The notes under the pieces: model-generated | Database searches by the model: none | What the model was told of the DNA's origin: nothing | What the model saw: the letters and a program-made list of their open reading frames with translations, nothing else | Shown here: positions 1 to 64,000 of the stretch, in pieces | How positions within the stretch are numbered: the first letter of the stretch is position 1 | Layout of the letters: the number at the start of each line of letters is the position of its first letter | Program-made: the position numbers and the translations under genes | IMG/VR virus record: IMGVR_UViG_3300037312_000757 | Length of the DNA: 64,000 nucleotides | Reading direction: 5' to 3' (one strand) | Source of the DNA: a virus | Taxonomy: Duplodnaviria; Heunggongvirae; Uroviricota; Caudoviricetes

Positions 1-107
1 AACAGATACCGGCGCATTAATGTAAATGCGGCATCACGTTCAGCAAACCACGAGACAATAGCCTCGTAGTCTGCTTCTGAAATGCCTTCAATGTGAAAGC
101 GTTCCAT
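1..107 (-). CDS. 5' part of a small hypothetical protein running off the window (MERFHIEGISEADYEAIVSWFAERD...), possibly an FKLxW-family member
   Basis: ATG at 107 directly after the dpdA stop; frame open to the window edge. Confidence 0.45.
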   Translation of the reverse strand, partial: MERFHIEGISEADYEAIVSWFAERDAAFTLMRRYL

Positions 108-108
108 G

Positions 109-1701
109 TTATAGGCTGAACAGATCGTTATTTGCGATTGGAGGATTAGCGTGACGCTTCTTCGCTTCCTTCTCTGCCTTCTTTTCTGCCTTAGTCTGCT
201 TGGTTTTTACAACCACTTCTTCACCTTCTACAGGAGCAGCTGGTGTTGCAACCGGGAACAGTGTGCGGTTTTCCAGTGCGCTAACGCCGGGACGCTCACC
301 AGAGATCAGATCTGAGAACTTGTTGCCTTGTTTTGCAATCAGTTCGAATGGCTTTTCAGTCACGAACAGTTCTTGCACAAACTCATCGAATTCAATGAAG
401 ATGTTTGGCAAGTGCTTGTCAGCGTCAGCACTCAACATCTTGTCTGACACGTCTTCAACCGCCTTTGCTTGCATTTGAACGTTGTGTGCCATGATGTAGA
501 AATAGCTTGCGGTATCCATGCAATAACCCTTCTCCGAAGACGGATCGGCCTGCAGAATAAAGTCACCCATCTTCAAGCGACTGCTGACTGGACTCTTGTA
601 GTGATCTGGCGACGCCAGCCGTTCTGGAGACACACCGTTGTAAATGAACCCCTCATTGCTACCAACATATTTCTTGTGCATTGGGAATTCATTGCTGATC
701 AGGTTCAAGTTCTTCTTGTTCACTGCCCAATCAACCACATAGTTACCGTTCACCGCGTACAAGAATGCCGATGCCGCGTCGTAACTGATCTGGCAGTTTG
801 GATTCACGTGTTCTGTCAACGCACGATTAACTGATGTCAAATATGCGGCTGTTGTCAAGCGGGAACGGCCAAGGACGTGAATCCAGCGATCATCACCATC
901 AAGCAAACCATCGTCACGTAGACGCACAAGCAGACGCATGGTGACTGCAGGATCACCGCCCGTTGAGCCCCCAAGTGCCCAACCTTCGAATGCACGATCG
1001 CCCCACTTCTTGGTATCGCTGAATGGTGTAACTGCATCATACCATTCATATGCTTCGTCGATACTTCGACCTTGCAACACATTCAAGAACTTTGTCTTAC
1101 CTGGTGTACGGTGCTTCATGAAGAAGTTGTTGTTCCAAACCGTACCATTCAAGCAGTTGTGGAATGGATCGTTTGTTGGCAAGCAACGTGGATTCTTTTC
1201 AGGATGGACTGGCAGATTTGGGTTGAAGTTTGGATTGACTTGTGTTGGGTCATTCATCATCAACTGTGTTGGCAAACGACCAGTGTTAATCGCCCATGCT
1301 GGCCAGTCAAGAACCATGCTGTAGTCAGCAGTGTGTTCCAACCACTTCATCAATTCGATACGTTGATCAATCGCCTTCGAACCCAGGGTGTCATCCCAGT
1401 CAAATTGCAGAACGCCAGTTGCAGCCTGGAATCCACCAGAGTCACCAATCATAACCGTCTTTGTACGGTCACGACCTTGAATCATTGGTTCACGTTCGTC
1501 ACTTGTAGCTGGATCCAAGTAAGCGTGACCGGCTGAATACAGTGCGAACTGGTAATAGAACTCATCCTTGTTCTTCTCGTCAAGGAAGTTTAATGGTGCA
1601 AATGGAATTGGTTGGCGGGCCCAATTCTTGGCATGCGCCAACACGTACATCTGACTAATAGATGGCGTGAAAATCGCATGTCCTTTTGGATGTTTAATCA
1701 T
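109..1701 (-). CDS. dpdA: TGT-family (DpdA-like) 7-deazaguanine transglycosylase
   Basis: GDSGGFQ motif, MVLDWP, NVLQG, GWALGG, WIHVLG, ISYDAAS match the TGT TIM-barrel motifs; queD in the same window; start placed at MIKHPK behind a TTGCGT..TATAAT promoter. Confidence 0.75.
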   Translation of the reverse strand: MIKHPKGHAIFTPSISQMYVLAHAKNWARQPIPFAPLNFLDEKNKDEFYYQFALYSAGHAYLDPATSDEREPMIQGRDRTKTVMIGDSGGFQAATGVLQFDWDDTLGSKAIDQRIELMKWLEHTADYSMVLDWPAWAINTGRLPTQLMMNDPTQVNPNFNPNLPVHPEKNPRCLPTNDPFHNCLNGTVWNNNFFMKHRTPGKTKFLNVLQGRSIDEAYEWYDAVTPFSDTKKWGDRAFEGWALGGSTGGDPAVTMRLLVRLRDDGLLDGDDRWIHVLGRSRLTTAAYLTSVNRALTEHVNPNCQISYDAASAFLYAVNGNYVVDWAVNKKNLNLISNEFPMHKKYVGSNEGFIYNGVSPERLASPDHYKSPVSSRLKMGDFILQADPSSEKGYCMDTASYFYIMAHNVQMQAKAVEDVSDKMLSADADKHLPNIFIEFDEFVQELFVTEKPFELIAKQGNKFSDLISGERPGVSALENRTLFPVATPAAPVEGEEVVVKTKQTKAEKKAEKEAKKRHANPPIANNDLFSL

Positions 1702-1767
1702 TGTTATTATGTTCCAAGTGGAATTTTTCATTATTATAGCCACATTCCACTCTGAAACGCAAAATAA

Positions 1768-1796
1768 AAGAGCGGAATAGTTAATATTCCGCTCTA
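1768..1796 (-). terminator. Intrinsic terminator after clpS
   Basis: AGAGCGGAATA-loop-TATTCCGCTCT followed by a T run on the minus strand. Confidence 0.55.
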
Positions 1797-1892
1797 TTTA
1801 GGCTCACTGTTTTACCAATCAGTCATATTTTGCATCAGGCGCCGATGGCTTTTTACGCGGCTTCTGGCACGCATCACCAAATGGTATATTCA

Positions 1893-2186
1893 TTATGCTT
1901 CTTGCGAAATCGCCACCAGCGGGTGACCGTGCGATTGAGCAGCACGCAGAGTTTCCGTGACCTTAGTCTCTGCTATCTCCTTCGTGTAAACGCCGGCTAC
2001 CCCCTTGCCATTGTTATGCACGTTCATGCAGATGGTATATGCTTCTTCTTCAGTCTTGTTGAAGAGCTGAACAAGAACAGCGATCACAAAATCCATGGGA
2101 GTGTAATCGTCGTTGAGCAGCAACACTTGATACATCTTCGCGAAGCGTGTGGTCGTTTTCGTTTGCGTCTGTGTGGTAGTCGACAT
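1893..2186 (-). CDS. clpS: Clp protease adaptor ClpS
   Basis: YQVLLLNDDYTPMDFV, VH..GKGVAGVY..EIAETKV, GHPL. Confidence 0.95.
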   Translation of the reverse strand: MSTTTQTQTKTTTRFAKMYQVLLLNDDYTPMDFVIAVLVQLFNKTEEEAYTICMNVHNNGKGVAGVYTKEIAETKVTETLRAAQSHGHPLVAISQEA

Positions 2187-2241
2187 TATCGGTACTCAGT
2201 GAAACCTTAAAATGCCAGTCTACAACAGACTGGCAACTGCA

Positions 2242-2568
2242 TCAAGCAGATTTGGCTTTGTACTTGAACTTCAGATAATTGTTAAGAATCATCTTCATGT
2301 TCGTTGCATCAACAACACTGCCACCGTGGATGAAGTATTCCAGATCTTGGGAGAGGATGTTGTGATTCAAGTCCAGTTGCACAAGCCAGCGTGCGATTTC
2401 TGCTCCGTATGGCTCGTTCTTGCCGAGATCATAGTTGATGCTGATTGCCTTTGGGGCGCCGAGCTGCTTCATGATTGCGGCAGCGGCGGTTGTTGAACGG
2501 GCAGTTTGCCATTTCTTGCCGTCGCGTTGCGGTTCTTTTACTGGATCGATAAAAAGGTTATATGACAT
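2242..2568 (-). CDS. Cyclic-phosphate-processing receiver-like protein (degenerate)
   Basis: LFIDP..P...W..ARS...A, ISINYDLG, G.EIARWL pattern of the phage stand-alone receiver family. Confidence 0.55.
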   Translation of the reverse strand: MSYNLFIDPVKEPQRDGKKWQTARSTTAAAAIMKQLGAPKAISINYDLGKNEPYGAEIARWLVQLDLNHNILSQDLEYFIHGGSVVDATNMKMILNNYLKFKYKAKSA

Positions 2569-2572
2569 GGTA

Positions 2573-3148
2573 TTACTTTATAATTTCGAGTACGGAGTTC
2601 AAACGATCATCTAGGGGACAATCGAGCGTGTGGATGTTGTCGAGCTTGTGATGCTTGGTGAATACCAGATCGAAGTGCGCTTCCAGTGCTAGGATTTCTT
2701 CTTCTGTTTGGTAGCGGGTGCCGTCTTTGAGAATCTGCGGGTTCTTGGCGTATGTTTCAGCCATCGGCAGATAGAAGACATGAGTGTATCGACGGTTGTA
2801 GATGTCTTCAAGCAGATACTCATGCATGTCATTCAGAACGAGACGTGAACGTGCGTCAGTCTTGTCAGCATACAAACATGCGTAAAAGTACGGAGTGAGA
2901 ATACCTGAATCAGTCACCAGATAATCGATAGTTGATGGTGCAGCGTCTTCCCATTCCTTCTGCTTGCTGCGGGTGCGATACTGTTCCCAGATACTGCGCA
3001 TTGGACCATTCTTTTGAATATCGAAACGGATCCATTCTGGAATGTGTTCGGCGTTTTTATGTTGTTTTTTCAGGGCAGTGAATACGTCAGCAGCCAACGT
3101 TGTCTTTCCCGACCCTGCATTGCCAATGAAACAAATACGGTTGGTCAT
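2573..3148 (-). CDS. NadR/Ttd14-like P-loop AAA kinase
   Basis: ICFIGNAGSGKTT Walker A, LVTDS, DGTRYQ. Confidence 0.75.
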   Translation of the reverse strand: MTNRICFIGNAGSGKTTLAADVFTALKKQHKNAEHIPEWIRFDIQKNGPMRSIWEQYRTRSKQKEWEDAAPSTIDYLVTDSGILTPYFYACLYADKTDARSRLVLNDMHEYLLEDIYNRRYTHVFYLPMAETYAKNPQILKDGTRYQTEEEILALEAHFDLVFTKHHKLDNIHTLDCPLDDRLNSVLEIIK

Positions 3149-3202
3149 AAGGTAAATCTCCTAATGCCAATTGTATAAGGCAACTTGCCATTTAGCAATA
3201 GA

Positions 3203-3228
3203 AAAAGGCCACATTTGTGGCCTTTTTC
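3203..3228. terminator. Intrinsic terminator after hsp20
   Basis: AAAAAGGCCAC-ATTT-GTGGCCTTTTT. Confidence 0.7.
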
Positions 3229-3246
3229 ATTTAAGCTACCGTGGGA

Positions 3247-3648
3247 TTACTTGATGTCAAACTTCTTGCGAGCTGACTCAGGAACGTTCTCTTGCAGCAC
3301 GACAACCAGCAGACCATCGTTCAGCGAAACGCTCGTAACTTCTACATTGCTGCCAAGCTTGAAGCTTCGCTTGAAGTCACGAAAAGACAGTCCACGGAAC
3401 AGGAACTCTGTGTCAGTGTCTTGTACTTGGCGATTGCCGTTGATGTGCAGATGGTCGTTTTCCACATACACTTCGATCTCATCGCGCTTGAAGCCGGCGA
3501 CAGCCATTGTCAGCGCGTAGATTGGCGCATCAATAGTTTTCTCGATGTTGTATGGAGGATAGTTCGACAGGTCGATGGAATCGACAAACTGACGGAGTGG
3601 TTCGTAACCGATAGTTGAACGGAAGAGTTGATCGAAAAGATCAGGCAT
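3247..3648 (-). CDS. ibpA: Small heat shock protein (IbpA/Hsp20)
   Basis: NYPPYNIEK, MAVAGF, FLFRGLSFRDFKRSF, L.DGLL. Confidence 0.93.
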   Translation of the reverse strand: MPDLFDQLFRSTIGYEPLRQFVDSIDLSNYPPYNIEKTIDAPIYALTMAVAGFKRDEIEVYVENDHLHINGNRQVQDTDTEFLFRGLSFRDFKRSFKLGSNVEVTSVSLNDGLLVVVLQENVPESARKKFDIK

Positions 3649-3733
3649 GATGTCTCCTTGATATAAGCGAGTTATAGTTATGTGGCACCGCTAGGGCTGC
3701 CATGCTGTAGGCCTCACCATGAGCACCTACAGC
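3649..3733 (-). promoter_or_regulatory. ROSE-like RNA thermometer in the hsp20 5'UTR
   Basis: Two upstream hairpins plus CUCGCUU-AUAUC-AAGGAG pairing the U(U/C)GCU motif with the SD. Confidence 0.7.
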
Positions 3734-3735
3734 CA

Positions 3736-3743
3736 TATTTATA
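3736..3743 (-). promoter_or_regulatory. T4-type late promoter TATAAATA
   Basis: Exact TATAAATA just before the hsp20 leader; TAAATA also at 9738, 11212, 12013, 21229(+), 55333, 58975, 62207. Confidence 0.65.
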
Positions 3744-3770
3744 ACATCATACCTGACAGCTAGTCAAGCC

Positions 3771-4487
3771 TTACAGTCGTTGCAGATTACGGTCGTCTGC
3801 AAAACTCAGCCATTTGTCCAGTGCTGCTTGTGCTTCATCGCCTGTGATTCGACCTTCCTTTGCACACAAGTAGTCAAACAATGCTGAGTAATAATTCTCC
3901 CAGCCAATATGTGGGATGCTGCTACCAAATTCATAGCCATCACGGATGAAAGCGGACAGGGAAATCTCACGTTGAACACCATTACGGTCTTCGTTGTGAA
4001 CAATTTCCTTGACCTTCTCACCTGGGAGAATGAAACCAGAAATAAAGCAATTATGTTCCAAACTCATCAACACCAATGCCGTGTCTTTTGAGTGATGATC
4101 AGCATCTGTCCCTTTGTAAACGCGAAACTTGGCGGTAATCGTGCTACCAATACTTGAAGCACTAGGACCACTAACAATTGCACGGCCGGAAGCGCCAATA
4201 CGAAGATCACGAGCTTTAACGAAAGCCAACTTCAATTCGATTGCATTGCCATAGTGATCAATACAGTCATCACCGTGTTCTGCATACAAAGCAACCGAAT
4301 GCGCGTATGATGCAGCCATGATGTCGTTCCATCGACGATTCCAGTCTGCTGGGCAAACCATCTTACCGTACGTTGGATGGTACATCTTCACATAATCGTA
4401 ATTACGTGAGCGTTGCATGTCAGTCATGTACTTCACTTGCAGTGCTTCATGCTCGCCAATCATCTTGAGCTGTTGTGCGTTAGCCAT
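3771..4487 (-). CDS. Hypothetical protein, possible PD-(D/E)xK nuclease
   Basis: 238 aa ORF; DCIDHYGNAIELKL resembles D-x(n)-ExK. Confidence 0.5.
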   Translation of the reverse strand: MANAQQLKMIGEHEALQVKYMTDMQRSRNYDYVKMYHPTYGKMVCPADWNRRWNDIMAASYAHSVALYAEHGDDCIDHYGNAIELKLAFVKARDLRIGASGRAIVSGPSASSIGSTITAKFRVYKGTDADHHSKDTALVLMSLEHNCFISGFILPGEKVKEIVHNEDRNGVQREISLSAFIRDGYEFGSSIPHIGWENYYSALFDYLCAKEGRITGDEAQAALDKWLSFADDRNLQRL

Positions 4488-5101
4488 TACTTAACCACCT
4501 TCTGGCTAATCGTTGCGTAACCAACCCAGACTTGGGCGTACTCACCCTTGTCTTCCACCAGATTCAATTTTGTTGACGCAATAATCTCATCAGCAGGCAT
4601 AGCATACTTTCGCTTCATAGTAGCGATAATCTCGTGCTCGATCTTTTCATCCATCTCCATCTGAAGCTTCATGCCCCATGCTGAATCTGGTGCGAAACCT
4701 GCTGCCACCTTGTCTTCTAGACACTTGATCTTTCGTGTTTCAGCAAGCGTTGCACGTGGTTTGATGAATTCTTCCGTATCGAAGTCGAACTCAAGCATAC
4801 CATCATCATTCAGTTCGGCATCAATTGGGAAAGAGCTAACTGGTTCCGGATGAGTGAGCTTGAACAGTTCTGGAGCAAAGCCAACATACGCATAGCTGTC
4901 CTTAAAGGAGATCTTGCGCGAACGCGCAGTTTGTCGTGCCAGGAATTTAATCCGATACTTGTCTTCGCTGCGTGTTACTTCGACGTGGGGTTTGTCTTTG
5001 AGATTTAACTCTTCGACCAGATTTGGACGAATGTTAATGAAGAAGGTGCGCTTGCCGCTTGAATTGTCGCGAAGGCTCGCGGTGATGATTTTTGTTGTCA
5101 T
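4487..5101 (-). CDS. Hypothetical protein
   Basis: ORF coupled to the downstream gene; start placed at MTTKII. Confidence 0.65.
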   Translation of the reverse strand: MTTKIITASLRDNSSGKRTFFINIRPNLVEELNLKDKPHVEVTRSEDKYRIKFLARQTARSRKISFKDSYAYVGFAPELFKLTHPEPVSSFPIDAELNDDGMLEFDFDTEEFIKPRATLAETRKIKCLEDKVAAGFAPDSAWGMKLQMEMDEKIEHEIIATMKRKYAMPADEIIASTKLNLVEDKGEYAQVWVGYATISQKVVK

Positions 5102-5247
5102 AATTATTGTTCTGGTTAGATCTGTCTTCGGTTTCTGTCTCCTATGATGCTGGTGACGCGCCCTAAGCCTATACTGCCGGCTTACCATATTTGAGCTCCC
5201 TAACGACATGGTGCATAATACTGACACCACGTAAAAGGTACAAAATT

Positions 5248-5616
5248 ATGTCAACAGGAAATATAACAAACTCAACCACTTATACAGGTCAAGTAACCAA
5301 CCTACCGCATCCTCAGGGTTCCGCCGTAGGAGCAACTACTAACCATAACGGCAAGGTCTACGTAAACACCGGATCGAATTGGTATCCAGTCGCGAGTCCA
5401 ACATTTACTGCGTCTGGGTCCGTAATGCTGAACTCCAATGGAAAGAGTGTCTCAGTAGATGAGATCATTGACTTCATGGATGTCATGAAGCGACGGATGT
5501 GCATCCTTCTGCCAGACTTCGAGAAGCATGAACAATATCCTTCACTACGTGAAGCTTACGAGAATTATTTGCTGATTGAGAGACTTTGTACGGGCGACGA
5601 CAAAGACGCCAAATAA
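5248..5616 (+). CDS. Hypothetical protein
   Basis: ORF with AAGG SD; C-terminal PDFEKHEQYPSLREAYENY..IE motif common in phage proteins. Confidence 0.7.
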   Translation: MSTGNITNSTTYTGQVTNLPHPQGSAVGATTNHNGKVYVNTGSNWYPVASPTFTASGSVMLNSNGKSVSVDEIIDFMDVMKRRMCILLPDFEKHEQYPSLREAYENYLLIERLCTGDDKDAK

Positions 5617-5648
5617 GAAAAGAGCGAGGAACGTTCCTCGCTCTTTCT
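5617..5648. terminator. Bidirectional terminator
   Basis: AAGAGCGAGGAAC-GTTCCTCGCTCTT between convergent genes. Confidence 0.7.
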
Positions 5649-5656
5649 GTATCCGG

Positions 5657-6010
5657 TTATTTTGCTACATTCTGGCCCGTTACTGCGGCTATGCCTGCCA
5701 AGCAAATAACGACTGCCAAATCCCCTGCGTAACTTGGGACATATCTGCGCGTATCGTGCTTCACGAAGGCTGCCAGCCAGCCATTTTGCCCCTTTTCCGT
5801 CACGTTCTTGATGCTAAGGTTGAACTGCATTTTGTGCAGTTGCTCAGTAACTCGATAAGCGATTTCAACGTCTGAGCTGTATGCTGGCACGGGTATCTTG
5901 TCGTGCTCCTTACCCATCACGTATTGTTCACCAGTGTGAGTATCGATGACCACTGCATACCCGAATACGGTACGAGCGACCAAACTGTCCAATTGTGGTC
6001 CTGCTTCCAT
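5657..6010 (-). CDS. Phage ABA-sandwich-domain-like protein
   Basis: MEAGPQLDSLVA..VFG, VPAYSSD.E.A..V, AVVICLAGI. Confidence 0.65.
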   Translation of the reverse strand: MEAGPQLDSLVARTVFGYAVVIDTHTGEQYVMGKEHDKIPVPAYSSDVEIAYRVTEQLHKMQFNLSIKNVTEKGQNGWLAAFVKHDTRRYVPSYAGDLAVVICLAGIAAVTGQNVAK

Positions 6011-6124
6011 GACTCTGTCTCCCTCTGGAACTCTCCAGTCCACTATTTACCCGGAGTCATGAGGGACAAATATCAGTAGTTCTCTCTGGGTTCTGTATCG
6101 TCCATAAAGGCGCAGCCATCGATC

Positions 6125-6317
6125 ATAACCTCCATGAATACTCGTTGAAGTATTGGTCCATGAGGGGGAAACCAAGTAGATTGCCATCCTCCATGGAGGA
6201 GTAGAATAGTCTGTTAGAATGGCACCATAGGAAAATGATGACCTCTGCCTGGGTTTGACACAAGTATCTGATAGAGCCAGTGATACTGGCGACATACTTT
6301 GATAACCTCCATGAATA
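6125..6317 (+). repeat. 16-bp direct repeat ATAACCTCCATGAATA (6125-6140, 6302-6317) in a CCATG-rich intergenic stretch
   Basis: Exact repeat read from the sequence. Confidence 0.6.
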
Positions 6318-6706
6318 ATCGTGATGAATTATTGGCAGAGAGGATGAGGGGAGATAGAGGGAACATGGGTAGTTTGATTCATAGGGAGTACATACGGGAT
6401 TCTCATGGGTATCAGATTCGTATATGGGATAGGGCTCTACAATGGTTATCTGATTATTATGGTCATCGCCACTATGAGATATTCAGTGTTGATGATCAGT
6501 ATAAGTTGATGCGTCCGTATGCGGAAGAGGTCAAGTGTGTATTGGGTGTTGATGAATTTGATTTAAATCGATGTTCTATTATTTGGTCGTGTTCTGAGTT
6601 TAGTTTGATAGTTTACTTTCATGGATCGGTGTTCAATATGGACTCGGTTGATGTGTTTTTTGATGTTGACGAGTTGGTGTTGGTGCAGATGATATTGGAG
6701 ATATGA
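6299..6706 (+). CDS. Hypothetical protein, possibly a distant FKLxW-family member
   Basis: ALQWLSD; C-terminal VFFDVDELVLVQMIL; atypical G/T-rich coding strand. Confidence 0.5.
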   Translation: MITSMNNRDELLAERMRGDRGNMGSLIHREYIRDSHGYQIRIWDRALQWLSDYYGHRHYEIFSVDDQYKLMRPYAEEVKCVLGVDEFDLNRCSIIWSCSEFSLIVYFHGSVFNMDSVDVFFDVDELVLVQMILEI

Positions 6707-6786
6707 AAAAGAACCCACCAAGCTCTGATGAGGGAAACTTGATGGGTTAAACCAACCACAAGGAGAAAAGCAAACAGCAGAAACTT

Positions 6787-7182
6787 TTATTGCTGGCCCT
6801 TGCTCAGACGTTTTGCAACAAGACGATCGAATTCATCGATAACTTCATTCATTTCAGCCTGATGTTCGGGCGTTCTCATGAACGCAGTGCGACGCATGTA
6901 AGCTGCGTGAGCAGCAGCGCGTCTTTGCTGCGCGACCACTTGATTTTCCGGATGGTACGGGTGATTCGGATCATCCATCGGGTGATCATAAACTGGCGTC
7001 ATCACCACATCGATAGTGCGACGTTCTTGTGTGATCTTGTGCGGAGTGTACGGCACGGGTTCCGGCTTCTTGTGTTTCGACGAGAACAGCGAACTGACTC
7101 CACGACAAACACCATACAGCGCCAGGCCAGCGAGACCACCGATGGTTGCGCCAGCGACCGGGAAACTGTGATGTCTGCTCAT
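6787..7182 (-). CDS. Hypothetical membrane-anchored protein
   Basis: AGGAG SD; N-terminal glycine-rich hydrophobic helix. Confidence 0.7.
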   Translation of the reverse strand: MSRHHSFPVAGATIGGLAGLALYGVCRGVSSLFSSKHKKPEPVPYTPHKITQERRTIDVVMTPVYDHPMDDPNHPYHPENQVVAQQRRAAAHAAYMRRTAFMRTPEHQAEMNEVIDEFDRLVAKRLSKGQQ

Positions 7183-7192
7183 GTTATCTCCT

Positions 7193-7360
7193 TTACAGGT
7201 TGTCGAACGGGTTCTGCTTGTTCATCATATTCAATGCTGGTACATCCTGGTAGGTACCAAACATCATTGCGTTCAGATCAGCGCGGTCCAACGTTGCTGC
7301 ATCGCCGATGATTTCTTCTACATCATATTGCCCTTCAAACTCCATCTCTTGCTCATTCAT
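7193..7360 (-). CDS. Small acidic hypothetical protein (55 aa, MNEQEMEFEGQYDVEE...)
   Basis: Below the ORF-track cutoff; GAGG SD; fills the gap between genes. Confidence 0.5.
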   Translation of the reverse strand: MNEQEMEFEGQYDVEEIIGDAATLDRADLNAMMFGTYQDVPALNMMNKQNPFDNL

Positions 7361-7382
7361 GATTTCCTCTGCGTGTCACAAT

Positions 7383-7769
7383 TTATAATGGCAAGCTCAG
7401 TTGGGCTTGCCCAGCTTTCCGCCGCTCCTCACGTTTGGCTTGCTTTTGCCTAGCGACTTCAAGGAGTTGCTCGCTGTATTTACAAATTCTTACATTTCCG
7501 TGCTTGTCTGGAGCACGCCAGAATGCAAGATGACCCGCGGTAAGAAAACCCCTTTGCAGGAAGAACTCTGCGTTGCCAACTCCCGCACGTGCGTCAGCAG
7601 AGGAAAAACCGACCTTGTTGGCATACTTCGTTGTAAGCATCGTCACTTCATCGAGTGTTTGCCGGCCACGCAGAGCGACAAGTGCTCGACCTACCGCCTT
7701 CATGCCACGCGTAGATTCTTCGAGCAGCAATGCTTCGAAAGCTTCGCGGGTGAGGGGTACGTTGCTCAT
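7383..7769 (-). CDS. Hypothetical protein
   Basis: GGAG SD; QT.DE....T...N.VGFS.AD motif; sigma70 promoter upstream. Confidence 0.7.
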   Translation of the reverse strand: MSNVPLTREAFEALLLEESTRGMKAVGRALVALRGRQTLDEVTMLTTKYANKVGFSSADARAGVGNAEFFLQRGFLTAGHLAFWRAPDKHGNVRICKYSEQLLEVARQKQAKREERRKAGQAQLSLPL

Positions 7770-7922
7770 TTGTTACTCCGTTTTTGTTACCGTATTCATA
7801 TGGTATCTTCATATGAACACGGAGTCAAGCAGTAAATGAACAACGATGAAAAAACGCCTAGAGACACCTTACCAGTACGATAAGTTGCATCTAGGCGCTT
7901 TGTAAAGCGGGATTACAGCAGA

Positions 7923-8450
7923 TTACGCTGTCTTTCCGTCCTTCTTGACAGCTACAATCAATGCTGTTATCTGGTTGCCCTGCTCTGTGACAGGTTGTTC
8001 CATTCGAACTTCACCAAGTTCCTTGATGAATGTATCGATCACAGCATGTCCAACTTGCTTGTGAGTGATTTCACGACCACGGAAACGCATGACAACTTTC
8101 ACCTTATCCCCGTCATCAAGGAATTCACGTGCCTTGCGGGCCTTGATCTTGATGTCGTTGGTATCGGTTGCAGGTCGCAACTGTACTTCCTTGAGTTCTG
8201 AAGCACTTGCTCGTTGCTTCTTGGCCAATTCCTTCTTGGCCTTGTTCTGCTCATAAACGTACTTGCCAGCATCGACAATCTTGCAAACTGGTGGATTTGC
8301 TTCCGCAATCTTTACCAGATCCAAGTTTGCTTGACGCGCCTGCCAGAGGGCGTCACGTGTACTGACAACACCCTTCTGCACGCCATTGGCGTCAATCAGA
8401 CGAACGCGGGGACTAGTAATGCGTTCGTTGATCTCAATCTTAGATGTCAC
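7923..8450 (-). CDS. infC: Translation initiation factor IF-3
   Basis: INERI, VRLID, LDLV, PPVCKI.D.GKY.YE, GDKVKV.MRFRGRE; GTG start after GGAG. Confidence 0.95.
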   Translation of the reverse strand: MTSKIEINERITSPRVRLIDANGVQKGVVSTRDALWQARQANLDLVKIAEANPPVCKIVDAGKYVYEQNKAKKELAKKQRASASELKEVQLRPATDTNDIKIKARKAREFLDDGDKVKVVMRFRGREITHKQVGHAVIDTFIKELGEVRMEQPVTEQGNQITALIVAVKKDGKTA

Positions 8451-8465
8451 AAATTCTCCGTGTGA

Positions 8466-9713
8466 TTATACCGCAGCTGATTTGCCTTCGTAAAGTACCT
8501 GCGGTTCTTTGCCTTCACGAATGGTTTCTTCTGTAATTACAACCTTGTTGGCACCAGTAGCCACAAGGTCAGGAAGCTTGAATTGAATTTCCATCAGCGC
8601 ACGTTCAATCACGCCACGCAGACCGCGAGCGCCAGTTTTGCGCTTGATGGCCAGCTCAGCTACTGCTTTCAGTGCTTCTGGTGAGAACTCAAGTTCGACA
8701 CCTTCCAATTTAAACATATTTGTGAACTGTTTCACAATTGCGTTCTTTGGCTCGGTCAACACACGTACCAATTGTTCGCTGCTCAGTTCTTGCAATGGTG
8801 CAATAATTGGCAAACGACCAATCAGTTCAGGAATGATACCAAAGTTCATCAAATGTGATGGTTCAACTTTACGCAGCAATTCGTTCTGATCTGCTGACAC
8901 TGTCAAGTCTGCACCAAAACCAAGACCACGGTTTTTGTTCAGTGCCTTCTCAACCACCTTGTCAACGCCCACGAAAGCGCCACCAACGATGAACAGAATG
9001 TTCTTGGTGCTGATCTTTACGAGTTCTGCGTTTGGACCTTTCTTGCCAGCTGGTGACACCATGATATCGGATCCTTCGATTATCTTCAGCAATGCTTGCT
9101 GAACACCTTCGCCGGATACGTCACGTGAACCAGAAGCCGAATCCTTCTTACTCTTCTTGTCAATTTCGTCCAAGTAGATAATACCGCGCTGAGCTTTCTC
9201 AACATCGCCACCTGCATTTTGTAGCAAACGACCTACAATGCTTTCCACGTCATCACCGACATAACCGGCTTCAGTCAAGCCTGTTGCATCAGCGATAGCG
9301 AATGGAACGCTAAGGCAGCGTGCAATTGATTGAGCAATCAATGTTTTACCTGAGCCTGATGGGCCCAGGATCATGATGTTGCTCTTGTCAATTTCCACTT
9401 CGTTGATTATGGGATTGGCCAATCGCATGTAGTGATTGTGGACCGCTACTGCGATGACCATCTTCGCATAGTCCTGGCCAATAACGTATTGATCGAGGAA
9501 TTCCTTGATCTTGGACGGACTTGGAATGTCGCCCAAATCTGCCGCATTGCTGTTTGCTGACTTACCGTCACCATTTACGTTCAGGATGCTGTAGCAAAGA
9601 TCTACGCATTCATCACAAATATGGACGCTAGGACCAGCGATGAGCTTTTTAACTTCTTGGGCTCCTTTTGTACAAAAGGAGCAATGTAGATTTTGGTCGA
9701 CGTCAGACATCAA
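8466..9713 (-). CDS. clpX: ATP-dependent Clp protease ATPase ClpX
   Basis: CSFC..CDEC zinc domain, GPSGSGKT, EAGYVG, RDVSGEGVQQALLK, LGF loop, TGARGLR. Confidence 0.96.
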   Translation of the reverse strand: MMSDVDQNLHCSFCTKGAQEVKKLIAGPSVHICDECVDLCYSILNVNGDGKSANSNAADLGDIPSPSKIKEFLDQYVIGQDYAKMVIAVAVHNHYMRLANPIINEVEIDKSNIMILGPSGSGKTLIAQSIARCLSVPFAIADATGLTEAGYVGDDVESIVGRLLQNAGGDVEKAQRGIIYLDEIDKKSKKDSASGSRDVSGEGVQQALLKIIEGSDIMVSPAGKKGPNAELVKISTKNILFIVGGAFVGVDKVVEKALNKNRGLGFGADLTVSADQNELLRKVEPSHLMNFGIIPELIGRLPIIAPLQELSSEQLVRVLTEPKNAIVKQFTNMFKLEGVELEFSPEALKAVAELAIKRKTGARGLRGVIERALMEIQFKLPDLVATGANKVVITEETIREGKEPQVLYEGKSAAV

Positions 9714-9762
9714 AATTCCCTTTAAGTTTGGTAAAGGTATTTATGTAGTCCTAACGAAATGA

Positions 9763-11154
9763 TTACTTCAACCAAGGTGTATGACCTGGCTTTTGTGGCT
9801 CATCAACTTTGGCAACTTCGTCTTTAACTTCGTCGCTTTGCTTAATGTGCTCACCAATCACGTCAATCAGCTGTTGCAAGAATTCTGGACGGCTTTCCAG
9901 AATCTCGATAACACGCTGGTTGTCGTTAGGAGCACGTTGCGTACTTGGAGTCGAATCGTTTGTACCAGCCTCTTGTTGAGCCTCTGGTGCTGTCTGTGCA
10001 GCATTATTAGTATCAACCGTAACTTCTGGTGCGATTACATCTGCTTCGCGCAATACGGCGAGAATTTCTTCGTCGCTTTCTTGTTCTTTTGCCACTTCTT
10101 CTTGTACGAACGTTGGTTCCTGCTCGTCAACAACAGGCGCAGGAGCAGTGAACACTGGCTCAATGCGTCCATGCAAATCTGCTTGAGGTTGCAGGTTGTT
10201 TTGCTGCATAACCACTACTTCTGGTTGTGCAACTTGAGAAATTGCTTCATCAGCCACTTCATCAATCTTTACTGGCATACCACGTTCGTCACCCTTGTAA
10301 CCAGGCGCATATGCCATGCTAGGTGAAACCACACGCATTTCTTCATTTGTTTGAAGATCAGATGGTTTCGTGGCCAGCGCATCAAATGCAGCATTGACCT
10401 TTGCTTTTCTTTCTTCAGCCCATTCACCGAACGAGATTGTTGCGCTAATCAGCAGAATAACGGCTAGTGGGTCGAATGCAAACATAATGACAAGAATAAC
10501 TAGGCGTACTGCTTTGTCTGTGTCTTGCCAACCAAACAGCTGAGCAACATATTTCACTGGGCCAAGCTTTGCTTCGACTTCAACAGTCTGTTGCTTGAGT
10601 GGAAGAATATCAGCATTCAGCTTTTGAATTTGCGCATTGTTGTCATTCATCTGTTTCTGGATGCTTGCGCGTTCCTTGCCTTGACTTGAACGAACACGCA
10701 AACTCTGTGTCGTCTTGTTGTTCGCCATCAGTGCATCAACACTGGCGTCAAGTTGTTTGAGCTGAGTGGTCAGACGATTATTGTTGTCTGTCAGCATTTG
10801 AATTTGTTGCTGCTTTGCGTTGACTTGAAGTTCAACACCAGCAAGCGGTGCAGCCTGTTCCAAGTGACCCTTTGACAAGAAGCCGTAGATACCGATGGAT
10901 GTGATCAACATCAGTGCCAGAACAGCGGTTGTCAAGTATAACTTGTGAATAAGATTGACGTTCTTATTTTTCCAGTTAGCGTGTAGCCAACCAGCTGCCA
11001 CAAGCTTGGATGATTCGAGCACGATCCCCATAATCATGACTGGAATTGCGGTTGCTGCGAAAAGCGCAACCAGACCAGCGACGGAGAACCATGCTGCGGT
11101 TGCTGAGATTAGTAGAGCAAAAAGTATCGTTAAGATGCCAGAAAAGAGTTTCAT
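9763..11154 (-). CDS. Membrane protein with coiled coil and acidic tail
   Basis: Three N-terminal TM helices, TSIGIYGFLSK, GPVKYVA, FDPLAV; family typical of T4-like phages. Confidence 0.8.
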   Translation of the reverse strand: MKLFSGILTILFALLISATAAWFSVAGLVALFAATAIPVMIMGIVLESSKLVAAGWLHANWKNKNVNLIHKLYLTTAVLALMLITSIGIYGFLSKGHLEQAAPLAGVELQVNAKQQQIQMLTDNNNRLTTQLKQLDASVDALMANNKTTQSLRVRSSQGKERASIQKQMNDNNAQIQKLNADILPLKQQTVEVEAKLGPVKYVAQLFGWQDTDKAVRLVILVIMFAFDPLAVILLISATISFGEWAEERKAKVNAAFDALATKPSDLQTNEEMRVVSPSMAYAPGYKGDERGMPVKIDEVADEAISQVAQPEVVVMQQNNLQPQADLHGRIEPVFTAPAPVVDEQEPTFVQEEVAKEQESDEEILAVLREADVIAPEVTVDTNNAAQTAPEAQQEAGTNDSTPSTQRAPNDNQRVIEILESRPEFLQQLIDVIGEHIKQSDEVKDEVAKVDEPQKPGHTPWLK

Positions 11155-11261
11155 AATGTTGTTCTTGTGGTAGTGGTTTGTAATTATAGCGGTCTCACGA
11201 CCAGCCTAAAATATTTATAGGAACACAGAACTGATGAAAATCAAAAGTGGTTAACAGAATT

Positions 11262-11429
11262 TTACTTTCTGTCACGAAGAAGCTTGGCACATATGGCCTC
11301 AAGCTTCGCATCGGTGAGATGGTTTTGATACACGAGTTCGTAAAACTCGCGCAGTTTGTCACGATCTATGATACCAGCCTGGAATAGATCACAGGCCAGA
11401 TCATAGATGTCCTTCAGGATTGGTGTCAA
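11262..11429 (-). CDS. 55-aa protein resembling the N-terminal segment of XRE/COG2944 antitoxins, without HTH
   Basis: TTG start directly after the upstream TAA; MTPILKDIYDLACDLFQAGIIDRDKLREFYEL. Confidence 0.45.
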   Translation of the reverse strand: MTPILKDIYDLACDLFQAGIIDRDKLREFYELVYQNHLTDAKLEAICAKLLRDRK

Positions 11430-11987
11430 TTAAGCAACTACAGTTACGGTGATTTTCGACAGAGCTGTTGTCATATCAGCGGCGAGCGCACCTGCGGTGA
11501 CCTGACCAATACGTTGATCGCAATAGTCGGCTGTAACGGTAACACCGTTTTGCAGGCTGTTCGTCTTTGTTGGATCGTAATAGGAAACCTGAGCATTGTA
11601 TGTGGTTGCCATCACTTCAGCAACAACATATTGCACAGCGGCCGAGCCGGTCAGTACATTCCCGCTCGCATCAGTAGTTGTTACTGCTGCATCGCGTTCA
11701 AAATAAACGTCAAACGCAAAAGTGGTTGCATCAGTGTCCATAGCCGCACCAGTTGCAACAATGTTGCTGACGTATGGATTCGCCATCAATGCCATGGATT
11801 GGAGAATGAATTTCCAGCGCAAATTACCCTGAACCTTAGCCAGTGAGTGGCTCAGATCGAAGTCTGATGGTTGTGTGCCAGCAGCCAGATATTGGGCGGG
11901 AGTAGTGTTATCGACGAAGCCCAGGTTCTGTTGCTGGCTTGTGTCCACCGTGTAGGCGGCGATAGAAACGTTGTAAATGGTTGTCAT
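11430..11987 (-). CDS. Probable virion structural protein
   Basis: GGAG SD; AATAAATA late promoter; A/T/V-rich composition. Confidence 0.65.
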   Translation of the reverse strand: MTTIYNVSIAAYTVDTSQQQNLGFVDNTTPAQYLAAGTQPSDFDLSHSLAKVQGNLRWKFILQSMALMANPYVSNIVATGAAMDTDATTFAFDVYFERDAAVTTTDASGNVLTGSAAVQYVVAEVMATTYNAQVSYYDPTKTNSLQNGVTVTADYCDQRIGQVTAGALAADMTTALSKITVTVVA

Positions 11988-12123
11988 GGGAAGTTAGCTC
12001 CTCTAATTTCAGTATTTATTATGTGCCACTTTTTATAAATGGATTGGTGAAACCAGTTTTCACACAAATTGACACATCAACTAAATCAATGTTACAAATA
12101 CAACCCTAATTTGAGAAACAAAT

Positions 12124-14001
12124 ATGGCAAATGATAAAATCGTAAAACTCACTGAAGCCGGTCACGCTCGAGTTCGTACCGAGATGTACCTTGGCTCACG
12201 TGATCCACACACTCAAGTCGTTCTGCAGTATGAAAACGGCCAACCATATGCTGAAGAGCAAACATGGATTCCAGCCGTATTCACCGCATTCCGCGAAATC
12301 CTCGACAACTCACTGGACGAGGTAGCCGGTCACGGCCATGGTGACCGTATTGACATCACTTACGATCCAGCAACAATGGTGTTCAGTGTTGCTGATAACG
12401 GTCGTGGTATTCCAATCGACTACAACGAAGAGCACCAAGTACACGCCGCCACGCTGGCATTGAGCCATGCTCGTGCTGGTCGTAACTTCGGTGAACGTGG
12501 ACAGCTTCGCGGCACCAACGGTATTGGTGCGTCTGTGGTGAACTTCTGTTCAGAATGGTTCCATTTGGATATCGAACGTGATAATCAAAGTTTCCATCAA
12601 GAGTTCTCAGAAGGGCCAACTCTCGATTCTGACCTGGTTGTTCAACCGCCAGTCATCAAGAAAAAGAACACAGCAAAGGCAACCGGTACCCGCGTATCGT
12701 TCAAGCTGTCAAGCCAAGTGTTCAAGGACATGACTCTGCCAGAATCGTTCCTGCAAGCTCGTATCTACGAAGTTGCTTTGTGTAATCCGAAGATCAAGAT
12801 CTATTACAACGGCACTAAAGTAGCCGTTAAAGCAGGTCTGGAAAAGAACCTATTCCCGGGCTTGAAGCCAATCCATATCGGTGTACAGGAAGGCACGTTC
12901 ACTAGTGACTTCTGGCTTGTCCCTAACTTCTTCGAAGATGGTGAACATCAACACTCACTCGTCAACTCGATTCCTGCGTTCGACGGTGGTGTCCACATGG
13001 ACACATTCAAGCGTTACTTCTTCTCTGGTTTGCTTACTGCGCTGGAACGTGAAAGCAAGAAGCGCAAGCTGCAACCAAACAGGTCAGACTTGGCAGATGG
13101 TTTGCTGTTGTATAACATCACAACCATGGATGCGCCAAACTTCAACTCACAAGCTAAGACGCGTCTGAACAACGAAGAAACGTCACATCATGTCAAGAAG
13201 GCACTTGATGATCCTGACTTCTTCAAGAACATCATCAAGAAGTATGGTGACTGGATCGACGCAGTTTACCAACGTTGTGCAGAACGCACGATGAAGAAGG
13301 ATGCGGCTGAAGCAAGCAAACTGGCTAAGAAGGTTCTACGCAGCAAGGTTGCGGGTTTGATGGACGCAAGTGGTAGCGATCGAAGCAAGTGTATTCTGTT
13401 CCTTGCTGAGGGTCTGTCAGCTATCAGTGGTATGGCTTCTGTGCGAGATCCAAAGATCCACGGTGGTCTTGGTCTGAAGGGTAAAGTGATGAACGTTCAC
13501 GGCGCTACTATCAAGGAAGTGCTTGAAGATGGTGCTCTACAGGACATTATGAATGCGGTTGGCCTTATTCCAGGTCAGAAAGCAAAGCGTGAAAATATGC
13601 GCTTTGGTAAGATCTATGTCGCACACGACATGGATCCTGACGGTCTAAACATCGGTGCTTTGCTTACCAACTTCTTCTACACATATTGGCCTGAACTCTT
13701 CGATCCAAAGCAAGAGCCGGTTGTACATGTTTTCATGACGCCGTTCATCATTGCTGAGAAGGGCAAACAACGTCAGTACTGGTACAGTGATAACCATCAC
13801 GAATTCGATCCCGAACAATACAAGGGCTGGAGTATTACTCGCGCTAAGGGTCTTGGTACGCTGACAGAAGAAGATTGGTCATATAGTCTGCAGACTCCCA
13901 AGCTTTTCCCGATGGTCGATGACGGTCAAATGGAGCAAACGCTTGACTTGATCTTCAACGGTAAACGCGCTGACGATCGAAAGAACTGGATTGGACTGTA
14001 A
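12124..14001 (+). CDS. DNA topoisomerase II ATPase/TOPRIM subunit (gp39+60/GyrB-like)
   Basis: EILDNS.D, DNGRGIP, GTNGIGAS GHKL motifs; LAEG, DMDPDG TOPRIM; KGLG. Confidence 0.95.
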   Translation: MANDKIVKLTEAGHARVRTEMYLGSRDPHTQVVLQYENGQPYAEEQTWIPAVFTAFREILDNSLDEVAGHGHGDRIDITYDPATMVFSVADNGRGIPIDYNEEHQVHAATLALSHARAGRNFGERGQLRGTNGIGASVVNFCSEWFHLDIERDNQSFHQEFSEGPTLDSDLVVQPPVIKKKNTAKATGTRVSFKLSSQVFKDMTLPESFLQARIYEVALCNPKIKIYYNGTKVAVKAGLEKNLFPGLKPIHIGVQEGTFTSDFWLVPNFFEDGEHQHSLVNSIPAFDGGVHMDTFKRYFFSGLLTALERESKKRKLQPNRSDLADGLLLYNITTMDAPNFNSQAKTRLNNEETSHHVKKALDDPDFFKNIIKKYGDWIDAVYQRCAERTMKKDAAEASKLAKKVLRSKVAGLMDASGSDRSKCILFLAEGLSAISGMASVRDPKIHGGLGLKGKVMNVHGATIKEVLEDGALQDIMNAVGLIPGQKAKRENMRFGKIYVAHDMDPDGLNIGALLTNFFYTYWPELFDPKQEPVVHVFMTPFIIAEKGKQRQYWYSDNHHEFDPEQYKGWSITRAKGLGTLTEEDWSYSLQTPKLFPMVDDGQMEQTLDLIFNGKRADDRKNWIGL

Positions 14002-14012
14002 TGGTTTAAATA

Positions 14013-14372
14013 GTGGTAGTTAACTATCACTATTTGAATAACGTGATCATCGTACAGAACACAATAGCTGAATTGAGCCCAAAAGCTTCCGCACAGGACG
14101 TGGGCTCTGTAGTATGCGCAGTAGTACACAATTCACCAGTCATGATGATGCGGTCTTATCAAGACACCATCATTGCGCAACGGGAACGAATCATAAAGAA
14201 GATGTTCCCATTCGTGGAATGGGCTAGTGACAATTGTGAAAGTGGTTGGTGGTTTGAATGTGACATGGAACTGAAGTGGACACGCATCAAGTTACATTTC
14301 TCATCAAACGCAGATGCCGTGAAATACAAGTTGAGTGGTCCCGATGCTGTCAGTTTTAACATGACGGTGTGA
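14013..14372 (+). CDS. FKLxW-family small protein
   Basis: EWASDNC...FSSNADAVKYKL. Confidence 0.65.
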   Translation: MVVNYHYLNNVIIVQNTIAELSPKASAQDVGSVVCAVVHNSPVMMMRSYQDTIIAQRERIIKKMFPFVEWASDNCESGWWFECDMELKWTRIKLHFSSNADAVKYKLSGPDAVSFNMTV

Positions 14373-14734
14373 TAATGGACTTGCTTGCTAACATTCACTT
14401 GTTTGAGGACAAGAACTTCAAGAACAGATTGTCATCTCGTTACTGGATTGACACTTTGCTCGATGAAATATCATCAGAAGAGTTGGCTGAAGCTTTTCAC
14501 TCCACCTGTCCACATATTGTAGAAGTCAAGCATCATATGAAGATAGCTGACATATACAGTATCTGGAGTGAGCACCATGTTCACAAAGCCTGGTGTAAAG
14601 ACCACACTAGTGGCTTCTGGATGGATGCAAATTTCCCTGCTCGACTAGGCATTCATCCAATGCGCATCTTCAGCTATGTGTTTGGCTTTCAAGAGATAGC
14701 TGACGCAGTAATGTTTCGACTCGCTTTTTGCTAA
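14369..14734 (+). CDS. FKLxW-family small protein
   Basis: AWCKDH...FQEIADAVMFRLAF. Confidence 0.72.
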   Translation: MIMDLLANIHLFEDKNFKNRLSSRYWIDTLLDEISSEELAEAFHSTCPHIVEVKHHMKIADIYSIWSEHHVHKAWCKDHTSGFWMDANFPARLGIHPMRIFSYVFGFQEIADAVMFRLAFC

Positions 14735-14761
14735 TAATCACAAAAACAACAATAATACGAT

Positions 14762-16123
14762 ATGGCTACAAAACAAACACAACCATCAACTAGCGATTAT
14801 ATCAAGGACACATCACGTGAATACTCAATTTACGTGTGTGAATCACGAGCAATCCCTTCAGTAGCAGACGGTCTGAAAGATGGCCCTCGCAAAGCACTGT
14901 GGCTCATGCGCTCACGCAGCGACAAGATCAAAACGGTTTCACTTGCGGGTGAAATGATCAGTTCTGGCCTGTACGTTCACGGTGACATGTCAGCATCAGA
15001 CTCAATATCAAAGCTGGCGGCACCCTTCATCAATAACATTCCTATGCTGGAAGGTATTGGTGCATTTGGTACGCGTGTTGCCCCAATCGAAGGTATTGGT
15101 GCCCCACGTTACACCTACGTCAAGCGTGCAAAGGCAGCTGATATGCTGTTGTTCCGTGACTTGGATGTTGTTCCTCTCGAAGACAACTACGATGGCTCCG
15201 TAAAGCAGCCACAACACTTCCTTCCACTCGTTCCATTAGTTCTGTTGAACGGCGTTGAAGGTATTGCCGTGGGTTGGTCAACCAACATCCTGCCTCGCAA
15301 TCTGAAGAAGCTCATTGCAGCAACTCAGCAAGTGCTTGATGGCAAGGAGCCAAAAGGGCTTGAGCCACACTACGATTACCTAAACGTTAGCGTAGCAAAC
15401 CTTGATACCAATATTTGGGAATTCACAGGTCAAGTTGAGATCGTCAATACCTCAACAGTGAAAATTTCCGAGCTTCCTCCAGGTATGTCACTCGACAGCT
15501 TCCGCAAGCGTTTGGTGAAGATGGAAGAGGAAGACAAAATTGTCACGTTCGTCGATGACAGCACTAAAGTCATTGATATCCGCGTAACCTTTAAACGTGG
15601 TGAGCTCAAGGGTTGGACCGAAGAAGACGTGATCAATTTCTTCAAGCTGCGCCAGAAAGAAACTGAACGTATTGTAGTCGTTGACTGGAACGGTTCAAGC
15701 ATTCGTCAGTATGACAGTGCTGAAACACTAGTCAAGGAATTCGTGCAGTGGCGTTTGGGCTGGTATGTCAAGCGTTACGAGAAAATGCTTGACGACGATA
15801 GCTACGAACTTAAATACTGGCAGGGTGTGAAGGCGTGTTTTGATTCAAAGCTGCCAGAACGCCTCAGCAAGAAGACGGACAAGGCTGACATTGAAACAGA
15901 CGTTAGCACAGTCACAGCAAAGATTGGTCTAGATTCTTCGCAAATCGACAAAATCGTTAGTTTACCAACCTATCGATGGGCCAAGGATTTCCTTGAGACA
16001 GTGAAAGATCATATCACACGTCTCCAAGCAAACGTCAAGGACTACAAAGCAATTCTGAAGTCCCCAGATCGCATCAAGGAAATCTACAAGTCAGAACTTG
16101 AAGAACTTAAAAAGTTGAAATGA
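14762..16123 (+). CDS. DNA topoisomerase II breakage-reunion subunit (gp52/GyrA-like)
   Basis: RAIPSVADGLK, YVHGD, APRYT catalytic Tyr, LLNG.EGIAVGW. Confidence 0.95.
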   Translation: MATKQTQPSTSDYIKDTSREYSIYVCESRAIPSVADGLKDGPRKALWLMRSRSDKIKTVSLAGEMISSGLYVHGDMSASDSISKLAAPFINNIPMLEGIGAFGTRVAPIEGIGAPRYTYVKRAKAADMLLFRDLDVVPLEDNYDGSVKQPQHFLPLVPLVLLNGVEGIAVGWSTNILPRNLKKLIAATQQVLDGKEPKGLEPHYDYLNVSVANLDTNIWEFTGQVEIVNTSTVKISELPPGMSLDSFRKRLVKMEEEDKIVTFVDDSTKVIDIRVTFKRGELKGWTEEDVINFFKLRQKETERIVVVDWNGSSIRQYDSAETLVKEFVQWRLGWYVKRYEKMLDDDSYELKYWQGVKACFDSKLPERLSKKTDKADIETDVSTVTAKIGLDSSQIDKIVSLPTYRWAKDFLETVKDHITRLQANVKDYKAILKSPDRIKEIYKSELEELKKLK

Positions 16124-16371
16124 GTTACAATTTTGTTCTCGATCATATAACTGAAGACATATTCTTCAGTTTTTCTGAATTCCCTGATAACGGGGTTCAG
16201 TACTTGAAATGGTGTTTCCCTTCATTTCATGCATGGTTGACCGAGAACGAAATTGACTACAAAGTTCACTTCGAGTACAGAGCGCCATTCTCAACTGGCG
16301 GTGAAATTCGCGCACGATTAGAAGTCGAAAGCGAACAAGACGCCGTTCTTATCCGTTTGAAATGGAGCTGA
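16120..16371 (+). CDS. FKLxW-family small protein
   Basis: WLTEN...SEQDAVLIRLKWS; ATGA overlap. Confidence 0.75.
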   Translation: MSYNFVLDHITEDIFFSFSEFPDNGVQYLKWCFPSFHAWLTENEIDYKVHFEYRAPFSTGGEIRARLEVESEQDAVLIRLKWS

Positions 16372-16372
16372 C

Positions 16373-16702
16373 ATGATTCATCGTTTTCCGCAATATGGCC
16401 ACGCATTGTTGATCACTGGCGAAAACAAGCGTGAGCAAGGTAACTTCACTGAACGAGCACTTGCAGAGCTGGTATTGCATGAACGAGAATCTCATGTCAT
16501 CCGTCTACGTGTTTGGAAGTGCCGTTACATTACAGTCAAGGAAACTTTGCTGTATCAGCACTTTCAAACCGAATATCCGAGCATCTACGCTGTTTACGAG
16601 AAGCAGTATGACGGATATAACTTCAACGCATTCACAGCCGAATACGTCATCATTCCTGACGTCACTGAGGCGATCCACTTCAAGCTGAAATACTTGTGCT
16701 AG
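16373..16702 (+). CDS. FKLxW-family small protein
   Basis: EAIHFKLKY. Confidence 0.72.
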   Translation: MIHRFPQYGHALLITGENKREQGNFTERALAELVLHERESHVIRLRVWKCRYITVKETLLYQHFQTEYPSIYAVYEKQYDGYNFNAFTAEYVIIPDVTEAIHFKLKYLC

Positions 16703-16956
16703 ATTTTGATACACTCACCGGTCTCTATGTGGCCGAAGTCCCATATCCAAAGGATTACGATCATTTCGTTGATATCTGTGAGTGGCTCAAAGACAATGCA
16801 CCAGATGATTACTCATTGCCAGTTAATGTGGTAACTCGTGCTACTTTCATAGACGAAGTGTGTTACACTCATGCCAAACCTGTAGTAGAACCAAAATGGC
16901 ATGTCTTCTTCGCTGACATTCATATTGCCGTTTGGTTCAAACTGACCTGGCAATAA
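16696..16956 (+). CDS. FKLxW-family small protein
   Basis: EWLKDN...IAVWFKLTW. Confidence 0.75.
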   Translation: MLDFDTLTGLYVAEVPYPKDYDHFVDICEWLKDNAPDDYSLPVNVVTRATFIDEVCYTHAKPVVEPKWHVFFADIHIAVWFKLTWQ

Positions 16957-16958
16957 AA

Positions 16959-17627
16959 ATGACAACAAAGCTCCGGATCATACCAGCACCAATCACAATC
17001 TCAAATACGTTCATCTCAGCAGGTGATCAAACCATTCACATCCCGGTATCTCCGATTGGCCAATCAGCGGCCAACAACATCTCGCTCACCATCAACGGAG
17101 CAATGTATCCGTTGACTGATTACGGTAGCCATAATTACCACAACCCGTCATACTGTTTCTTCTATGACGGCCTTCAGGAATACCGAGCAGTGTACGGCGA
17201 TCTCTATATTGTCGATGGTGTCAACCTCGAAACAATCAAGATCTTCAATTTCTGGGGTAACGATGACTTCCTCAAGTGGTTCGAAGACAATTGTACCAAC
17301 GAAGTGTTCATTCAGAACTATGGCAGTCAACTATGGCGCTTCATCTTCCGAACGGTAGAAGAACATGATGCATTCAAAGCAAAGATTAGCAAGCAGCGTA
17401 ATCACAGTTTCAAGATTGAAGTCCCTGCTGATGTAAAGGTAGACTACTTTGTTAAGGAAGTAAGCGACTGGTGCATGGCTAACTTGCAAGATAAGTTCTT
17501 TGTTCGAGGCCATGATTGGTTTACCCACAACAACGCGCACATTACTGTCGAAGTCAAGGATGAAGCAGAAGCAGTTATGACCAAGATTGTGTGGGTTGAT
17601 GGAAATAAAGAAAAGGCGTTGCCATGA
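16959..17627 (+). CDS. FKLxW-family protein, tandem two-domain form
   Basis: KWFEDNC..EHDAFK and DWCMAN..EAVMTKIVW. Confidence 0.7.
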   Translation: MTTKLRIIPAPITISNTFISAGDQTIHIPVSPIGQSAANNISLTINGAMYPLTDYGSHNYHNPSYCFFYDGLQEYRAVYGDLYIVDGVNLETIKIFNFWGNDDFLKWFEDNCTNEVFIQNYGSQLWRFIFRTVEEHDAFKAKISKQRNHSFKIEVPADVKVDYFVKEVSDWCMANLQDKFFVRGHDWFTHNNAHITVEVKDEAEAVMTKIVWVDGNKEKALP

Positions 17628-17890
17628 ATTACAAAGACTGGGAAACCCCACGAAACACCGCCAAATCCGTTGCAAGTGTTCTAGTCGTACCGCAGTTCAG
17701 CTCAATGCCTGTGAATCGTACGGTGATACTCGGTAACAGCGACGACTTGAAATCTGCTCTGCAGTGGGCCAAGGATATGTATTACAAGATTCAAACGCAG
17801 AATCCCGTTGTCTATCAAGGCAAGGTTCGTGAAGCTGTGATTTTCAAGAAACAAAAAGACGCCGCGCTGTTCAAGATCGTGTGGGGTTGA
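17624..17890 (+). CDS. FKLxW-family small protein
   Basis: DAALFKIVWG. Confidence 0.75.
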   Translation: MNYKDWETPRNTAKSVASVLVVPQFSSMPVNRTVILGNSDDLKSALQWAKDMYYKIQTQNPVVYQGKVREAVIFKKQKDAALFKIVWG

Positions 17891-17891
17891 T

Positions 17892-18317
17892 GTGGATCTC
17901 TGGGTGGCAACTGACAGAGTGCTGGTGCGGAACGAAATTCTTGACGATGCCAAGGAATTCAGCCGACATATAGGACTGATCCCAGTGGCTTCGTATACCG
18001 TACGAAGCCTAGAATTCAAACATAGATGCATCACTTTCGAGAAGAACGGCGATGCTAATCTTTTCAAGAGTCAATGGATACCAATTATGACAGAAGTTGA
18101 ACAAAAGTTGCTGGAGAAGATGGAAAGCTTCCCGCACAAATTTTCCATTCCTTGGGTTGGAAAACGCTTGTACGAAATCAAGAGTCTGCTAGAATCGGAG
18201 CTAGGTGAACAAAACAAGGATTGGCAGTGGATAGCTAGTCCTGGCGAAGATTTCGCGATCACAATTGGTGCAAAGGACGCCACACAACTTGTAAAGGTAA
18301 GGCTTCTACTTTCATGA
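17892..18317 (+). CDS. FKLxW-family protein, two-domain form
   Basis: DANLFKSQW and QLVKVRL. Confidence 0.68.
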   Translation: MDLWVATDRVLVRNEILDDAKEFSRHIGLIPVASYTVRSLEFKHRCITFEKNGDANLFKSQWIPIMTEVEQKLLEKMESFPHKFSIPWVGKRLYEIKSLLESELGEQNKDWQWIASPGEDFAITIGAKDATQLVKVRLLLS

Positions 18318-18580
18318 AAACAGTCAAGGTTGATAGCTCGGCTCTGTACCTTCGTTTGAACGACGAAGAGAATATGGCCACGCTCGAGCCGGTTATCTCC
18401 GAGCCGTTGCAGCGTTGGTTGCAAGACAATGAAGTTGACGTGAAGGACATCACGCCACTGATTGGCACTGATGACGGACACATTGCGTTCTTCATCGAGT
18501 TTCACAACGATACAGATTCAGTAGCGTTCAAGCTTGGTTGGGACGGTGAATGCGAAACCGTTCCGAACAGAATAAAATGA
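18314..18580 (+). CDS. FKLxW-family small protein
   Basis: WLQDN...DSVAFKLGW. Confidence 0.75.
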   Translation: MKTVKVDSSALYLRLNDEENMATLEPVISEPLQRWLQDNEVDVKDITPLIGTDDGHIAFFIEFHNDTDSVAFKLGWDGECETVPNRIK

Positions 18581-18590
18581 AGACGCTATA

Positions 18591-18917
18591 ATGCGGAGAC
18601 TTTGTTCTGCAGTTGGTGCCATGATTCGCAAGTCATCGAGCAAAGTGAGCAGTTTCTTTGCTCGTTTGTATTTCCGGCACTCGGTTTCGATCAAGTACGA
18701 CAACGAGAGTTACACTGAAGTCTACGACTGGGTGCAGGAAAAAGTTGGTAAGCGGTCTGTCTGGGTGAACTACAACACTGAGACTTGCATTGATGCGAAT
18801 GGCGTAATCGTGCAAATGATTACTGACAATCGTCTGGAGTTCCGCTTCAGAAAGGTCACGGACGCGATTATGTTCAAGCTGACGTTCGTAGACATCCTGT
18901 TTACAAAAACACCGTAG
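18591..18917 (+). CDS. FKLxW-family small protein
   Basis: DWVQEKVG...DAIMFKLTF. Confidence 0.75.
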   Translation: MRRLCSAVGAMIRKSSSKVSSFFARLYFRHSVSIKYDNESYTEVYDWVQEKVGKRSVWVNYNTETCIDANGVIVQMITDNRLEFRFRKVTDAIMFKLTFVDILFTKTP

Positions 18918-18942
18918 AAGCTCTTTTCGCCAGCCTAATACA

Positions 18943-18969
18943 ATGAAGCCCCGCAATGCGGGGCTTCAT
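18943..18969. terminator. Bidirectional terminator
   Basis: ATGAAGCCCCGC-AAT-GCGGGGCTTCAT. Confidence 0.7.
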
Positions 18970-18986
18970 CTTTACAGCTTGTCGGC

Positions 18987-19286
18987 TTAGTGTGCCGTGG
19001 ACGACCAGAAGACCAGGCCCAGGTAGTTGTCGGACGAGATGCGGACGTTGAGGTCCTTGCTCGTATCCTTGACGACCAGTTCCTTAGTGAACTTGCGCAG
19101 CTTGCCTGCAAGTTCCTGATGCTGCTCGGGCGTGAGCTTGACTTGGGTGAGGGGTGCGCCGAAGTCTACAACTACCACAGCGGTTGGGTGCTCCTTACCG
19201 TTGACATGAATCGACGGCTTCACGTGAAGATCGAGGTTGGAGAGGAAAGTTTCCAGGTCTTTACGCGTCGAGAGTTTTGTTGCCAT
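18987..19286 (-). CDS. Hypothetical protein
   Basis: 99 aa ORF with strongly biased codon usage. Confidence 0.7.
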   Translation of the reverse strand: MATKLSTRKDLETFLSNLDLHVKPSIHVNGKEHPTAVVVVDFGAPLTQVKLTPEQHQELAGKLRKFTKELVVKDTSKDLNVRISSDNYLGLVFWSSTAH

Positions 19287-19620
19287 TTTTCTGATTTAAA
19301 TCAAGTACAGCGGACGTTCACTTTATAGGGAATGCATCTGTGCAGTGGAACGTTTTACTGCCAGTTGCTTTCGGTAATGCGTTTACCGTAAGTCGTATTT
19401 TACAGACATATGGCAACCTTGCAACATCTTTGCATAACAAATTCTTAACAATTTACCACAATAGGCAGCGTCACCAAAGAGCCACCATGGTCCTCGTAGA
19501 GTTTGTTCGACTCCAGGTATGTATATGGCAAACTGGCCCCTATAGGGGCCATATAGTTTATGGTAGCCACAAACAACGATGGCTGGGTTTCCCCCAGCCT
19601 TGCGTTTACTGCGTTAGTGC

Positions 19621-20310
19621 TTAGTCGTTCGACGGAGCACGCACACCGATGATCGACAGCAGGTTCACGAACAGGTTCATGAAGTCGAGATACAGGGACA
19701 GCGCACCATTGACTTGCTGGAAGTTGAGTTCGTCAACGTTGTCAGCGTAGTGCAGACCATCGCGGATCTTCTGCGCATCGTAGGCCGTGATCGCCAGGAA
19801 CAGCAGCACCGTGATGATCGAAACGATCAGCGTGAGCGTGGAGCTTTGCACCAAGAAAATGTTCACCAGGCTGACGATGATGATCGCGATCAGACCAACA
19901 AACAAGTATTGACTGAGGCCCGTGATATCACGTTTCGTGAAGTAGCCGTATGCCGACATCGTCAGGAACAGTACAGCCGCCGAGAAGAACGCGAGGAAGA
20001 TCGATGCCGTTGTGTATGCCGCGAATACCCCTGCGAGCAACACGCCCCAGACCGTTGCAAACGCGCCGAACAGTCCGAGCAAGTAGCCCTTCGATGCGCC
20101 CTTTCGCGCCGTCGAGATTGCCGCTGTCAGGCACAGGCTGATGACGAACAGAACGATGAATGCAACGACGTTCGTTGCCATAGCCAGCAGCGGCTTGCTG
20201 CCTTGAACCAGGAACGCGATCAGGCCAGTGTACAACAGTGCGCCGAAGACGTAGTTGTACACCTTGACCATCGCCGAGTTCAGCGACGAAGCCGAGAGAC
20301 TGATACCCAT
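19621..20310 (-). CDS. yccA: Bax inhibitor-1/YccA family membrane protein
   Basis: Seven TM helices, YGY.TKRD, AYDAQKI, ALSLYLDF.NLF; AAGGAG SD. Confidence 0.9.
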   Translation of the reverse strand: MGISLSASSLNSAMVKVYNYVFGALLYTGLIAFLVQGSKPLLAMATNVVAFIVLFVISLCLTAAISTARKGASKGYLLGLFGAFATVWGVLLAGVFAAYTTASIFLAFFSAAVLFLTMSAYGYFTKRDITGLSQYLFVGLIAIIIVSLVNIFLVQSSTLTLIVSIITVLLFLAITAYDAQKIRDGLHYADNVDELNFQQVNGALSLYLDFMNLFVNLLSIIGVRAPSND

Positions 20311-20351
20311 TAGTTTGTTTCTCCTTAAATGGTTTAAAGTAACAACACTGC

Positions 20352-20382
20352 CAATTCTGTGTTCACTTGAACTGGCAGTCAA
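20352..20382 (-). promoter_or_regulatory. Sigma70-type promoter TTGACT-17-CAGAAT with a GTTCAAGTGAAC palindrome in the spacer
   Basis: Near-identical spacer at 47901-47912; variants at 7807 and 41315. Confidence 0.6.
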
Positions 20383-20393
20383 GCACTTTTTAC

Positions 20394-21143
20394 TTAGGAA
20401 CGTTCGCAAATAGCAGAATTTGCACCATGTTCGAAAACTTCAACTGATTTCAGTCGTACCGTCGGGTTCAGTTGCTGGTCACGCGTGTCATCAAGCAGCT
20501 TAGTCACGTAGTCAAACACAAGCTCAGCAAAACGTTCGCAACCCACGCCTGGCACGACGCGCAAGTCAATGGAATGCGCTGTATCAGGATTTTCGGCCAT
20601 AGCCTGCCAGAATGAAAGCATCGGGTCGTCTTCTGCGATTACCATTGTGTGGTCGAACATGTATTCGAGCCATTGCTTGACTGGCTTCAGCCCACCAAAA
20701 TCCATGACCCAGTTACGTTCATCAAGTGTGTCACATTCAAAGATAAACTTCACACCGATTGAATAGCCATGCACCTTGGAGCAGTGTGAGTGAGTCGAAC
20801 GCCATTGACGGAAACAGCAGCTCAGGCCCCTATCGTTACCGAACGTCTTGGTTGACAGGAACTTCTTGGATGGCTTTTCGATGAAATAGCCTTCATTAAT
20901 GAGCGAGCCTACATGTTGTTTGGCTTCATCATCATTCATACCGCTTACGTCTACGTAGAATACACGCCGGTCGTCTTTGTTGACAGCTTTTGCCATTTGA
21001 TCTCGCATTTCGGCGACGTCTTTGTTCAAGGCTGCCTTAATTTCTTCAGCCGCATCAATACCCAGCGATGCTGCCAATTTCACTGATTCGTCGTCAATGC
21101 CAACAGTGAAAGAACCATGCTCAGTGTTATGTTTGATATCCAA
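20394..21143 (-). CDS. queD: 6-carboxy-5,6,7,8-tetrahydropterin synthase QueD with ~90-aa N-terminal extension
   Basis: SHC..VHGYS, NWVMDFGGLK, FDHT, GCERFAE, VEVFEH. Confidence 0.88.
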   Translation of the reverse strand: MDIKHNTEHGSFTVGIDDESVKLAASLGIDAAEEIKAALNKDVAEMRDQMAKAVNKDDRRVFYVDVSGMNDDEAKQHVGSLINEGYFIEKPSKKFLSTKTFGNDRGLSCCFRQWRSTHSHCSKVHGYSIGVKFIFECDTLDERNWVMDFGGLKPVKQWLEYMFDHTMVIAEDDPMLSFWQAMAENPDTAHSIDLRVVPGVGCERFAELVFDYVTKLLDDTRDQQLNPTVRLKSVEVFEHGANSAICERS

Positions 21144-21169
21144 TTTATTACCTTCTTGTTATGGTTGAA

Positions 21170-21212
21170 GGCCCCAGAATTTTTATAGAGGGATGACGCC
21201 ACCTGTCCTCTT
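21170..21212 (-). promoter_or_regulatory. preQ1-I-like riboswitch candidate in the queD leader
   Basis: AGAGG-loop15-CCUCU-AUAAAAA-UUCUG; loop CAGG can pair with UCUG. Confidence 0.55.
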
Positions 21213-21295
21213 TGCGTTTCCGCGACTTACTAAATAACAGTGATTATACTTATGTCGCGTTTGGCAACCAATAATCATATTTACGGAGACAAAGA

Positions 21296-21805
21296 ATGAG
21301 TACAGGTATTTTTAAGACAACAGCGCTGCGCGTGATGGGTTCAGCAGATGTATGGACAGCACAGAATCCAATCCTCGAAAACGGCCAGATTGGCGTCGAG
21401 ATCGATTCAAACAAGGCTAAGATCGGTGACGGTCAAACAGCATGGAACGCGCTTGCATATATCGGTGCTTCAACAAGTGCAGTCACATCTGTTGCTGGTA
21501 AAACAGGCGCCGTTGCTCTGTCAGTCGTAGACATTTTGGGTGCCGCCCCAATCGCAAGCCCAGTATTCACTGGCACCGTTTCAGTTCCAACAGCGCCAGC
21601 TGGTGATAATTCAACAAAGGCAGCATCAACAGCGTTTGTTGCATCAGCTATCGCTGGTATTCCTGGCTATGTTTTGCCAGCAGCAACAACAGGTACAATC
21701 GGTGGTGTTAAGAAGCTTGCCGCAATCGCTGACCTGACAGCAGCACCAACACAAGATGACTTCAACAAGCTGCTGGCAGCAATGCGCGCCGCTGGTCTGA
21801 TGTAA
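21296..21805 (+). CDS. Head/tail fibre or decoration protein
   Basis: NPIL..GQIGVE.D..K.KIGDG..W..L, VTSVAGKTGAV, APTQDDFNKLLAAMR head-fibre tail; TAAATA late promoter. Confidence 0.8.
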   Translation: MSTGIFKTTALRVMGSADVWTAQNPILENGQIGVEIDSNKAKIGDGQTAWNALAYIGASTSAVTSVAGKTGAVALSVVDILGAAPIASPVFTGTVSVPTAPAGDNSTKAASTAFVASAIAGIPGYVLPAATTGTIGGVKKLAAIADLTAAPTQDDFNKLLAAMRAAGLM

Positions 21806-21865
21806 TCAATTTTGTAATTGATGAAGAAAGCCCTATATACTAGGGCTTTCTTTTTGAGTAAAATT

Positions 21866-22222
21866 ATGGAAGACAATGACAAAGAAGAATGGATGCGTGC
21901 CATCAACGGAGTGCAACCACTAGATCAAAAGCAAACTATCTCTATGAAGAATGTGCCGGTCTTTACGGGCCCGACAAAGGAAGTTCTAACATATGACCTA
22001 CACGGTATGACTGTTCAGCAAGCATTCGACCACACCATCAAGCTTTGTGCTCGTGGCTATGAATGCAATATGAGTCAGATCACGATTGTCACAGGAAAGA
22101 GCGGGCAAATTCGGCGCGAATTCGAAGCGTGGCTGGAAAATCCAAGTATCAGCCGATATGTTCGTGGATTCCGTCCGTTACCTAACGGTGGGAGCTTCTA
22201 CGTGTACCTTCGCAAACGCTGA
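21866..22222 (+). CDS. Smr-domain protein
   Basis: DLHGMT..QA, IVTGKSG, WL, NGGSFYV; W.RA..GV.PL N-terminus as in SmrA/B. Confidence 0.85.
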   Translation: MEDNDKEEWMRAINGVQPLDQKQTISMKNVPVFTGPTKEVLTYDLHGMTVQQAFDHTIKLCARGYECNMSQITIVTGKSGQIRREFEAWLENPSISRYVRGFRPLPNGGSFYVYLRKR

Positions 22223-22840
22223 TCGCAAGAAAGCCAGGTTCTTATACAGCTTCTTATTCATTCTGCGATACTCTTCAGTATCAGAACCAAAGCGTTCATA
22301 GAACACAGCCAAATGCAAACACTCGTCAAGACTGACTGCGCTGCCTTTTGACAGCAAGTCAGTCTTCTTCTTCACGAACAGCTCATATGCAACATCATTT
22401 GCATATGCATCAATCTCATGCTTGTTAGCCAGGTATTCTTTCGAGTATATGAGCCCGCGAGCATGCTTACCACTTTTACGAATGCTCTTGTGCTGCTCAC
22501 GGTGCGTAAGTTCATGGACCATCGCCTGTACGATCTTCATGCAAAGATCAGCGATGAATGGTTTTGACATCACGTGTTTGTCTTCATCATAGAAGAACGT
22601 GATGTCAATTGAGGTAGGATGATGGGAATCAGTGTATTCGAACATTCCTTGAACGGCCAGCCCACCGGCATCGTGTACTGAAAACTGGCGGAATGTTACA
22701 CCATGTTGACGACCCAATTTCTTATTGAGTGCAACGCGTATCGTGCTTGTCTTTACGGTCTTACCAGAGTAAGCAGCCAAAATGGCGCTTACCTGCTTAT
22801 GGAGTGTTGCTGCTCGTTTGAGAATCCGCTGAGATATCAT
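22178..22840 (-). CDS. Zincin-like HExxH metallopeptidase-fold protein
   Basis: VHELTH..Q, YL....EIDAYA. Confidence 0.65.
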   Translation of the reverse strand: MISQRILKRAATLHKQVSAILAAYSGKTVKTSTIRVALNKKLGRQHGVTFRQFSVHDAGGLAVQGMFEYTDSHHPTSIDITFFYDEDKHVMSKPFIADLCMKIVQAMVHELTHREQHKSIRKSGKHARGLIYSKEYLANKHEIDAYANDVAYELFVKKKTDLLSKGSAVSLDECLHLAVFYERFGSDTEEYRRMNKKLYKNLAFLRSAFAKVHVEAPTVR

Positions 22841-23291
22841 TTGATGAAGCTTTGTTGAGGGCGTCCTCTAACAATTTATCAAATGAGATTCCCGCCGCCA
22901 ACAAAGCATTGAGCTTGTCGAGAGCTTCATCTGAAAGATTCAGCTCTATGTATTCGTCCTGAGTGAGGTCAACTTCGTGGTTCTTGAAGCTCTCTTCCGC
23001 CCACAGGATAGCCACACTGTAGCTATCGAGACGATTGAATCGTGCTCCACGCGTAGTCACTTCACGATAGAAATCTACTTCTTTCGCTTCAATCACCCAA
23101 ACATACTGCTCGCCAGGTGCATTGACTGGGGTGATTAACAAGCCAAATACGCATTTTGATCGTTCGTTGAAGATGACAGACACGTTGTTGAAGTCCATCA
23201 AGCGAGTGCCTTTCGGAAAACAGTCCCACGCAAACGAACATCCACCTTCAATTTGGTACTTGAATTTTTCGATCAAATAGTCAATGTGCAT
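22797..23291 (-). CDS. Hypothetical protein (paralog of 23410-23892)
   Basis: Shared F.Y.I, V.F, W, and C-terminal L.D....L..AL layout. Confidence 0.65.
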   Translation of the reverse strand: MHIDYLIEKFKYQIEGGCSFAWDCFPKGTRLMDFNNVSVIFNERSKCVFGLLITPVNAPGEQYVWVIEAKEVDFYREVTTRGARFNRLDSYSVAILWAEESFKNHEVDLTQDEYIELNLSDEALDKLNALLAAGISFDKLLEDALNKASSNDISADSQTSSNTP

Positions 23292-23409
23292 TTTATAGCT
23301 TAACACTTTTTAGGAAATGTACCAAGTCGAAGACACGCACAGGGCGAACAGTACGGTCTGATACTCTGCCTCGCAGAACAGCACGTAATCATAAATGTCG
23401 ATCAGCGCG

Positions 23410-23892
23410 TTATGAAGTTTTTGTATCATTTGGTATATTTGTGATATAGTCTCGAAGCGCAAGATTCACCAGTTCATCTATGGTAACATCATGGTGAGCG
23501 GCAGCAATCTCAAGTCGCTCACGCTCATCGTCTTCAAGATCGAATGTGACATAATTGAGCAAGCCCACATCAACGTCCTTACCATCGCGCCGTTGCTGCA
23601 CCATTTGCAGAGCACGATCAAGCGTCGGGATGATATCATGCCAGTCGATGGCCCGATTTCCGTCCTTCAACACTTCTTCGATAAAGTCTGTGTGAATCCA
23701 GTACAGCACATCATCATAGAAATCACTCCAGACTGAGATCTGCCGTATATCACCAGATTTGCTATCAAACACAAGTTCAACGTTTGGTGTTATTTCAACT
23801 TCATGCGAGAACTGTCCGTATTTCACGTTGTAACACGGACGAATCTCGAAGATGTCATATCCAAACCTAGCCAAGAACTCGTGAAACTTCAT
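23410..23892 (-). CDS. Hypothetical protein (paralog of 22797-23291)
   Basis: C-terminal RHH-like AAAHHDVTIDELVNLAL. Confidence 0.65.
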   Translation of the reverse strand: MKFHEFLARFGYDIFEIRPCYNVKYGQFSHEVEITPNVELVFDSKSGDIRQISVWSDFYDDVLYWIHTDFIEEVLKDGNRAIDWHDIIPTLDRALQMVQQRRDGKDVDVGLLNYVTFDLEDDERERLEIAAAHHDVTIDELVNLALRDYITNIPNDTKTS

Positions 23893-24926
23893 TATGACTT
23901 CCCGAAGACTTCATTGATTTGCTGGGTGACGCGGACAAATGTAGTTCGCTTGCTTAGTTCTTTCAAAGTTGGAGCACCCGTGTACGTGCAAGCGCTTCTG
24001 ATACCGCCTAGAATGCCCTGGACGGTGCTTGCAACAGGACCCCGATATGGGACTTGAACTGTCTTGCCTTCGCTGGCACGGTACTCCGCAACACCACCAG
24101 CATACTTGTTCATTGCGGTGTCAGAGCTCATGCCATAAAACTGCTTGAACATCTCACCGTTCTTCATGACAATATCACCAGCTGATTCGTCATGGCCGGC
24201 CAACATACCACCAAGCATTACATAATCAGCACCAGCACCGAATGCCTTTGCGAGATCACCAGGTACTGTGCAGCCACCGTCAGCACAGATCAGGCCCTTC
24301 ACTCCGTGCGCTGCGTCTGCGCATTCGATGATTGCTGACAGTTGTGGATAGCCGACACCAGTCATCTTGCGTGTCGTGCAAACAGAACCAGGACCAATAC
24401 CAACCTTGACAATATCAGCGCCGGAGAGGATTAGTTGTTCGGCCATTTCACCAGTTACAACGTTACCAGCCATGATCAGTAGATCCGGGTAGAACTTGCG
24501 AAGTTTTTCAATGAATTGAACGAAAGTTTCTGAGTAGCCGTTCGCCACATCGACACAGACTTTCGATATGGGTTGCTGATGGTACACATCAACAAACTTC
24601 TTATAGTCAGCATCACCAATCCCCATGCTATAGAAGCTGAAGTTTTGTGCTGACGTTTGAGAAAAGTGATGAATGAGATCTGCTTCAGAGAAATGCTTCT
24701 GCAGAGCAGTCATCATTTGATGATCCTTCAGAGCTTCGAACATCTCGAAGGTGCCAGTCGTGTCCATATTCGCAGCAATGATTGGCACGCCGTTCCACGT
24801 TTGCTTTGCGTGAGGGAATTTAAATGAACGAGTGATGTCGACTTCTTTTCGTGAGGAAAGAGTTGATCGTTTTGGACGGATTAAGACGTCCTTGAAATCA
24901 AGTTTTACTTCTGTCTCGATGCGCAT
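23892..24926 (-). CDS. guaC: GMP reductase
   Basis: [45 protein letters not shown]. Confidence 0.96.
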
Positions 24927-25039
24927 GTATAACTCCTTAACATGAGCATTCTAAGGAATGGCTACCGTGCTTGCAACATATTTTTGCCATTCATAATGAA
25001 GGGGAGCATTGCTCCCCTTCATCTAGCCTACGCTTTTGT

Positions 25040-25558
25040 TTACGCAGCCTTGATCGGTTCATCTACGATCACCTTGTTGAAGATATAGATCGCTTGATGC
25101 GCGTTCTTGAAGTAGATGCCTTTGCCACCTGCCTTCTCCCACGGCTTCAAGTTGTAGATCATGTCGTCAAAAAGGATGTCACCCGGTGCCGTCATGTGAA
25201 GCGGCTTTTCCTTGCTCAAACACGTGATCACCTGGAGCTCCTCGCCGTGCATTTCACGGTAAGAAGGTCCAAGATGTTTCATGTAATAAGCGTGCTTGGC
25301 TTCAGCAGCCAAGTCGTAGCCGATACGCGGGCATCCAGTCAAGATCCGTGGTTTGTACGGAAGAATGGAACCCCAGTAATATTCCCAATCGGGCATAAGT
25401 GGCAGCTCTTCAAAGAACTGACCTTGGGTATCAGCGATCATCTGTTGCCAGACTTCGACTTTCAGGCCCTTGATGTTGACACCGAAGCGTTCCTCGAAGC
25501 CAAGATCGAAGTTAGCCACAACACCGTCACCGTCTGAAAACACACAACCACTGAACAT
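25040..25558 (-). CDS. HAD-family 5'(3')-deoxyribonucleotidase
   Basis: DGDGVVANF, ILTG.P, K, DILFDD, W..AGG.GI. Confidence 0.8.
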   Translation of the reverse strand: MFSGCVFSDGDGVVANFDLGFEERFGVNIKGLKVEVWQQMIADTQGQFFEELPLMPDWEYYWGSILPYKPRILTGCPRIGYDLAAEAKHAYYMKHLGPSYREMHGEELQVITCLSKEKPLHMTAPGDILFDDMIYNLKPWEKAGGKGIYFKNAHQAIYIFNKVIVDEPIKAA

Positions 25559-25683
25559 TCTTACTTCCCCTTGTTAGTTAGACAAAGCAATCTGTAAGTA
25601 TCCCAAGCCCATCGTAAACTGATCGTAAAAGCAGATCATCATGTAGATGATCAACACACAAATTAATGTGTCACGAACAGCTT

Positions 25684-25875
25684 TCATACGATTATGCCAT
25701 TGCTCTCGAAGGCCAGGCCGGCAGCTCGACCTTCAAACACTTTACCCTGCCGGTGTAACTGAAGCACAAGGTTTGTGCCGACTACAGCCGCTTTTATGGT
25801 GTTTGCCGTCATTGACAGCACGTCTGCAAGAACTGTTTTACCAGTCTGTTCACACGTCACTTTAATTTGGTCCAT
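25684..25875 (-). CDS. Hypothetical protein
   Basis: GAGG SD; TTGACT-17-TATAGT promoter. Confidence 0.65.
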   Translation of the reverse strand: MDQIKVTCEQTGKTVLADVLSMTANTIKAAVVGTNLVLQLHRQGKVFEGRAAGLAFESNGIIV

Positions 25876-25930
25876 AGTCGTCCTCGCGCCATTTTTCTAC
25901 TATAAAGACTGGCAACAACCAAGTCAACTG

Positions 25931-26161
25931 TTATTTATCAGTAGGTGGTTTGCGTTCGACTACTTTAGTGACCATTTCGTTAGCACTGGCCGGATCGTTG
26001 ACATAACGAGTGATGACGACACGCCCTTCGTCGTCAATGGACCATTGCAGGAGGTCGTCAACTTCAAGACCAAGTTCGGTGATGATTTCTTGTGGCAGAT
26101 CGAGCATCATTTCACCACTTTCTTCATCAAAATATGTTTGTGCTGTTTGGGCTTGTCCCAT
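25931..26161 (-). CDS. AbrB/MazE-like DNA-binding protein
   Basis: GEMMLDLPQEI..ELG..VDD.L.W..D..G.V.I. Confidence 0.7.
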   Translation of the reverse strand: MGQAQTAQTYFDEESGEMMLDLPQEIITELGLEVDDLLQWSIDDEGRVVITRYVNDPASANEMVTKVVERKPPTDK

Positions 26162-26162
26162 T

Positions 26163-26474
26163 TTATTTTTCTTCCACTGCTGTAATTTGTTCGTAAAACA
26201 TCAACATGAACATAAAGGCTTCGCTCTCCGTTTCGAAGCCAATACCGTCACTTTTCAACTCTGGGTGATACGTGATTCTCGACGTCACCACATTTGACGT
26301 TGCTCGCCATTCCCTAACGGAATCATACAAACACCTTTTCTTTGGCAAGTAATTGACGAAATAATCCCGGTACCCTTCCACACGTCCCGGCTGGTGTCGT
26401 TCATCCCATGTCACCCACCAACTGAAACGACTATTCTTCGTCCCAGATGGCATTTGGTATTGCCTCAGCTTCAC
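26163..26474 (-). CDS. FKLxW-family small protein
   Basis: GFETESEAFMFMLMF. Confidence 0.7.
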   Translation of the reverse strand: MKLRQYQMPSGTKNSRFSWWVTWDERHQPGRVEGYRDYFVNYLPKKRCLYDSVREWRATSNVVTSRITYHPELKSDGIGFETESEAFMFMLMFYEQITAVEEK

Positions 26475-26731
26475 TGGAACACCTCGTGATGACAGAAAGT
26501 CATGTAGAAGTGAATTGCTTCTATCTCTTCTCGGAAGCCAAAACCAGATAGCCCACCAACTCTAGACTTCAGCAGACAATTATAGGAATGAACTCTGATG
26601 AACTCCTGCATTTCGTTAATGGCTTTAGAGACACGTTTGTCCTTAGCGCCAAGTTCCGAAATGAAGTTGTTTGTTTCCCAAGTGACCCACCACTTGAAAA
26701 ACATTTCGTGTTCATCCTTTGTTATTTTCAT
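26471..26731 (-). CDS. FKLxW-family small protein
   Basis: GFREEIEAIHFYMTF; shares WWVTW with the previous gene. Confidence 0.7.
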   Translation of the reverse strand: MKITKDEHEMFFKWWVTWETNNFISELGAKDKRVSKAINEMQEFIRVHSYNCLLKSRVGGLSGFGFREEIEAIHFYMTFCHHEVFQ

Positions 26732-27033
26732 TTTGCTAACGGTATATCGAGATGAGTCAATCTGAACAGAACCGCATCTGTTTCATTGTCAAACCGCAAT
26801 ACAGCATGGTGTCCAGTTTCTTTGCTGAAATCAACAGTCCAACCCATTATACCAACATGTTCAGTAATCCAAGCTTTGATTTCAGCTTCAGCTCGAGCTT
26901 GATTATATTTTGCCCAATTGATCGAATGACGGCTAATGGCCAGTGTAGTTATTTCACCCCGAAGATGAGCAGTAGTGGGCCATTTTAATGGCTTGACATT
27001 AGAAATGTCGAATGCGTAAGTCACAGCATCCAC
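26728..27033 (-). CDS. FKLxW-family small protein
   Basis: WITEHVG...DAVLFRLT. Confidence 0.75.
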   Translation of the reverse strand: MDAVTYAFDISNVKPLKWPTTAHLRGEITTLAISRHSINWAKYNQARAEAEIKAWITEHVGIMGWTVDFSKETGHHAVLRFDNETDAVLFRLTHLDIPLAK

Positions 27034-27293
27034 TTCAATTTAAAATACGTCGCCAATTTATCATCTTTAATGAGCAAATATGCACACACTCGACTAAGAT
27101 GAGACCATTCAAAATGAACAAGCCAGGTATCATCGCCTTCTGATGTAGCAAGTTCTTCGGTCAACCACTTTCTGACCTTGCCTGCCCGCAAGATATTCTC
27201 AGCTGATTTTAGAGATTTGTATTGATTCCATTCAACATCAGGAACAATGTGTGAAATCTCAAACAACCAACCATCTTGTTCTTGTTCTACCAT
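27021..27293 (-). CDS. FKLxW-family small protein
   Basis: WLTEE...LATYFKLKW. Confidence 0.75.
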   Translation of the reverse strand: MVEQEQDGWLFEISHIVPDVEWNQYKSLKSAENILRAGKVRKWLTEELATSEGDDTWLVHFEWSHLSRVCAYLLIKDDKLATYFKLKWML

Positions 27294-27559
27294 GTCAACA
27301 TGAATTCGAACGCATCATTATAACTGGTAAATCCAATCCAAGTGCCATCCGCATAAACCCGAACTTCACCTTCCATGTTCGCCTGGACCCACAACCAGAA
27401 ATCGTGCTTGAAACTTTCGTGCTCCCATTCCAAGTCAGCATTCACGAAAAATTGACATTTGCATGGCCTGCCGAAGTCGACGAAACGTTCGGGAGCCAGC
27501 AACACATCTTTGGAAATCTCAGAATTTTTCGCAATAAAAGCTTGGCGTTCGTAAATCAT
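27287..27559 (-). CDS. FKLxW-family small protein
   Basis: GGAG SD at MIYERQ; WVQAN...DAFEFMLTW. Confidence 0.72.
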   Translation of the reverse strand: MIYERQAFIAKNSEISKDVLLAPERFVDFGRPCKCQFFVNADLEWEHESFKHDFWLWVQANMEGEVRVYADGTWIGFTSYNDAFEFMLTW

Positions 27560-27650
27560 GTTTTCTCCAGAGATCATCGTGAAGCAGAAATGGCACGAAT
27601 GCCAAATTGCTTCGTTAATTATAACAAATTTGTAAAATGGCAACTAGACG

Positions 27651-27923
27651 TCAGAACGAGTCTTTCACCAGGGCAAATTCAACTGCAATGGTGTCATCCT
27701 CGATTTCTATTTCGTAGATGAAGCACCAGTTTCTGAATTTACCAACATTCGTCTTAATCGTCATATTCCAACCGTCACCTTCTACGGTGTCGATATTTGG
27801 ACTAAACGAATAATCTGCTCTATTGGTTGTCCTTGCGACTAACCAATCAATTACTTTGGGCTTGAATGAAACGATATTGTCATCATCCATGCCCTTTGTG
27901 ATACAAAAAACATTCACAACCAA
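27651..27923 (-). CDS. FKLxW-family small protein
   Basis: IEDDTIAVEFAL. Confidence 0.72.
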   Translation of the reverse strand: MVVNVFCITKGMDDDNIVSFKPKVIDWLVARTTNRADYSFSPNIDTVEGDGWNMTIKTNVGKFRNWCFIYEIEIEDDTIAVEFALVKDSF

Positions 27924-28210
27924 TCCCGTATGATAAGTGCGAGCGCTACAGCTAACACTTCATCATCGATCTCGAATTCGAGATGCATCATGGTGTTTTC
28001 AAAGTCGAATCGGTAATACATGTTCCAGCCTTTACCTGGTAGCTTGTCCAAGTAAAATTCATCCTCAATACCCTTAGACTCCATTTCACCAACACATGGC
28101 CCAATGTTTTCGGTGAGCCAGCTGATTGACTTGTTGATGAATCGGTGGTGTCCTACAGGAACATCATTTACTTTGAACGTTGCCATTGGTGACTGTCCGC
28201 TTAATTTCAT
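27914..28210 (-). CDS. FKLxW-family small protein
   Basis: WLTENIG, GKGW, IDDEVLAVALAL. Confidence 0.75.
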   Translation of the reverse strand: MKLSGQSPMATFKVNDVPVGHHRFINKSISWLTENIGPCVGEMESKGIEDEFYLDKLPGKGWNMYYRFDFENTMMHLEFEIDDEVLAVALALIIRDWL

Positions 28211-28442
28211 CTAGCCAACGTAACTTGAAGGCTAATGCTTCTGTTTCATTCCACAGTTCGACTTTGATGTAGCGATCTTTCCAGTCGCCACTATACACTA
28301 AACCACTTTGCCAAGCGTACTTTTTAATTTTTGTTTTGGGATCAACTTCAATCACCGACGGGCCGATGTTCGCGTGGAGCCACCGCTCAACTTCGACGGG
28401 CAGGTCACGTACGGTGAAGGGGATGAAGAATGTTGTTGTCAT
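28164..28442 (-). CDS. FKLxW-family small protein
   Basis: WLHANIG...EALAFKLRW. Confidence 0.75.
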   Translation of the reverse strand: MTTTFFIPFTVRDLPVEVERWLHANIGPSVIEVDPKTKIKKYAWQSGLVYSGDWKDRYIKVELWNETEALAFKLRWLDEIKRTVTNGNVQSK

Positions 28443-28495
28443 GTGCAGTTGCCAAAGTGGGTTGCTATTCTACTAGCGAGAATTGGCAACCGCAA

Positions 28496-28753
28496 TTAAG
28501 GCATTGACAACTTAAACGCTACTGCTGATGTGGCGTCTTTAAAGAGGAAGATGTTGAAGAAGCTCAGATATTCTTCTGGATCTGACGTTTGCATTGCTAA
28601 GGATTCAAAGTCCACAGTATTGAAGACATCAACCAGAACTTTATGCTCAAACCCATGCTGCCGAGCGATCCTAACCATATCAGAAATCTTGAAGGGTGCA
28701 GGCAATAGTCTACGTCGTTCTGGATCAGCATCAATCCATTGTCTGAGCTTCAT
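28496..28753 (-). CDS. FKLxW-family small protein
   Basis: FKDATSAVAFKL. Confidence 0.72.
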   Translation of the reverse strand: MKLRQWIDADPERRRLLPAPFKISDMVRIARQHGFEHKVLVDVFNTVDFESLAMQTSDPEEYLSFFNIFLFKDATSAVAFKLSMP

Positions 28754-28754
28754 A

Positions 28755-29039
28755 TCAGTACCAACGCTTCTTCACGTGTTCCTTGAGTTTGTCAAGGTTA
28801 CACATCAGCTTGAACTTGACTGCTTGAACACTGTCGTCGAAGTAAACCATGTCTTGGCAGATGACGAAAGATTCATAGCCGAGGTTTTCTATGCACCAAG
28901 ATACCATACGAGCCACTTTCACACCTTCTGGCATCTTCATGCGTTCGTATTGCTCGCATTTGTCAAGCTCTGCTCGTACCTGGCGTACGGGCATTTTTTG
29001 CTCTTTAAACAGCTGGTTGAAATGTTCGCGCACGTTCAT
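28755..29039 (-). CDS. FKLxW-family small protein
   Basis: WCIENLG...FDDSVQAVKFKL. Confidence 0.75.
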   Translation of the reverse strand: MNVREHFNQLFKEQKMPVRQVRAELDKCEQYERMKMPEGVKVARMVSWCIENLGYESFVICQDMVYFDDSVQAVKFKLMCNLDKLKEHVKKRWY

Positions 29040-29082
29040 CTTATTATTCTTATTGGCGTTTTGAAGCGGATATTTTAGCGCT

Positions 29083-29322
29083 TTATCCGTCGGCAGCAAA
29101 GAGCTCGTTGCCAATTTCCACGACGGTGCAAGCAAAACCCTTGTCATGCTGGAAGTCGCGGAACACTACATCGTTCTGTTGATATTCACGAACTTGCACC
29201 CAATGCCGAGCCACCGTGAAAATGCACAGTTCACAGTAATGCTCGACGATGAACGCCTTGCAATCTTGCTTTGTCATGTCGAAGTAGTTGCTGTCTATTG
29301 CAAGGCAGTTTAACACCAACAT
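29083..29322 (-). CDS. Hypothetical protein within the array (no FKLxW motif)
   Basis: 79 aa ORF filling a gap in the array. Confidence 0.5.
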   Translation of the reverse strand: MLVLNCLAIDSNYFDMTKQDCKAFIVEHYCELCIFTVARHWVQVREYQQNDVVFRDFQHDKGFACTVVEIGNELFAADG

Positions 29323-29329
29323 GCAATCA

Positions 29330-29689
29330 TTATCCGTTTTTTCTGCGTTCTTCTAGATACTCAGGGAAGAACAGCTTCCACTGAACCGCAAGGGTTGTGT
29401 CTGTGAAAAGGATGTATGAACCACCTTCATGATCAGACGACGTTTCGATCACATAGTCGTAGGTGGAGACTTTTTGAGAATTCATCCAGTTGTATAGATA
29501 CTCAAGATCATCGTAGCTGTATTCTGGTACAGCGTCAGGAAGCACGTTTCCCGGCGCTCTGAAACGTGCCATGACATAACCTGCTTGCTCGGCAGCTTTT
29601 TGAAATTCAGGGCTGTAGGCGAGGCCAAATTGATCAATGGCGACCTGCCACCATCTGAGCGCATCTATTTTATTCATAACCATATGCAA
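29330..29689 (-). CDS. FKLxW-family small protein
   Basis: FTDTTLAVQWKLF. Confidence 0.72.
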   Translation of the reverse strand: MHMVMNKIDALRWWQVAIDQFGLAYSPEFQKAAEQAGYVMARFRAPGNVLPDAVPEYSYDDLEYLYNWMNSQKVSTYDYVIETSSDHEGGSYILFTDTTLAVQWKLFFPEYLEERRKNG

Positions 29690-29957
29690 GCTTAAACGTC
29701 ATTGCGTCATTTGAGTGGGTGAAGAAGATCCGCTTGTCGCCCTTGGCATTAGCGTACTCATCACTCTCCCAGTAATCATCTTCACCAACGTTGTCTTCGA
29801 GCCAGCACAGCATGTCGAAGTGCTTTTCGGGTGGCCAACCATCGAAGTTGATCATGACGAACGGATACTTCATCGACATCAACTCGCTATCAATTTCGTC
29901 CGAATTGATCATCAAGCCAACGGCGGCAAGGACTCCCACGATTGCTCCCAATGACAA
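29670..29957 (-). CDS. FKLxW-family protein with N-terminal hydrophobic helix
   Basis: WLEDNVG...DAMTFKLAY. Confidence 0.75.
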   Translation of the reverse strand: MSLGAIVGVLAAVGLMINSDEIDSELMSMKYPFVMINFDGWPPEKHFDMLCWLEDNVGEDDYWESDEYANAKGDKRIFFTHSNDAMTFKLAYGYE

Positions 29958-30011
29958 AAGCCATATGATAGCACCATATGGCTTTTCGATGATAGCTATT
30001 TCCTATTGCAA

Positions 30012-30257
30012 TCAGGAGAACATTAGCTTGAAGATCAATGCATCATTTTCATCTTCGAAGGCATAGAGCAGGCTAACATTCTCCCAGATCGAAATCGGTT
30101 CAATGAACACTAGCGTGAACTTGGTTCCAAATACCCAAGCGTATTGGTGCGTGTCAGTCTTGATGCTGTATTCTTTATACTGATCGATTAGCAGCATTGC
30201 AGCCAGCTCATCGCAGTAATCGACGAATTTGTTAGCCGTCATTTCTACAAAATACAT
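30012..30257 (-). CDS. FKLxW-family small protein
   Basis: FEDENDALIFKLMF. Confidence 0.75.
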   Translation of the reverse strand: MYFVEMTANKFVDYCDELAAMLLIDQYKEYSIKTDTHQYAWVFGTKFTLVFIEPISIWENVSLLYAFEDENDALIFKLMFS

Positions 30258-30258
30258 G

Positions 30259-30525
30259 TCAACTCCACATCAATCGTGCCATCACAACATAACTGTCATC
30301 ATTGATTAATAGAATGACCTTCTCTGAACCCCATTCACGTATGACTTTCCAGCCCTTTCCACGCACGACAATCTTGTCACTCTTGATTTGCACGATCTTT
30401 TGCGGGCCGATGTTTTTACGAAGCCAAACGGCAATCTCTGGTGCCTGTTTGGTGTCTTGATCGACCCATTGCCCCATCCAAAGGTAGATGAACGGCAAGT
30501 GCTTGGTGATGTCGATCGTGTGCAT
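30259..30525 (-). CDS. FKLxW-family small protein
   Basis: IDIT, WLRKNIG, GKGW, VMARLMW. Confidence 0.75.
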   Translation of the reverse strand: MHTIDITKHLPFIYLWMGQWVDQDTKQAPEIAVWLRKNIGPQKIVQIKSDKIVVRGKGWKVIREWGSEKVILLINDDSYVVMARLMWS

Positions 30526-30526
30526 A

Positions 30527-30853
30527 TTAGAAACTAAGTTTGAATAAAACTGCCAGTTCGTCGTCTTCGATGTGAACTCGTTTCGAGAAGAAAAAGAATT
30601 TGTCGTTGGTGGCCTGCTCTTTGAAATTGCGATTTGCGAAGTCTATTCGAACCTTTCTCGAACAACGATCTTTATAGCATTCGTATTGCATGTATTCATA
30701 CTTCCAACCTTTGCCATTTACCGTATAGGTATGGCGAGTATGATTACCATCAATTACCGGACCGACGTTTTCTGACAACCAAAGAATCATTTCATCAAAT
30801 GATTGTTCGAATAAGTAATCGTGAACGTCGATCTCGTTTTTCATCAAAGCCAC
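30527..30853 (-). CDS. FKLxW-family small protein
   Basis: WLSENVG, GKGW, IEDDELAVLFKL. Confidence 0.78.
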   Translation of the reverse strand: MALMKNEIDVHDYLFEQSFDEMILWLSENVGPVIDGNHTRHTYTVNGKGWKYEYMQYECYKDRCSRKVRIDFANRNFKEQATNDKFFFFSKRVHIEDDELAVLFKLSF

Positions 30854-31104
30854 CTAAGTTTAAACATGAGGACATCTCGTTCATCTTGTAACTCTAAAGC
30901 CCAGGAACGTAGACGAGCCTCTGGATGTGCCAAACGCAGCGTGTATGATACTATAAGAAGTTGCCATCCGCACCCAATACTGGCTGGCCACGGAATAGTG
31001 TAGCGGACAACTGGCCCAACTGATTCAGATAACCAGCTGACCAGATCGTGAGTTTGAGAGAGTGATGCGGAAGTGACGAGATCCGATATGTCTATAATTC
31101 CCAT
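30844..31104 (-). CDS. FKLxW-family small protein
   Basis: WLSESVG, GCGW, DVLMFKLRW. Confidence 0.78.
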   Translation of the reverse strand: MGIIDISDLVTSASLSQTHDLVSWLSESVGPVVRYTIPWPASIGCGWQLLIVSYTLRLAHPEARLRSWALELQDERDVLMFKLRWL

Positions 31105-31355
31105 GATAGCTTGAACTGAATCATATGAACGTCATGATCAAATTCAAGGTAGAACTGGGTTTGTATGGAGCCATCGCCAATTTTCTGATACAGCTTGACA
31201 ATACGCCAGCCGTCACCAACAGCGGGAACATCGTTGTCGAACCACCAGGCATTTGCGTAATGAATGGTGCCAACGTTTTCGTCTAGCCATTCAAGCAATG
31301 CTTTTGGGAAGAAAATTAGTTCGTTTTTAGTGATTGAAATTGCGCTCACAGACAA
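31092..31355 (-). CDS. FKLxW-family small protein
   Basis: WLDENVG, GDGW, IQFKLSW. Confidence 0.78.
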   Translation of the reverse strand: MSVSAISITKNELIFFPKALLEWLDENVGTIHYANAWWFDNDVPAVGDGWRIVKLYQKIGDGSIQTQFYLEFDHDVHMIQFKLSWEL

Positions 31356-31558
31356 GCCAGCTTGAACATGATCTCAAGTGCTGGCTCATCAATGTAAACT
31401 TTCAATTCGTCGATAGTGACAATCATCAACCAACCGTCACCCTGATACATGCCGTGCTTGCAGCGAAACAATTTACCGACATTGGTAACTAACCATTCGG
31501 TAAATTTTTGCAGTTCGACACTAGAGGTAGATCGGTTTGTTAAATGAATCATGACCAA
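31346..31558 (-). CDS. FKLxW-family small protein
   Basis: WLVTNVG, GDGW, IMFKL. Confidence 0.78.
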   Translation of the reverse strand: MVMIHLTNRSTSSVELQKFTEWLVTNVGKLFRCKHGMYQGDGWLMIVTIDELKVYIDEPALEIMFKLACL

Positions 31559-31797
31559 ATCAGCTTAAACATAACTGCCAGCGAATCGTCTTCGATTTCC
31601 ACGAAGTACGATGTGCGGATGTCGCCAGCAGCATTGCGTACATCATAACGTTTGACCGTCCACCCATCACCATAAGCAGTCTGGATGTGAATAGTCTTTA
31701 GTCGTCCGATGTTATCAATAAGCCAATGCTTGATTGGTTGCCAATGTTCTGTCTTAGCGTCACCTACCATGTATTTAGATATATCGATAGGTGTCAT
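31549..31797 (-). CDS. FKLxW-family small protein
   Basis: WLIDNIG, GDGW, LAVMFKLIW. Confidence 0.78.
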   Translation of the reverse strand: MTPIDISKYMVGDAKTEHWQPIKHWLIDNIGRLKTIHIQTAYGDGWTVKRYDVRNAAGDIRTSYFVEIEDDSLAVMFKLIWS

Positions 31798-32045
31798 GCG
31801 AAACTCAATTTGAATGCTACGGCAAGCGTGTCGTCATCGAACTCAACACACCATTGAATTCCCTTCTTGCGTGAAGGGTCTTGATTGAGTCGAGGAAACA
31901 TGCGCCATCCTTCGCCGATACGATCAGCGATATCCAAGGACGGACCCACGTGTTCCTTTAGCCATGAACGCATTTCACGTCTCTTACTGGCGTGTTCCGA
32001 AATGAAATATCGTTCGAGAATGAAATCAATAACGACTAATGCCAT
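31794..32045 (-). CDS. FKLxW-family small protein
   Basis: WLKEHVG, GEGW, DDDTLAVAFKL. Confidence 0.78.
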   Translation of the reverse strand: MALVVIDFILERYFISEHASKRREMRSWLKEHVGPSLDIADRIGEGWRMFPRLNQDPSRKKGIQWCVEFDDDTLAVAFKLSFA

Positions 32046-32396
32046 TTATAGCCACCGCAGCTTAAACATCACTGCCAGTTTAGCATCTAAAATATGAAGG
32101 TAATACCGAGATTCTGATATCGTTTTTGAGTATGGCAAAGCTGCCCAAGGTTGACCAGGCTTGCCACCCCATTCATGCTCAGGTATCGGGTTTTGCATAT
32201 AGACGGTTTCGTATGTAATCGCCCAGTGTTCGCCACGATTTCTGATTTGTTGAGCATGCCCAGTCTCGATCAACTCAAAACTAGGAAGTCCAAGAATTTC
32301 TGGTCCTATGTTTTCGTGCAACCAAGCGAATACTTCGTTATCTGAGTCCTTGACTAGCAGATATTTCCACATCAAGTCCGTGATGTTTATAACCAT
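32046..32396 (-). CDS. FKLxW-family small protein
   Basis: WLHENIG, GEHW, LAVMFKLRW. Confidence 0.78.
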   Translation of the reverse strand: MVINITDLMWKYLLVKDSDNEVFAWLHENIGPEILGLPSFELIETGHAQQIRNRGEHWAITYETVYMQNPIPEHEWGGKPGQPWAALPYSKTISESRYYLHILDAKLAVMFKLRWL

Positions 32397-32623
32397 ATAA
32401 GCGAAAATCTCCGTTCGCTTTGTTCTTCAACGCATTCAAGGAAGAATCGTTCTTCACGTTCGTGAATGACCCACCCACGACCACACCAACGACCTTCGAC
32501 TGGTGCTTCAGGTTTGCGTTTTCCACCGATTTGTTCGTAAAGCCAATTCACGCACATTGGAATTGACTGTGAGTTGCGACCATTAAGGTGCTTGGTGATA
32601 ATTCTTGTAATTTCTATAGCCAT
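32387..32623 (-). CDS. FKLxW-family small protein
   Basis: WLYEQIG, GRGW, FSLIW. Confidence 0.75.
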   Translation of the reverse strand: MAIEITRIITKHLNGRNSQSIPMCVNWLYEQIGGKRKPEAPVEGRWCGRGWVIHEREERFFLECVEEQSERRFSLIWL

Positions 32624-32853
32624 TTCAATTTGAATGCCACTGCTAGTGTGTCATCATCAATATTTACATACCATGTATGACCACCTTGGGTGAATTCAAC
32701 CTCGATAGTCCAACCCACACCAGAGTACGAAAACAGCATCTGGCCTGAGTCGTGTTGAGGACCAATATCCATCTTCAATGCAGTCAACAAAGCTTGCAGA
32801 TCGCCTGCTGGATTTTCTGGTCCGATGTGAGACGTTACGTCAATCAGGGCCAT
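32614..32853 (-). CDS. FKLxW-family small protein
   Basis: GVGW, DDDTLAVAFKLKW. Confidence 0.78.
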   Translation of the reverse strand: MALIDVTSHIGPENPAGDLQALLTALKMDIGPQHDSGQMLFSYSGVGWTIEVEFTQGGHTWYVNIDDDTLAVAFKLKWL

Positions 32854-33158
32854 GTCAGCTTAAACATCACGGCCAATTCAGGGTCATCAATAGTGACGCA
32901 CCACTGATAACTCGTTTCCATAGGCTTGTCTGACTCATTTGAGATCGCCATTTTGTTCAATGACCATCCTTCACCACAACGACCAATACCAACACCGTCA
33001 TAAATTGGATCGTAACCCTGCATCGCTCTGCTAACATTCGTTTCCAACCACTCAACCATCTCGTAATAGTTGTCGAACAGAATGTCGCTGAATGCAGGGT
33101 ATAAGTCAGGAGTATTTTTCTTGCTCAGATATTTCTGAACATTAATATAGTTCTTCAT
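32844..33158 (-). CDS. FKLxW-family small protein
   Basis: WLETNV, GEGW, LAVMFKLTW. Confidence 0.78.
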   Translation of the reverse strand: MKNYINVQKYLSKKNTPDLYPAFSDILFDNYYEMVEWLETNVSRAMQGYDPIYDGVGIGRCGEGWSLNKMAISNESDKPMETSYQWCVTIDDPELAVMFKLTWP

Positions 33159-33439
33159 CCGCAGTGATCGCCATACTTGAGTTTATACATAACAGCATGG
33201 CTATCGTCATCGATCGTCAATGCGATACCGCTTCGATTTTCATCGTTAGACCGATTGATGTCAATACGCCAGCCATAACCATAATATGGCAAATAGCGGT
33301 TATTGTCAGATATTGTCCAACCAACATTATCGTCGAGCCAATCAATTACTTCGACGTAGATTGATGGCTGCGGAGCTTTGTTTATGATTGAGACGCTGTG
33401 GTAGTGCTCATACCACATTCTGGTGATGTTGAAGTCCAC
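33155..33439 (-). CDS. FKLxW-family small protein
   Basis: WLDDNVG, GYGW, HAVMYKLKY. Confidence 0.78.
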   Translation of the reverse strand: MDFNITRMWYEHYHSVSIINKAPQPSIYVEVIDWLDDNVGWTISDNNRYLPYYGYGWRIDINRSNDENRSGIALTIDDDSHAVMYKLKYGDHCG

Positions 33440-33440
33440 G

Positions 33441-33728
33441 TCATTGTTCTTTTATTGGGACGTCCGGCACAATCATTCTAAAGTGAACGGCATCTGCATC
33501 ATTCTCTAGATGCAAATAGCGTTTCATTGTTACATATCCATGTGAATCGGGTGGTGACATCACCCATTCAATCTCCCATCCATCCCCTTTTGCTGGAGAT
33601 GCCGGCCGTCCGCTTGGCAAGCGGCGTGTTGCTTGCGCTCCGGTTGTCGGATATGCTGGGCTTATGTGTGCTTGACACCATTCGCTGACAACTCTTGCGC
33701 TGATATTTGAGACGTCGAAAGTGACCAT
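33441..33728 (-). CDS. FKLxW-family small protein
   Basis: WCQAHI, GDGW, DAVHFRM. Confidence 0.75.
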   Translation of the reverse strand: MVTFDVSNISARVVSEWCQAHISPAYPTTGAQATRRLPSGRPASPAKGDGWEIEWVMSPPDSHGYVTMKRYLHLENDADAVHFRMIVPDVPIKEQ

Positions 33729-33961
33729 ACTATTTTGAATTGTAGTTCGTCAAGTTCATTTTCGAACTCGAAGCAGAAGCGCAGACCACCACGGCCACGA
33801 ACGCGCTTCAGGCTGGCTAGCCAACCGTCACCGATATGAATTCCTCCGGCCATTTGCTTGATTGCGCCGATGTTCGACGCACACCAGTCAATCATCTGGT
33901 CGAAACGCAGCGGATCGGTCCCGTTTGCGTTGTCCATCACAAAGTCAGTCACATCGATCAT
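33662..33961 (-). CDS. FKLxW-family small protein
   Basis: GGAGG SD; WCASNIG, GDGW, LQFKIVW. Confidence 0.75.
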   Translation of the reverse strand: MIDVTDFVMDNANGTDPLRFDQMIDWCASNIGAIKQMAGGIHIGDGWLASLKRVRGRGGLRFCFEFENELDELQFKIVWSLSTSQISAQELSANGVKHT

Positions 33962-34016
33962 AATACCTCCGAAGATCATTCATTATAGCACAAATGAAGG
34001 ATCATTTGTAGGAGAA

Positions 34017-34421
34017 TTACAGCCAGCGCAGCTTGAACATTGCGATGCCTTCCTTGTCGCGGAACTTGAGTGTCAAGGTATCGCGCATCAACGAATTATT
34101 GTTGAAATACGTGAGGTCGAGCCACTTTGCATGCCAGCGATATTTACCCGATGCGCCGCCTTCACCAAGTGTCTCACGGCACCATTCGACCTTCTCTGCA
34201 AAGTTTTCGACAATCACGTGCCATTCATTTCCAACTTGCCTGATTTTCATCAGTTGTTCTTCCCGAGCTTGTAGATCCAATTGGTGACGATATTGCTGAA
34301 GCCACGCCGAGGTCATCAAAGTAGACTTACCAGTATTTCTCGCTCCCCAAATGACAGCCTGTCCAGCAGGAATACCATTTTGCCAATTTGGTGGAATCCA
34401 TGCACCTGGGTTGTGACTCAT
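34017..34421 (-). CDS. FKLxW-family protein with an N-terminal Walker-A-like segment
   Basis: GARNTGKST; WCRETLG...IAMFKLRW. Confidence 0.72.
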   Translation of the reverse strand: MSHNPGAWIPPNWQNGIPAGQAVIWGARNTGKSTLMTSAWLQQYRHQLDLQAREEQLMKIRQVGNEWHVIVENFAEKVEWCRETLGEGGASGKYRWHAKWLDLTYFNNNSLMRDTLTLKFRDKEGIAMFKLRWL

Positions 34422-34672
34422 AAAATGCTCATCTTGAATTGTACGGCTTCGTTGTCATCTGGTACCGACACGAAAAGTTGATACGTTCTGGATGATGACT
34501 TCACCACATGCAATACTCGGGCGGAGCTAATCGTTTGGAGGAATTCATCAAATTCTTCACGCTCACTGCTATCAACTTCTAGCAGAAAGTTGTAGCCGAT
34601 CCTGAAACCATGCCGCATCCAGAATTCACCCTGGTCGACATGTTTACTCCATTGTAATTTAATACCTTTCAT
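34418..34672 (-). CDS. FKLxW-family small protein (first gene of the array)
   Basis: DDNEAVQFKM. Confidence 0.7.
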   Translation of the reverse strand: MKGIKLQWSKHVDQGEFWMRHGFRIGYNFLLEVDSSEREEFDEFLQTISSARVLHVVKSSSRTYQLFVSVPDDNEAVQFKMSIL

Positions 34673-34742
34673 GATTCTTATGGTGAAATGGCAAGGGGTT
34701 TACCTTGCCATTTTACTACGACTATGATCTCACACAACGATA

Positions 34743-34934
34743 TTATGGCTTTTTCTTGCCATACATGTTGTTCATCAAACGCTTCGCCCAGGCTTCTGGG
34801 TCTTCATCCGTGCTCTTCTCGCGCGCTTCCAGTGCTTCCTTAGCAAGACGTCGCGTTTCCTCGCTCATCGGTACAGGTTTCCCTGACCTGAAACGCTCTA
34901 ATGCTTCGCCAAACTTCAACTTCGTTGGTTTCAT
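34743..34934 (-). CDS. Hypothetical protein
   Basis: ATGA overlap with the upstream gene. Confidence 0.55.
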   Translation of the reverse strand: MKPTKLKFGEALERFRSGKPVPMSEETRRLAKEALEAREKSTDEDPEAWAKRLMNNMYGKKKP

Positions 34935-35224
34935 TTGGCCAAAGCTTCGGATGCGATCTCGACAATTTCATCGGCATCACCCAGGGCAGTCTTTTCTGTT
35001 GATGCGGATGAGATGCGCAGGATGTCAACCAGTGCCTTCTTGAGGCCTGGTACTTGACGCTCGAGGAACTCTTTGCCAGCTGCACCTTCGATCGCATGAG
35101 CGATCAGTTCGACGAAATCATTGTACTTGATGTAGTCGCCGTTCTCATCCATGTACAGGCCCTTGTTGCCATCATCGTCGACCTGACCGAGGGTGTATCG
35201 TTGCGGAGTAATCATGTAAGCCAT
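34931..35224 (-). CDS. Hypothetical protein
   Basis: RY.......M.E.GDYI.Y.D motif seen in small phage proteins. Confidence 0.65.
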   Translation of the reverse strand: MAYMITPQRYTLGQVDDDGNKGLYMDENGDYIKYNDFVELIAHAIEGAAGKEFLERQVPGLKKALVDILRISSASTEKTALGDADEIVEIASEALAK

Positions 35225-35802
35225 CCTGGTTTTCTAAATTCAGTGGGTTCTGCCTGGGTTTCATCGCGCTCCTCTAGAGTCCACGAGCTATCAGAAAGCG
35301 TCTCAACCTCATTGAATTCTTCGTGAGGAATTGGCTCTATGACTGGAGTCGAGTTGATGCCAATTGTAGCATCGTCTTTATGATTGGCGTTCATATTAGT
35401 AACCATATCTTTCAATACTTGGTTTTCTTCTCTGATAAGGGAGATTTCGTATTGTAGTTTGGCTACTTGTTCTTCGAGGGGATCGATTTCCTCTTCGATG
35501 TTCATCATGAAGCCGTGTTCGAGCAGGAGGATGTTGGCGAATACGTACAGTCTTGTGGTGAAGAGTTCTTTGGTGACGTTATTGTGATCGATGTGTTGTC
35601 CATCGTGTGTGGTGCCACCGAATACTTTGGCAGCTAGATCCAGGACATTGTCTTTTGCGATGGGTGGGAGGACTAGGCCGCTTTTCTTTACTTGGTTTTC
35701 GAGCATATTGATGAGGAACTTGGTGATCTTCTCCTCATAATTTTCATCGCTCGCGTCGCGGTTACCAAGCACCCGCATTAGGGTGTTGATTATTGATTTC
35801 AT
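35212..35802 (-). CDS. Hypothetical coiled-coil protein
   Basis: GGAG SD; 196 aa. Confidence 0.65.
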   Translation of the reverse strand: MKSIINTLMRVLGNRDASDENYEEKITKFLINMLENQVKKSGLVLPPIAKDNVLDLAAKVFGGTTHDGQHIDHNNVTKELFTTRLYVFANILLLEHGFMMNIEEEIDPLEEQVAKLQYEISLIREENQVLKDMVTNMNANHKDDATIGINSTPVIEPIPHEEFNEVETLSDSSWTLEERDETQAEPTEFRKPGWLT

Positions 35803-35985
35803 TGATCTTTCTCCGGGATGGATTTCTTTTTGATGCCGCGGATACTTGATCTGTAATCATGTGATAGCAGCGATCACATGAATTTATCATCAAAGTGGTG
35901 AATGATACCTTGCTTTGCTGAGGAAGCGACGTTTGTCACAGAAGCTTGGTGTGCCTGTGTCTGCCATCAAGATCACAATCGAGGC

Positions 35986-36171
35986 TCAAAGCAGCCCGAA
36001 TCCGTGAGTAGCTAGTATGCAGAAAATCAGGATCAAGAGGCCGATGTTGAAGGGGACGGCTGGTACATATCGTGTCGTGTAATAGATTAGCGCCGAACAC
36101 GTGATAATGCCAGCCGCAAAGCATGCAAGGCCGAAGAGAAGAGTTGTTTGCAGATATGGGGAGACGAACAT
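35986..36171 (-). CDS. Small two-TM membrane protein
   Basis: Two hydrophobic segments. Confidence 0.55.
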   Translation of the reverse strand: MFVSPYLQTTLLFGLACFAAGIITCSALIYYTTRYVPAVPFNIGLLILIFCILATHGFGLL

Positions 36172-36172
36172 C

Positions 36173-36406
36173 TTACATCACCGTATGTGTACGTGCTCGC
36201 CAGCAATCACCATTATCTGGATTCATGAGTGCGTTGAAGTAGCAGTCTGGATCGTAGTACCACAATTCGTCCCAATAAAGTCTTGACACTTCTGGTATAA
36301 ACGGTTCACCGTCTTCCGTGAACCGTTTCACATCGTACCAACCTGGTATTGCGGGATCGTAAGTGCAGGCAAACCACTCGGTCAAGCTTTCACCCAACCC
36401 TAGCAT
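36173..36406 (-). CDS. Hypothetical protein
   Basis: AGGAG SD; TEWF....P..PG.Y motif. Confidence 0.65.
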   Translation of the reverse strand: MLGLGESLTEWFACTYDPAIPGWYDVKRFTEDGEPFIPEVSRLYWDELWYYDPDCYFNALMNPDNGDCWRARTHTVM

Positions 36407-36467
36407 TCGGGGCTCCTTACTATCTAACGAGCCTACCTATTATAGCGGAACGCTAAGGTGAATGCGG

Positions 36468-36788
36468 TTAGGGTCGATTTAGATAAGTCACGATCGCCAC
36501 AAGAACGTCTTCAGCTTTCGGATCTTTGAGTGTGCTGAGTATGCGACAGGAAGCTGTTAAAAGAGCCTTGGCGCTGTTTACGTGCTCTTTTAGATGCGGG
36601 TAGTCAGTTGCCCCTGCCAGGTGCAGGAAGGCGCTCTGATCAAGTTTGGCAGGCATTCCTCGAAGTAGGTTAGCATGCAAGTTAGTTGGATCTTCGAGTT
36701 TACGCCATTCATATAGCTCTTTGTCTCTTGCTACGAGAAGCATGCACAGTTCTTCTTTTGACAACTCGGGGTAATCAATATCAGACAT
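36468..36788 (-). CDS. Hypothetical protein
   Basis: LHANLLRG.PAKL; coupled to the upstream gene. Confidence 0.65.
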   Translation of the reverse strand: MSDIDYPELSKEELCMLLVARDKELYEWRKLEDPTNLHANLLRGMPAKLDQSAFLHLAGATDYPHLKEHVNSAKALLTASCRILSTLKDPKAEDVLVAIVTYLNRP

Positions 36789-37269
36789 GAACGGCCTCTA
36801 CGATAGGAGTCACTTCTGTATTCGTTACGTTGATTGTACACGTAAACGTCTCTGCGAGCTCATCTTCTTCAATAGGCAACCATGGTCTGCGATGACACAG
36901 CGTGAGTGTACTGGTGCCCGGTTGACCGGCCCAGAAACGCCACAGAACATGACCTCCGCCACCGACAAGCAATTCGCCCTTGTCAGTGTGCGTCCTGATT
37001 GGAGTGTGTTCGGGATCTTTCATCTGCATCAGAATTGATGCATTGTTTTCAGCTAGTTCCCACAAAAAGCCCGTGCTAGGGTTGTCTGGGAGAGTGAGAA
37101 GAATACCGGAGTCGACCGGTACGGTGATCGTCATGTTGTTCTGCTCTGCACCCAGCATGAAGTGCGTGCAGTCTTTGTGCAAACAGCGTCTTACTTTCTT
37201 CTTCTTCATACAGCCTAGAAAGTAACAAAGAATGGTAAATGCAATCACATAAAGTGGTAGGAATGACAT
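36781..37269 (-). CDS. Chagasin-family (I42) cysteine protease inhibitor, membrane-anchored
   Basis: NPSTGFLW, VGGGG, RRPW loops; N-terminal TM. Confidence 0.8.
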   Translation of the reverse strand: MSFLPLYVIAFTILCYFLGCMKKKKVRRCLHKDCTHFMLGAEQNNMTITVPVDSGILLTLPDNPSTGFLWELAENNASILMQMKDPEHTPIRTHTDKGELLVGGGGHVLWRFWAGQPGTSTLTLCHRRPWLPIEEDELAETFTCTINVTNTEVTPIVEAVHV

Positions 37270-37312
37270 TTTAGTCTCATGAATGATAGCCGCATAAAGC
37301 AGCTATCATTAT

Positions 37313-37573
37313 TTACGACTTGACGATCTGCTCAATTGGCTTCCGCCAGATTAGCACCATGGCGGTAGCGAACCAAATAAACATAATCGCAGCAACTACC
37401 ATCTTGTGATCGACAATGAATTCTGCTACCGGAGATCCATACTGCAGACGTACATGAACGGCTAGACTCAGCAGAACCGTCATGCAACCGACACCTGCAA
37501 TTGCCAGTAAAGTTGCTGCCACACAACGAACTTCCTTGCAAGCAGCCAGTAATGTTGTTTTGAACTTGGCCAT
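37313..37573 (-). CDS. Small two-TM membrane protein
   Basis: GGAGG SD before MAKFK. Confidence 0.6.
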   Translation of the reverse strand: MAKFKTTLLAACKEVRCVAATLLAIAGVGCMTVLLSLAVHVRLQYGSPVAEFIVDHKMVVAAIMFIWFATAMVLIWRKPIEQIVKS

Positions 37574-37631
37574 CCACGCCTCCTGTGTTAGGTGTGCAAT
37601 TATAGCAAGAAGGATGGCAAAAAAGTAAGAG

Positions 37632-37907
37632 TTACGCGAACGTAAGGTGGAACTCGATGGCGGCTGCGTGGGACTTGAAGCAGAATTCGACGATCGCATC
37701 AAAACTTGGATCATCAAAACAGGTCAAGCGAACAAAAGCTTCGTTTTTCCCCATGAAAATGATGCCTCGCTGGTGATATACGTCGTTGTCATATCGTTCT
37801 TCTAGCCAGCGGATCTCATCGTCAAACATCATGAAGGAATTGAACGGTGAAGTCGTTTGGACCACGTACCATTCACCGTCCCGATCGAAGTGAAAAGCGT
37901 TACTCAT
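37632..37907 (-). CDS. FKLxW-family small protein (dispersed copy)
   Basis: WLEE...FKSHAAAIEFHLTF. Confidence 0.68.
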   Translation of the reverse strand: MSNAFHFDRDGEWYVVQTTSPFNSFMMFDDEIRWLEERYDNDVYHQRGIIFMGKNEAFVRLTCFDDPSFDAIVEFCFKSHAAAIEFHLTFA

Positions 37908-38188
37908 GCAGTCTGCTGGTTATACCATTCAATGAACTTCGCAGCATGCCCGCCCATTGTCCGCGCGTTTCCGCTGACGACGCGCCACCGACCAGTTGAA
38001 GGGAAGAAGTCGACCTTTGGCTTGCCCTTCTCACGGAAGAGAATGCTTTCGCCGTTATTCGTGAACGTGTGCGGGATGCCTGATGCCTTGATCACGTTCA
38101 CGTTGTCGTTCCACCATTCCTGGTGTCGTTCCTTCTTGAGTTCCTTCATGAATCCCAAGTTGGTGGAATCATCGTCAGGGTAGCTCAC
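37904..38188 (-). CDS. Hypothetical protein
   Basis: VDFFPSTGRW motif. Confidence 0.7.
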   Translation of the reverse strand: MSYPDDDSTNLGFMKELKKERHQEWWNDNVNVIKASGIPHTFTNNGESILFREKGKPKVDFFPSTGRWRVVSGNARTMGGHAAKFIEWYNQQTA

Positions 38189-38649
38189 GGTTTGTTATCC
38201 CTCACTCGAACGCGATAGTAACCACTTGGCAACTCTCGCCGATTAATCAAATCATGTATCAACGCGCACACATCTTCAATGAAACACGCTGCTTCTTTCT
38301 TACAGTCGATTTCAACTATGGTCTGCTCGCCTGGATCCAAAGGTCCAGGCCCCAATGAACCTATTTCGTGAATGCTGTCTTGCTTACCACCGTACACGTC
38401 AAACGATTTATACGTGCCATAGACCTTCTGCGCTAACTCCTCCAGATGATCCGTGTACACAAGATGCGTATCGGCGATACCTCTCGTCTTAGACTTGGTA
38501 GTCGAAACGAAAATACGATATTCCCTCGTATCATTCAGCATTGCACGCTCCATGAACTGCGTTGCGGAACGCCTTATTTTACGCTCGTATGGTGAAAAGC
38601 GCAAGCCGTATTCACTTGCGCTTTCTTTTACTCTTTGTATCTGACCCAA
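38185..38649 (-). CDS. Hypothetical protein
   Basis: Overlap-coupled ORF. Confidence 0.6.
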   Translation of the reverse strand: MGQIQRVKESASEYGLRFSPYERKIRRSATQFMERAMLNDTREYRIFVSTTKSKTRGIADTHLVYTDHLEELAQKVYGTYKSFDVYGGKQDSIHEIGSLGPGPLDPGEQTIVEIDCKKEAACFIEDVCALIHDLINRRELPSGYYRVRVRDNKP

Positions 38650-39170
38650 CCAGGTTCACGGAGTGCTATATCAGGACTAATGGTCTGAACCCGTCGTCCG
38701 TCTTTGACGTACATAGCACCAGGCGCTCCTGTAATTTCACACGTTCGTGCTGACATGCTTGCTGCCATGTTAATAGCACCTATGCAAAATTCATCTACAG
38801 AAAATGTTGGATAGACTGTCAATGTGCCGAACTTTTCTTTGATAGTACCGAACTCAGGATACCTTGGCTCAGTCCTCATTTCCTTGAAATTCTTGAAATC
38901 ATTAAATTCAAGGACACGACGTTCAAGCACATTTGACACATTTGAAAAATCAAGTGTCACACAAGCATTGCGACCAGCTAACCAATACTCGTAACTGCTT
39001 TGCACGTAATCAGCATGGCGTTGGATGGCTTCACACATTGAATCAATGATGTTATACCATCCGTCACCGCATGCGATACCCGAATAGAACAAACTAGAAT
39101 TCCGATTGTCCTTCTGCACGAACAGCTTTGGATATCGTGCGTACAGCTGATTCTCCAGATATTCTTTCAT
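38628..39170 (-). CDS. Conserved phage hypothetical protein
   Basis: CGDGWY.II, IKEKFGTL, S..TCE.TG.PG. Confidence 0.75.
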   Translation of the reverse strand: MKEYLENQLYARYPKLFVQKDNRNSSLFYSGIACGDGWYNIIDSMCEAIQRHADYVQSSYEYWLAGRNACVTLDFSNVSNVLERRVLEFNDFKNFKEMRTEPRYPEFGTIKEKFGTLTVYPTFSVDEFCIGAINMAASMSARTCEITGAPGAMYVKDGRRVQTISPDIALREPGWVRYKE

Positions 39171-40063
39171 CGGTACTTCGTCACGAGTCGTTCCAGTTCA
39201 GCAACCAACTTGTCAGCCTTATTGGGCTCAGCTACTGCATTACTGAGGTTGCCGTAATGCTCTTCCAAGCAATTGACAAGCAAGTTCTTCAATGCGTCTT
39301 CGTCTGGGGTGTGGCGCAAAGTGCTTGACACATACAGTCCTTCAAGCTGTCGATGCTTGTCTTCAGCCCACTGATCTAGCTGCGCAAGTGTCCACTCACC
39401 ACGACGAATAGCCTTCAGCTGTTCGCGATTCTGTTCGATGTTGAGGTCACCAGTCATCAAGATCTGTTCGCACTCATCAAGCAGACGCACAACGTGGTAA
39501 GCAAATTTCACGTCAAAGCCGTATGCTTCAATAGAAGCGGCCCGCTTCTCATTCTGAGCATTGGTCTTGTTCTTGATCTTGCTCATCTGAGCATATGCGT
39601 AACCCTTAAACTTGTGCCAGCAACCTTTGTGCAAGAATTCCTTACGTGCATCACGCACCATTTCGCCGATCTTGGTCGAATGCACAACGCAACGACGTGG
39701 TGTGAAGATGCTGTCGATCATGTTCGGGTTGTTTTCCATCAGCAACTGGAAATACTTCACAATGTTGTAGATCGTGATGTCGTATTCTCGACTTGTTTCC
39801 TTGTCGATGATGTGGTGATGCTGATATTGTTCGAATCCTGGTGGCAAATTCTTACCGAAGCCTGGCACATAACCAGCCAAATGCGGGAAGATCATTGTCT
39901 TCGGTGGGATGCAGAAGCCATAAACGTCACGATCGCTGTCGTCATTGCTAACACCATACGATTCCGATCCCATGATCGTTTCATACATGGTGTTGCTGAC
40001 TACAAATTGCGGGGCGTCGCTCAGAAGGTCTTTCTTGCGGAGGGTTTGTACGATGCTTGACAT
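39167..40063 (-). CDS. Pol-beta-superfamily nucleotidyltransferase (YcgL/RlaP-like)
   Basis: GSESYG....SDRD, NPN.I, FKGYA..Q, K.AYH..RL. Confidence 0.85.
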   Translation of the reverse strand: MSSIVQTLRKKDLLSDAPQFVVSNTMYETIMGSESYGVSNDDSDRDVYGFCIPPKTMIFPHLAGYVPGFGKNLPPGFEQYQHHHIIDKETSREYDITIYNIVKYFQLLMENNPNMIDSIFTPRRCVVHSTKIGEMVRDARKEFLHKGCWHKFKGYAYAQMSKIKNKTNAQNEKRAASIEAYGFDVKFAYHVVRLLDECEQILMTGDLNIEQNREQLKAIRRGEWTLAQLDQWAEDKHRQLEGLYVSSTLRHTPDEDALKNLLVNCLEEHYGNLSNAVAEPNKADKLVAELERLVTKYR

Positions 40064-40104
40064 GATGCCTTTCTTATTCTAATTATGTGGCAATTGTATT
40101 ACGA

Positions 40105-40443
40105 TTATCGCTGCGGCACAAGCACCAAATTCAAGCCTTCAACCAGATGCTCGAAGAACTCGTCGTTGATAAGTTTGGTGGTGGCAAACTTGTGCATTTC
40201 GACAATAACTTCTGTGTATTTGTCGATCACTTGGTCCATGAATGCTCGGTCTGCATAGATGTCATCGTGAACAACTATCTGTGCTTTTGTCACAATGTGT
40301 TCAGCCATCTTTGCGTCAAGCCCTTTCGCAATGAGCTTGTCGCGCACCATCAGCATCACAGTGTAATTGGTGCTGTGCATGATGCCGCTCTGCAGCATGT
40401 CATCAAGTTGGTCTAGAATTGCTTTCTTGTAATCGTCGTGCAT
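40105..40443 (-). CDS. Hypothetical protein
   Basis: ORF starting MHDDYK. Confidence 0.6.
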   Translation of the reverse strand: MHDDYKKAILDQLDDMLQSGIMHSTNYTVMLMVRDKLIAKGLDAKMAEHIVTKAQIVVHDDIYADRAFMDQVIDKYTEVIVEMHKFATTKLINDEFFEHLVEGLNLVLVPQR

Positions 40444-40624
40444 GTTTTTTTCCAATGAAAAGAGCTGCCGCCATTTTACAGCGACAGCCCGCACGACGCG
40501 AAATGTTAGTGGAAGATCAACCAGATCACCAACAGCACGATGATCAATGCTCCCGCCATTTCACTTGGTGTCATGAGCGGAGGAGTGCCTTTGTCAACAC
40601 CATATTCGTCTTTGTTGTCCCAGC

Positions 40625-41281
40625 TCATTCTGCTGCCTCGTAAGGATAATTTTCACAAACGCACGTCATCACTTCTTTGGCCGTATCGAACGGGCCTTGG
40701 TCCCAGGTCGTGGCAAATTCTTCGGGCTGCTTGTAGCGATTGTAGCTGCGCCACCTACCACAATACCACTTCTTAGTTCCCGGGTTGTACGCGAACTTGT
40801 ACGAACCCCATTCACTCAGAGTCGATTCGAAGATGCTGAAGATCAACCAACCGTGATAGTCAGGCAGCGGTTTATATAGCGGAACAAGCGTTTCCAGTAC
40901 CTTTGCCGCTTCTTCCACTTGCTGTTCGTTACCACGCGTGAACTTCACACGAAGAGCGTGCTGCTGCGTCTCCGGGAAATATCCCGAGAATTCAATTCCA
41001 TTGCTCGGCGCAACCTGACGCATCGCCAGTATGACTTCTCGATAATGACGATCACCACTTGGACCGGCATCTAGAAGCAATGCCCAGTCAACTTGATCTG
41101 ACGCTTGCATTGCTTCGTACTGCATTTTCCCTTTGCGCTCTTCGACCTTCTTCTGGGTTTCACGGAGAGCGATAATTTGCTTGTTGATCGTTGCCTGCTG
41201 CTCGAATAGCGGCCCCAGCTTTGCCTCGATACTATCGTACTCCGCTTGCAACTGCTCAACCGTCATATCTTCGATCTTCAT
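40625..41281 (-). CDS. Hypothetical protein with N-terminal coiled coil
   Basis: AGGAG SD; promoter TTGATT-17-AATAAT. Confidence 0.7.
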   Translation of the reverse strand: MKIEDMTVEQLQAEYDSIEAKLGPLFEQQATINKQIIALRETQKKVEERKGKMQYEAMQASDQVDWALLLDAGPSGDRHYREVILAMRQVAPSNGIEFSGYFPETQQHALRVKFTRGNEQQVEEAAKVLETLVPLYKPLPDYHGWLIFSIFESTLSEWGSYKFAYNPGTKKWYCGRWRSYNRYKQPEEFATTWDQGPFDTAKEVMTCVCENYPYEAAE

Positions 41282-41393
41282 CAGTCTCTCCTGTTCAATA
41301 TGTAGCCATTATTGGCTCATTTGAACGAATAATCAAGCGAAGAAAAAGCCCCTCGTTGAAGGGGCTTGTATTAGTATATCAGCTACCTACTGC

Positions 41394-41906
41394 TTAAACG
41401 TTGCCTTGAGACTTTGCAGCCAAGTAACGTTGTACTGCTTCGTTGTGGAGCGGGAACGCAAGGTCGTCAGCAAACGAAAGCTTCACCACCTCCAGTGTTT
41501 CGGGGCATGCAACGGCGGTTGCCAGCAATGCTTCATCCAGCGTTTCTGTGTAAATGCAGAACGACAGGATCTGGCCACCAGGTGTAGGTGCCGAATAGAA
41601 CTGATAGAACTTGTTTGCGTCAAGCTTGATGCCGCTTTCTTCGAGAATCTCACGGGCGACCGTTTCTTCGATGCTTTCGCCCTTCTCGCTAAAACCACCC
41701 ATCAGCGCTCGTTTGCCATAGCCGTAACCCTTGATGCCACGAACGCCGCCAAGCAAGCCATCGCCCATCGGGACAATACCAACACCAACTACATTCGGCG
41801 AATCGTAGACTTCACGCTTGCATGCTTCGTTGACACAAACACGGGGGAATGTTTCGACTTGGGTGTACTTTGTACCGCAGTGATGGCAAAAATTGAAAGC
41901 TGGCAT
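41394..41906 (-). CDS. NUDIX hydrolase with N-terminal zinc ribbon
   Basis: FCHHCG..C....C; GGFSEKGES..E.VAREILEESG Nudix box. Confidence 0.88.
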   Translation of the reverse strand: MPAFNFCHHCGTKYTQVETFPRVCVNEACKREVYDSPNVVGVGIVPMGDGLLGGVRGIKGYGYGKRALMGGFSEKGESIEETVAREILEESGIKLDANKFYQFYSAPTPGGQILSFCIYTETLDEALLATAVACPETLEVVKLSFADDLAFPLHNEAVQRYLAAKSQGNV

Positions 41907-41926
41907 GTTTTCTTCTTGTAGGAATT

Positions 41927-42003
41927 TGGCGGTCCCTGTGGGATTCGAACCCACGACCCTTGGTTTTGAAGACCAGTGCTCTGACCGCTGGAGCTAAGGG
42001 ACC
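41927..42003 (-). tRNA. tRNA with anticodon UCA (opal suppressor, tRNA-Trp-like)
   Basis: GGTCCCT/AGGGACC acceptor, G73, encoded CCA, GCTC/GAGC D stem, loop CTTCAAA, TTCGAAT T loop, short variable loop. Confidence 0.9.
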
Positions 42004-42024
42004 GTTGCGTGTTGCTATAGTTCG

Positions 42025-42053
42025 TATTCTACTGCCATATGGCAGCAAGTCAA
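42025..42053 (-). promoter_or_regulatory. Promoter TTGACT-16-TAGAAT with a CTGCCATATGGCAG palindrome
   Basis: Read directly upstream of the tRNA. Confidence 0.65.
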
Positions 42054-42083
42054 CACTTTTACGAACTACAGCAACCGTATTGC

Positions 42084-42554
42084 TTACTCGTGATCGTAAT
42101 CGTCAACTGTGACGCCTGATGCAGTCACGCGAATGCTGACGTGGTCGCCGAATGCAAACTGAAGCACTTCTTCGCCGAGCGGACTATCCATGAAGTGGAC
42201 CAGATCGTCGAGATCTTGAATGCGACTATGACGGCGGTAACCAGTAAACGTCTGGAGGTCAGCCGGTTCATCATCTTCGCTGTCCCATTCGCCATAGTGG
42301 TTGATGTCTTCATAGTTCGCAGCATAGACATCACTGACACGGAACACACATTCGTCACCATCGTTGAAATATGGTGTGTACTGAACCCACGTGATCACCT
42401 TGATTTCGGGGTGACGAGCGAAAATGCCCTTCAGCTCACTGAGGAAAGCTTGCTTGGCTTCGTTGCGGGCGTTGTCCATCGTCTGTTGCAGACGCATGAC
42501 TGTGTCTTGAAAAGTTGCCTGTTGAATTTGTGTCATTTTAGTCTTCGGCGCCAA
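42084..42554 (-). CDS. Conserved phage hypothetical protein
   Basis: W.QYTPYFNDGD.C.F, FGDH. Confidence 0.75.
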   Translation of the reverse strand: MAPKTKMTQIQQATFQDTVMRLQQTMDNARNEAKQAFLSELKGIFARHPEIKVITWVQYTPYFNDGDECVFRVSDVYAANYEDINHYGEWDSEDDEPADLQTFTGYRRHSRIQDLDDLVHFMDSPLGEEVLQFAFGDHVSIRVTASGVTVDDYDHE

Positions 42555-42909
42555 ATGGGATATGTTTGCGGTTTGTGCTAGGGTTCGACTTTTGTGTGCC
42601 TGACATCCATGGCTGAATAGTCATGTTGTTCAGGTATTGTTCGACGGTCGGAATAAAACCCAAGTCTTCCTTGATGTGCTCTTCAGCAACATCACGCGGA
42701 CTGTATTCCTTTCCGTCAGAATTGGTACGCACCACGCCGTACATTTGTTCCACCAGAAAGCAGCCAAATGCACTGTGAAGGATTGCACGATGACGAATAT
42801 CAGGCATGCAAGCCTTGCTTGAGTCGATAAAGTTGTGGATATCCATGTAGTCTTCAGCTACACCACCAAACTTCTTTACCGAGATCTTGGCGTGGAGATA
42901 GGGTTTCAT
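42538..42909 (-). CDS. DUF6915-like protein
   Basis: H...S.KKFGG..EDY..IH.F.D.SK, RHRA.LH..FG, AE.H..EDLG. Confidence 0.75.
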   Translation of the reverse strand: MKPYLHAKISVKKFGGVAEDYMDIHNFIDSSKACMPDIRHRAILHSAFGCFLVEQMYGVVRTNSDGKEYSPRDVAEEHIKEDLGFIPTVEQYLNNMTIQPWMSGTQKSNPSTNRKHIPFGAED

Positions 42910-42913
42910 TTTA

Positions 42914-43201
42914 TTAGAGCTTGATCAGAACGTTCGTGATAACCGAGTCCGTATCCTTGAACAAGGGATCGACAACAGCATGCGATTCGAGAATGACCAC
43001 ATCGGTGATCTTCGATTCGTCGAACAGCTTCCAGTCAGCTGCGTGAGCGACACCATTCGATTCTTGCTGCGTGCCACGCAGACGGTATTGGTTGTTCTTG
43101 TCTGTGCCGTAGACATGCGGGTTGATCACACGGACTGCGCCGTTGTACGTGAACTTGACTTGCTTGCGTTGCGAGATGGCTGCGAAAATTTCTGCGTTCA
43201 T
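42914..43201 (-). CDS. Stand-alone WYL-domain protein
   Basis: AI..RK.V.F.Y.G..R...PH.YG, WKLF...KI. Confidence 0.75.
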   Translation of the reverse strand: MNAEIFAAISQRKQVKFTYNGAVRVINPHVYGTDKNNQYRLRGTQQESNGVAHAADWKLFDESKITDVVILESHAVVDPLFKDTDSVITNVLIKL

Positions 43202-43497
43202 TATTTTAGTTCTGCGTAAGAGATTGAGCATTCGACAATGAATTGATTGTCGAGGAATTTCACCGGTACCACGTTGTACAGCTTTGCATCTTCAACTTCC
43301 AGCACCGGCATATGCATACCAATTGCGACAGGCTGATAGCTGAAGTCGATCACGACGTTTTCCCATTTCTGGCCTACTACGCCTTGGGCTTTGGTCGTGC
43401 GCTCTTGATTGAGCGAGAAAATACGACGAAGCAGTGAAGTCTTGACTTCGATTTCACCAGTTTCGACCGTCAATGTTGGTCGTTTTACGAATTTCAT
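43201..43497 (-). CDS. Hypothetical protein (paralog of 44289-44609)
   Basis: MKFV.RP, W...VIDF, Y.V.P..F.D, VEC.I. Confidence 0.7.
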   Translation of the reverse strand: MKFVKRPTLTVETGEIEVKTSLLRRIFSLNQERTTKAQGVVGQKWENVVIDFSYQPVAIGMHMPVLEVEDAKLYNVVPVKFLDNQFIVECSISYAELK

Positions 43498-43498
43498 G

Positions 43499-44062
43499 TT
43501 AGTCCCAAAGTGATTGATAGTGTTTGCCGAAGAGCTCGAAGCCTTCTTGCACACGAGCAGCATATTCTTCGTGACCCTTCTTGTCATAAGTGTCGTTTTC
43601 AAAGAACTTGTTGTCAGCATCTTCATCAAGCATTTGCTCGAACGACCAAATCATCTTGTCCATGATCTCGTCCCACTCAGCAAAACCCGCTTTGTCTGCT
43701 TCGTCATCACCTTCTTCGTAGAAGTCGAAGCAAAGTTGCGGCCATTGATGATTCGAACGATCCTCAAAGCCTTTCATGCTGATAGGCGCTCCATGCTTAG
43801 TTTCCTTGAGGATCTTCAACATAGGGAGCACGATGTGCGCAAGTGTGTAGTCCATACTCCAAGTGTCATACTTATCGATCTGAATATCGATCTGACGTTG
43901 ACGCTTTCTGTGGATCCACTCACAGAAGTCTGCAAACTTCGTGGCTGCGAGCTTTTCGCCGATTTTCTCGTGCGTTTCTTCCTTGAAGCCGACATACTTC
44001 AGCAGCTCAGCGATTTGGTAAGGCCCCCACCAATTCAAATATGGTCCGATCTTTACTTTCAT
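43499..44062 (-). CDS. Conserved phage hypothetical protein
   Basis: DTWSMD.TLA.I.LP.L..LK..KHG.P, G.ELFGK.Y..LWD. Confidence 0.78.
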   Translation of the reverse strand: MKVKIGPYLNWWGPYQIAELLKYVGFKEETHEKIGEKLAATKFADFCEWIHRKRQRQIDIQIDKYDTWSMDYTLAHIVLPMLKILKETKHGAPISMKGFEDRSNHQWPQLCFDFYEEGDDEADKAGFAEWDEIMDKMIWSFEQMLDEDADNKFFENDTYDKKGHEEYAARVQEGFELFGKHYQSLWD

Positions 44063-44289
44063 TGTTGTTCGAAAATAGGAATAACTTCGCTTTCAGTCTC
44101 GATCCACACCTTTGCACCACATGACAGAGGTTTGTCAGGTGAATACACAACACGGCAAGGCCCTGTGATCTCAGCAGCGTAAGCGTAGGTGTTAGACTTG
44201 TAAGTCTTGATCGTTAGCACGGGCTCACGTTCATCGTTCTTTGCGTTCGACTTGATAATGTGCTGATTGACGTGGACAACGGTTTTCAT
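44059..44289 (-). CDS. Conserved phage hypothetical protein
   Basis: HVNQH.I..N, YSPDKPLSCGAKVWIET. Confidence 0.75.
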   Translation of the reverse strand: MKTVVHVNQHIIKSNAKNDEREPVLTIKTYKSNTYAYAAEITGPCRVVYSPDKPLSCGAKVWIETESEVIPIFEQQ

Positions 44290-44609
44290 TATTGTTCTTT
44301 TGCGTGGTCGATACCGCATTCAACGACAGTCAAGCTGTCGTCTACAAAATTTAGTGGGATAACACCATACATTGTCAGCCCGTCAATCGTCAGTTGATCG
44401 ATCTTGGTATACAGTTGTACTTGATGTTGCTCAAAGTCGATGACTGCTTTCGACCACGTGATTCTTCCATGAAAGTAATGTGTCATGACTGGTGGCTTCA
44501 CCAGCATACGCACATGCCACGGAAGGCTGCGATATTCGGGATCGTCCTTATTGGGACGGTCAATGCCGATTACATCGACAGATTTGACGGGTCTTGAAAC
44601 AAACTTCAT
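44289..44609 (-). CDS. Hypothetical protein (paralog of 43201-43497)
   Basis: Same motifs as its paralog. Confidence 0.7.
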   Translation of the reverse strand: MKFVSRPVKSVDVIGIDRPNKDDPEYRSLPWHVRMLVKPPVMTHYFHGRITWSKAVIDFEQHQVQLYTKIDQLTIDGLTMYGVIPLNFVDDSLTVVECGIDHAKEQ

Positions 44610-44716
44610 GTGCTTTGTTATTATTGTGCATCACAGACAACATTATACATATGGCAACTGAAGCCACAAGGCAAAGATGGCACCATTGTGGTGCCATCCT
44701 TAAAGTTGATTCTGTC

Positions 44717-45340
44717 TTACACTGCAACCGACTCAACTGCCTTGAGTGTTGCAACGCCGTCAGCGTCAATCTCAAGCGAACAATCTCGAAGACGAATTGA
44801 ACCCTTCGTACTGTCATGATCCGGTGTTTCTCGCGTCGACCATGGACACAATGCATTGACGTGATGCACGTAGAACGTTTTGCCCTTCGTTTTCAGTACC
44901 CACATGGGAATCCAGGGGAACTCGAGGTGCTTCTTGTTGAAGTGAAAGTCGACACGATCACAGTGCTCAATGCTGATCGGGAACGACGCCAGGTGTTCCT
45001 TCATCGCTTTACGCATGTTCGTGATGTTACCCATGCGAATCTTTGCCTCGTCCAGCACCGTACAGAGCTTATGGGCGGCTACTGACATACCCTTGAGCTT
45101 CTCCCTTGCTCGCGTGTAGGCAACAAAGTGTGGATTGGGCTTGTACTTTGCGTTAGGTGTACCGCGCACAGCTTCCCATTCACGTTCGTGCTCGTTCGTG
45201 AGCTTCTCGTAACGCTGCACAGTTTTCTTTTGCGCCTTGATGCGTGAGCTGACTTGCTTATAAACATCGGCCCACTGTTTGCGCCATTCTTGATAACCTG
45301 CGTAGGTGGTAAATTGGGGTTTCAGTCCGTAAATGCTCAT
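44717..45340 (-). CDS. Hypothetical protein
   Basis: FHFNKKH, W..K.KG.T.YV.H, TRETPD...TKG. Confidence 0.72.
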   Translation of the reverse strand: MSIYGLKPQFTTYAGYQEWRKQWADVYKQVSSRIKAQKKTVQRYEKLTNEHEREWEAVRGTPNAKYKPNPHFVAYTRAREKLKGMSVAAHKLCTVLDEAKIRMGNITNMRKAMKEHLASFPISIEHCDRVDFHFNKKHLEFPWIPMWVLKTKGKTFYVHHVNALCPWSTRETPDHDSTKGSIRLRDCSLEIDADGVATLKAVESVAV

Positions 45341-45342
45341 GA

Positions 45343-45693
45343 TTAAATTCCGTTCCAAGTAAGTTTAAAGAGTACCGCATCGACATGTGATTCGAAAATC
45401 ACACCAACTGTATAAGAGCAACCAGATTCCCACCCTACGTGGTCGTATTTGCTCGTACAGTTGTCAATACACCATTGTTTCATATCAGCCATTGATCCAT
45501 ATGTGAAATCATAACACTTCACCAGAAACCAATTAGCTGGATATTTCTTACGCACTTCTGCGATGGCGTATGAGTCTTCCCATTCATCTTCACCAACGAA
45601 GTCGTCGAAATCAAGTTCGTCGTTCTTCGTTTCCACTTCTACTTCTTTCTTTCCCAACAAATTTTTCAATGCTTGAAACATTGGTGTCTCCAT
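45343..45693 (-). CDS. FKLxW-family small protein (dispersed copy)
   Basis: WCIDNC...FESHVDAVLFKLTW. Confidence 0.78.
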   Translation of the reverse strand: METPMFQALKNLLGKKEVEVETKNDELDFDDFVGEDEWEDSYAIAEVRKKYPANWFLVKCYDFTYGSMADMKQWCIDNCTSKYDHVGWESGCSYTVGVIFESHVDAVLFKLTWNGI

Positions 45694-45925
45694 TTTCTTG
45701 TTTTTCTGTTATTTGGTCACCAAATGCGAACAAGAACGCCATTGCTTCTAGTCGATCCTCTATTCTCCAAAAGTGGAATCGACCTGACTTCTTGTCGCGA
45801 CCTCTAAGCCATGTGGGTCTAATGGATAACTGTTCCACCGACTCACGTTTGATACGAGCCATTGCCTTGTGGAAGCTTTCACCGTCGCCGCCAAAAGGAG
45901 TCCGAACCTCGTATGTTATTGACAT
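45611..45925 (-). CDS. FKLxW-family small protein (dispersed copy)
   Basis: IEDRLEAMAFLFAF. Confidence 0.6.
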   Translation of the reverse strand: MSITYEVRTPFGGDGESFHKAMARIKRESVEQLSIRPTWLRGRDKKSGRFHFWRIEDRLEAMAFLFAFGDQITEKQENGDTNVSSIEKFVGKERSRSGNEERRT

Positions 45926-46356
45926 AGCGAGAACCTCTTGGTGATGTGATGAATTTCTGCTTTGCGAGCAGGACCGATACCCAGCGCAGTGATGATGGGT
46001 TCGCCTGTAAAAGCAGTGCCAGGGATGATGTGATGCTGATCGATAATCAGTTCACAGGGAATGCCAGCTTCCTTTGCGGCGTCGTACGCCTTCAGAATCG
46101 CGTCTTGGTTCTTGGCCTTCAGGCAGATTTTCGTGCCGATGCCGTCTCGCTGGTAAAAATCAGCGATATCAGGACGCTCTTTGAGAGCTTTGAGGTATGC
46201 ATTGAGATACGCGTGTCCGGCTTGTGCGGCAAGTTTGCCGGCAGACATGTTGAGATCGCCTCGCGTAATGGCGTAAAGACGATATGGGTCCTCTTCAGCT
46301 TCCGTTGCGGAATTCTGGAGGAACTCTTGCACTCAGCGATGGTCGAGATGATTCAT
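45916..46356 (-). CDS. pth2: Peptidyl-tRNA hydrolase Pth2 family; in-frame UGA at 46333-46335 (or GTG start at 46332)
   Basis: R.DL.MS.GKLAAQAGHA, K.CLK, IID, TALGIGP; best SD precedes ATG 46356. Confidence 0.85.
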
Positions 46357-46453
46357 TTCATTTGCTCCTTTTAGGGTTTCAGTTAGCTAGTGAAGATGTT
46401 TCACTAGAGATCATACTCTAGCATCGTACATCTTCACCGTGCAAATATTTATT

Positions 46454-47392
46454 TCACTTTGTTGCGTCGAGGTAACGAACGGCATCCAATGCAGCTTGAC
46501 AACCTGATCCAGCACTTGTGATGGCTTGACTATACACTGGGTCGGCAACGTCACCGCAAGCAAACACACCAGCTTTGCCGGTTCCTGTTTGGAACGTCAG
46601 ACCCTTTGTAGTCTTGATGAAGCCATAGTCATCAAGCATCAGCTGATCTTTGAACAGATCAGTATTTGGCTTGTGACCGATTGCAATAAACACGCCCGGT
46701 AGCCGGATTGATGTCAATGCTTGGCCGTTTGTGATGCTGATGGAATGCACACCGTTGTCATCACCATGTACTTCACGTAATGTAGAGTTCAGATGCAGCA
46801 CAATCTTGCCTTCATTGACCTTTTCCATCAAGTGATCGATCATGACTTGCTCAGCCTTGAATGTGTCACGACGATGGATCAAATGCACCTTGCTTGCGAT
46901 GTTGGACAGATACAGAGCTTCTTCAACCGCAGTGTTACCGCCACCAACTACCGCAACTTCCTGACCTTCATAGAAAAAGCCGTCACATGTTGCACAGCCT
47001 GATACACCACGTCCAAGGAATTCTTGCTCTGATGGCAGACCCAAATACTTAGCTGAAGCACCAGTCGCGATGATCAGCGAATCGCAAGTGTATGTGTCAC
47101 CAGTTTCTGTTGTCAGGGTGTATGGCTTGGTGTTGAGGTCAACGTTATTGACATAATCAATCACTACATTTGCACCAAAGCGAGTAGCGTGATCCTCGAG
47201 ACGTTGCATGAGGTCTGGGCCCATGATGCCTGTGACGTCGCCTGGCCAATTGTCAACTGTGGTGGTGGTCATCAGCTGGCCACCTTTGTCGAAGCCAGTG
47301 ATAACCGTTGGCTTCAAGCCTGCTCGTGCAGCGTAAAGGGCAGCGGTCCAACCAGCCGGGCCACTACCGAGAATAATGAGTTTTGAATGCAT
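46454..47392 (-). CDS. trxB: Thioredoxin reductase
   Basis: [42 protein letters not shown]. Confidence 0.96.
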
Positions 47393-47404
47393 ATTTTTCC
47401 AATG

Positions 47405-47440
47405 AAAAAGCCCCAGTAGGGTTTCTACTGGGGCTTATTT
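47405..47440 (-). terminator. Intrinsic terminator
   Basis: AAGCCCCAGTAG-loop-CTACTGGGGCTT with T run. Confidence 0.65.
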
Positions 47441-47466
47441 TACTGGAAAGCTGGCTACTGGCCGAA

Positions 47467-47859
47467 TTACTTGATGTACGGCTTGACGTGCTCGACTGCC
47501 ATCTTGTAGCGCTTGCCATCGGCAGCTTCGACCTGCACCGGGTATTCGCGCGCCTTCGTGTTCCAGCCGATGATCTTGAACGTACCGAGCCGCGGATGGC
47601 TGTAGCTCTTCTCGAGGTCGATACCCGGGAGATACAGCTTCGCGTACACCTCCAGAGCACTGGCCTTGCGTTCTTGCTTGCGACCTTCACTACCTTGCGT
47701 CATGAACTCGACCTTCACGAGACTCGACGTCGGCGAGAACGACGCTCCGCGCACTGCCACGTTCAGGCCGTACTTCTTGGCAAACTCCTGCAGGTGAGCG
47801 TTGAGTGCAGCGTTGAGGTCACGTGCAACTGCGCGGTCGAACTGTTGAACTTTTTCCAT
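47467..47859 (-). CDS. Hypothetical protein
   Basis: AAGGAG SD; TTGACT-17-TATCAT promoter; biased codons. Confidence 0.75.
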   Translation of the reverse strand: MEKVQQFDRAVARDLNAALNAHLQEFAKKYGLNVAVRGASFSPTSSLVKVEFMTQGSEGRKQERKASALEVYAKLYLPGIDLEKSYSHPRLGTFKIIGWNTKAREYPVQVEAADGKRYKMAVEHVKPYIK

Positions 47860-47925
47860 TTGTTGCTCTCCTTTGTTGTTTACCATGCATCAAATGATAA
47901 GTTCACTTGAACCGCCAGTCAACAC

Positions 47926-48249
47926 TTATTTGACTATCACTCTCATTCTGTTGGCTGTGAACACAACCTCCAAGTATTCCGATACATAGTTCGGAGCCCA
48001 CCACTCGAATACTTTGAAACCATCAGCGATGGGGATTGACGTCGTTTCGACTAACCCGTTGCGCTTGACTGCTGCTTTGATAACGTCATCGCTGATGCTG
48101 GCGTAATGCGCCTCCAACAGGGTGTCACTGTTGTTCACCAGCATGAGCTGCGGTACGTTCACTTCACGCAGCGACAGCATAATATCGCTTGCTTTTCGTT
48201 CGAAAGCTTTGAAGGCAGTGTCGTAGGCCGCCTGCTTGATTCTGCTCAT
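47926..48249 (-). CDS. Hypothetical protein
   Basis: 107 aa ORF. Confidence 0.65.
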   Translation of the reverse strand: MSRIKQAAYDTAFKAFERKASDIMLSLREVNVPQLMLVNNSDTLLEAHYASISDDVIKAAVKRNGLVETTSIPIADGFKVFEWWAPNYVSEYLEVVFTANRMRVIVK

Positions 48250-48332
48250 TTACCGTCCCAAATATATCAGTTAACTCAAAAAGAATGAGCTGCCATTTTA
48301 GCAGCTCATTCGGTCGTCAACAAGCGAAGTGA

Positions 48333-48785
48333 TTAGGATGGTTCGTGGTCCCTGATGCGCTCGCGTTGTTGTGCATCGTATTTGTGGGCAGACTTAGCAC
48401 CAGTTCCCGACATGGGCCAGAAACGGTCATCGTCTATGATGCTACGCCGAGAGTTCTGTGATGCTTCCCTGAGGTTGGCATATTGATCGGTGTGAGTGCC
48501 AGAAGGATATTCGACAGGCCGATCAGTTTGAGGCGATGCTGTTTGCATTTTCTCAACCACGTTCACAAATTGAATTACCGGGAAACTGTTCAACCAACCA
48601 GCTTCGGCACGCTTGCAGTTCTCCATATAAAAGTCGCAGCAAGCGCCCGATACTTCGACAAGCGGTGCGAATATTCCCCATGAAAGCAGATTTGCGTAAT
48701 TGGTTACGGCTTTTACCGTTGATACTTGGGCTTCAGCAACCAGTGTTGTGAGCCCGTTAATCCGCTTAAACGTTTCTGCCAACAT
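48333..48785 (-). CDS. Hypothetical protein
   Basis: 150 aa ORF with AAGGGA SD. Confidence 0.6.
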   Translation of the reverse strand: MLAETFKRINGLTTLVAEAQVSTVKAVTNYANLLSWGIFAPLVEVSGACCDFYMENCKRAEAGWLNSFPVIQFVNVVEKMQTASPQTDRPVEYPSGTHTDQYANLREASQNSRRSIIDDDRFWPMSGTGAKSAHKYDAQQRERIRDHEPS

Positions 48786-48814
48786 AGCGATCCCTTAATA
48801 AGCTAATATGTCAA

Positions 48815-48970
48815 TTACATGCCCTTTCGTTGTTGATCGGACTGCTGATTGGGATGCTTTTGCTGGCCCTGGTCTCTCCGTTGTTCCTGCTGGTTCGGTT
48901 TCTGATTCTGCTGGCCCTGGCCTTGATTCTGGCTCTGCGACTGATCCGACTGCTGATTGGATTGGCTCAT
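48815..48970 (-). CDS. Small Gln/Asn-rich disordered protein (51 aa)
   Basis: GGAG SD before MSQSNQQ. Confidence 0.6.
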   Translation of the reverse strand: MSQSNQQSDQSQSQNQGQGQQNQKPNQQEQRRDQGQQKHPNQQSDQQRKGM

Positions 48971-49065
48971 GAACTTCTCCAGAGAGTTGAGATCCCCGTT
49001 ACCGGGACAAACAATTGTACAGAGCTGATCTGAAAGCGCAATACATGATTCATAGCCATCAATAC

Positions 49066-49092
49066 AAAAGGGCCACTTGCGTGGCCCTTTTG
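49066..49092 (-). terminator. Terminator after tmRNA
   Basis: AAAAGGGCCAC-GCAA-GTGGCCCTTTT. Confidence 0.75.
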
Positions 49093-49094
49093 GG

Positions 49095-49531
49095 TGTTTT
49101 CTGTTGCTAGGCATTTCCTGCCCCGGCATCGCTTAATCCCGAAGGATTAAGCAGCCATCGCAAAAACGTTGTCGTTTGCGGTTACTTCTTTTGTGCGCTT
49201 TACGAGCGTCACCTCAACGGATACCTCGTCTAATCTTTATTACCGCCCGTCGAAACCAGGTCGGGCCCATCAGGACAGTCCTCAGAGTACCAACGGGGTA
49301 AGCACTTTACGCCTTATCAGTGCGTCGCTTTGCCCAATTACCCCCAGTGTGAACCAGGGCGCTTGTGAGAGCTACAGCCTGCTTAGTTAGCAAGTGCTCT
49401 ACTAAAACTCTGTCATTCTGCACGCTTATCGCGAATCTGCTTGCATTCAGACCACAAAGACTGTTTTGGTGGACCCGGCGGGAATCGAACCCGCGTCCGA
49501 ACCGTCTATTCCATTAGATGTCAACAGCATC
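49095..49531 (-). ncRNA. ssrA: Circularly permuted (two-piece) tmRNA: acceptor piece ~49531-49467, intervening segment 49466-49269, coding piece from 49268; tag (A)ANDNVFAMAA at 49179-49147
   Basis: GGGCCCG/CGGGUCC-A-CCA stem with G3.U70, GGTTCGATTCC T arm, GGTTTCGACGGG 5' motif, ANDN..AA tag; the CCA end lies upstream of the 5' end. Confidence 0.92.
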
Positions 49532-49538
49532 AAAACAA

Positions 49539-49567
49539 ATGATAACGCAATTAGTTCACCGCGTCAA
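49539..49567 (-). promoter_or_regulatory. tmRNA promoter TTGACG-17-TATCAT
   Basis: Read from the sequence. Confidence 0.7.
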
Positions 49568-49800
49568 GCGCTGTTTGCACCCAGGTGGCTGTTATTCACA
49601 ACACTCCGAGGAAGCGCTTTGAAGACGGCATGGCGATCGTTCTTGACGGCAATGCCTTGAGGTTTGAAGAAGGGAGCCATTGGGTCCTGTCTTGCGTAGG
49701 TGTCTTCCATAGCGTCGACCCATTCGAAGAAACGCTTGCGGTCGTATTCTTCGGGCGTTGTGCAGCCGTGCGCTGCGAGGAAATCTTGCTCATCGTGCAT
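49564..49800 (-). CDS. Hypothetical protein
   Basis: AGGAG SD before MHDEQ. Confidence 0.6.
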   Translation of the reverse strand: MHDEQDFLAAHGCTTPEEYDRKRFFEWVDAMEDTYARQDPMAPFFKPQGIAVKNDRHAVFKALPRSVVNNSHLGANSA

Positions 49801-49894
49801 GGTCTCTCCTAGTTGCCATGTGCCATATTGTAGCAGTATGATGGCAACCGTCAAGGACCAAAATAGAAATGGTACCAACGTGGTACCATTTGCT

Positions 49895-50362
49895 TTACTT
49901 CTGTGCGTTGTTGTCTAGAATGCGGTTGATCATTCCACTTTCCCACGCTTGTCGATATCGACAGTCCTCGGCGTGATACGAAACGTCCGGTGTTTTCGTC
50001 ATACACGAACACAGCGGAAAGTCTTGTAAGGCAGCTTGCATTTCTGCAAGCTTATTGGCCTCAATCTCTTCATGAATCTGTGCAGCATGTGCAGCACGCG
50101 CAGCAAGAGACCGTTCACAAACTTCGCGGAGTCGTTCAGTGTCATTTTTGCTGAGCATAACCGTATCCCAGTGACCGTACTTTGAAGTATATCCAAATAC
50201 GTACTTGACTGCAACCCAGATTCGCTTAAACACATTGTGATACTGGTTGAGATACGCGCTCAGGTACAATTCACCTTCTTCTGTATCGAACGTAAACTTG
50301 AACGTATGTTCATCACTACCACAATCGCAGTCGAAGTGATGTTTTTCAAATCCTTCCCACAT
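49895..50362 (-). CDS. Hypothetical protein
   Basis: CDCGS.EH; FKRIW.A.KYVFG. Confidence 0.7.
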   Translation of the reverse strand: MWEGFEKHHFDCDCGSDEHTFKFTFDTEEGELYLSAYLNQYHNVFKRIWVAVKYVFGYTSKYGHWDTVMLSKNDTERLREVCERSLAARAAHAAQIHEEIEANKLAEMQAALQDFPLCSCMTKTPDVSYHAEDCRYRQAWESGMINRILDNNAQK

Positions 50363-50373
50363 ATTATCCCCTT

Positions 50374-50634
50374 TTACAGCCAACGCAACTTGAACACCAT
50401 TGCGTCAGCTTCTTCTTTTATATGAACAGTGACAATTGGGTCGCCACCATTGAAGCGGTTGATTGCTTCGTATTCACCTGTCATCGTCTCTTTCATCCAC
50501 TCGATAACAGCATAACGTTCGTCGTGAGTGCCATACACCCAGCAATGCCAACCTACGATGTCTTCTTCGAATCGTTTTTCAGATCCGAACGGGAAGGACC
50601 ACCCGTCATGATATTGCCAATAATCAACTCGCAT
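50374..50634 (-). CDS. FKLxW-family small protein (dispersed copy)
   Basis: EWMKE...EADAMVFKLRW. Confidence 0.75.
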   Translation of the reverse strand: MRVDYWQYHDGWSFPFGSEKRFEEDIVGWHCWVYGTHDERYAVIEWMKETMTGEYEAINRFNGGDPIVTVHIKEEADAMVFKLRWL

Positions 50635-51556
50635 TTGCTGCCTCAAACAATTCAACATAGTCTACATCTGGTGTTTGGATCTCACCCCAGTGGTCGATTG
50701 CAAATTCACGGAACCATCCTGACGTCAAGTTCGTGCAAATACGCATCAATGCGCGACCATATGCTTTTAACGGATCAGTTTCCTTACCAGGAATCACGTA
50801 GCGCTCAAGTGCGATAACCATCGCTTCTTCACGAACAGTTCTCAGCTTGTTTTCGTGAGACTGTCGTTCAAACAGTTGCTTGTCGATCCACGCTTTTGAT
50901 GGATCGTTCTTCAGAACCTGGTACATTGGCGTATCGTGATACTTCACGATATCATGCAAGTCATCGTGTTCGTAGACTCGTTTCAATGCACGCTCACTCT
51001 TTGCGAAAAACTGTGCATTAGACTGATTTAAGCGTGCCTCGAATCGTTTGCCAAACTTTGCTTCATTCTCTGCTAGGCGGGCGTTGAAGAAGTCGACATG
51101 TTCACGAAGAAAATTTCCACAATACGGCTTCATGTACGTCAAGTCAGAAATCGTCTTTTGCCAGTGAACTTGCCAATAGACATGGCTACGTTTCATCAAG
51201 TACAGGTACTCAATTGGCGGAACATGGCCAGTCGTGTCGACTGGCACGCCGTCGTCAATGCACAGCGTGATATGCATCGGTGTGAATGTATCGCGCATAT
51301 CCCACAACATCTGAGAACTTGGGTTCACTTCGGCAATTTCAAGCTCAACCCGACGCCCACACTTCAACAGACACTTGAACTTCCACGGTGACGTGGGAAT
51401 CATGTACTCGATGTACTTTTGGTTTCTTGTGGCCCAGTCATGTATCTGAGTCAACGAACCAATCATGTCGAGATCATTAGCAGTTCTTAATGCTTGCCGT
51501 CCCTGAAGTCTATTCAAATGATTCAAGCCATATGAGCCAACCACAATCATTGTCAT
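50624..51556 (-). CDS. Conserved jumbo-phage protein with a nucleotidyltransferase-like N-terminus
   Basis: VGS....DLD; KRSH; HDDLH; EEA.VIALER; TSGWFREFA. Confidence 0.7.
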   Translation of the reverse strand: MTMIVVGSYGLNHLNRLQGRQALRTANDLDMIGSLTQIHDWATRNQKYIEYMIPTSPWKFKCLLKCGRRVELEIAEVNPSSQMLWDMRDTFTPMHITLCIDDGVPVDTTGHVPPIEYLYLMKRSHVYWQVHWQKTISDLTYMKPYCGNFLREHVDFFNARLAENEAKFGKRFEARLNQSNAQFFAKSERALKRVYEHDDLHDIVKYHDTPMYQVLKNDPSKAWIDKQLFERQSHENKLRTVREEAMVIALERYVIPGKETDPLKAYGRALMRICTNLTSGWFREFAIDHWGEIQTPDVDYVELFEAANAS

Positions 51557-51828
51557 TAGTCCGATGATTCGTCTTCGCTGCTATCGTAATCGCCGTCGTC
51601 GTATGAACTACCAGGTACCACCGCCATCTCTTTTTCCGCCGTGTCGAGGATAGCTTTCACACCCATCAAAGGAATTTGTCCACTACTCTCTTTGGTGAAT
51701 CGAGTCTGGCGCACTGTGAGCTCAGCCTCGGCTTCGGCACGAGTCAGTTCAGCTGCTTTGTACCGGTTGACGACGCTTTGGATAGCGTCGACCGTTTTAC
51801 GGAGGATAGCGAGGGCGTTCGTGGACAT
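51556..51828 (-). CDS. Hypothetical protein with acidic tail
   Basis: Coupled ORF. Confidence 0.65.
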   Translation of the reverse strand: MSTNALAILRKTVDAIQSVVNRYKAAELTRAEAEAELTVRQTRFTKESSGQIPLMGVKAILDTAEKEMAVVPGSSYDDGDYDSSEDESSD

Positions 51829-51887
51829 ATTCAGTTAGTACAGTAATGGCAACCAATGATAGTACACTTTTGTTGCCATTACTACAA

Positions 51888-52799
51888 TCAAATAACCGAC
51901 TTTAGGACCGAAGACAACGCAGGTGACGTCATCTTCGATGCAATGTCCTTGAAGCAAGGGTCAGATTGAATCGCGCTCATCGCGTTTGCAATACCAATCT
52001 TCATTTGGTTTTCGATAGCGATCGCTGCTGAGTCTACTACATTAACGACAGTAGAGATCGCCGACTTGACACTAGCGGTTGCTGAACTGATTGCTGAATG
52101 AATGTCGTTAAAGACTTCACTCGCAATGGGAACACCAGGAATCGATGTTGGCAACCCAGTAATCGGATCGATTGGACCAACTTGAGGTAGTGCATTCTTC
52201 ACAGCATTTGCAAAGTTTGATACCGCACTACCAATTGATGACTCAAGTGCGTTGATCTCTGATCCGATTGAACCGTAGAGCTGACCTAAAGACGATTGGA
52301 CAGCATGGATTCCATCCGAGATGCCCTGAATTGCAGCACATGCAGAAGGTGCTGAGCCGGGGTTTACCGCGTTCAGACGTGCATTCAATGCGTTCTGGCT
52401 TTGCGCAGTTGACAACATTGACATCGCATTCGGTACACCAATCGATTGGGTAATCGTTGATGTCTGAGTACCATAACTGAACAGTTGACTTGGAATTGAA
52501 GTCACACCGTTCAATGTTGGCATCACTTGACTAGTCATCTGGGCTGTGATCTGATCCATCGACTGCAATCCACCGCCACTATGAATGTCGAGCATGTCAG
52601 ATAAGTGACCACGCAATGCAGCAATATCAGCAGCAGCAACGCCTGAGGCGTTGGTCATGGCTGTATCAAAATCAGCGAGCGATGGAAGATTACCCATCGC
52701 ACTATGAATAGCACCAAATGCAGAACCACTGAAAGGATTTTGAATAAACTGGCTAGGGTTCAGAGCCAGAACACCACTTAGTTGACTTTCGCCAATCAT
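51888..52799 (-). CDS. Probable baseplate/virion protein
   Basis: Follows the PAAR gene; A/S/G-rich, C-terminal DPC. Confidence 0.65.
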   Translation of the reverse strand: MIGESQLSGVLALNPSQFIQNPFSGSAFGAIHSAMGNLPSLADFDTAMTNASGVAAADIAALRGHLSDMLDIHSGGGLQSMDQITAQMTSQVMPTLNGVTSIPSQLFSYGTQTSTITQSIGVPNAMSMLSTAQSQNALNARLNAVNPGSAPSACAAIQGISDGIHAVQSSLGQLYGSIGSEINALESSIGSAVSNFANAVKNALPQVGPIDPITGLPTSIPGVPIASEVFNDIHSAISSATASVKSAISTVVNVVDSAAIAIENQMKIGIANAMSAIQSDPCFKDIASKMTSPALSSVLKSVI

Positions 52800-52809
52800 A
52801 TTATTTTCC

Positions 52810-53067
52810 TTAACCGCAATCGCTTGTTGGGGAACCACCAGTAATGATAGCTCCGCAACTTAGCTGATCACCAATTCGCGCTGTCCCGAGTGAGTCGGTT
52901 TGTACTGTTGTAGAACCACCAACAATAGTGACGGTGCCATGCTCGTGACAATAAGCAGTATCACCCACTCGAGCAGCACCAAGACCGTCAACGGTCACGT
53001 CGCCACTAGCTGACGTAATATATCCACCATGGGTGTGACTATCACCCAGTCTTGCAACGCCACCCAT
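52810..53067 (-). CDS. PAAR spike-tip protein
   Basis: VARLGD..HGG.I, AARVGD...C..HG, ARIGD..CGA.I..GSP. Confidence 0.92.
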   Translation of the reverse strand: MGGVARLGDSHTHGGYITSASGDVTVDGLGAARVGDTAYCHEHGTVTIVGGSTTVQTDSLGTARIGDQLSCGAIITGGSPTSDCG

Positions 53068-53399
53068 TACAGCTTGATGTTTGAATCAACGAGTTCAATA
53101 GACGAAGTAGCCTTGCGATACTGTGAAGCAGCATCTGAACGTGCAAGTGCTGGTTCGACCATCAGACGGCTTTCGTGAATCACATAGTCGTCTGAGTCAT
53201 CACGACCAAGCATGAAAGGGGCGAACTGAACAGCACCTTGACCATTGCCAACTGGCACCAGCTGCATGATAACTGGTTTTGTAACAGTGTATTTGCCGTT
53301 ATCAAAGCTTGAGAATGTTGCGAGGATTTCCTCACCGTTCATGAACTTGAGAACGATGACGTCGCGTGCGTCGAAAGGTTGAGAGTTATTAACAAGCAT
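53067..53399 (-). CDS. Sm-like-fold phage protein
   Basis: LK..NGEE..A, KP, PF, Y...TS.I. Confidence 0.65.
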   Translation of the reverse strand: MLVNNSQPFDARDVIVLKFMNGEEILATFSSFDNGKYTVTKPVIMQLVPVGNGQGAVQFAPFMLGRDDSDDYVIHESRLMVEPALARSDAASQYRKATSSIELVDSNIKL

Positions 53400-53488
53400 T
53401 ATTGCTTCCTTTTGTAATTGTGGTATGATTATAAAAGAAGATGGCTAGGTATTCAAAATACCTAGCCATCTTGCTGAATAATTACTAA

Positions 53489-54496
53489 TTAGAAATCGAG
53501 TTCGTCGTCGAAGTTGACGTCACCACCAATACCAACTGTGTAGTCAGCAACGGTACGCTCGAAGAAGTTTGTATGGCTGCTCAAATCTTGCAGTTCCATG
53601 AATGGGAATGGGTTCTGTGACTTGTACTTTGGCAGCATACCAAGACGAACACGACGTGCATCACCAATGTATTGGAGATATTCGCGCATCTGTTCCTTGG
53701 TCATACCAGCAACGCCGAGTGACAGTGCTTCTTCAGCAAACTGCATTTCACATTCGATCGCTTCATCGATCATGTCGCTGACTTGTTGTGCGAAGTCATC
53801 ATTCCAAAGCTCTGGATATTCTGAACGGATCAGGTCAACCAGTTCGAACGCAACTTCCATATGCTTGGACTCATCACGGAACACCCAGTTGGTGCCGCTA
53901 CCAAGACCATGCAGGTAACCCTTGCTACGCAGGTAGTAGACATATGAGAACGCGCCGAAGAAGAACAACCCTTCGATAGCTGCCGCAAATGTGATCAGGT
54001 TCAACAGGAACGTGCGACGATCTTCTTCAGTCTCGAGACGGTCAATCTTTGCTGATTGGTCGAGATACTTGAAGCAGAAGTCACCCTTGCGCTTGATACT
54101 TGGGATTTCATCCAGTGCAGCAAATGCTTTTGCGCGATCTTCTGGATCTGGCAAGTACTCGTCAAGCAGTGTCAAGTAGAACTGAACGTGCAGTGCTTCT
54201 TCGAAGATCTGACGTGAGTAATACAGACGTGCTTCTGGTGAATTCACGTGCTTGTACAGATTGAGAACTGCATTTTCACCAACGATGCTGTCGCCAGTGG
54301 CGAAAAATGCAACGATGTATTGCACAACTTGTTTTTCAGCAACCGTGAGCTTGTCACGCAAGTGTTCTTTGTCTGTGGAGAACGAGATTTCTTGCACTGT
54401 CCAGTTATTCTTCTGTGCATCAACAAAGTGATTAAACAGTTTTGGATAGCGCATTGGGCGCAGGGTGTGATTGAACCCCGGATCAAGAATTGGCAT
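53489..54496 (-). CDS. nrdB: Ribonucleotide reductase class Ia beta subunit
   Basis: FFATGD, EEALH..Y, EGLFF, RDESKH, NFFE..V..Y. Confidence 0.95.
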   Translation of the reverse strand: MPILDPGFNHTLRPMRYPKLFNHFVDAQKNNWTVQEISFSTDKEHLRDKLTVAEKQVVQYIVAFFATGDSIVGENAVLNLYKHVNSPEARLYYSRQIFEEALHVQFYLTLLDEYLPDPEDRAKAFAALDEIPSIKRKGDFCFKYLDQSAKIDRLETEEDRRTFLLNLITFAAAIEGLFFFGAFSYVYYLRSKGYLHGLGSGTNWVFRDESKHMEVAFELVDLIRSEYPELWNDDFAQQVSDMIDEAIECEMQFAEEALSLGVAGMTKEQMREYLQYIGDARRVRLGMLPKYKSQNPFPFMELQDLSSHTNFFERTVADYTVGIGGDVNFDDELDF

Positions 54497-54539
54497 TGTT
54501 ACCTCAATAATTTCTAATTTTTATTCAGCGATGGATGGC

Positions 54540-55016
54540 TTACTCGTCATCCAATTCTTCTACGAACTCGTGATCGAGCAGGATAGGGAAGTCTGGCTTA
54601 TTCAGTGCTTCAGTATCGAAGTCACCTACGTCATAGCTCAATGTGATATGGCATTTGTATTCTGGGAAGTCATACGTTGCTCCCTTTGCCATTGCTTCGT
54701 CGAAACGCTTATGTTGATATGAACTGTAATAGTGCCACACCAAGCAACGTTTGCCACCTCGAGTATCCCACGTCTCGAGTACGGAAGAGTCTGTATTTAC
54801 CTTCAAGTTTATGCGTTCTGCCGGAGTCCAATCAATATTGGTGCGTGAATATACGACGGTAGAATGCAGGTCTTCGGGTGATACAGGATCGGGGATATTG
54901 TTACGGCGTTGAAACTCGACGATTGCGTCGATGGTTTCTTGTTTGAATTTGACAGCGACGTAGATTCCGGGAGCCTCGCCCCCGGAAGTCACTGTATTGT
55001 CAGCGACATCAGCCAT
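54540..55016 (-). CDS. acb1: 2H phosphoesterase, anti-CBASS Acb1 (T4 gp57B-like)
   Basis: LHSTVVYSR and YDFPEYKCHITLSY HxT motifs. Confidence 0.8.
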   Translation of the reverse strand: MADVADNTVTSGGEAPGIYVAVKFKQETIDAIVEFQRRNNIPDPVSPEDLHSTVVYSRTNIDWTPAERINLKVNTDSSVLETWDTRGGKRCLVWHYYSSYQHKRFDEAMAKGATYDFPEYKCHITLSYDVGDFDTEALNKPDFPILLDHEFVEELDDE

Positions 55017-55289
55017 TTACTTACCTGTTGCTGGTGTAGTTGCTGATGTTGTTGCGGCGGTAGCTGTGTCAACAACTGCTGACACTTCTGTTGCAACTGT
55101 TGCTGTTGCATCAACCGCAGCTTCTGCTGCTGTTTCTACAACTGGCGCCTTCTTTGTGATCTTTGACCACAAAGCCTTTGCCCATGCTGGTTGTGGAATG
55201 TTCCAACCGATCAACATACCGATCAAGAGAACGATAAGTGATGTCTTGGAGATCAGGCCACCTGTGATGAAACTGAGAATTGTTTCCAT
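55017..55289 (-). CDS. Small membrane protein with A/T-rich tail
   Basis: TM + GWN.PQP.WAK; late promoter at 55333. Confidence 0.7.
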   Translation of the reverse strand: METILSFITGGLISKTSLIVLLIGMLIGWNIPQPAWAKALWSKITKKAPVVETAAEAAVDATATVATEVSAVVDTATAATTSATTPATGK

Positions 55290-55349
55290 AATGGTACCTC
55301 AATATTAAGCCCAACGTAATTATTGAGCTTAATATTTATGGCATCAATA

Positions 55350-57803
55350 TTATTGGCAACTTTCGCAGATTTCTGGCTCTGGTGGATTAGCATCACCACC
55401 CTTGCCTTCTGATTGCGTAGTTTGTGTGACTGTGGTCTTCGCAATCTTTGTCGCTGCCTTACCACGCAGGTAGTAGCTAGTCTTCAGACCGGATTCCCAC
55501 ACCATCATGTACATTGCTGACAGTGTTGCAATGCGCTTGTCTTCAGGAATCTTGTTCATGTCCAAGAACAAGTTCATTGATTGGCTTTGATCAATGAATG
55601 GACCACGTGCCGCAGCGTGTTCAATGATCTTCTTCTGTTTGATTTCCCATACTGTCTTGTACAGTGCGTACAAATCAGCTGGAAGACCAGGAATAGCTGC
55701 CAATGAACCATTGCTCTGCTTCAGCAGGTTAATGGTTTCCGTGTTCCAACGACCAAGCTTCTTGAGGTCTTCAACCATGTAGCGATTGACATCAACGAAT
55801 TCACCGCTGAGTGTTTCACGCTTGAACAGGTTTTCCTTTGTCGGCTCTGTACATTCTTGCGCACCAGTAATTGAAGCAATTGTCGCTGTTGGAGCGATAG
55901 CGATTGACAAGCTGTTACGAAGACCGTGCTTCTTGATCTCTTCCTTCAATGCATCCCAACGAGCTGTGTCCTTGGGGGTCACACCCCACAGGTCAAATTG
56001 CAGCTTGCCTTGTGCAGCATGTGTTTTGTCGAAGTCACGATGTGGACCAAATTGCTTTGCCAGTTCGCAGCTTGTCTTCAATGCCTGATAGTAAATCTCT
56101 TCCTGAATCTGAGCTGACATTGCAACAGCTTCATCGCTCTCGAATGGGAGACGCAGCTTGTAGAACAAGTCTTGAAGACCCATCAAACCCAGACCAACTG
56201 GACGCCAGTGGTTGTTTGAAGCCTTAGCTTCATGCACTGGGTAGAAGTTACGATCAATAACGCGATCCAGGAATCGCATAGCGATGTCCACGTTCCGGTG
56301 CAGCTTGGCTGTGTCAAGCTTGCCGTTCTTCACGTAGTTGCCTGCGTTGATTGAGCCGAGGTTACATACGGCCACTTCTGAACCAACGATTGCAACAAAG
56401 TCACCGTTCTGATCTGTGCCAATAACGTTGATATTCTGTTCGATCAGATCTTGCGCTGACAGCTTCATGAAGTCTTCACGCTTGATGATCTGTTCTTGAC
56501 CTGAGCTTGTGACTTCCAGAATTTCTGTACACAAGTTTGACAGGTGAACAACGTAACCATTTGTTGCTTGGTTGCACTTCTTGTTCGCTGCATCACGGAA
56601 GTTCATCCAACCGTTACCGGTTTCCGCCAATGTCTTCATCATACGTGCGAAAATCTTACGTGCTGGTAGTTGCAGTGAGGCCTTGCCTTGTGCTTCCAGT
56701 TCGAGATAACGTGCTTCGTACTCATCGCCAAACATGTCGTTCAGTTCTGGTGCAACTGCTGGGTCAAACATTGACCACATTTCGTCAGCCTTGACACGCT
56801 TCATGAACAAGTCAGGAACCCAGTTAGCTAGGTTCAGGTTGTATGCACGCTTTTCCTTTTCACCAGCATTGTCACGCAGTTCCAGGAACTCCATGATGTC
56901 TGGGTGGTGTGTATCCAGGTATGCAGCAAGAGCGCCCTTACGCTTACCACCTTGGTTAACCGCACCGACTGAACCACTCAGTGTGTGCAACCATGGTGTA
57001 ATGCCGTTCGACTTACCGTTGGTGCCCTTAATCAGTGAGCCGCTTGAGCGAACACGTGAGTAAGACATGCCAACACCGCCCGCAAACTTGGACAGCTTTG
57101 CAACATCCTTGTACTTCTTGTAGATATCACCCAGATCGTCGATTGGGGAATCGAGCAAGTAGCATGATGACATCTGGCTGTGTCGCGTTCCTGAGTTGAA
57201 CAGCGTTGGCGTTGATGTCATGTAGTCATGTGATGACAACAGGTTGTAGAATTCAATTGCTTCAGCAGCAGTGTTTGCAAGACCACAAGCAACACGCAGG
57301 AAGAAGTATTGTGGAGTTTCTATAACCAGACGTGAAGTTGGATGCTTCAACAGGTAACGATCGTACACCGTCTTGATACCGAAGTATTCAAATGCGTTGT
57401 CACGATCAACCTTGATTGCGGCATTCAGCTTGCGCTTATTCTCCATGACCAGCTTGTATGTTTCATCACCGATCAGGCCGTTGTCAAAACCAACTTGAAT
57501 TGATTGGCTGAAGCTGTGGATTTCTTGACCAGTAACTTCCTTGTCAATGAAATTTGCCATCAAGCGGGAAGCAACCTTCCCGTATGCTGGTTCTTCAACC
57601 ATAAAGCCCAGTGCTGTTTGGATACTGAGCAGATCCAGTTCACGTGTTGGAACGCCATCATACAGGCCACCAACAGTCTTAATAGCGACCTTCAAGAAGT
57701 CCAACTCACCAAGACCTTGACATACACGCTCGATTGAGCTAACGATCTTTTCGAGTTTTACTTCTTCAAACTCACCATTTCGTTTCTGTACCTTCTGTTG
57801 CAT
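55350..57803 (-). CDS. nrdA: Ribonucleotide reductase class Ia alpha subunit with ATP cone
   Basis: VQKRNG..E, TPTLFN, SSCYL, NLCTEI, CNLGS, APTAT, LKTSYY, CESCQ. Confidence 0.96.
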   Translation of the reverse strand: MQQKVQKRNGEFEEVKLEKIVSSIERVCQGLGELDFLKVAIKTVGGLYDGVPTRELDLLSIQTALGFMVEEPAYGKVASRLMANFIDKEVTGQEIHSFSQSIQVGFDNGLIGDETYKLVMENKRKLNAAIKVDRDNAFEYFGIKTVYDRYLLKHPTSRLVIETPQYFFLRVACGLANTAAEAIEFYNLLSSHDYMTSTPTLFNSGTRHSQMSSCYLLDSPIDDLGDIYKKYKDVAKLSKFAGGVGMSYSRVRSSGSLIKGTNGKSNGITPWLHTLSGSVGAVNQGGKRKGALAAYLDTHHPDIMEFLELRDNAGEKEKRAYNLNLANWVPDLFMKRVKADEMWSMFDPAVAPELNDMFGDEYEARYLELEAQGKASLQLPARKIFARMMKTLAETGNGWMNFRDAANKKCNQATNGYVVHLSNLCTEILEVTSSGQEQIIKREDFMKLSAQDLIEQNINVIGTDQNGDFVAIVGSEVAVCNLGSINAGNYVKNGKLDTAKLHRNVDIAMRFLDRVIDRNFYPVHEAKASNNHWRPVGLGLMGLQDLFYKLRLPFESDEAVAMSAQIQEEIYYQALKTSCELAKQFGPHRDFDKTHAAQGKLQFDLWGVTPKDTARWDALKEEIKKHGLRNSLSIAIAPTATIASITGAQECTEPTKENLFKRETLSGEFVDVNRYMVEDLKKLGRWNTETINLLKQSNGSLAAIPGLPADLYALYKTVWEIKQKKIIEHAAARGPFIDQSQSMNLFLDMNKIPEDKRIATLSAMYMMVWESGLKTSYYLRGKAATKIAKTTVTQTTQSEGKGGDANPPEPEICESCQ

Positions 57804-57836
57804 ATTCTTTTTATTCTTATTCTAGTGGAGGGAATT

Positions 57837-58286
57837 CTATTTAGCCTTATAGCTTCTTCCCGAGTACTGATATTCAAACTTAATATCGAGATCATCTTTG
57901 GCCTCTGATATAAGTGCAGGTGTGGCATAACTATAGTTGAGTAGAAACTCATCGTCAATTTTAACCACTAGAAATTCAGCACATTCTTCCGCAGAGTAAA
58001 CATACTGCAACGAAAGACGCTTAGGATCCCAACCTGAAAGACGCAACGTTGCTTCCATGGCGACTGCCAAAGCATTTTGGCAGAGATCACCCGAATACAA
58101 CATTTCCCAAACAGTCATCCATGACTTTGGTTCATAAGGATCAAGGCTACGCTTGTTTAGGGGAGCGAGACCCCACCAACGGCATACCTTTTCGAGTTGT
58201 TCTGATTCTGGGAGTGAAGGCAACCCATCACGAAAGGTTGTCCACTCGTTGAGCCGTTCAGAAGGCTCTAACATGAATGGATTCAT
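57837..58286 (-). CDS. Conserved jumbo-phage hypothetical protein
   Basis: RL..W..FR, WW..AP, W...WE. Confidence 0.7.
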   Translation of the reverse strand: MNPFMLEPSERLNEWTTFRDGLPSLPESEQLEKVCRWWGLAPLNKRSLDPYEPKSWMTVWEMLYSGDLCQNALAVAMEATLRLSGWDPKRLSLQYVYSAEECAEFLVVKIDDEFLLNYSYATPALISEAKDDLDIKFEYQYSGRSYKAK

Positions 58287-58288
58287 TT

Positions 58289-58951
58289 TTAGAACTGAGC
58301 GTTAAAAGTTACGACTGAATAATACAGTTTGGCATTGACATTGCTGTTATTAGTATATGTCAATGTTGCAACACCCGCATTAACGGATATAGCTACTTCA
58401 AAGACTGATAAGTTTTCGAATGCGATTGGATCAGTATAGCCAAAGTAATCCATACCAACGTCCACACGGTCGTCAAGTACATTACCGGCGCTCTGGTTCA
58501 TCACAATCGAGAACGTGCCTTTTCTGATAGCTGTTGGAACATTCTCAAAACATAGCATATACCGTACTTCGGCCACATTTATTTGTGCAGCATTCCATAC
58601 TAAATCAGTTGTGCCTGTTGGGCCCGATGAATTGGCTGGAAGAACAATGCTATTAAATTGAGTCTGCAATTGACTAGCCACATTCTTGATGAATGCTACT
58701 GACGAAGAAGTCTCAGTCAGCACACGAATGTTGGCATAGGGGAATTCTGCTTGACGCTCAAGGTCAAACAATTGGTAGTTTGGATCTGAACCAATGAACA
58801 GCTCACCCGTATCTTTGGCAAAGCCAAATTCACCAGGATCAAGACCCGGCGGATTCGATGACGTGTTCACCATAGGCTGACCTGGCAGCTCTACAGCAAG
58901 GCCCGTGCGAGCCATCATTTTTCCAGTGATTGTTATTGGTGTTGTTGACAT
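58289..58951 (-). CDS. Probable virion structural protein
   Basis: L..GEFGFA.DT.ELFIG, N...LTE; TAAATA late promoter. Confidence 0.7.
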   Translation of the reverse strand: MSTTPITITGKMMARTGLAVELPGQPMVNTSSNPPGLDPGEFGFAKDTGELFIGSDPNYQLFDLERQAEFPYANIRVLTETSSSVAFIKNVASQLQTQFNSIVLPANSSGPTGTTDLVWNAAQINVAEVRYMLCFENVPTAIRKGTFSIVMNQSAGNVLDDRVDVGMDYFGYTDPIAFENLSVFEVAISVNAGVATLTYTNNSNVNAKLYYSVVTFNAQF

Positions 58952-59056
58952 AATTAACTACCCTGTTATTCATGTATTTAGTATGAGTGAACTGTTGCTG
59001 GCATAGTATTGTTGCGTTAGTCTTGTAATACGGTTTACGTCACTGAGGACCCTCCA

Positions 59057-59455
59057 ATGAACAAAGCCGTCTCTGAGTTTCTCTCAAACGCAGCACCTGC
59101 AAACCCTTCTTCTGTAATAGTTACAGACAAAGTTCCTCGCATATATAAAGGAGGGCACATCATTACTGATGTCGAACTTGCCGATGAACTCGGCATCATT
59201 CAACAGCAGATTGAAGCGCTTGAAGCAGTGGCAGATAACATCAAGGAGCGAATGGCAAAGTGCGGGCCCGGTCTATACTTTGGCGATGAACACAAAGCTC
59301 GGGTATATTGGGATACTGTCACCAAACTAGACGTCGACCGTATCAGACGGGAGATGGGTGATGCGTGGATGTCAGACCGAATGGTTTCTGGTCCTTGCAT
59401 CATGTGTGAATCATCAGAGATTTCACTACAAGATATCGAGCGATACCGATTGTGA
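59057..59455 (+). CDS. Hypothetical protein
   Basis: GAGGA SD. Confidence 0.65.
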   Translation: MNKAVSEFLSNAAPANPSSVIVTDKVPRIYKGGHIITDVELADELGIIQQQIEALEAVADNIKERMAKCGPGLYFGDEHKARVYWDTVTKLDVDRIRREMGDAWMSDRMVSGPCIMCESSEISLQDIERYRL

Positions 59456-59796
59456 AGAAGATGTATGCATTGTACTCGCAGGACTGCTTCTTCGGCGGTT
59501 CTGCACAATGCAAAGTATTAGTTACTGACAACAGCGGGCAAATCACTAAGATTTACGACTTAGAGCCGTCGTTAACTGGTGCGCCTTTTGTTTGGGGATT
59601 GTTCACGCCTGGCTGTGTCCATCTTGCTCAGCGAATCCTCCTCGACTGCTTCGAAGAGATCTCCGTGGCCACACGCTTTGAGACGATTTTCAGTGATGAA
59701 GTCTTAGCAAACATCCCTATGGAATGCTCGCTAAGACTTATATCGAGCGAGGATATCAAACAGTACGTTACTTCTTTGCAGTTGCGTGGTATGTAG
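59452..59796 (+). CDS. Hypothetical protein
   Basis: F.WG...G...LA..IL.D motif; GTGA overlap. Confidence 0.65.
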   Translation: MKKMYALYSQDCFFGGSAQCKVLVTDNSGQITKIYDLEPSLTGAPFVWGLFTPGCVHLAQRILLDCFEEISVATRFETIFSDEVLANIPMECSLRLISSEDIKQYVTSLQLRGM

Positions 59797-60451
59797 CAAC
59801 GCGTTGGTTCCACTCGTCAAGATACTTGTAGAATTCATCACCTTCCACTACAAACTCTTCAAACTTCAGATCACGACTGACCATGAAAATAACGATGGTC
59901 GAAATATCTGTGCCGAACAGATGATTATGCGCCTTAGCATAGGCCGCACCCTGACAGAAGTAATCTGAAATCATTTCCTTCGTCTTCATCTTGTTGGTTG
60001 TCTTGTAGTCCATGATGCAAGGCTTGTCACACCATGTACCGAGCAAGTCAGCAGTACCTGCGTACTCACCAGGATAGTACAGTGGAATCTCAAAGCCCCA
60101 TGCTTCATCGACATGGATGAGACCACGTTGAATGATAGTATCGGCCATGTTTCGAGCCATTTGACGCACTAGGTTAGAACCACGTGGACGATCAATCTGC
60201 TGAATGTGACATTCCAAATGTTCATGCATCAGGGTACCCAGACCTGTTGCCTCATCTCTGATTTGGTTTGCCTTGGCTTCCCCTACAAACTGTCTCCAAG
60301 CGTCTAGTCCACTCTTGTCAGCAGTCGCGCTGAGGATGGTTGTTACGCTTGCCAGAGGGCCATCTGGCGTTAGATAGACGCGTTCTCCTGATGGAATAGT
60401 CTCGCGATCCATCGTGAAATATGGGTACTTCGTATTATTTAGAGTTGTCAT
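59768..60451 (-). CDS. PD-(D/E)xK (Cas4/RecB-like) exonuclease
   Basis: SVTTIL, GT.MH..LE, YAGTAD, IMDYKT, Q..AY. Confidence 0.88.
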   Translation of the reverse strand: MTTLNNTKYPYFTMDRETIPSGERVYLTPDGPLASVTTILSATADKSGLDAWRQFVGEAKANQIRDEATGLGTLMHEHLECHIQQIDRPRGSNLVRQMARNMADTIIQRGLIHVDEAWGFEIPLYYPGEYAGTADLLGTWCDKPCIMDYKTTNKMKTKEMISDYFCQGAAYAKAHNHLFGTDISTIVIFMVSRDLKFEEFVVEGDEFYKYLDEWNQRVATYHATAKK

Positions 60452-60601
60452 GGAATGAATTATATAAAGCTGGTCAAAAATAGCCAATAAAAAAGGTGGT
60501 ATTAAAATTTTCCGTAGAAAACCTTAATACCACCAATATTTAACTTCGCAAATTTAAGATGCCAGGACAGCCGGAGTCACTAGGAGCGGCTGACGGTTAT
60601 A

Positions 60602-60967
60602 TCACTCATCACCGATATTCTTCTTGGCTTGATTCGCTGCTGTAGTTTTGATCTTTTCTTCTTGCTTTTGCTTCTTCTCTGCGGGAACTGCCTGCTCAGA
60701 ACCGTTGTCACCGTTGCTGAGCTTGATACGGTCACCCTCAATACTTGCCACCAATTTGACTTGATCGGGATCTAAAATTTGCATCAACATTGAACGATCA
60801 ATGTCAACACCTGTGCCAGAATTTTTCAAATCGTCAAGAATTTGTTGAACGGTTACAAACTGTACACCGTTAGCTGCCAATGGAGTTAAGATGTCAACTA
60901 CAGCACCACGGACTTGGTCCATGATGCTGTCAGAGTCAAGTGATTCTATGATTTCGTGATAACGCAT
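60602..60967 (-). CDS. Probable head-assembly/late protein
   Basis: MRY.EI.E N-terminus. Confidence 0.65.
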   Translation of the reverse strand: MRYHEIIESLDSDSIMDQVRGAVVDILTPLAANGVQFVTVQQILDDLKNSGTGVDIDRSMLMQILDPDQVKLVASIEGDRIKLSNGDNGSEQAVPAEKKQKQEEKIKTTAANQAKKNIGDE

Positions 60968-61897
60968 TTAGATTTTTGCAAGCTTGACACACTGTGATTC
61001 AGTAATCTTACCTGATGCGAAAGCGTTTGCAGCATTGACGCGATCTGCTGTGACGTATGCTTCAGCAGCGCCAATATTCTTACCTTCCTTCATTGCAAGC
61101 TTGTGTGTCAGGACAGTCTTTGCCCATTGCTTTGTATTTTCACCCAAGAGCTTGTCAAGCTTCATCGCTTCGATGAAGTCGCGCATAGCAATGCCAACGT
61201 CTTCAACGTCTACACCATAAGCTTCAGCAACTTGCTTTGCTGCAACTGCTGCTGACAGCTTTGATTCACGAACAAGCTTCATTGTTGCCTTAGCCAGGAC
61301 TTCGTCTGGGTTTTCACTTTCGATAAGTTCGAGAGCTTGTTCGCTCAGAACAAAACCTGAGAATTCAGCTGATTCCTTCTTTGTACGGCCTTCTGGACCC
61401 TGATCAGCGTTTTCTTCTTCACCGCCGAGCAGTGAGTCGATTTCGCCAGCGAGGTCGTCAGCGCCTTGATCACCACCTTCAGCTGGAACTTCACCTACAC
61501 CAGCATCAGCCGTTGGAGCCACTGGAGCTTCTGGTGCCATTTCTGCATCAGTACCAGTGTTTGTGGCCATGTCGTTTGACCCTGTGCCAGTGACGATGCC
61601 TTGCATGTTCTGGATGGCTTGACCGATTTGGTCTTTTGACGTCTTGACTGCTTCAAGTGCTTGGCGCAGTGAGTCTGTAGCGGCATTGTTCAACTGTTCA
61701 GCAAACTGTGGACCAAACTGTGAACGGATACCGTCCAACAGTGGCAGCACGTCATCAGCTTCGATCTTAGCGATATCTTCAGCCATGTTTTGCAGCTTGT
61801 CGAGGATTGCCTTGGCTGCGAGCACCAGCTCCGCACGATCCATTTCGTCTTCCATCAGACTAACCAGGCTTTCGCTCAGTGTGATTTTCTTTGTCAT
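60968..61897 (-). CDS. Probable prohead core/scaffold-like protein
   Basis: Acidic and helical, with L/I-x-E sites. Confidence 0.6.
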   Translation of the reverse strand: MTKKITLSESLVSLMEDEMDRAELVLAAKAILDKLQNMAEDIAKIEADDVLPLLDGIRSQFGPQFAEQLNNAATDSLRQALEAVKTSKDQIGQAIQNMQGIVTGTGSNDMATNTGTDAEMAPEAPVAPTADAGVGEVPAEGGDQGADDLAGEIDSLLGGEEENADQGPEGRTKKESAEFSGFVLSEQALELIESENPDEVLAKATMKLVRESKLSAAVAAKQVAEAYGVDVEDVGIAMRDFIEAMKLDKLLGENTKQWAKTVLTHKLAMKEGKNIGAAEAYVTADRVNAANAFASGKITESQCVKLAKI

Positions 61898-62193
61898 GTT
61901 GTTCTCCGGGATTTCTTTTTGCGGCTAGGCGCTATTTCTCTGAGGTAAACGCGAATAGCTTCAGTAATCAATACGATTTTGCCCATTTCAGGACTTGTTG
62001 ACGTATGGGTGTTTTCCTTCAAGTACATCTTCTTGCGTTCCATGTAATGTTCATACACGAAGCGAAGATGGTCCTCAGGAGCATCCCAGTCAATCTTGAG
62101 CCCATACAGCTGGTCGAGCAACTGGTTAAATTGCTCGAGCTTCTCATGGGTCCGCGGTTTAAAATCCGAAACGTTCATACTGATACCATGCAA
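61894..62193 (-). CDS. Hypothetical late protein
   Basis: GATAAATA at 62207. Confidence 0.65.
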   Translation of the reverse strand: MHGISMNVSDFKPRTHEKLEQFNQLLDQLYGLKIDWDAPEDHLRFVYEHYMERKKMYLKENTHTSTSPEMGKIVLITEAIRVYLREIAPSRKKKSRRTT

Positions 62194-62237
62194 TAACTTA
62201 TTACTTTATTTATCTGTATGACGTTTTGCGTCGTTCA

Positions 62238-62897
62238 TTACAGAGACTTGCAGATGGCGATCAGCTTGGAACGCAGAGCAATCGCTTGCTGACGGCATTC
62301 TTCGTAGCGATCTTCTGCAACGTTGGCACGAAACTCATCGCCTTCCTTCAACATGCGGTTAATCTTGCGCTTGAAGTTGGCTGCGTCGGTGCGTTGACGT
62401 GTGAAATTTTCTTCGAGATCGAGAATCTCACGTACCTTTGGTGTATTGATACCAGAATTGCGATTGAGCAACTTTGTCAGTGCCAATGCGCTTTCATACA
62501 AGCTCAAGTCGTGAGCAATAGGTTCATCAGTATGAACGTTAACCACGTCATACGTCTTTGTACCAGGAACGTCTTCGTGAACACGAATCTCCCAGGAACC
62601 AACCTGTACACCGGCTTGAGTACGCTTTGTTTCAAGCGCTTCTTTGAGACGTGGACTTTGCTGTACCTTTTCTGCTACTCGCTCCGTTGCTTGATTGGCA
62701 CTTTCGTAGAAACGGCTCAGAATTTCCTTCATGTCGGCCGCACCAGGATGTGAAGAAATCGCTGGTGGCGCTACTGATGGACGATGCTGTGGTGCGGATT
62801 CTTGGATATATTCTGGTTCTGATTCAAGACCACTACCGTTCATAATATCCATCAGACGCTGCATGTCATCAACATCTTTTCTATTCACTGGACCCAT
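62238..62897 (-). CDS. Hypothetical late protein
   Basis: ORF coupled within the late cluster. Confidence 0.7.
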   Translation of the reverse strand: MGPVNRKDVDDMQRLMDIMNGSGLESEPEYIQESAPQHRPSVAPPAISSHPGAADMKEILSRFYESANQATERVAEKVQQSPRLKEALETKRTQAGVQVGSWEIRVHEDVPGTKTYDVVNVHTDEPIAHDLSLYESALALTKLLNRNSGINTPKVREILDLEENFTRQRTDAANFKRKINRMLKEGDEFRANVAEDRYEECRQQAIALRSKLIAICKSL

Positions 62898-63127
62898 TAT
62901 ATTCTCCAAATGTCTGGCAAACCGTTAGGTTCGTAGTATATTTTGCCATCTTTTTGAAGTCTATTTAATAGACCACGCGACACCATCTTCGTTGCTAGTT
63001 CAAGCTGGTACTCGTCAAGTTCTTCAGCCGTAATAAGATTCTCACTTTCTTTTAGAAGAGTGAGAATCTCTTGCTCATCAGAACTGACTGGCATACGAAA
63101 ACCACCAGCAATTTCAAAATAGCGCAT
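62897..63127 (-). CDS. Small winged-helix-like late protein
   Basis: LA..MV.RGLL.R...DG..YY. Confidence 0.65.
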   Translation of the reverse strand: MRYFEIAGGFRMPVSSDEQEILTLLKESENLITAEELDEYQLELATKMVSRGLLNRLQKDGKIYYEPNGLPDIWRI

Positions 63128-63999
63128 TAGTCGCCCAGATAGCTCTTACCAATTTGCTGCAATTGCACTTGCAGATCTTCAAGACGTTGAATCAATGTCT
63201 TGTATTCGCTGATCTTCACGTCTGGCAGGTTTGTCTGAATACTTGTCAGTGCATCATCAATCAGTGTGTATGCTGGTGAGCATGAAACTTCTGCTCCAAC
63301 CATATCACCGCCCATTGCTGAATCAACACCAGCGTCAAATTCAGCACCAAGATCATCACCACCCATACCGTCATCAATATGATCGGCTGTCAGTGGATCT
63401 GGATCCATACCAAGATCATCACCACCCATATCCATATCCATTGCATCATTAGCTGCATCTTGAGCTGGCAATGCTGGCACTTCTTCAGCATCAACTGGAA
63501 TTGCTGGATCAACAGCAACTTGTTCAACATCACCCATCGGCATACCAGCCAGTTCCATCATACGGCGGAGGCCTGGCAGGGCTGTCATGCCCATAACGCC
63601 TTCATTTACTTGTGTCTTTTTCATTTCTGTCACACCAAAATCTACACCGGAAAGGAAACCTTCGGCTGTAAGTGATTCTTGGATCTGTGTCCAAGTCGAT
63701 GAATCAGTATTCAACGCCTTACCATCAAATGTTACTGAATCACCAAAACTTTCGAGAACAACCGTGAACGCGTCGCCACCATTTGTCCAAAAAGAAACAG
63801 GGTCGAAACCCTCGTCGAAGGAACGACCCTTATGCTTGCTTGCGGCTTTCGCAACTGTTGTCTTCTTGTTAGGAGTAGACTTCGAACGGAAAATACCTGA
63901 CATCTCACCATGAGCCAAAGCTGACTTGGCAGTATCCAGTGGCTTTGATGCTGGAATCACGATCTTGCTATCCTTGGAAAACTTCTTGAACTTCTTATC
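63127..63999 (-). CDS. Acidic head-associated protein, 5' end outside the window
   Basis: Frame open to the window edge; RM.ELAG motif, MGGDDLG repeats. Confidence 0.65.
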   Translation of the reverse strand, partial: DKKFKKFSKDSKIVIPASKPLDTAKSALAHGEMSGIFRSKSTPNKKTTVAKAASKHKGRSFDEGFDPVSFWTNGGDAFTVVLESFGDSVTFDGKALNTDSSTWTQIQESLTAEGFLSGVDFGVTEMKKTQVNEGVMGMTALPGLRRMMELAGMPMGDVEQVAVDPAIPVDAEEVPALPAQDAANDAMDMDMGGDDLGMDPDPLTADHIDDGMGGDDLGAEFDAGVDSAMGGDMVGAEVSCSPAYTLIDDALTSIQTNLPDVKISEYKTLIQRLEDLQVQLQQIGKSYLGD

Positions 64000-64000
64000 C

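Follow-up and report, generated by a model that had tools for sequence, protein, structure and literature searches.

A covarying pseudoknot ahead of phage queD genes, with an atypical copy in a large phage genome, as a candidate translational switch

Introduction

7-Deazaguanine bases protect phage DNA from restriction. Here we ask what kind of RNA, if any, precedes the queD gene in a 64,000-nt stretch of phage DNA (the window, by which we always mean the whole stretch), which is contained in a 523,836-bp IMG/VR virus record with terminal repeats. An initial annotation had described a preQ1-I-like riboswitch candidate in the queD leader and suggested that it might sense preQ0 or another deazaguanine and so meter a DNA-modification precursor. 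This raises two questions: whether the leader contains a conserved RNA structure and, if so, whether that structure is a preQ1-I riboswitch or something else.

The preQ1-I riboswitches (RF00522), of types I to III, are reviewed in PMC11625349 and PMC10622847. Their specificity C adjoins the P1 3' strand on its 5' side and comes after a U in type I or an A in types II and III; the P1 5' strand is capped by a conserved U, or UU in types I and III, that contacts the ligand (PMC11625349). The preQ1-I riboswitches treated in that review repress expression (PMC11625349).

Results

A single element in a divergent region upstream of queD

On the minus strand, the element reads AGAGG, ACAGGTGGCGTCATC, CCTCT and ATAAAAATTCTGG (positions in Table 1), ending in GGCC at 21173-21170. 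Its sequence is as first described, with the start coordinate given one base off, and the TTG start of queD at 21143 lies 26 nt past the element end. The genome of 523,836 bp contains the pattern AGAGG..CCTCT.TAAAA a single time. A good Shine-Dalgarno (SD) sequence, AAGAAGG, stands ahead of the queD TTG; the same position is ATG in L001, the one close relative that we found in the collections (a 290-kb IMG/VR contig, with a 523,572-bp contig on record for its protein).

The intergenic region that holds the element is 152 nt long and divergent, its opposite-strand neighbor (21296-21805) encoding a head-fibre-like protein. Because the region is divergent, queD begins its own transcription unit and no gene ends there; an intrinsic terminator was found on neither strand of the intergenic region. 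At its other end, queD overlaps a gene for a BI-1/YccA family membrane protein, which is probably co-transcribed with it and co-expressed under the same leader. The order queD then BI-1 is also present in L001.

In many members of the family described below, TTGAC-N17-TATAAT lies directly upstream of P1. A consensus scan near the queD leader of the window returned no full sigma-70 site, and the possible -10 box is listed in Table 1. The interval between the likely -10 box and P1 is about 25 nt longer in the window copy than in the other family members. A small GCG-GAAA-CGC tetraloop hairpin (21214-21224, minus strand) sits in this interval; it is missing from L001 and from other members, whose P1 begins no more than a few bases from the -10 box. 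We also considered reading CTATAAAAAT as a T4-type late promoter and rejected it: L001 has CTCTAAAAT there, and the bases are part of the conserved L3.

Taken as a whole, the leader folds no better than its shuffled versions (z = -0.75). The stretch is contained in two rhizosphere metagenome DNA runs, one of which may be its source; in the other, the aptamer piece (21158-21641) is present without differences. No RNA run containing the stretch is listed.

Table 1. Features of the queD leader and the genes that follow it, in 5' to 3' order on the minus strand
Feature	Position	Strand	Basis or remark
Possible -10 box TATAAT of the queD unit	21243..21248	-	Putative; kept in L001
P1 5' strand, AGAGG	21207..21211	-	Partner 21187-21191; columns 20-24/46-50, 98.5% paired, 4 of 5 pairs compensatory
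Loop: L1 ACAGGU, P2 5' strand GGC (21200-21198), L2 GUCAUC	21192..21206	-	Invariant C 21192 ends L2
P1 3' strand, CCUCU	21187..21191	-	Alignment test, RNAalifold
L3, AUAAAAAUUCUGG	21174..21186	-	Family consensus nUAUAAAyUCUGC
P2 3' strand, GCC	21170..21172	-	Pseudoknot with G21200 G21199 C21198
Predicted SD-sequestering hairpin, GCCUUC 21172-21167 / GAAGGU 21155-21150, 11-nt loop	21150..21172	-	Minimum-energy fold, -6.7 kcal/mol
Shine-Dalgarno, AAGAAGG	21151..21157	-	Identical in L001; 7 nt before start codon
queD, QueD-like 6-pyruvoyl-tetrahydropterin synthase fold, 249 aa, TTG start	20394..21143	-	Pfam PTPS, PHROG 2389
BI-1/YccA family membrane protein	19621..20409	-	Pfam Bax1-I 1.1e-45; overlaps queD stop by 16 nt

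Phage queD leaders share a covarying pseudoknot

From about 228 IMG/VR loci we took 80, fetched by QueD protein, and examined the 130 nt that precede queD; the motif is present at the same position in 62 of the 80, as 40 distinct sequences. An alignment of 41 sequences (A4) was used to test the P1 columns (20-24/46-50) together with those of a pseudoknot helix, P2 (34-39/64-68). The resulting H-type pseudoknot is paired in 97.9% of cells, against 83.5% after shuffling, and sliding the partners by one to three columns drops the pairing to 33-57%. Phage queD leaders do covary: 7 of the 10 pseudoknot pairs show compensatory changes, with 49 cells changed on both sides where 12 were expected.

Both helices contribute to this signal. 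P1 is 98.5% paired and is also predicted independently by RNAalifold; its variants include AGAGG/CCUCU, GCGG/CCGC, AGCGG/CCGCU, AGUCG/CGACU, AUCGG/CCGAU, AGUGG/CCACU and CCGG/CCGG. P1 and the A-rich tail, which the initial annotation had singled out, are conserved across the family, with compensatory changes in the stem. P2 is 97.2% paired, with compensatory changes in 3 of its 5 pairs (variants GGCG/CGCC, GGCAU/AUGCC, GACGC/GUGUC and GACUU/AAGUC), and joins the GGC.. of the loop to the bases after UCUGC over 3-5 (up to 7) bp. The P2 originally proposed was a different one, CAGG/UCUG. That pairing is formed in only 39% of the family cells and has no compensatory change, and in L001 it is broken, CAGG having become CUUU beside an unchanged UCUG; the helix that covaries is GGC(R)(U) with the bases after UCUG.

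G.U pairs occur in 11 and 8 sequences at two of the P2 pairs, a frequency which indicates that the constraint acts on the queD sense-strand RNA and not on a DNA palindrome. A DNA palindrome or operator was rejected on the same evidence, as the loop length varies, the pairs covary and G.U appears on the sense strand only. The loop is 15 nt in the window and 14 nt in L001, and both shorter and longer ones are found elsewhere in the family.

Outside the window and L001, 12 columns of A4 are invariant in the other 39 sequences (G24, C26, U27, C45, C46, A57, U59, C60, U61, G62, C63 and C68). The family RNA is about 45 nt long. Its P1 has 5 bp and encloses a loop in which an invariant C-U is followed by the P2 5' strand and then by UCAUC; beyond the P1 3' strand come a 13-nt L3 and finally the P2 3' strand. 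Collectively, these data identify the covarying pseudoknot as an uncatalogued RNA family that lies directly ahead of QueD-type genes in many uncultured phages.

The window element is a clear but divergent member

For an assessment of the window copy, we used a covariance model (R1, from alignment A5) of 39 members, from which the window and L001 were left out. R1 matched the window at 21168-21213 (minus strand) with 38.5 bits (E 1.4e-11), beyond what chance would give, and matched L001 with 30.2 bits. The earlier suggestion that the queD leader contains a structured RNA of riboswitch-like form is supported. In the 524-kb genome the element is single copy, with nothing else above 12 bits. A weak second match (40857-40912, minus strand; 12 bits, E 0.056), which consists of GCGG..CCGC followed by UAUAUAAAC..CUGC, falls inside an open reading frame (ORF) at 40625-41281 and is probably due to chance.

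Of the 12 invariant positions, the window copy retains 10. Among these are C21205 and C21192, each kept in 39/39 of the others, and, in L3, A21180, U21178, C21177, U21176 and G21175. The two departures are A21204 in L1, replacing a U found in 39/39 others, and G21174 (UCUGG instead of UCUGC), replacing a C found in 39/39; the latter change is common to L001. P2 is also minimal, with only three base pairs (GGC/GCC) followed by a G21197.G21173 mismatch where the others have a fourth pair; L001 has a P2 of 4 bp. In addition, the P1 loop of the window is predicted to be able to form an inner stem (GGUG/CAUC), which would compete with P2 and hide the invariant C.

L001 matches the window in gene order, and its leader aligns with that of the window base for base. 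The flanking DNA is only about 70% identical. P1 is unchanged between the two and is therefore uninformative. L001 is the sole independent relative of this subtype. The search for relatives of the subtype yielded one viral contig only, and a metagenome scan with the N-terminal domain of the protein found none. A pattern search of metagenome DNA gave three matches, none of them convincing (18.9 and 10.3 bits). The window element is a clear member of the queD-leader family, if an atypical and divergent one.

The element is not recognized as a preQ1-I riboswitch

Against the window, Rfam 15 reported only a tmRNA and a tRNA elsewhere and nothing at the queD leader. Relaxing the threshold to E<=10 on the 301 and 86 bases around the element returned no family, preQ1-I, -II and -III included, so that the preQ1 assignment was not borne out by the Rfam models even on the 86-base search space. 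For RF00522, whose gathering score is 39 bits, 47 candidates were scored across the whole genome and none reached E<=10. Other family members behaved alike, with no Rfam match in 20 of them at the gathering threshold and none in 10 at E<=10, and in the literature that we searched we found no paper on this queD-leader motif.

The element nonetheless resembles preQ1-I. The queD-leader element is likewise an H-type pseudoknot of about 45 nt, with a 5-bp P1 and a P2 formed from the loop and the 3' tail. It has a C before the P1 3' strand (column 45, in 39/39 members; C21192 in the window), preceded as in type I by U in 34/39 members and in the window; an A-rich L3 follows P1, the 3' tail has a conserved C, and the linked gene belongs to the queuosine/7-deazaguanine pathway. 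There are also differences. Instead of the U or UU of preQ1-I, the first loop base is variable (A in 20, U in 10, C in 9) and is followed by an invariant C and then U, the window having A-C-A. The L3 of preQ1-I is short, A-rich and leads directly into the P2 3' strand; here L3 is about twice as long, at 13 nt, and has an A-rich start (UAUAAA; AUAAAAA in the window) but closes with an invariant UCUG(C). In the preQ1-I OFF platform, the SD is covered by the P2 3' strand or the tail, or else a terminator follows; here it is the anti-SD or anti-start strand that the P2 3' strand overlaps, with a predicted ON direction and no terminator found. Finally, unlike preQ1-I, the queD-leader motif is found on phage contigs only, apart from two real matches on short contigs from metagenome-assembled genomes (MAGs). 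We therefore treat the element as one that may work like a preQ1-I-type aptamer, yet do not file it as a member, because of the lack of a model match, the nCU loop start, the long L3 and the opposite wiring.

The P2 3' strand is shared with a predicted helix that occludes the ribosome site

In the window, GCC (21172-21170) serves both as the P2 3' strand and in the GCCUUC/GAAGGU hairpin that is predicted to sequester the SD. L001 keeps this hairpin as GCCUUU/GAAGGU, in which a C-G pair has become U.G. In most other members, the P2 3' strand instead pairs with the start codon and the second codon (for example, UGCCAUUG with CAAUGGCA), such that the window platform hides the SD and the platform of most other members hides the AUG. 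When the platform alone was folded to its minimum energy, all but at most one of the P2 3' bases were paired with SD..AUG+6 in 35 of the 41 sequences (3 of 4 such bases in the window and 4 of 4 in L001), whereas shuffling the 5' part of the platform lowered this pairing to 22%.

As P2 and the occluding helix are mutually exclusive, formation of the knot should expose the ribosome site, which would make this an ON switch. This direction is read from predicted minimum-energy folds computed without pseudoknot energies, and we propose it for the situation in vivo on that footing. It is the reverse of a feedback OFF switch that would "meter" a precursor, since in the predicted folds the P2 3' strand overlaps the anti-SD or anti-start strand. 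ON switches are uncommon for biosynthetic genes. The use of an SD-type platform instead of an AUG-type one fits the remodelled start of queD, described next.

The QueD protein is extended, and its pathway genes are dispersed

The downstream gene had been called queD, and this identification stood: the ORF at 20394-21143 matches Pfam PTPS (1.7e-15, residues 108-247) and the PHROG QueD-like profile (1.1e-38). The protein has a 93-aa N-terminal extension (residues 1-93; 20865-21143, minus strand) that is absent from the 78 other phage QueDs we fetched, whose start codons lie two codons before the start of the QueD core alignment (residue 94 here). Only two protein clusters have such an extension, and no Pfam or PHROG match covers it. 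Its first 53 or so aa form a module (MDIKHNTE...) that is common only to L001 and differs there by many synonymous changes, which indicates that the extension is translated; an insert of about 40 aa (at about 20860-20980) is absent even from L001.

The remaining pathway genes are dispersed. Outside the window, at 35572-41376 in the coordinates of the whole genome (G000:C1), lie genes for a 149-aa PTPS-like protein (phrog_17812), FolE, a phosphoribosyltransferase, a DAO-type FAD oxidoreductase and a QueE-like radical SAM protein; this FolE-to-QueE-like group is about 170 kb from queD. A QueC-like PP-loop protein is encoded at 428411-429022 (G000:C1, also outside the window). None of these genes, at 35-41 kb or at 428 kb, has the leader motif ahead of it. 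The DpdA-like gene that had been reported alongside the element was not recovered: the whole genome has no Pfam TGT candidate, tblastn with the DpdA of phage Iggy gave nothing significant, and Pfam and PHROG scans of the large unassigned window ORFs returned no DpdA. About 2.7 kb from queD, a gene of the IMP dehydrogenase/GMP reductase family is found (23892-24926, minus strand; Pfam 5.9e-75), as it is in L001; this places an enzyme of guanine-nucleotide metabolism close to a gene of the 7-deazaguanine pathway.

Motif-bearing queD genes stand mostly alone

Across the family, queD genes with the motif are mostly solo: of the 64 loci counted as having it, which are the 62 above and two truncated by a contig end, few encode FolE or QueE within 3 kb. 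Those without the motif are mostly found inside folE-queD-PRTase-queE clusters, often beside a second, canonical PTPS paralogue. At one locus (L025, 2047-2093), the gene right after the motif is that of a canonical PTPS of 141 aa, with a QueD-like gene next.

When 185,579 species genomes were scanned for the exact pattern, 18 matches were obtained, about the 17 expected by chance from the length of the pattern and the size of the collection. Only two of the 18 are real (L097 and L104), both on short MAG contigs.

Discussion

We consider it probable, at the level of a working model, that the queD leader is a riboswitch that turns translation ON in response to a ligand resembling guanine or a pterin, and this is our most likely reading of the locus. 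Without ligand, the downstream hairpin would close the SD. A small molecule would stabilize the pseudoknot, probably as the aptamer emerges first in transcription; P2 would then capture the anti-SD strand and queD would be translated. By analogy, the ligand is probably guanine-faced, because the element combines, as preQ1-I does, an A-rich L3 with an invariant C that adjoins the P1 3' strand on its 5' side. It may be a 7-deazaguanine (preQ0, preQ1 or CDG), guanine or the pterin substrate of QueD. The more specific proposal, to which we would give a little less than even weight, is that the family is a new, phage-confined riboswitch class, in which a preQ1-I-like pseudoknot has been rewired to turn queD translation ON with a metabolite that has a guanine-like face, either an intermediate on the way to 7-deazaguanines or the pterin substrate derived from GTP cyclohydrolase I. 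The window subtype, with its UCUGG and 3-bp P2, would then be a further variant with an altered ligand or tuning.

Other explanations have to be weighed against this riboswitch model. The 5' pseudoknot of the phage T4 gene 32 mRNA is a case of protein-mediated translational autoregulation, and the queD leader resembles it as a small pseudoknot at a phage mRNA 5' end that is predicted to control translation of the downstream gene. The T4 structure differs in that it is bound by a protein and not a metabolite, shares no likeness in sequence or loop motif, and has no link to queD. Covariation and invariant loop bases prove a conserved fold and not a small-molecule ligand, and in many members the element lies at the extreme mRNA 5' end, like known phage autoregulatory leaders; the family could therefore be a protein-binding operator, in which QueD or another phage protein binds the pseudoknot and shifts its balance with the hairpin that occludes the SD or start. 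We regard this as unlikely, as the architecture fits that of the smallest metabolite aptamers (an invariant C, a U before it in 34/39 and an A-rich L3; PMC11625349) and, with flanking genes that differ among the motif-bearing phages, no shared partner protein is evident except QueD. A pseudoknot that needs no ligand at all, serving to fix the translation level, as an RNA thermometer, as a standby site or as protection of the 5' end from decay, would be consistent with an aptamer that begins only a few bases from the predicted transcription start in many members. What makes it quite improbable is the combination of 12 invariant positions, of which ten are unpaired, with a strand that two exclusive helices share in 35 of the 41 sequences, which is not easily accounted for unless there is a switching signal; the strict link to QueD-type genes argues, moreover, for a signal specific to the pathway.

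The remaining alternatives concern the window copy and the known class. The family could be a real switch of which the window holds a decaying, non-responsive relic, queD being translated constitutively or at a low level. Two invariant positions are indeed changed, P2 is down to 3 bp and a G.G mismatch, an inner stem competes with it, and the coding start has been remodelled by the 93-aa extension. Yet the copy still scores 38.5 bits with 10 of 12 invariant positions in place, and the C-to-G change is shared with L001, whose flanks are only about 70% identical and which keeps a 4-bp P2; the new SD hairpin, which reuses the P2 3' strand in both, looks rebuilt and not decayed. We find decay distinctly unlikely on these grounds, and the atypical copy may still work. 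A true preQ1-I riboswitch, which would repress queD when preQ1 or preQ0 is abundant, is disfavored, and we hold it to be very improbable. It shares with the element the H-type topology and size, the 5-bp P1, the invariant C and the A-rich L3 (PMC11625349). It is opposed by the failure of RF00522 to match, at E<=10, the window, the genome as a whole or any of 10 family members, by a loop that starts with nCU and not U or UU, by the 13-nt L3 with its invariant UCUGC, and by a P2 3' strand that overlaps the anti-SD and not the SD, with no terminator after the element.

If the RNA does bind a metabolite, as the riboswitch model supposes, it would constitute a riboswitch class apparently carried by phages only. 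The smallest known aptamer fold would gain a relative of the ON type, a 45-nt pseudoknot rewired by moving the strand that is shared with the ribosome-binding site, and the RNA would offer a direct handle on how phages time 7-deazaguanine base synthesis. A phage-confined ON class would amount to a feed-forward or commitment switch for that synthesis, and its ligand could reveal a pathway intermediate that phages monitor. The window copy, in which two invariant bases are altered, P2 is minimal and the SD platform looks rebuilt, is a natural variant that would be useful for questions of structure and function and of shifts in specificity.

Further observations in the window

Beyond the queD locus, the window contains a permuted tmRNA (two-piece, alphaproteobacterial-type; 121 and 96 bits) and a tRNA, at 49089-49571 and 41930-42003, respectively, both on the minus strand. 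It also holds many small ORFs of about 90-130 aa, on both strands (14013-14734, 16373-16702, 18591-18917 and 26163-29957), whose products have a similar C-terminal motif, D/E-A-x-x-F-K-L-x-W/F/Y, as in DAVMFRLAFC, DAIMFKLTFV, DAVLFRLTHL, EALAFKLRWL and DAMTFKLAYGYE. These look like a large family of paralogous small proteins, which is also present in L001.

Follow-up and report, generated by a model that had tools for sequence, protein, structure and literature searches.

In Bacillus phage G a zinc ribbon present in about 35 copies has been called ‘unprecedented’ (Iyer et al. 2021, PMC7824862), and in phages G and 121Q over 30 similar genes follow one another in tandem (Hua et al. 2017, PMC5646251). 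The locus described here resembles the phage G and 121Q arrays in lining up dozens of small paralogues head to tail in a giant phage and in being read as the product of tandem duplication; it differs from them in protein family and fold, in copy number (46-78 versus about 35 for the zinc ribbon), in the divergence of the copies, those of phages G and 121Q being ‘very similar’, and in that the family also occurs, in low copy, across many other jumbo phages. Modulators or adaptors of host AAA+ proteases, namely SPO1 Gp53, which acts on ClpCP (PMC6873191), and phage ClpS (PMC7824862), offer a second parallel. Some members of the present family are likewise small phage proteins with a link to Clp, in their case through translational coupling to a phage ClpP, but most copies lie away from Clp genes, and the likeness is one of gene neighbourhood. 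In large eukaryotic DNA viruses, multigene families such as the poxvirus ankyrin/PRANC proteins combine a constant module with a variable binding part. There too, a large virus maintains tens of divergent paralogues that share one frame and vary at the surface; their docking module is, however, a separate C-terminal F-box-like one, whereas here the constant motif probably lies inside the core of a single domain.

The window, i.e. the whole 64,000-nucleotide stretch of DNA analysed, belongs to the 523,836-bp genome of a half-megabase soil phage related to the giant phages of Agrobacterium and Sinorhizobium. Within it, an unbroken series of 30 minus-strand ORFs, each encoding 70-134 aa, fills positions 26163-34672 (table 1), with overlaps or gaps of at most 1 nt at 20 of the 29 junctions. 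The array yielded no assignable promoter, so that calling it ‘early’ is a guess. The encoded proteins end in a strand, an acidic turn and a helix of the form A-h-x-F-K-L-x-W, from which the undescribed family of about 85 residues that most of them represent is here named the FKLxW domain. The canonical [FWY][KR][LMI] motif is found within the last 25 residues of 22 of the 30 proteins and a degenerate tail (FAL, LAL, ARL, FSL, FML or FYM) in seven, and one gene (29083-29322) has no tail motif at all, although its orthologue indicates that it is a real gene. An earlier note on this DNA, which credited 29 of the 30 with the motif, was thus right in a loose sense; the central W-L helix that it described recurs as a conserved block, W-L-x-x-N-h-G, to which a G-x-G-W turn that it had missed and a semi-conserved N-terminus (M-x-x-I-D-I-T) can be added. 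The hydrophobic N-terminus that it pointed out in one gene is real; the Walker-A-like segment is indeed present in another, but is probably meaningless, being absent from the sister-phage orthologue.

Table 1. The FKLxW array and further members and candidates in the window.
Position	Strand	Length (aa)	Feature	Evidence
26163-34672	-		whole array: 30 small genes in close succession, no gap above 54 nt	collinear with sister-phage locus L002
34418-34672	-	84	member, tail FKM, no G-x-G-W	outside-array HMM E 7.6e-6; orthologue 46%
34017-34421	-	134	member, N-terminal Walker-A-like stretch not kept in orthologue	HMM
33662-33979	-	105	member, tail FKI plus 17-aa extension overlapping next gene by 67 nt	external HMM E 7e-10
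33441-33728	-	95	member, tail FRM	external HMM E 7.6e-9
33155-33439	-	94	member, tail YKL	external HMM E 2.4e-18; orthologue 67%
32844-33158	-	104	member	external HMM E 1.2e-16
32614-32853	-	79	member, no positional orthologue in sister phage	external HMM E 1.4e-17
32387-32623	-	78	member, degenerate tail FSL; best conserved orthologue (82%)	HMM
32046-32396	-	116	member, long insert in sheet region	external HMM E 2.6e-13
31794-32045	-	83	member	external HMM E 2.5e-19
31549-31797	-	82	member, modelled as beta-alpha-beta4-alpha, pLDDT 94.8	HMM; AlphaFold
31346-31558	-	70	member, shortest	external HMM E 7e-9
31092-31355	-	87	member	external HMM E 3.1e-14
30844-31104	-	86	member	external HMM E 5.5e-14
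30527-30853	-	108	member	external HMM E 6.4e-15
30259-30525	-	88	member, degenerate tail ARL, no positional orthologue in sister phage	HMM
30012-30257	-	81	member	outside-array HMM E 1.5e-5
29670-29957	-	95	member, hydrophobic N-terminus	external HMM E 4.4e-5
29330-29689	-	119	member, tail WKL; 1-nt indel splits orthologue in one sister strain	HMM
29083-29322	-	79	gene without motif, candidate only	self-including HMM solely; orthologue 65%
28755-29147	-	130	member, N-terminal extension	outside-array HMM E 6.4e-5
28496-28753	-	85	member, no W-L helix motif	outside-array HMM E 1.5e-4
28164-28442	-	92	member, C-terminal extension	external HMM E 1.1e-7
27914-28210	-	98	member, degenerate tail LAL	external HMM E 3.5e-11
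27651-27923	-	90	member, tail FAL	external HMM E 1.9e-10
27287-27643	-	118	variant member, tail FML	self-including HMM only; orthologue 73%
27021-27293	-	90	member, no orthologue found in sister phage	external HMM E 2.2e-7
26728-27033	-	101	member, tail FRL	external HMM E 1.2e-7
26471-26731	-	86	variant member, W-W-V-T-W N-terminal strand, tail FYM	self-including HMM only
26163-26474	-	103	variant member, model beta-beta-alpha-beta-beta-alpha, pLDDT 92.2	predicted structure
14369-14734	+		member between genes of both topoisomerase II subunits	HMM E 5e-4
16373-16702	+	109	member	HMM E 1.4e-3
16696-16956	+	86	member	HMM E 8e-11
16932-17627	+	231	protein with C-terminal FKLxW domain (residues 167-226)	HMM E 3e-10; no Pfam match
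18314-18580	+	88	member	HMM E 4e-9
18591-18917	+	108	member	HMM E 9e-13
45343-45693	-	116	member	HMM E 4e-9
50374-50658	-	94	member	external HMM E 7.8e-6
14013-14372	+		motif-only candidate, tail A-V-K-Y-K-L	below HMM threshold
16120-16371	+		motif-only candidate, tail A-V-L-I-R-L-K-W	below HMM threshold
17624-17890	+		motif-only candidate, tail A-A-L-F-K-I-V-W	motif
37632-37907	-		motif-only candidate, tail A-A-I-E-F-H-L-T-F	motif

Membership was assessed with an external HMM, built only from external metagenome proteins, with an outside-array HMM, built only from the members of this genome lying outside the array, and with a self-including HMM that contains the array sequences themselves. 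The outside-array HMM finds 23 of the 30 array genes, and jointly with the external HMM it recognises 26, while control sets of reversed and shuffled ORFs gave no HMM matches. Genome-wide, the count is 46 members with the external HMM only and 78 ORFs with an iterated one; FKLxW genes occupy 25.8 kb, or 4.9% of the phage DNA. In the window, 38 members by HMM and four to five motif-only candidates come close to the ‘~44 copies’ of the earlier note, and its copies outside the array are recovered at 14.4-18.9, 45.3 and 50.4 kb and, by motif only, at 37.6 kb, but not at 45.6 kb. The paralogues are on average 19% identical (maximum 37%), with only a faint neighbour effect, on which grounds the duplications are read as old and the copies as very diverged; the description of everything outside the motifs as almost unalignable was a fair one. 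Taken together, the sequence comparisons indicate that a single small domain, not described before, has undergone a very large and old expansion, to which the array belongs.

As the earlier note had surmised, no characterised family is involved: the family has no match in Pfam, PHROGs, NCBIfam or PDB sequences. In metagenomes it comprises 538 cluster representatives, all small stand-alone proteins (64-154 aa among the 150 external matches listed), and no fused forms were found among these external relatives. It is spread in low copy over many unrelated jumbo-phage contigs, and the cultured Sinorhizobium phage Phosso has at least 12 copies.

The AlphaFold model of one array member (gene 31549-31797; pTM 0.81) is a two-layer fold, to which a phage protein of BFVD, uncharacterised and predicted independently, corresponds with a TM of 0.83 (23% identity, 83 aa). 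By predicted fold, A0A6J5KSM5, A0A6J7WNC3 and A0A6J5TAG8, from uncultured Caudovirales phages, are true homologues; being unnamed and unstudied, they extend the distribution of the family rather than its function. Foldseek retrieved nothing from the PDB at E<=0.001. The TBP-like/KA1-like two-layer domains compared, i.e. the RNase HIII N-domain (3vn5), Chk1 KA1 (5wi2), METTL16 VCR (6m1u), the PGM C-domain (5bmn) and the C-domain of the MoaD-related 1v8c, share the element order and likewise carry both helices on the same side of an antiparallel sheet, but at Z 4.6-6.7, all under the value of about 8 that marks the tool's noise, with 6-10% identity and no common motif seen; in the model, the likeness is one of architecture only. 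Beta-alpha-beta4-alpha (TBP-like) domains, such as those of TBP, RNase HIII (N-domain) and ZipA (C-domain), bind ligands on the exposed face of the sheet.

The near-invariant columns (W, L, G, G, W, F, L) and the conserved residues in general are hydrophobic or glycine, the last strand alternates as W-x-V-x-I-x-D, and the lysine, the sole polar residue of the motif, gives way to an F-A-L-K-W arrangement in 44 of 139 external members. Since A, F, L and W are hydrophobic and K is not fixed across the family, the C-terminal helix is more likely a core element than the constant docking helix of the earlier note. The outcome which that note had set against its own reading, a buried core element, fits the AlphaFold model, where the helix is confidently packed in a monomeric two-layer fold; burial is here suggested by residue type, periodicity and model confidence. 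The general layout of a constant scaffold with variable surfaces is, instead, supported, motif columns being 75-100% identical between orthologues versus 20-45% for the remaining ones. The main group fits the expectation of one shared fold; the three 3′-terminal array genes, for which a different strand order is predicted, do not.

A sister phage of 523.6 kb carries the same array gene for gene: 26 of the 30 genes have a positional orthologue there in unchanged order, at an identity of about 43%. Counterparts are missing for three genes of the present phage and for at least two of the sister phage. The array proteins of the two phages are 25-82% identical (dN about 0.48, with dS saturated), versus 86% (dN about 0.10) for the neighbouring IMPDH and nucleotidase. 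Between two near-identical sister strains, synonymous codon changes in the array number 40 and non-synonymous ones 28; pN/pS is about 0.22 there, versus about 0.13 in the flanks. The array genes evolve fast, yet under purifying selection. One array orthologue is frameshifted in one sister strain.

We tentatively favour, at somewhat less than even confidence, the view that the FKLxW proteins are a panel of specific binders with variable faces on a fixed scaffold. Each copy would be a stand-alone cytoplasmic protein, in most cases acidic and some 80-130 residues long, in which a short strand is followed by helix 1, ending in W-L-x-x-N-h-G, by a four-stranded antiparallel sheet starting at the G-x-G-W turn, and by an acidic cap leading into the C-terminal helix. 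The conserved residues would pack both helices onto the same side of the sheet, leaving the opposite face, the length-variable loops and the outer faces of the helices free to vary. Three 3′-terminal genes with another strand order and the one gene without the motif speak against a single scaffold.

The shared hub, possibly Clp, that the earlier note had guessed at has found a real, if indirect, lead. The phage encodes ClpX (8466-9713 in the window) and a true ClpP, and one FKLxW subfamily sits in a conserved block of MoxR-like AAA, DUF2201, FKLxW member, ClpP and RNA-ligase genes; the member ends 3 nt upstream of the ClpP start, and two other phage contigs have an orthologue of it, 31-40% identical, at the corresponding position in such a block. 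Elsewhere among phages, a member is found directly after ClpP, or flanked by the AAA ATPase and DUF2201 genes, so that the association with protease and AAA genes survives rearrangement. The paralogues might be an adaptor repertoire, each binding a different host protein by its variable face and handing it to phage ClpXP or to the MoxR-like AAA+ through the constant part of the fold, much as the F-box/PRANC or BTB families of other viruses supply host proteins to a degradation machine, and the phage-encoded Clp adaptors cited above provide a precedent. This appears unlikely, however: a member occurs within 4 kb of ClpP at only three of 80 phage loci, in Phosso the orthologous member stays with AAA/DUF2201 while ClpP is elsewhere without one, neither ClpP nor ClpX-specific partners lie close to the 30 array genes, a single adjacency may well arise by chance in a genome with 78 copies, and the conserved positions are of core type, with no evident constant polar docking surface.

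Less probable still are regulators or mimics that would use a TBP-like/KA1-like fold to bind DNA, RNA or membranes and regulate phage or host genes. The weak structural neighbours (RNase HIII N-domain, Z 5.8; KA1 of Chk1 and METTL16, Z about 5; PGM C-domain) point that way, as does the transcription-factor role proposed for the phage G zinc ribbon (Iyer et al., PMC7824862), but the scores are within noise, the proteins are mostly acidic (median net charge -5, median pI 5.3, only 12% above pI 8) and the fixed columns hold no conserved basic patch. It is improbable, too, that the proteins are packaged and injected to disarm host defences on entry, like the internal proteins of T4: they are small, numerous and fast-evolving, with a semi-conserved N-terminus, in a phage group that is distantly T4-like, but in the model the N-terminal segment forms strand 1 rather than a cleavable targeting peptide, and the array adjoins nucleotide-metabolism and replication genes, not head genes. 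That the copies are largely dispensable filler, an ancient duplication that enlarged the genome to fill a larger capsid, seems the least probable reading despite the proposal of tandem duplication as a route to jumbo genomes (Hua et al., PMC5646251), the frameshifted orthologue and the missing counterparts, in view of the purifying selection, the order and reading frames kept, the maintained fold-determining columns and the spread across unrelated contigs.

Returning to the panel of binders, a one-to-one orthology that has stayed stable and a pN/pS well below 1 are not the usual marks of a rapid arms race, and count against it; on the other hand, conserved position and constraint suggest that each copy matters. 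The genes would be co-expressed from a translationally coupled operon running on into the nucleotide-metabolism genes, and at least one branch of the family may work beside the phage AAA+/protease module (MoxR-like ATPase, DUF2201 VWA-zincin and ClpP). Each paralogue would use its variable face to recognise a different macromolecule of the host (or of the phage), and the whole set may serve host takeover or counter-defence.

The array consists of 30 minus-strand ORFs of 70-134 aa in unbroken succession, most of the products of which, with their copies elsewhere (the members), are here called the FKLxW family after their C-terminal helix A-h-x-F-K-L-x-W. At 20 of the 29 junctions the genes overlap or lie no more than 1 nt apart, the widest gaps being 37, 53 and 54 nt, and at 17 of the 29 the upstream stop codon is TGA. 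At no fewer than 10 junctions the next start codon (ATG, GTG or TTG) combines the TG of the Trp codon conserved at the C-terminus with the base immediately before it, as in ...ACA TGG CCC TGA, so that the motif and translational coupling are physically linked. The T4-type late TATAAATA is absent from the array, as are sites of the strict sigma-70-like consensus (TTGAC[AGT]-N16-18-TAxxxT), and sigma-70-like sites are not in excess there (26 against 20.8 +/- 4.6 in shuffled sequence). Expression of the array genes appears to be translationally coupled, in a unit running on into the genes of nucleotide metabolism. A 10-bp perfect hairpin (AATGGCAAGG ... CCTTGCCATT) stands some 12 nt ahead of the ATG with which the first array gene begins; it has no T-run behind it and no clear Shine-Dalgarno sequence and could be a processing or attenuation site heading the array.

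Coordinates of the array, of single family members and of the neighbouring features discussed in the text
Feature	Coordinates	Strand	Reference sequence
Gene pair ClpX-IF3	7923-9713	minus	window
Members between topoisomerase II subunit genes	14013-14734	plus	window
Bax-inhibitor-1 family gene	19621-20409	minus	window
FKLxW array	26163-34672	minus	window
Three terminal variants	26163-26474; 26471-26731; 27287-27643	minus	window
Array genes lacking a sister counterpart	32614; 30259; 27021	minus	window
Motif-less gene	29083-29322	minus	window
Array gene split in one sister strain	29330-29689	minus	window
Main-group member modelled	31549-31797	minus	window
Member with Walker-A-like N-terminus	34017-34421	minus	window
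Hairpin	34684-34712	minus	window
Chagasin-family gene	36781-37269	minus	window
ClpP-adjacent member	52826-53158		complete genome
AAA ATPase to RNA ligase block	48921-55191 (L012:921-7191)		complete genome
Clusters with longer middles	363-376 kb; 459-474 kb		complete genome
Orthologue split in one of the two sister strains	L002:11951-12213; L001:11951-12214		array loci of the sister phage and its second strain
Seven-member cluster of an unrelated phage	2506-5470		301-kb ENA contig (L096)

Proteins of the family are defined by a length of 65-155 aa, a first helix ending in W-L-x-x-N-h-G, a G-x-G-W turn, a last strand h-x-h-x-D-D and a C-terminal helix A-h-x-F-[KA]-L-x-W. The earlier note had suggested that an HMM be built from them, and profiles made without the gene in question support 26 of the 30 array genes, with no match in reversed or shuffled controls; the remainder are the three related variants at the 3' end and a gene that carries no motif and is a doubtful member. 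Iterated over the six-frame ORFs of the whole genome, an HMM settles at 78 ORFs and finds none in the reversed or shuffled ORF sets. Of the 30 array genes, 23 are recovered by an HMM from the 48 members that lie elsewhere, and another HMM, from 50 metagenome proteins of other phages (external members), finds 46 ORFs genome-wide, 20 of them inside the array. The tail is canonical ([FWY][KR][LMI]) in 22 array genes and degenerate in seven, so that the motif reported by the earlier note in 29 of the 30 stands in full for the former group only. That note's count of some 44 copies in the window comes close to the 38 members with HMM support plus four or five motif-only candidates below threshold. 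Genome-wide the family takes up 25.8 kb, i.e. 4.9% of the DNA, in six clusters, two of which hold members with the same conserved ends and longer middles. Aligned with one another, 25 members have three blocks in common (W-L-x-x-N-h-G, G-x-G-W and D-x-x-x-A-V-x-F-K-L-x-W), while column identity over the alignment averages 16%.

Searches with the 25 own and 50 external members at E<=0.01 gave no Pfam-A, PHROG or NCBIfam family common to two or more of them, ten longer paralogues match no family of these three collections and a profile search of PDB sequences returned chance-level rows only (E above 0.3), in keeping with the initial impression that no characterised family could be recognized. 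Clp adaptors (ClpS, PF02617, and SspB) were rejected as relatives, with no Pfam match and no sequence signal, and so was a SUKH/immunity-type family, likewise with no sequence signal. Among 1.84 billion cluster representatives, a profile search found 538 proteins at E<=0.001; the 150 matches listed are all 64-154 aa long, 11 of them are the phage's own and, among the other matches listed, only six are close orthologues. A word-index protein search gave few relatives and no longer fused forms, a result of little weight; tblastn against GenBank phages gave no match for three members, the sole match being that of the ClpP-adjacent subfamily in Phosso, and an IMG/VR locus search with P0037 as the query gave none.

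With the 25-sequence alignment as input, AlphaFold2 models one main-group member at a pLDDT of 94.8 and a pTM of 0.81 as a short strand, a helix (residues 14-29), four strands and a second helix (71-81). The model has a match in BFVD at TM 0.83, an uncharacterised protein (83 aa) from an uncultured phage; Foldseek against the PDB returned nothing at E<=0.001. In an exhaustive VIA-align search all rows fell under the noise mark, the best having a Z of 6.7 (1v8c, rmsd 3.6, 69 aligned), and others being the RNase HIII N-domain (Z 5.8), KA1 domains (about Z 5) and the phosphoglucomutase C-domain, which share the TBP-like beta-alpha-beta4-alpha topology. Of what marks the TBP-like/KA1-like fold (that order of elements, both helices on the same face of the sheet and a structural match well clear of background), the model has the element order, and the predicted resemblance of the family to TBP-like domains would be one of architecture only. 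The first of the terminal variants is modelled (pLDDT 92.2) as beta-beta-alpha-beta-beta-alpha, with no match in BFVD and a best VIA-align Z of 5.6, again under the noise mark. Thus, the single alpha/beta fold expected at the outset would hold for the main group, and the three terminal genes would share with it only a helix and the C-terminal strand-helix unit.

In the earlier note the tail had been taken for a constant docking helix. The fixed columns (W, L, N, G, G and W, with A, F, L and W in the tail) are turn glycines and large hydrophobics, and the sole polar residue of the tail, the lysine, is variable, 68 of 139 external members having F-K-L and 44 F-A-L followed by K-W. The last strand alternates W-x-V-x-I-x-D, as expected where one face of a sheet packs under the helices, and between orthologues the motif columns are 75-100% identical, the others 20-45%. 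Taken with the confident monomer model, residue type, alternation and conservation point to the motif as a probable element of the structural core, which tells against docking as its role.

The window is the minus strand of positions 168518-232517 in a 523,836-bp IMG/VR virus record, which has direct terminal repeats and is judged complete. Genes around the array encode IF3, ClpX, both topoisomerase II subunits, IMPDH/GMP reductase, an NT5C-like nucleotidase, ribonucleotide reductase, a chagasin-type peptidase inhibitor and RlaP. In its large topoisomerase subunit the phage shares 62.7% identity with Sinorhizobium phage Phosso (469 kb) and 56.1% with Agrobacterium phage Atu_ph07 (490 kb), and the IF3-ClpX-topoisomerase order is as annotated in Atu_ph07 and as described for Sinorhizobium phage AP-J-162 (PMC11242549). 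These identities and this gene order place the phage, itself uncultured, among the relatives of the giant T4-like Rhizobiales phages. The lineage is marked by a phage gene for IF3 immediately downstream of ClpX, an arrangement that Atu_ph07 and AP-J-162 share. The topoisomerase II subunit genes are directly adjacent in Atu_ph07, whereas here one HMM-supported and one motif-only member lie between them. Two genes that are unusual cargo for a phage lie on either side of the array: 2 kb upstream, one for a homologue of the chagasin-family (I42) cysteine-peptidase inhibitors and, downstream, one for a membrane protein of the Bax-inhibitor-1 family.

A sister phage, known from a 523,572-bp contig and a 290-kb IMG/VR fragment that are 99.07% identical to each other, has this array as well, with the same genes on either side. 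Of the 30 array genes, 26 have positional orthologues there in the same order; their identity ranges over 25-82%, with a median of about 43%, as compared with 86-87% for the neighbouring IMPDH and nucleotidase; three genes here and at least two in the sister phage lack a counterpart. Between the two phages dN is about 0.48 in the array and about 0.10 in the enzymes, and dS is saturated or undefined, which makes dN/dS unusable, so that selection was estimated from the two near-identical sister strains only: these differ by 40 synonymous and 28 non-synonymous codons in the array (pN/pS roughly 0.22) and by 24 and 10, respectively, in the flanks (roughly 0.13). A 1-nt indel splits one orthologue into ORFs of 49 and 48 aa in one of the strains, so single members can be lost. 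Identity among the paralogues of the array averages 19% and reaches 37% at most; it is only slightly higher between neighbours (21%, permutation p ~0.01) than between genes further apart. Low paralogue identity, one-to-one orthologues and pN/pS argue for an old expansion, the members of which have been individually kept and constrained, with surface residues that appear to be replaced at four to five times the rate of housekeeping genes; it is no recent gene accordion. One member has an N-terminal G-A-R-N-T-G-K-S-T and, over some 50 aa, matches DUF815/AAA_14 below threshold. The Walker-A-like segment remarked on in the earlier note does exist, but a functional P-loop NTPase, defined by a conserved Walker A (G-x4-G-K-[ST]) inside a full NTPase domain, was rejected: the motif is not conserved in the 47%-identical sister orthologue, the first 50 or so residues of which are unrelated, so that the N-terminus was replaced in one lineage.

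Outside this genome, the A1 profile matches 32 proteins in the 290-kb sister fragment, 12 in Phosso and one, weakly, in Atu_ph07, and gives 0-4 matches in four other jumbo phages of 285-525 kb. With 78 copies here by iterated HMM and few in relatives, the family has the pattern of a lineage-specific tandem expansion of jumbo phages, i.e. many paralogues in tandem in one lineage and few or none in its relatives. Small arrays of the family arose more than once, since an unrelated jumbo phage has, in 10 kb, seven members that lie within 3 kb of each other and are flanked by DEAD-box helicase and DnaB genes; a contig of another unrelated phage has five in 6 kb. Arrays of dozens of paralogues are already known in jumbo phages (PMC5646251; PMC7824862), and the expansion in phage G, called unprecedented, is about half the size of the up to 78 copies here (PMC7824862). 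FKLxW is a new protein family within this known kind, distinguished by its size, age and spread, by a confident, novel-looking predicted fold and by a protease-module neighbourhood.

As to function, the best-supported reading is that of a panel of small, mostly acidic intracellular binders (median charge -5) on a constant scaffold, with each paralogue directed, as we infer, to its own target. The fixed core and variable face, together with gene-for-gene retention in sister phages, suggest that the targets may be many and separate. That the members are instead adaptors to one shared hub is unlikely. It is also improbable that the dozens of paralogues form a repertoire of substrate adaptors or selectors for the phage's own ClpXP and/or the MoxR-like ATPase with DUF2201, in which each would deliver a different host protein for destruction. 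What speaks for such a link is a 110-aa member ending 3 nt before a bona fide ClpP gene, in a block comprising a MoxR-like AAA ATPase, a DUF2201 zincin-VWA protein, small genes, a NADAR-domain protein, the member, ClpP and a T4-type RNA ligase 1, possibly a phage proteostasis/repair module. Variants of the AAA/DUF2201/member/ClpP block occur in two IMG/VR contigs and in the cultured phage Phosso. Orthologues of the member, 31-40% identical and with a G-x-x-A-W extension, occupy the same place in the two contigs, one of which has a second member directly after ClpP; in another lineage the sole member lies 0-3 nt after ClpP and precedes a GNAT acetyltransferase gene, and in a further one a member stands between the AAA ATPase and DUF2201. 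In Phosso the orthologue, XYS97406, follows the AAA gene and a 422-aa protein and precedes a GNAT gene and the RNA ligase, ClpP being elsewhere with no member nearby. Of 80 phage ClpP loci, only three include a member at a distance of 4 kb or less, four other external members sit in plain runs of small genes and, with 78 copies, the adjacency in this genome could have come about by chance. Complex prediction for two phage ClpP proteins with the ClpP-adjacent member scored 0.00, which counts neither for nor against binding. What survives of the Clp hub proposed in the earlier note is the subfamily that adjoins the ClpP/AAA block, against which stand the many ClpP loci without a member, that of Phosso included; the AAA+/protease link would be a real lead for this one subfamily, not for the array. 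Nucleic-acid binding, packaging into virions and a role as near-neutral filler are less likely.

Hundreds of genes in giant phages have no assigned use, and family expansion is one route by which they grow. The FKLxW family occurs in many jumbo phages, has a confident predicted fold without a solved relative and is not in Pfam or PHROGs, so that defining it would annotate hundreds of orphan proteins together; the cultured relative Phosso, PV764938, which has S. meliloti as its host and at least 12 copies, gives experimental access, and the protease/MoxR-like neighbourhood offers a concrete testable hypothesis. Large eukaryotic viruses have multigene families of the F-box/PRANC type, and an adaptor repertoire, if true, would be the first counterpart of these in a bacterial virus.

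Follow-up and report, generated by a model that had tools for sequence, protein, structure and literature searches.

Six genes of a phage small-gene array begin on an ATG that is set in the conserved Trp codon of the preceding gene, and reading frames and conservation in related phages identify these six ATGs as genuine start codons. We consider it probable that the six starts, which lack an SD motif, form a long version of the stop/start overlap and are served by translational coupling, which we infer from the spacing of five of them to the upstream stop. The A-TGG junction, in which a codon ending in A precedes the Trp codon, is under selection but otherwise a fairly ordinary stop/start overlap of the long kind; it is no new recombination or cassette system.

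The tandem array occupies positions 26163..34672 on the minus strand of the window (the whole 64,000-nt stretch of DNA that was analysed) and belongs to a soil phage with a complete genome of 523,836 bp. According to the ORF list, it holds ~30 small genes (70–134 aa), most of them from one paralogous family whose alignment shows an N-terminal I-D-I-T strand, WLxxNxG and GxGW motifs, and a C-terminal D-D-x-x-A-V-x-F-K-L-x-W. Iterated HMM searches recovered 57–70 family copies in the 523,836-bp genome (matches at 1e-8 to 1e-20), and the family profile retrieved 400 cluster representatives at E<=1e-3 from 1.8 billion proteins. An AlphaFold2 model of a family protein (pLDDT 92.7) has the order beta-alpha-beta3-alpha, with the conserved N-terminal strand (residues 2–5) as part of the sheet. 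Searches of Pfam, PHROGs, and INPHARED (DNA and protein) gave no match to the family, and a Foldseek search of PDB with the model gave nothing at E<=0.001. The best VIA-align result (Z 6.0) was set aside as a generic alpha/beta sandwich, and BFVD and the ESM Atlas returned uncharacterised viral proteins only. Neither the family nor the Trp-codon start junction was found described in a literature search. On the basis of its motifs and significant profile matches, this is an uncharacterised phage small-protein family that ends in FKLxW.

Adjacent ORFs of the array are co-directional and 24 of the 30 junctions overlap or sit within 1 nt; a promoter and terminator scan gave nothing above the shuffled level. 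Among the few real spacers is one in which ATG 33961, rather than ATG 33979, is likely to be the gene start, given its upstream elements (Table 1). Comparisons were made with two related phage loci, L084 (syntenic) and L086. The flanking GMP reductase was rejected as an anchor for syntenic loci because it is too conserved (80 loci recovered, mostly from unrelated phages).

The first-pass annotation had placed A-TGG triplets at 33728, 32853, 32623, 32396, 31104, and 27293 on the minus strand, and all six are present. Its proposal that the terminal Trp codon doubles as the start of the next gene holds at these junctions, where there are no alternative starts. Each ATG opens a downstream family ORF without any other in-frame start before the I-D-I-T strand, and the six are the sole starts that retain the conserved N-terminal strand of the family. 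The Trp codon lies 0–2 codons ahead of the upstream stop at five junctions and 20 codons ahead at 33728. A-TGG junctions account for 6 of the 30 junctions in this array; in L086 they are 11 of about 35.

Table 1. Start junctions and related features in and next to the array, with the corresponding sites in two related phage loci.
Feature	Position	Strand	Detail	L084	L086
A-TGG start at 33728	33662..33728	-	gtA TGG tca starts gene 33728-33441 (MVTFDVS); 67-nt overlap with read-on tail of gene 33961-33662	gcA TGG, 52-nt overlap	atA TGG, 31-nt overlap
A-TGG start at 32853	32844..32853	-	acA TGG ccc TGA, 10 nt; T-W-P-stop upstream, M-A-L of gene 32853-32614	atA TGG tca TAA, start of 29-codon remnant	
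A-TGG start at 32623	32614..32623	-	aaA TGG cta TAG, 10 nt; K-W-L-stop upstream, M-A-I of gene 32623-32387	identical 10 nt	identical 10 nt
A-TGG start at 32396	32387..32396	-	atA TGG tta TAA, 10 nt; I-W-L-stop upstream, M-V-I of gene 32396-32046	atA TGG tta TAG	atT TGG tta TGA (ATGA overlap); different downstream gene
A-TGG start at 31104	31092..31104	-	tcA TGG gaa tta TAG, 13 nt; S-W-E-L-stop upstream, M-G-I-I of gene 31104-30844	tcA TGG aat ttc TAG	gtA TGG gga TAA
A-TGG start at 27293	27287..27293	-	acA TGG TAG, 7 nt; T-W-stop upstream, M-V-E of gene 27293-27021	tcC TGG TAA; downstream gene absent	tcG TGG TAA; GTG heads family gene, orthology unconfirmed
Non-family case just upstream of array	35212..35224	-	ggA TGG ctt aca TGA, 13-nt overlap; starts MAYMITPQ of gene 35224-34931		
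Spacer	33961..34016	-	TATAAT-like box, GGAGG, ATG 33961 (MIDVTDFV)	TATAAT, GGAGG, and ATG all kept	
GTG at 30853	30842..30855	-	AGG TGG ctt TGA TG; Arg-Trp codons form SD-like AGGTGG 5 nt before ATG 30844, GTG 30853 inside	arrangement conserved (AGGTGG and -1 ATG)	
TTG at 31558	31549..31558	-	atT TGG tcA TGA; likely start ATGA 31552	atC TGG tcA TGA; TTG gone, ATGA retained	
TTG at 27923	27914..27923	-	gaT TGG ttG TGA; likely start GTGA 27917		ortholog has GTGA/TGATG start behind Trp-less tail
GTG at 27033	27021..27033	-	aaG TGG atg ctG TGA; likely start GTGA 27024 (M-T-Y-A-F-D-I-S)	ortholog begins M-R-S-F-D-I-S, in agreement with the shorter N-terminus	

GTG and TTG versions of the junction had also been proposed, at 30853, 27033, 31558, and 27923, and these did not hold up. 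The triplets exist, since any TGG after A, G or T yields NTG, yet for each a better in-frame start lies 6–9 nt downstream: ATG 30844 (at -1, behind AGGTGG), GTG 27024 (GTGA), ATG 31552 (ATGA), and GTG 27917 (GTGA), with support from the relatives. Judged by these comparisons, all four come from the longest-ORF rule and are artefacts.

Orthologous junctions and the family as a whole both show selection at the synonymous position that makes the ATG. All orthologous junctions in L084 (5/5) and L086 (3/3) retain the A ahead of TGG, compared with 42% identity at other third codon positions. Among pooled family genes from 12 sources (n=77, a non-independent mixture of paralogs and orthologs), 38 have A ahead of the motif Trp versus 19.2 expected (P about 1e-6), the expectation being the amino-acid-specific codon usage of this genome, applied to the other phages too. 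The rare codon ATA is used before Trp in 5/11 pooled cases, AAA in 6/6, and GTA in 4/5, and 25 of the 38 pooled A-TGG ATGs open an ORF of at least 60 codons. The synonymous conservation suggested as a check by the first-pass annotation is thus borne out at the ATG-making position in the pooled set and in the relatives, but the excess is not significant in this genome alone, where 7 of 21 HMM-found genes have A ahead of the motif Trp (4.7 expected, P=0.16); within the window, the count is 6/14. Non-family genes carry A ahead of a near-terminal TGG at the background rate (17/89). At the 27293 site, the base before TGG is C in L084, where the downstream gene is deleted, and G in L086. The stop codon is TAG at 11 of 23 short A-TGG junctions versus 30 of 393 long ORFs, the outcome that downstream codons of the form xTA-GAx (I/L then D/E) would impose.

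Stop/start overlaps of the same phase include ATGA at -4 and TGATG at -1. An ATG in that phase must span NNA-TGN, in which TGN can only be Trp, Cys or a stop. With a fixed terminal Trp and a following residue, an overlapping start is therefore possible only on that Trp codon. The A-TGG junction is the long form (7, 10, 13 nt) of an ordinary same-phase overlap: ~10 nt (consensus A-TGG-CTA-TAG) serve one protein as W-L-stop and the following one as M-A-I/L, and this dual coding keeps both ends fixed.

The 11–16 nt before the six ATGs are the F-K-L-x codons and contain no GGAG, GAGG or AGGA, whereas the genome does use SD motifs (a 6.7-fold excess of GGAG ahead of long ORFs). The SD-less downstream cistrons are most likely served by ribosomes fresh from the upstream gene. 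The coupling proposed in the first-pass annotation fits the missing SD motifs and the five starts that lie 7–13 nt from the upstream stop; the sixth start, at 33728, is 67 nt away. Published coupled starts commonly have spacings of -4, -1, and -8 (PMC10666635, PMC12548453); the five starts are close enough to the stop for reinitiation but fall outside the common window of -8..+6 (PMC10666635), and the reported efficiency of reinitiation falls with overlap, being nil at -25 (PMC12548453). For this reason, the junction at 33728, with overlaps of 67, 52, and 31 nt in this phage, L084, and L086, cannot work by simple termination-reinitiation. Termination-reinitiation probably operates at the 7–13-nt overlaps, and unfolding or independent initiation at the 67-nt overlap. 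Predicted RNA folds around the six starts were not consistently structured (z +0.66 to -2.23; z=-0.02 at 33728), which leaves the unfolding model without general support. A programmed -1 frameshift at TTTAAAC was rejected, because the upstream frame takes TTT AAA CTN codon by codon (register XXX YYY Z, not X XXY YYZ) and each downstream ORF carries an ATG of its own and a conserved N-terminus.

The Trp codon probably also has a second use. Where Arg precedes the motif Trp, its codon is AGG/CGG in 9/18 cases versus 11% expected (P=4.5e-5), and in eight of these nine the ATG lies 5–8 nt after GGTGG (2 nt after in the ninth). Preceded by Arg as AGG or CGG, the fixed TGG completes an SD-like GGTGG that lies 5–8 nt upstream of a start placed at -1 to +8. 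A 29-codon in-frame ORF in L084 represents a gene minus its middle, with both A-TGG junctions kept. We tentatively raise the possibility of a selected relay in which a huge phage reads dozens of SD-less cistrons in series: the Trp codon would be an anchor whose role depends on the synonymous codon before it, NNA-TGG serving as a start and AGG/CGG-TGG as an SD-like GGTGG, and decayed genes would persist as in-frame mini-ORFs solely to pass ribosomes on. If so, few promoters would yield fixed relative amounts of many variable paralogs.

It is unlikely that the starts are real but used independently of upstream translation, through an unstructured, SD-less leader supplied by the AU-rich F-K-L codons (TTYAARYTN) immediately before the ATG. 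The contexts upstream of the ATGs are AU-rich, most folds are not significantly structured, and the A-TGG at 33728 is conserved in three phages although the upstream stop is too far downstream for reinitiation. Nevertheless, most A-TGG starts lie 7–13 nt from a stop, the L084 remnant holds its reading frame through to the next junction, and the array genes with real spacers carry GGAGG, indicating that SD initiation is available and is used without overlap. Translational coupling remains our preferred reading for the short overlaps.

A further proposal of the first-pass annotation, that the FKLxW end is both a coupling and a recombination module at which cassettes are added, lost, and shuffled in a self-assembling array, is highly improbable, and a role of the A-TGG junction as a recombination device is not supported. 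Identical 3'-end DNA does exist (runs of 15 and 13 nt), but no more than the shared peptide gives by chance: with synonymous codons of the same peptides shuffled, a run of at least 15 nt arose in 23% of trials (P=0.23 for 15 nt, P=0.088 for 13 nt). Whole units have been gained or lost relative to L084 (three window-only and two L084-only genes), whereas gene order is colinear and none of the five cassette indels breaks at FKLxW. In indel A, an in-frame stretch inside a gene is lost and both junctions survive; after indel E, a 5' stub remains. Indel D is exact at a stop-start boundary (TAAtATG/TGAcATG), as the proposal would have it, but the gene ends in ARLMWS and has no FKL. Identity between paralogs does not exceed 43–49%, and adjacent genes resemble each other no more than non-adjacent ones do. 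In contigs from two rhizosphere DNA samples, the array was free of indels; a single low-depth joint, one side of which spans 29 nt, was disregarded. Given the divergence of its paralogs, the colinear relative, and the lack of indels in these samples, the array is old and stable. Free exchange of genes is also contradicted by L086, which has a different downstream neighbour at the 32396 site and rebuilds the junction there as ATGA. The complete genome has no match to the tyrosine recombinase profile PF00589 (control profiles match in 14/14 genomes), and a search for attC-like inverted repeats found none that recur at the junctions, only nine scattered inverted repeats.

That the junctions are a product of chance and of the longest-ORF rule taking any NTG is scarcely credible for the six ATGs: it is true of the four GTG/TTG cases and agrees with the count in this genome alone and the non-family background, but it is refuted by the want of alternative starts, the A conserved in orthologs, and its enrichment across the family.

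The array offers a clean natural case in which the conserved end of a family and the start of the next gene share the same 10 bases. This accounts for overlaps of 7, 10, and 13 nt, otherwise rare, being common in these phage arrays, for the pile-up of rare codons (ATA, AGG, CGG) and the rare TAG stop at the junctions, and for longest-ORF gene callers mis-starting some neighbouring genes. It supplies start-annotation rules for hundreds of small genes in huge phages, and a natural set of junctions on which to measure the distance upstream at which a terminating ribosome still reinitiates.

Among known systems, integron cassette arrays share the long one-orientation runs of small, mostly promoterless ORFs and the unit-sized gain and loss between relatives. 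They differ in that this phage genome has no integrase and its junctions no attC-like repeats; here, moreover, the cassettes are paralogs of one family whose order is conserved between phages. The junction at 33728 resembles the unfolding coupling of MS2 coat and lysis genes (-50; summarised in PMC12548453) in its long overlap and conserved start, but no significant structure is predicted there. Like the mycobacterial MIRU relay mini-ORFs (PMC12548453), the 29-codon remnant in L084 runs from one A-TGG to the next and could hand ribosomes on; unlike MIRUs, it is a decayed gene and not a mobile repeat, and it is a single case, with a 1-in-3 probability that a deletion stays in frame by chance. 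Coupling by termination-reinitiation is known for stop/start overlaps such as ATGA at -4, TGATG/TAATG at -1, and NTGNNTGA at -8 (Huber et al. 2019 PMC6728339, 2023 PMC10666635; Brown & Wade 2025 review PMC12548453). The array differs from these pairs in overlap length, its 7, 10, and 13 nt belonging to a class that is reportedly at least ten-fold rarer than -4, and in an ATG that sits on a conserved sense codon, so that the same 10 nt specify conserved residues in both proteins; coupling is here what we infer. It resembles them in its co-directional, operon-like organisation, in sharing the phase of the -4 and -1 overlaps, in the SD-less start near the upstream stop, and in an orthologous start that slides from -4 to -10 in one frame (32853 here versus 9765 in L086).

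The window corresponds to the minus strand of G000:C1:168518-232517, part of a complete virus record (523,836 bp, with direct terminal repeats) found in two rhizosphere metagenomes. Most genes in its array belong to a single family (alignment A1) that is defined by an N-terminal I-D-I-T strand, WLxxNxG and GxGW motifs, and a C-terminal D-D-x-x-A-V-x-F-K-L-x-W (hereafter, FKLxW, where x is the residue before the motif Trp). Iterated HMM searches identified 57-70 family copies across several arrays of G000, and an exhaustive profile search returned 400 cluster representatives, mostly 70-125 aa in length. The family had no match in Pfam, PHROG, or INPHARED and looks viral, judging by the nearest Atlas clusters. 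An AlphaFold2 model of a family protein was confident (beta-alpha-beta3-alpha; pLDDT 92.7), with no convincing relative among solved structures. Further G000 arrays (369.4-376.1 kb and 459.2-470.7 kb) encode longer members (110-160 aa) with mostly ATGA/GTGA junctions; F, Y, M, L, or V mostly replaces the motif Trp in these arrays, and the terminal Trp is therefore a subfamily feature. A near-identical phage from a second rhizosphere study (run X2, window 25500-35500) reached a very high depth in its contigs (~11,500, compared with 1,680 in the sample that is the likely source). Breaks in these contigs at intervals of a few hundred bases suggest microdiversity; no indel was seen in the array.

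Each of the 30 array junctions was assigned to a class. At six of them, the downstream ATG takes its A from the end of codon x and its TG from the Trp codon of the motif (hereafter, A-TGG), with overlaps of 67, 10, 10, 10, 13, and 7 nt, and all six triplets listed in the first-pass annotation (33728, 32853, 32623, 32396, 31104, and 27293) were present. The remaining junctions comprised nine -4 overlaps (5 ATGA and 4 GTGA), seven at -1, 0, or +1, two other-phase overlaps (-8/-14 and -23), and six with a spacer or an unclear arrangement. None of the six A-TGG genes has an alternative in-frame start ahead of the conserved N-terminal strand, which occupies residues 2-5 and lies within the sheet of the AlphaFold2 model. 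Their predicted N-termini are MALIDVT, MAIEITR, MVINITD, MGIIDIS, MVEQEQD, and MVTFDVS. The GTG/TTG versions proposed at 30853, 27033, 31558, and 27923 were not sustained: such codons arise because any TGG preceded by a base other than C gives NTG, and all four genes have a better same-frame start downstream (see table). The TATAAT-like box and GGAGG ahead of the MIDVT gene are likely an internal promoter and Shine-Dalgarno (SD) site that would divide the array into sub-operons, and 33979, the start chosen by the longest-ORF rule, is probably incorrect.

Features of the array, its junctions, and the indels that distinguish it from the related array L084
Feature	Location	Strand	Details
Array	window 26163-34672	minus	about 30 small back-to-back genes (ORFs)
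Better start	ATG 30844	minus	-1 overlap, 5 nt behind AGGTGG
Better start	ATG 31552	minus	ATGA
Better start	GTG 27917	minus	GTGA
Better start	GTG 27024	minus	GTGA
TATAAT-like box, GGAGG, and ATG	window 33961-34016	minus	ahead of MIDVT gene; kept in L084 at ~8500-8560
TAG-ended A-TGG junctions	window 32614, 31092, 27287; L086 J9, J11-J14	minus (window)	
AGG/CGG-TGG SD-like sites	window 30850-30855; arrays in L084, L086, L095, L100	minus (window)	
Non-family A-TGG junction	window 35212-35224	minus	ggA TGG ctt aca TGA; 196-aa gene to MAYMITPQ gene, 13-nt overlap
Remnant of family gene	L084:9921-10010		MVIISLENSHWMLNIDDDTLAVAFKLKWL, then stop; 29 codons, in frame; ortholog of 32853-32614, middle lost
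Indel A	vs. L084		internal deletion; both junctions intact
Indel B	vs. L084		upstream stop to spacer before conserved TATAAT and GGAGG
Indel C	vs. L084		between two start regions
Indel D	vs. L084		exact at TAAtATG/TGAcATG; gene ending ARLMWS
Indel E	vs. L084		~15-20 nt of gene 5' end left as spacer

The use of a Trp codon follows from the genetic code. Nearly all overlaps in the array are in the ATGA/TGATG phase, in which an NTG start spans NNN-TGN; because TGN can only be Trp, Cys, or stop, a start overlapping by more than 4 nt has to be placed on Trp or Cys. In family members, a conserved Trp lies one or two residues short of the C-terminus, and a conserved Leu usually comes next; in the commonest module, A-TGG-CTA-TAG, W-L-stop and M-A-I/L are read simultaneously. 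Across four arrays, TAG terminates 11 of 23 short A-TGG junctions compared to 30 of 393 long ORFs. This stop appears to be forced by the downstream gene, given that its codons 3-4 read xTA-GAx (I/L then D/E). Where x is Arg, the codon is the rare AGG or CGG in 9/18 cases (11% expected; P=4.5e-5) and the common CGT and CGC together account for only three. The resulting GGTGG is followed by an ATG 5-8 nt later in eight of nine cases and 2 nt later in the ninth; the fixed TGG has a putative second use, its Trp codon being half of an SD-like site.

Selection on the base before the motif Trp was assessed by comparing A counts with amino-acid-specific codon usage. An excess of A was evident in the pooled family and was not significant in G000 alone, where A precedes the Trp in 7 of 21 HMM-defined genes (4.7 expected; P=0.16). 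A was found in 13/22 genes of the more distant array L086 (P=1e-4), in 6/9 of a further array (L091) fetched, among others, with a degenerate DNA pattern for DDxxAVxFKLxW, and in 38/77 over 12 non-redundant sources (19.2 expected; P about 1e-6, a pooled value that includes non-independent paralogs and orthologs and applies G000 codon usage to other phages). Across the family as a whole, the synonymous position is therefore under selection. The codon before the Trp is the rare ATA in 5/11 Ile, AAA in 6/6 Lys, and GTA in 4/5 Val cases, and 25 of the 38 pooled A-TGG ATGs open an ORF of at least 60 codons. Among non-family G000 ORFs with TGG within the last four codons, A occurs at background frequency (17/89), and nine of these 17 open a long ORF (e.g., start at 35224); the phage also uses A-TGG starts in non-family genes whenever a Trp falls near the gene end by chance.

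Two relatives were compared with the window: L084/L089, the same array on a 290-kb IMG/VR contig, and L085/L086, a version with the same flanking genes from a 224-kb metagenome contig. The L084 array is colinear with the window gene by gene (66-80% nucleotide and 25-83% protein identity), apart from five unit indels. It retains the A-TGG of 33728, 32853, 32623, 32396, and 31104, and L086 retains those of 33728, 32623, and 31104, whereas third codon positions elsewhere are only 42% identical between these arrays. Junction 27293 is tcC TGG in L084, where the downstream gene is absent, and tcG TGG in L086, where the GTG heads a family gene of unconfirmed orthology. The TTG at 31558 is gone in L084 (atC TGG) with the ATGA retained, and start positions in orthologs of the 30844, 27917, and 27024 genes agree with the shorter N-termini. 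In L086, another gene follows the MAIEIT gene and the junction reads atT TGG tta TGA, an ATGA overlap, and the start of the 32853 ortholog lies at -4 instead of -10, with the frame unchanged. Junctions are adapted to the gene pair.

As the first-pass annotation had proposed, the A-TGG starts have no ribosome-binding site of their own: the 11-16 nt upstream of each consist of the F-K-L-x codons, without an SD core. G000 does use SD sites, and the few spacer-preceded array genes carry GGAGG (e.g., at 33961). Coupled genes most often have spacings of -4, -1, or -8, with others at least ten-fold rarer (PMC10666635), and coupling declines as the overlap grows and is absent at -25 (PMC12548453). The 7-13-nt overlaps would most likely be served by termination-reinitiation at reduced efficiency. 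Given that limit, the conserved overlap at 33728 (67/52/31 nt) does not act by termination-reinitiation, and RNA unfolding or independent initiation would have to serve this start. The tail of the upstream gene looks like the product of reading on once the original stop had been lost. Past the Trp, the tail of gene 33961-33662 (WSLSTSQIS..., window 33662-33728) resembles the ortholog tails WPILTSHLQ and WSNSTSQIT, a likeness that seems to reflect the conserved N-terminus of the next gene read in a shifted frame. Predicted RNA structure at the six starts was inconsistent (z +0.66 to -2.23), with the ATG paired in a predicted stem at 32853 and 27293 only. The L084 remnant begins on the A-TGG of the upstream gene and ends on that of the next, and over its final 52 nt it matches the window at ~92% identity (surrounding region, ~70-79%). 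It may act as a relay mini-ORF, preserving continuity along the putatively coupled cistrons, even though a deletion is in frame one time in three regardless.

The further proposal that conserved gene ends provide homology for recombination, giving a self-assembling cassette array, is counted against by the pair-adapted junctions and by several other results. Identical 3'-end stretches of 15 and 13 nt do exist, but they are expected by chance from shared peptides: when synonymous codons were re-drawn for the same 20 peptide tails, the longest shared run reached at least 15 nt in 23% of trials, and at least three pairs of at least 13 nt occurred in 9%. None of the five indels relative to L084 breaks inside FKLxW. 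Paralogs, at most 43-49% identical, are old, and adjacent copies resemble each other no more than distant ones do (permutation P=0.48 and 0.15). No indel was found within the array in two samples, no tyrosine recombinase in the G000 genome, and no recurrent inverted repeat at array junctions.

Our literature search found no paper describing the A-TGG junction, which is of moderate interest for translation and annotation and does not amount to a new genetic system. It works as an ordinary stop/start overlap between coupled genes does; what sets it apart is its length class, the position of the start on a sense codon that is conserved, and its recurrence throughout a large family of phage genes.

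Follow-up and report, generated by a model that had tools for sequence, protein, structure and literature searches.

The 64,000-nucleotide stretch of DNA analysed here (the window) belongs to a phage whose full virus record, hereafter G000, comprises 523,836 bp, has direct terminal repeats and a G+C content of 47%. It carries a tRNA gene with the anticodon UCA. On this strand, some 4.3 kb farther upstream, lies a gene of the PTH2 family (pth2), preceded by a Shine-Dalgarno sequence, an ATG and a short leader that ends in an in-frame stop. The features of the window considered below are the following:

39167-40063: RlaP nucleotidyltransferase gene (Pfam)
41346-41367: terminator-like hairpin 3' of the NUDIX gene (terminator scan)
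41394-41906, minus strand: NUDIX gene (Pfam), starting 20 nt 3' of the tRNA
41927-42003, minus strand: tRNA with anticodon UCA, opal suppressor type (ARAGORN, Rfam RF00005 and reading of the sequence)
42026-42053, minus strand: sigma-70-like promoter TTGACT-16-TAGAAT (promoter scan, 10/12)
45916-46332, minus strand: pth2 body, 138 codons from the GTG after the TGA (Pfam PTH2, PF01981, E 2.7e-25; alignment with six relatives)
46333-46356, minus strand: pth2 leader, made of the ATG, six codons (peptide MNHLDHR) and, at 46333-46335, an in-frame TGA that tRNA(UCA) is proposed to read
46365-46370, minus strand: Shine-Dalgarno sequence AAGGAG of pth2, 8 nt 5' of the leader ATG (reading of the sequence)
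49056-49559, minus strand: two-piece (permuted) tmRNA of the alphaproteobacterial type (ARAGORN; Rfam tmRNA_permuted 121 bits, alpha_tmRNA 96 bits)

According to Pth2 and other genes, the nearest cultured relatives are Agrobacterium phage Atu_ph07, whose Pth2 is 50% identical to that of this phage, and Sinorhizobium phage Phosso, so that an alphaproteobacterial host is likely. Comparisons were made with these two phages (L056 and L057, respectively) and with three further relatives: G001 (L004, 290 kb), G002 (L023, complete, 424 kb) and G003 (L055).

The tRNA(UCA) gene and its promoter

ARAGORN identifies a single tRNA of 77 nt with anticodon tca at 41927-42003 on the minus strand, and this sequence scores 63.4 bits (E 2e-11) against the Rfam tRNA model, whose gathering score is 29. 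The acceptor stem has 7 bp (GGUCCCU/AGGGACC), and the D arm has a 4-bp stem and a 9-nt loop, with an additional C at the expected A14 site in the Rfam alignment. The anticodon arm is CUGGU-CUUCAAA-ACCAA, with a loop of 7 nt; a variable loop of 5 nt and a standard T arm with a 5-bp stem follow, and the gene encodes G73 and the terminal CCA. ARAGORN's label 'SeC' for this molecule derives from the anticodon alone. A tRNA-Sec is recognized by a long variable arm, an 8/5 acceptor/T stack and a 6-bp D stem, and we rejected this identity as both the long arm and the 8/5 layout are missing. Position 27:43 is a C.A mismatch that reduces the anticodon stem to 4 bp. A stem weakened by a mismatch at 27:43 or 31:39 recurs in 17 of 31 such tRNAs, which would fit a tuned decoding property.

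The promoter is the top site in the 6.5 kb scanned and ends 22 nt 5' of the tRNA. Between its −35 and −10 hexamers, the spacer harbors a perfect 14-bp palindrome, CTGCCATATGGCAG (42032-42045, minus strand), with a single occurrence in the 524-kb genome; it could be an operator timing the expression of the tRNA. G001 keeps the hexamers, most of the palindrome (one change) and the order of the tRNA and NUDIX genes. The NUDIX gene, whose G001 counterpart is 81% identical, is probably on one transcript with tRNA(UCA). The original prediction, made from the letters of the sequence, had described this cloverleaf with its short variable loop unlike tRNA-Sec, the C.A mismatch with a 4-bp stem and a promoter belonging to the tRNA itself; all of these features are borne out, the promoter being conserved in L004.

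The G001 copy of the tRNA (L004:9907-9982) is syntenic and lies behind the same promoter. The two molecules are about 68-76% identical. They have the loop CUUCAAA in common, their pairs 28:42 and 29:41 have changed compensatorily, and the G001 tRNA is likewise mismatched at 27:43 (G.A), with 1:72 inverted to C-G and A as discriminator. The retention of loop and promoter, together with compensatory stem changes at such a level of identity, argues for selection on tRNA(UCA) as a working tRNA. An exact-pattern search of IMG/VR for tRNA(UCA) returned no match.

The amino acid carried by this tRNA was considered from its relationships. The original prediction had noted a close likeness of the anticodon arm to that of E. 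coli tRNA-Trp, and any such likeness is confined to this arm: over the whole molecule, the closest E. coli match in a search of 5,426 genomes is a tRNA-Arg (71.6%), and the closest phage matches are the tRNA-Sup(CUA) of XacN1 (about 81%) and tRNA-Arg. We therefore do not class it with the bacterial tRNA-Trp, the more so as the G001 orthologue, with C1-G72 and A73, disfavors a fixed tryptophan identity. An arginine identity is likewise doubtful: A20 is part of the identity rules of E. coli ArgRS, and it is absent from the D loops of both copies.

The in-frame stop of pth2 and the anticodons of its relatives

The pth2 leader reads ATG AAT CAT CTC GAC CAT CGC TGA GTG and continues, with no shift, in the PTH2 frame. 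The complete gated frame extends over 45916-46356, with TGA as codon 8. In G001, the leader ATG AAA CAT CTC GAT CAT AGG TGA GTG keeps both the peptide (MKHLDHR) and the TGA, the arginine being retained despite the change from CGC to AGG; in both phages the TGA directly abuts the GTG. A GGAG is found at the equivalent place in L004, L023 and L057. Leader, codon after the stop and suppressor tRNA in the six named phages are as follows:

This phage (G000): leader stop TGA; next codon GTG; suppressor tRNA UCA
G001: leader stop TGA; next codon GTG; suppressor tRNA UCA
Atu_ph07: leader MIGEHF-TGA; next codon ATT; suppressor tRNA UCA, plus a normal Trp(CCA)
G002: leader ATG AAA GAA TTG TAG; next codon GTT; suppressor tRNA CUA
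G003: leader ATG AAC AAG CAA TAG; next codon GTT; suppressor tRNA CUA
Phosso: leader MKY-TAG; next codon GTT; CUA tRNA 4.6 kb away

[quoted passage not shown] In Atu_ph07, G002, G003 and Phosso, the sequence from the stop to the first beta strand contains no ATG, GTG or TTG, so that a complete Pth2 domain requires readthrough in these four phages. The deposited pth2 CDSs of Atu_ph07 (L056:6046-6378) and Phosso (L057:6076-6408) start at an internal Met that deletes the first beta strand, an annotation artefact caused by the in-frame stop. Conversely, pth2 has a plain ATG start in XacN1, Xoo-sp13, Kikimora, phiM12 and LR756500, which makes the lock a lineage-specific trait.

A profile scan of metagenome contigs provided 80 pth2 loci and, with the named phages, 85 loci were classified. 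The arrangement of a Shine-Dalgarno sequence with ATG, 1-15 codons, an in-frame stop and pth2 was found at 44 of them. No canonical start is present past the stop at 32 of these 44 in-frame loci, and a start codon immediately follows the stop at only four, which is no enrichment; GTT, ATT, GAA, GGT and others occupy this position among the relatives. Wherever a suppressor tRNA was in view, it matched the stop (21/21 loci: 18 TAG/CUA and three TGA/UCA), and it often lies 40-700 nt upstream of pth2. An apparent mismatch at L179 (TAG leader, ARAGORN 'tca') was set aside, the loop CAUCACG being devoid of U33. A quick Pth2 tree, built on few columns and with many open forks, places this phage and G001 within a TAG/TAGG clade (SH-aLRT 80-91) and Atu_ph07 as sister to the TAG clade containing Phosso. 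From these positions, the TGA/UCA state arose at least twice among TAG lineages, stop and tRNA being both switched each time. As far as sequences can tell, the tRNA is thus real and conserved, as is the in-frame stop, and the type of stop and the anticodon change together.

At another 25 loci, pth2 lies in the +1 frame after the leader stop and this frame is open. They include L108 (=G004), L109, L127, L128, L132, L135, L143, L148, L151, L153, L158, L159, L162-L164, L167, L175, L176, L180 and L182-L184. Over the 25 loci, the four-base site reads TAGC (14 loci), TAAC (four), TGAC (three), TAGG (two), TGAT (one) and TAGA (one). For L024, we considered an indel introduced by sequencing within a stretch of C residues, a reading dropped since the independent contig L109 has an identical +1 layout at TAGG. 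Where neighboring tRNAs are present, their 7-nt loop contains the four-base complement of the +1 site: GCUA for TAGC at five loci (four distinct tRNAs), CCUA for TAGG in G004, at a site syntenic with the tRNA(UCA) of the window, GUUA or AUUA for TAAC and UCUA for TAGA. ARAGORN labels these four-base short-arm tRNAs as Ser(gct), Arg(cct) or Asn(att); by their loops, they look like natural quadruplet decoders. One ARAGORN call in the tRNA cluster of G002 (G002:215231-215318) likewise has an anticodon of four bases (caca). About 9 nt past the +1 site (e.g., L155, L127 and L176), a conserved stretch ..CUCUUGCGAACGG is followed after 3-8 nt by GACCGCA and then by a hairpin with a covarying stem. 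As the CUCUUGCGAACGG stretch is kept across different reading frames, its conservation is at the RNA level, and an Rfam search with the conserved RNA behind the +1 sites matched no family; together with the hairpin, it may stimulate frameshifting. This class lies outside the present finding and supports a rule whereby pth2 would be unlocked by a dedicated tRNA in these phages.

Stop-codon usage and the search for other targets

The phage uses the standard code. Under table 11, 90% of the genome lies within ORFs of at least 100 aa. Among the 858 crude gene calls, 341 end in TGA, as do 117 of the 368 genes of at least 150 aa. The median in-frame run after the stop is 14 codons for TGA, 10 for TAA and 15 for TAG; G000 shows no excess of in-frame extension after TGA relative to TAA or TAG, no TGA depletion and no back-up stops. 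TGA accounts for 32% of the stops in G000, the UCA phage, and 42% in G002, the CUA phage, and TAG for 7.6% and 5.2%, respectively, indicating that the cognate stop is not avoided. The coverage by ORFs, the use of stops and the length of the extensions behind them thus led us to reject genome-wide recoding (code 4), in agreement with the original prediction that UGA otherwise serves as a stop.

Besides tRNA(UCA), the genome encodes 58 tRNAs for 19 amino acids, and tRNA-Trp(CCA) was not found in this set. Among the relatives, two Trp(CCA) genes are present in the CUA-carrying G002 and one in Atu_ph07. A search of the phage for a TrpRS gene gave no tRNA-synt_1b match, and a search for class I release factor genes gave a sole RF-1-domain match, in an ORF of 187 aa (G000:449777-450091) that is ArfB-like by length alone. 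With the tmRNA, whose tag is ANDNVFAMAA, the RlaP nucleotidyltransferase and a second pth2 paralogue (G000:444896-445297), ungated and with a plain ATG start, this ORF forms a set for translation rescue and RNA repair.

The original prediction had also proposed regulated partial readthrough of selected phage genes and a genome-wide scan for conserved in-frame UGAs. The proposal fits one target, the TGA of the pth2 leader, which is shared with G001 and backed by the covariation of stop and anticodon; no further gene was found. When G000 was compared with G001 and G002, no in-frame stop elsewhere proved to be both conserved and flanked by coding sequence on each side. Where an in-frame TGA in one of G000 and G001 faces a sense codon in the other, the inner matches are shadow frames, 5' over-extensions or unconserved post-stop sequence. 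At position ~154026 of G001 (in L014), a TGA is opposite a conserved Trp codon (TGG) of the G000 gene 149185-149559 and the next 30 residues are similar; a second readthrough site, a recent nonsense mutation and an assembly error are all candidate explanations. Only five matches place a G000 TGA and a G002 TAG in the same column, all junk-like, and the TGA-versus-TGA screen of G000 and G001 was too noisy to interpret apart from pth2. A generic scan of G000 for short leaders ending in a stop gave no TGA excess, and arrest-type R-x-P-P leaders with UGA were not found in this genome. The power of these screens is low where another gene has a short leader or is extended at its C terminus.

Function of tRNA(UCA) and comparison with known systems

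These data lead us to propose that tRNA(UCA) is probably an opal suppressor, and that codon 8 of pth2, a UGA, is its principal and perhaps its sole programmed target. Ribosomes would initiate at the ATG behind the Shine-Dalgarno sequence of the seven-codon leader and reach the UGA with a very short nascent chain. There, either RF2 would terminate translation or the charged phage tRNA would insert an amino acid and let the ribosome enter the Pth2 frame, so that full-length Pth2 would be produced in step with tRNA(UCA). We infer that the tRNA is expressed and charged, that it outcompetes RF2 at the leader UGA and that the coupling is regulatory. Termination on very short nascent chains is slow, as described in the minigene literature. 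As a strong general suppressor would be costly in a genome where TGA ends about one-third of the genes, tRNA(UCA) is presumably a weak one that wins mainly at the early leader stop.

The same cost also weighs against a gated pth2, as do four other observations. The GTG adjacent to the stop in this phage means that termination and reinitiation could yield nearly the same protein with no tRNA involved. XacN1 has two CUA tRNAs, yet its pth2 starts at a plain ATG. The tRNA is distant from pth2, by 4.3 kb here and 230 kb in Atu_ph07, and few independent events, two switches, lie behind the comparison of six phages.

A more elaborate model, which we put forward tentatively and as possible rather than expected, is that the tRNA and pth2 constitute a self-contained translational switch. 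The stop would be placed at codons 4-8 since termination by release factors is inefficient while the nascent chain is very short; a weak suppressor, its anticodon stem loosened on purpose, would win there and leave ordinary stops nearly unaffected. The amount of Pth2 would then reflect how much of the phage tRNA is charged, and it would serve as a timer or, in a feed-forward manner, protect against peptidyl-tRNA drop-off while the phage takes over translation. The tRNA keys, whether triplet (UCA, CUA) or four-base (NCUA, NUUA), would be exchangeable forms of a single system.

Alternatively, tRNA(UCA) might be a general weak suppressor that lets ribosomes pass UGA at a low rate on numerous messages of the phage or the host, with extended proteins or host disturbance as the outcome and pth2 a bystander or one target of many. 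Such a role was proposed for the UCA tRNA of Atu_ph07 (Attai et al. 2018, PMC6102473). The number of TGA-ended gene calls exposes many sites to such a tRNA, and the tmRNA, the ArfB-like gene and the second Pth2 could handle run-on ribosomes. However, extensions after TGA are no longer than those after TAA or TAG, the G000/G001 and G000/G002 comparisons show no conserved post-stop coding, and the joint switching of pth2 stop and anticodon is left unexplained. We consider this explanation unlikely.

Still less probable is a translational coupling in which ribosomes terminate at the UGA and restart at the neighboring GTG to make Pth2, the tRNA having an unrelated role or none, for instance as a decoy for a host anticodon nuclease. 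The adjacency of TGA and GTG in both G000 and G001 would suit reinitiation, short upstream ORFs are common coupling devices, and the RNA-repair gene RlaP lies in the neighborhood. Against it, relatives with GTT, ATT, GAA, GGT or other codons after the stop have no start before the domain, start codons follow the stop in only four of the 44 loci, and the type of stop follows the anticodon. As to a decoy, cells have no UCA-anticodon tRNA apart from tRNA-Sec, and hence no ordinary tRNA for it to replace.

Finally, we give very little credence to tRNA(UCA) being simply the tRNA-Trp of the phage, with U34 wobbling to UGG as in genetic code 4 and UGA reading as a side effect: it would fill the one gap in the tRNA set, its C35, A36 and G73 fit the identity rules of bacterial TrpRS and its anticodon arm was noted in the original prediction as tRNA-Trp-like, but the G001 orthologue has C1-G72 and A73, the syntenic CUA orthologues of G002 and G003 cannot read UGG, Trp(CCA) coexists with the UCA tRNA in Atu_ph07 and with the CUA suppressor in G002, and the body as a whole resembles suppressor and Arg tRNAs. 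The tryptophan identity to which the original prediction pointed is therefore not supported.

Stop-reading tRNAs have been recorded in other phages. The UCA tRNA of Atu_ph07 was supposed to act on many targets, 'several potential genes' (Attai et al. 2018, PMC6102473), no targets were found for the CUA tRNAs of XacN1 (Yoshikawa et al. 2018, PMC5852040), and the CUA tRNA of Sinorhizobium phage AP-J-162 was reported as tRNA-Pyl (PMC11242549). Like the present phage, these are standard-code jumbo phages with large tRNA sets and one or two stop-reading tRNAs. Whereas these papers name no target, we propose here the stop of the pth2 leader, which covaries with the anticodon even in Atu_ph07. In recoded phages such as crAss-like and Lak phages (TAG to Gln, TGA to Trp), a phage suppressor tRNA similarly overrides a host stop; however, in-frame stops interrupt many genes, often late ones, and that codon has mostly ceased to act as a terminator (Borges et al., 10.1101/2021.08.26.457843), whereas here about one-third of the genes end in TGA and a single early site was found.

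The arrangement is also reminiscent of prfB, the RF2 gene, in that a translation-factor gene has an early in-frame stop behind a short leader with a Shine-Dalgarno sequence and competition with the release factor sets the outcome. In prfB, however, the ribosome and tRNAs of the cell perform a +1 frameshift and the gene senses its own product, whereas the passage here would be in frame and depend on a dedicated trans-acting tRNA; feedback through Pth2 is conjecture. The Hirsh suppressor, a UCA derivative of E. coli tRNA-Trp, and the 27:43 mutants of Schultz and Yarus are said to show that a UCA anticodon or an altered body enables UGA reading, and the tRNA-Trp of Blastocrithidia reportedly has a 4-bp stem, a weakened anticodon stem being linked to relaxed decoding. 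The laboratory opal suppressors and the Blastocrithidia molecule are natural or mutant tRNA-Trp; by contrast, the body of tRNA(UCA) is not that of a tRNA-Trp, and relatives of this molecule have changed to CUA. A full-text literature search returned no paper linking suppressor tRNA, peptidyl-tRNA hydrolase, in-frame stop and phage.

Stop-reading tRNAs have been reported in standard-code phages for years, their purpose not being known, and a conserved target makes this puzzle testable. The experiment is feasible now with the cultured relatives Atu_ph07 in Agrobacterium and Phosso in Sinorhizobium. For annotation, the in-frame leader stop explains the truncated pth2 genes described in these two phages. 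If confirmed, the module would represent a natural case of a single gene switched on by a dedicated suppressor tRNA, and these phages would offer natural, orthogonal-looking pairs of tRNA and stop site, including apparent four-base decoders, for genetic-code engineering.
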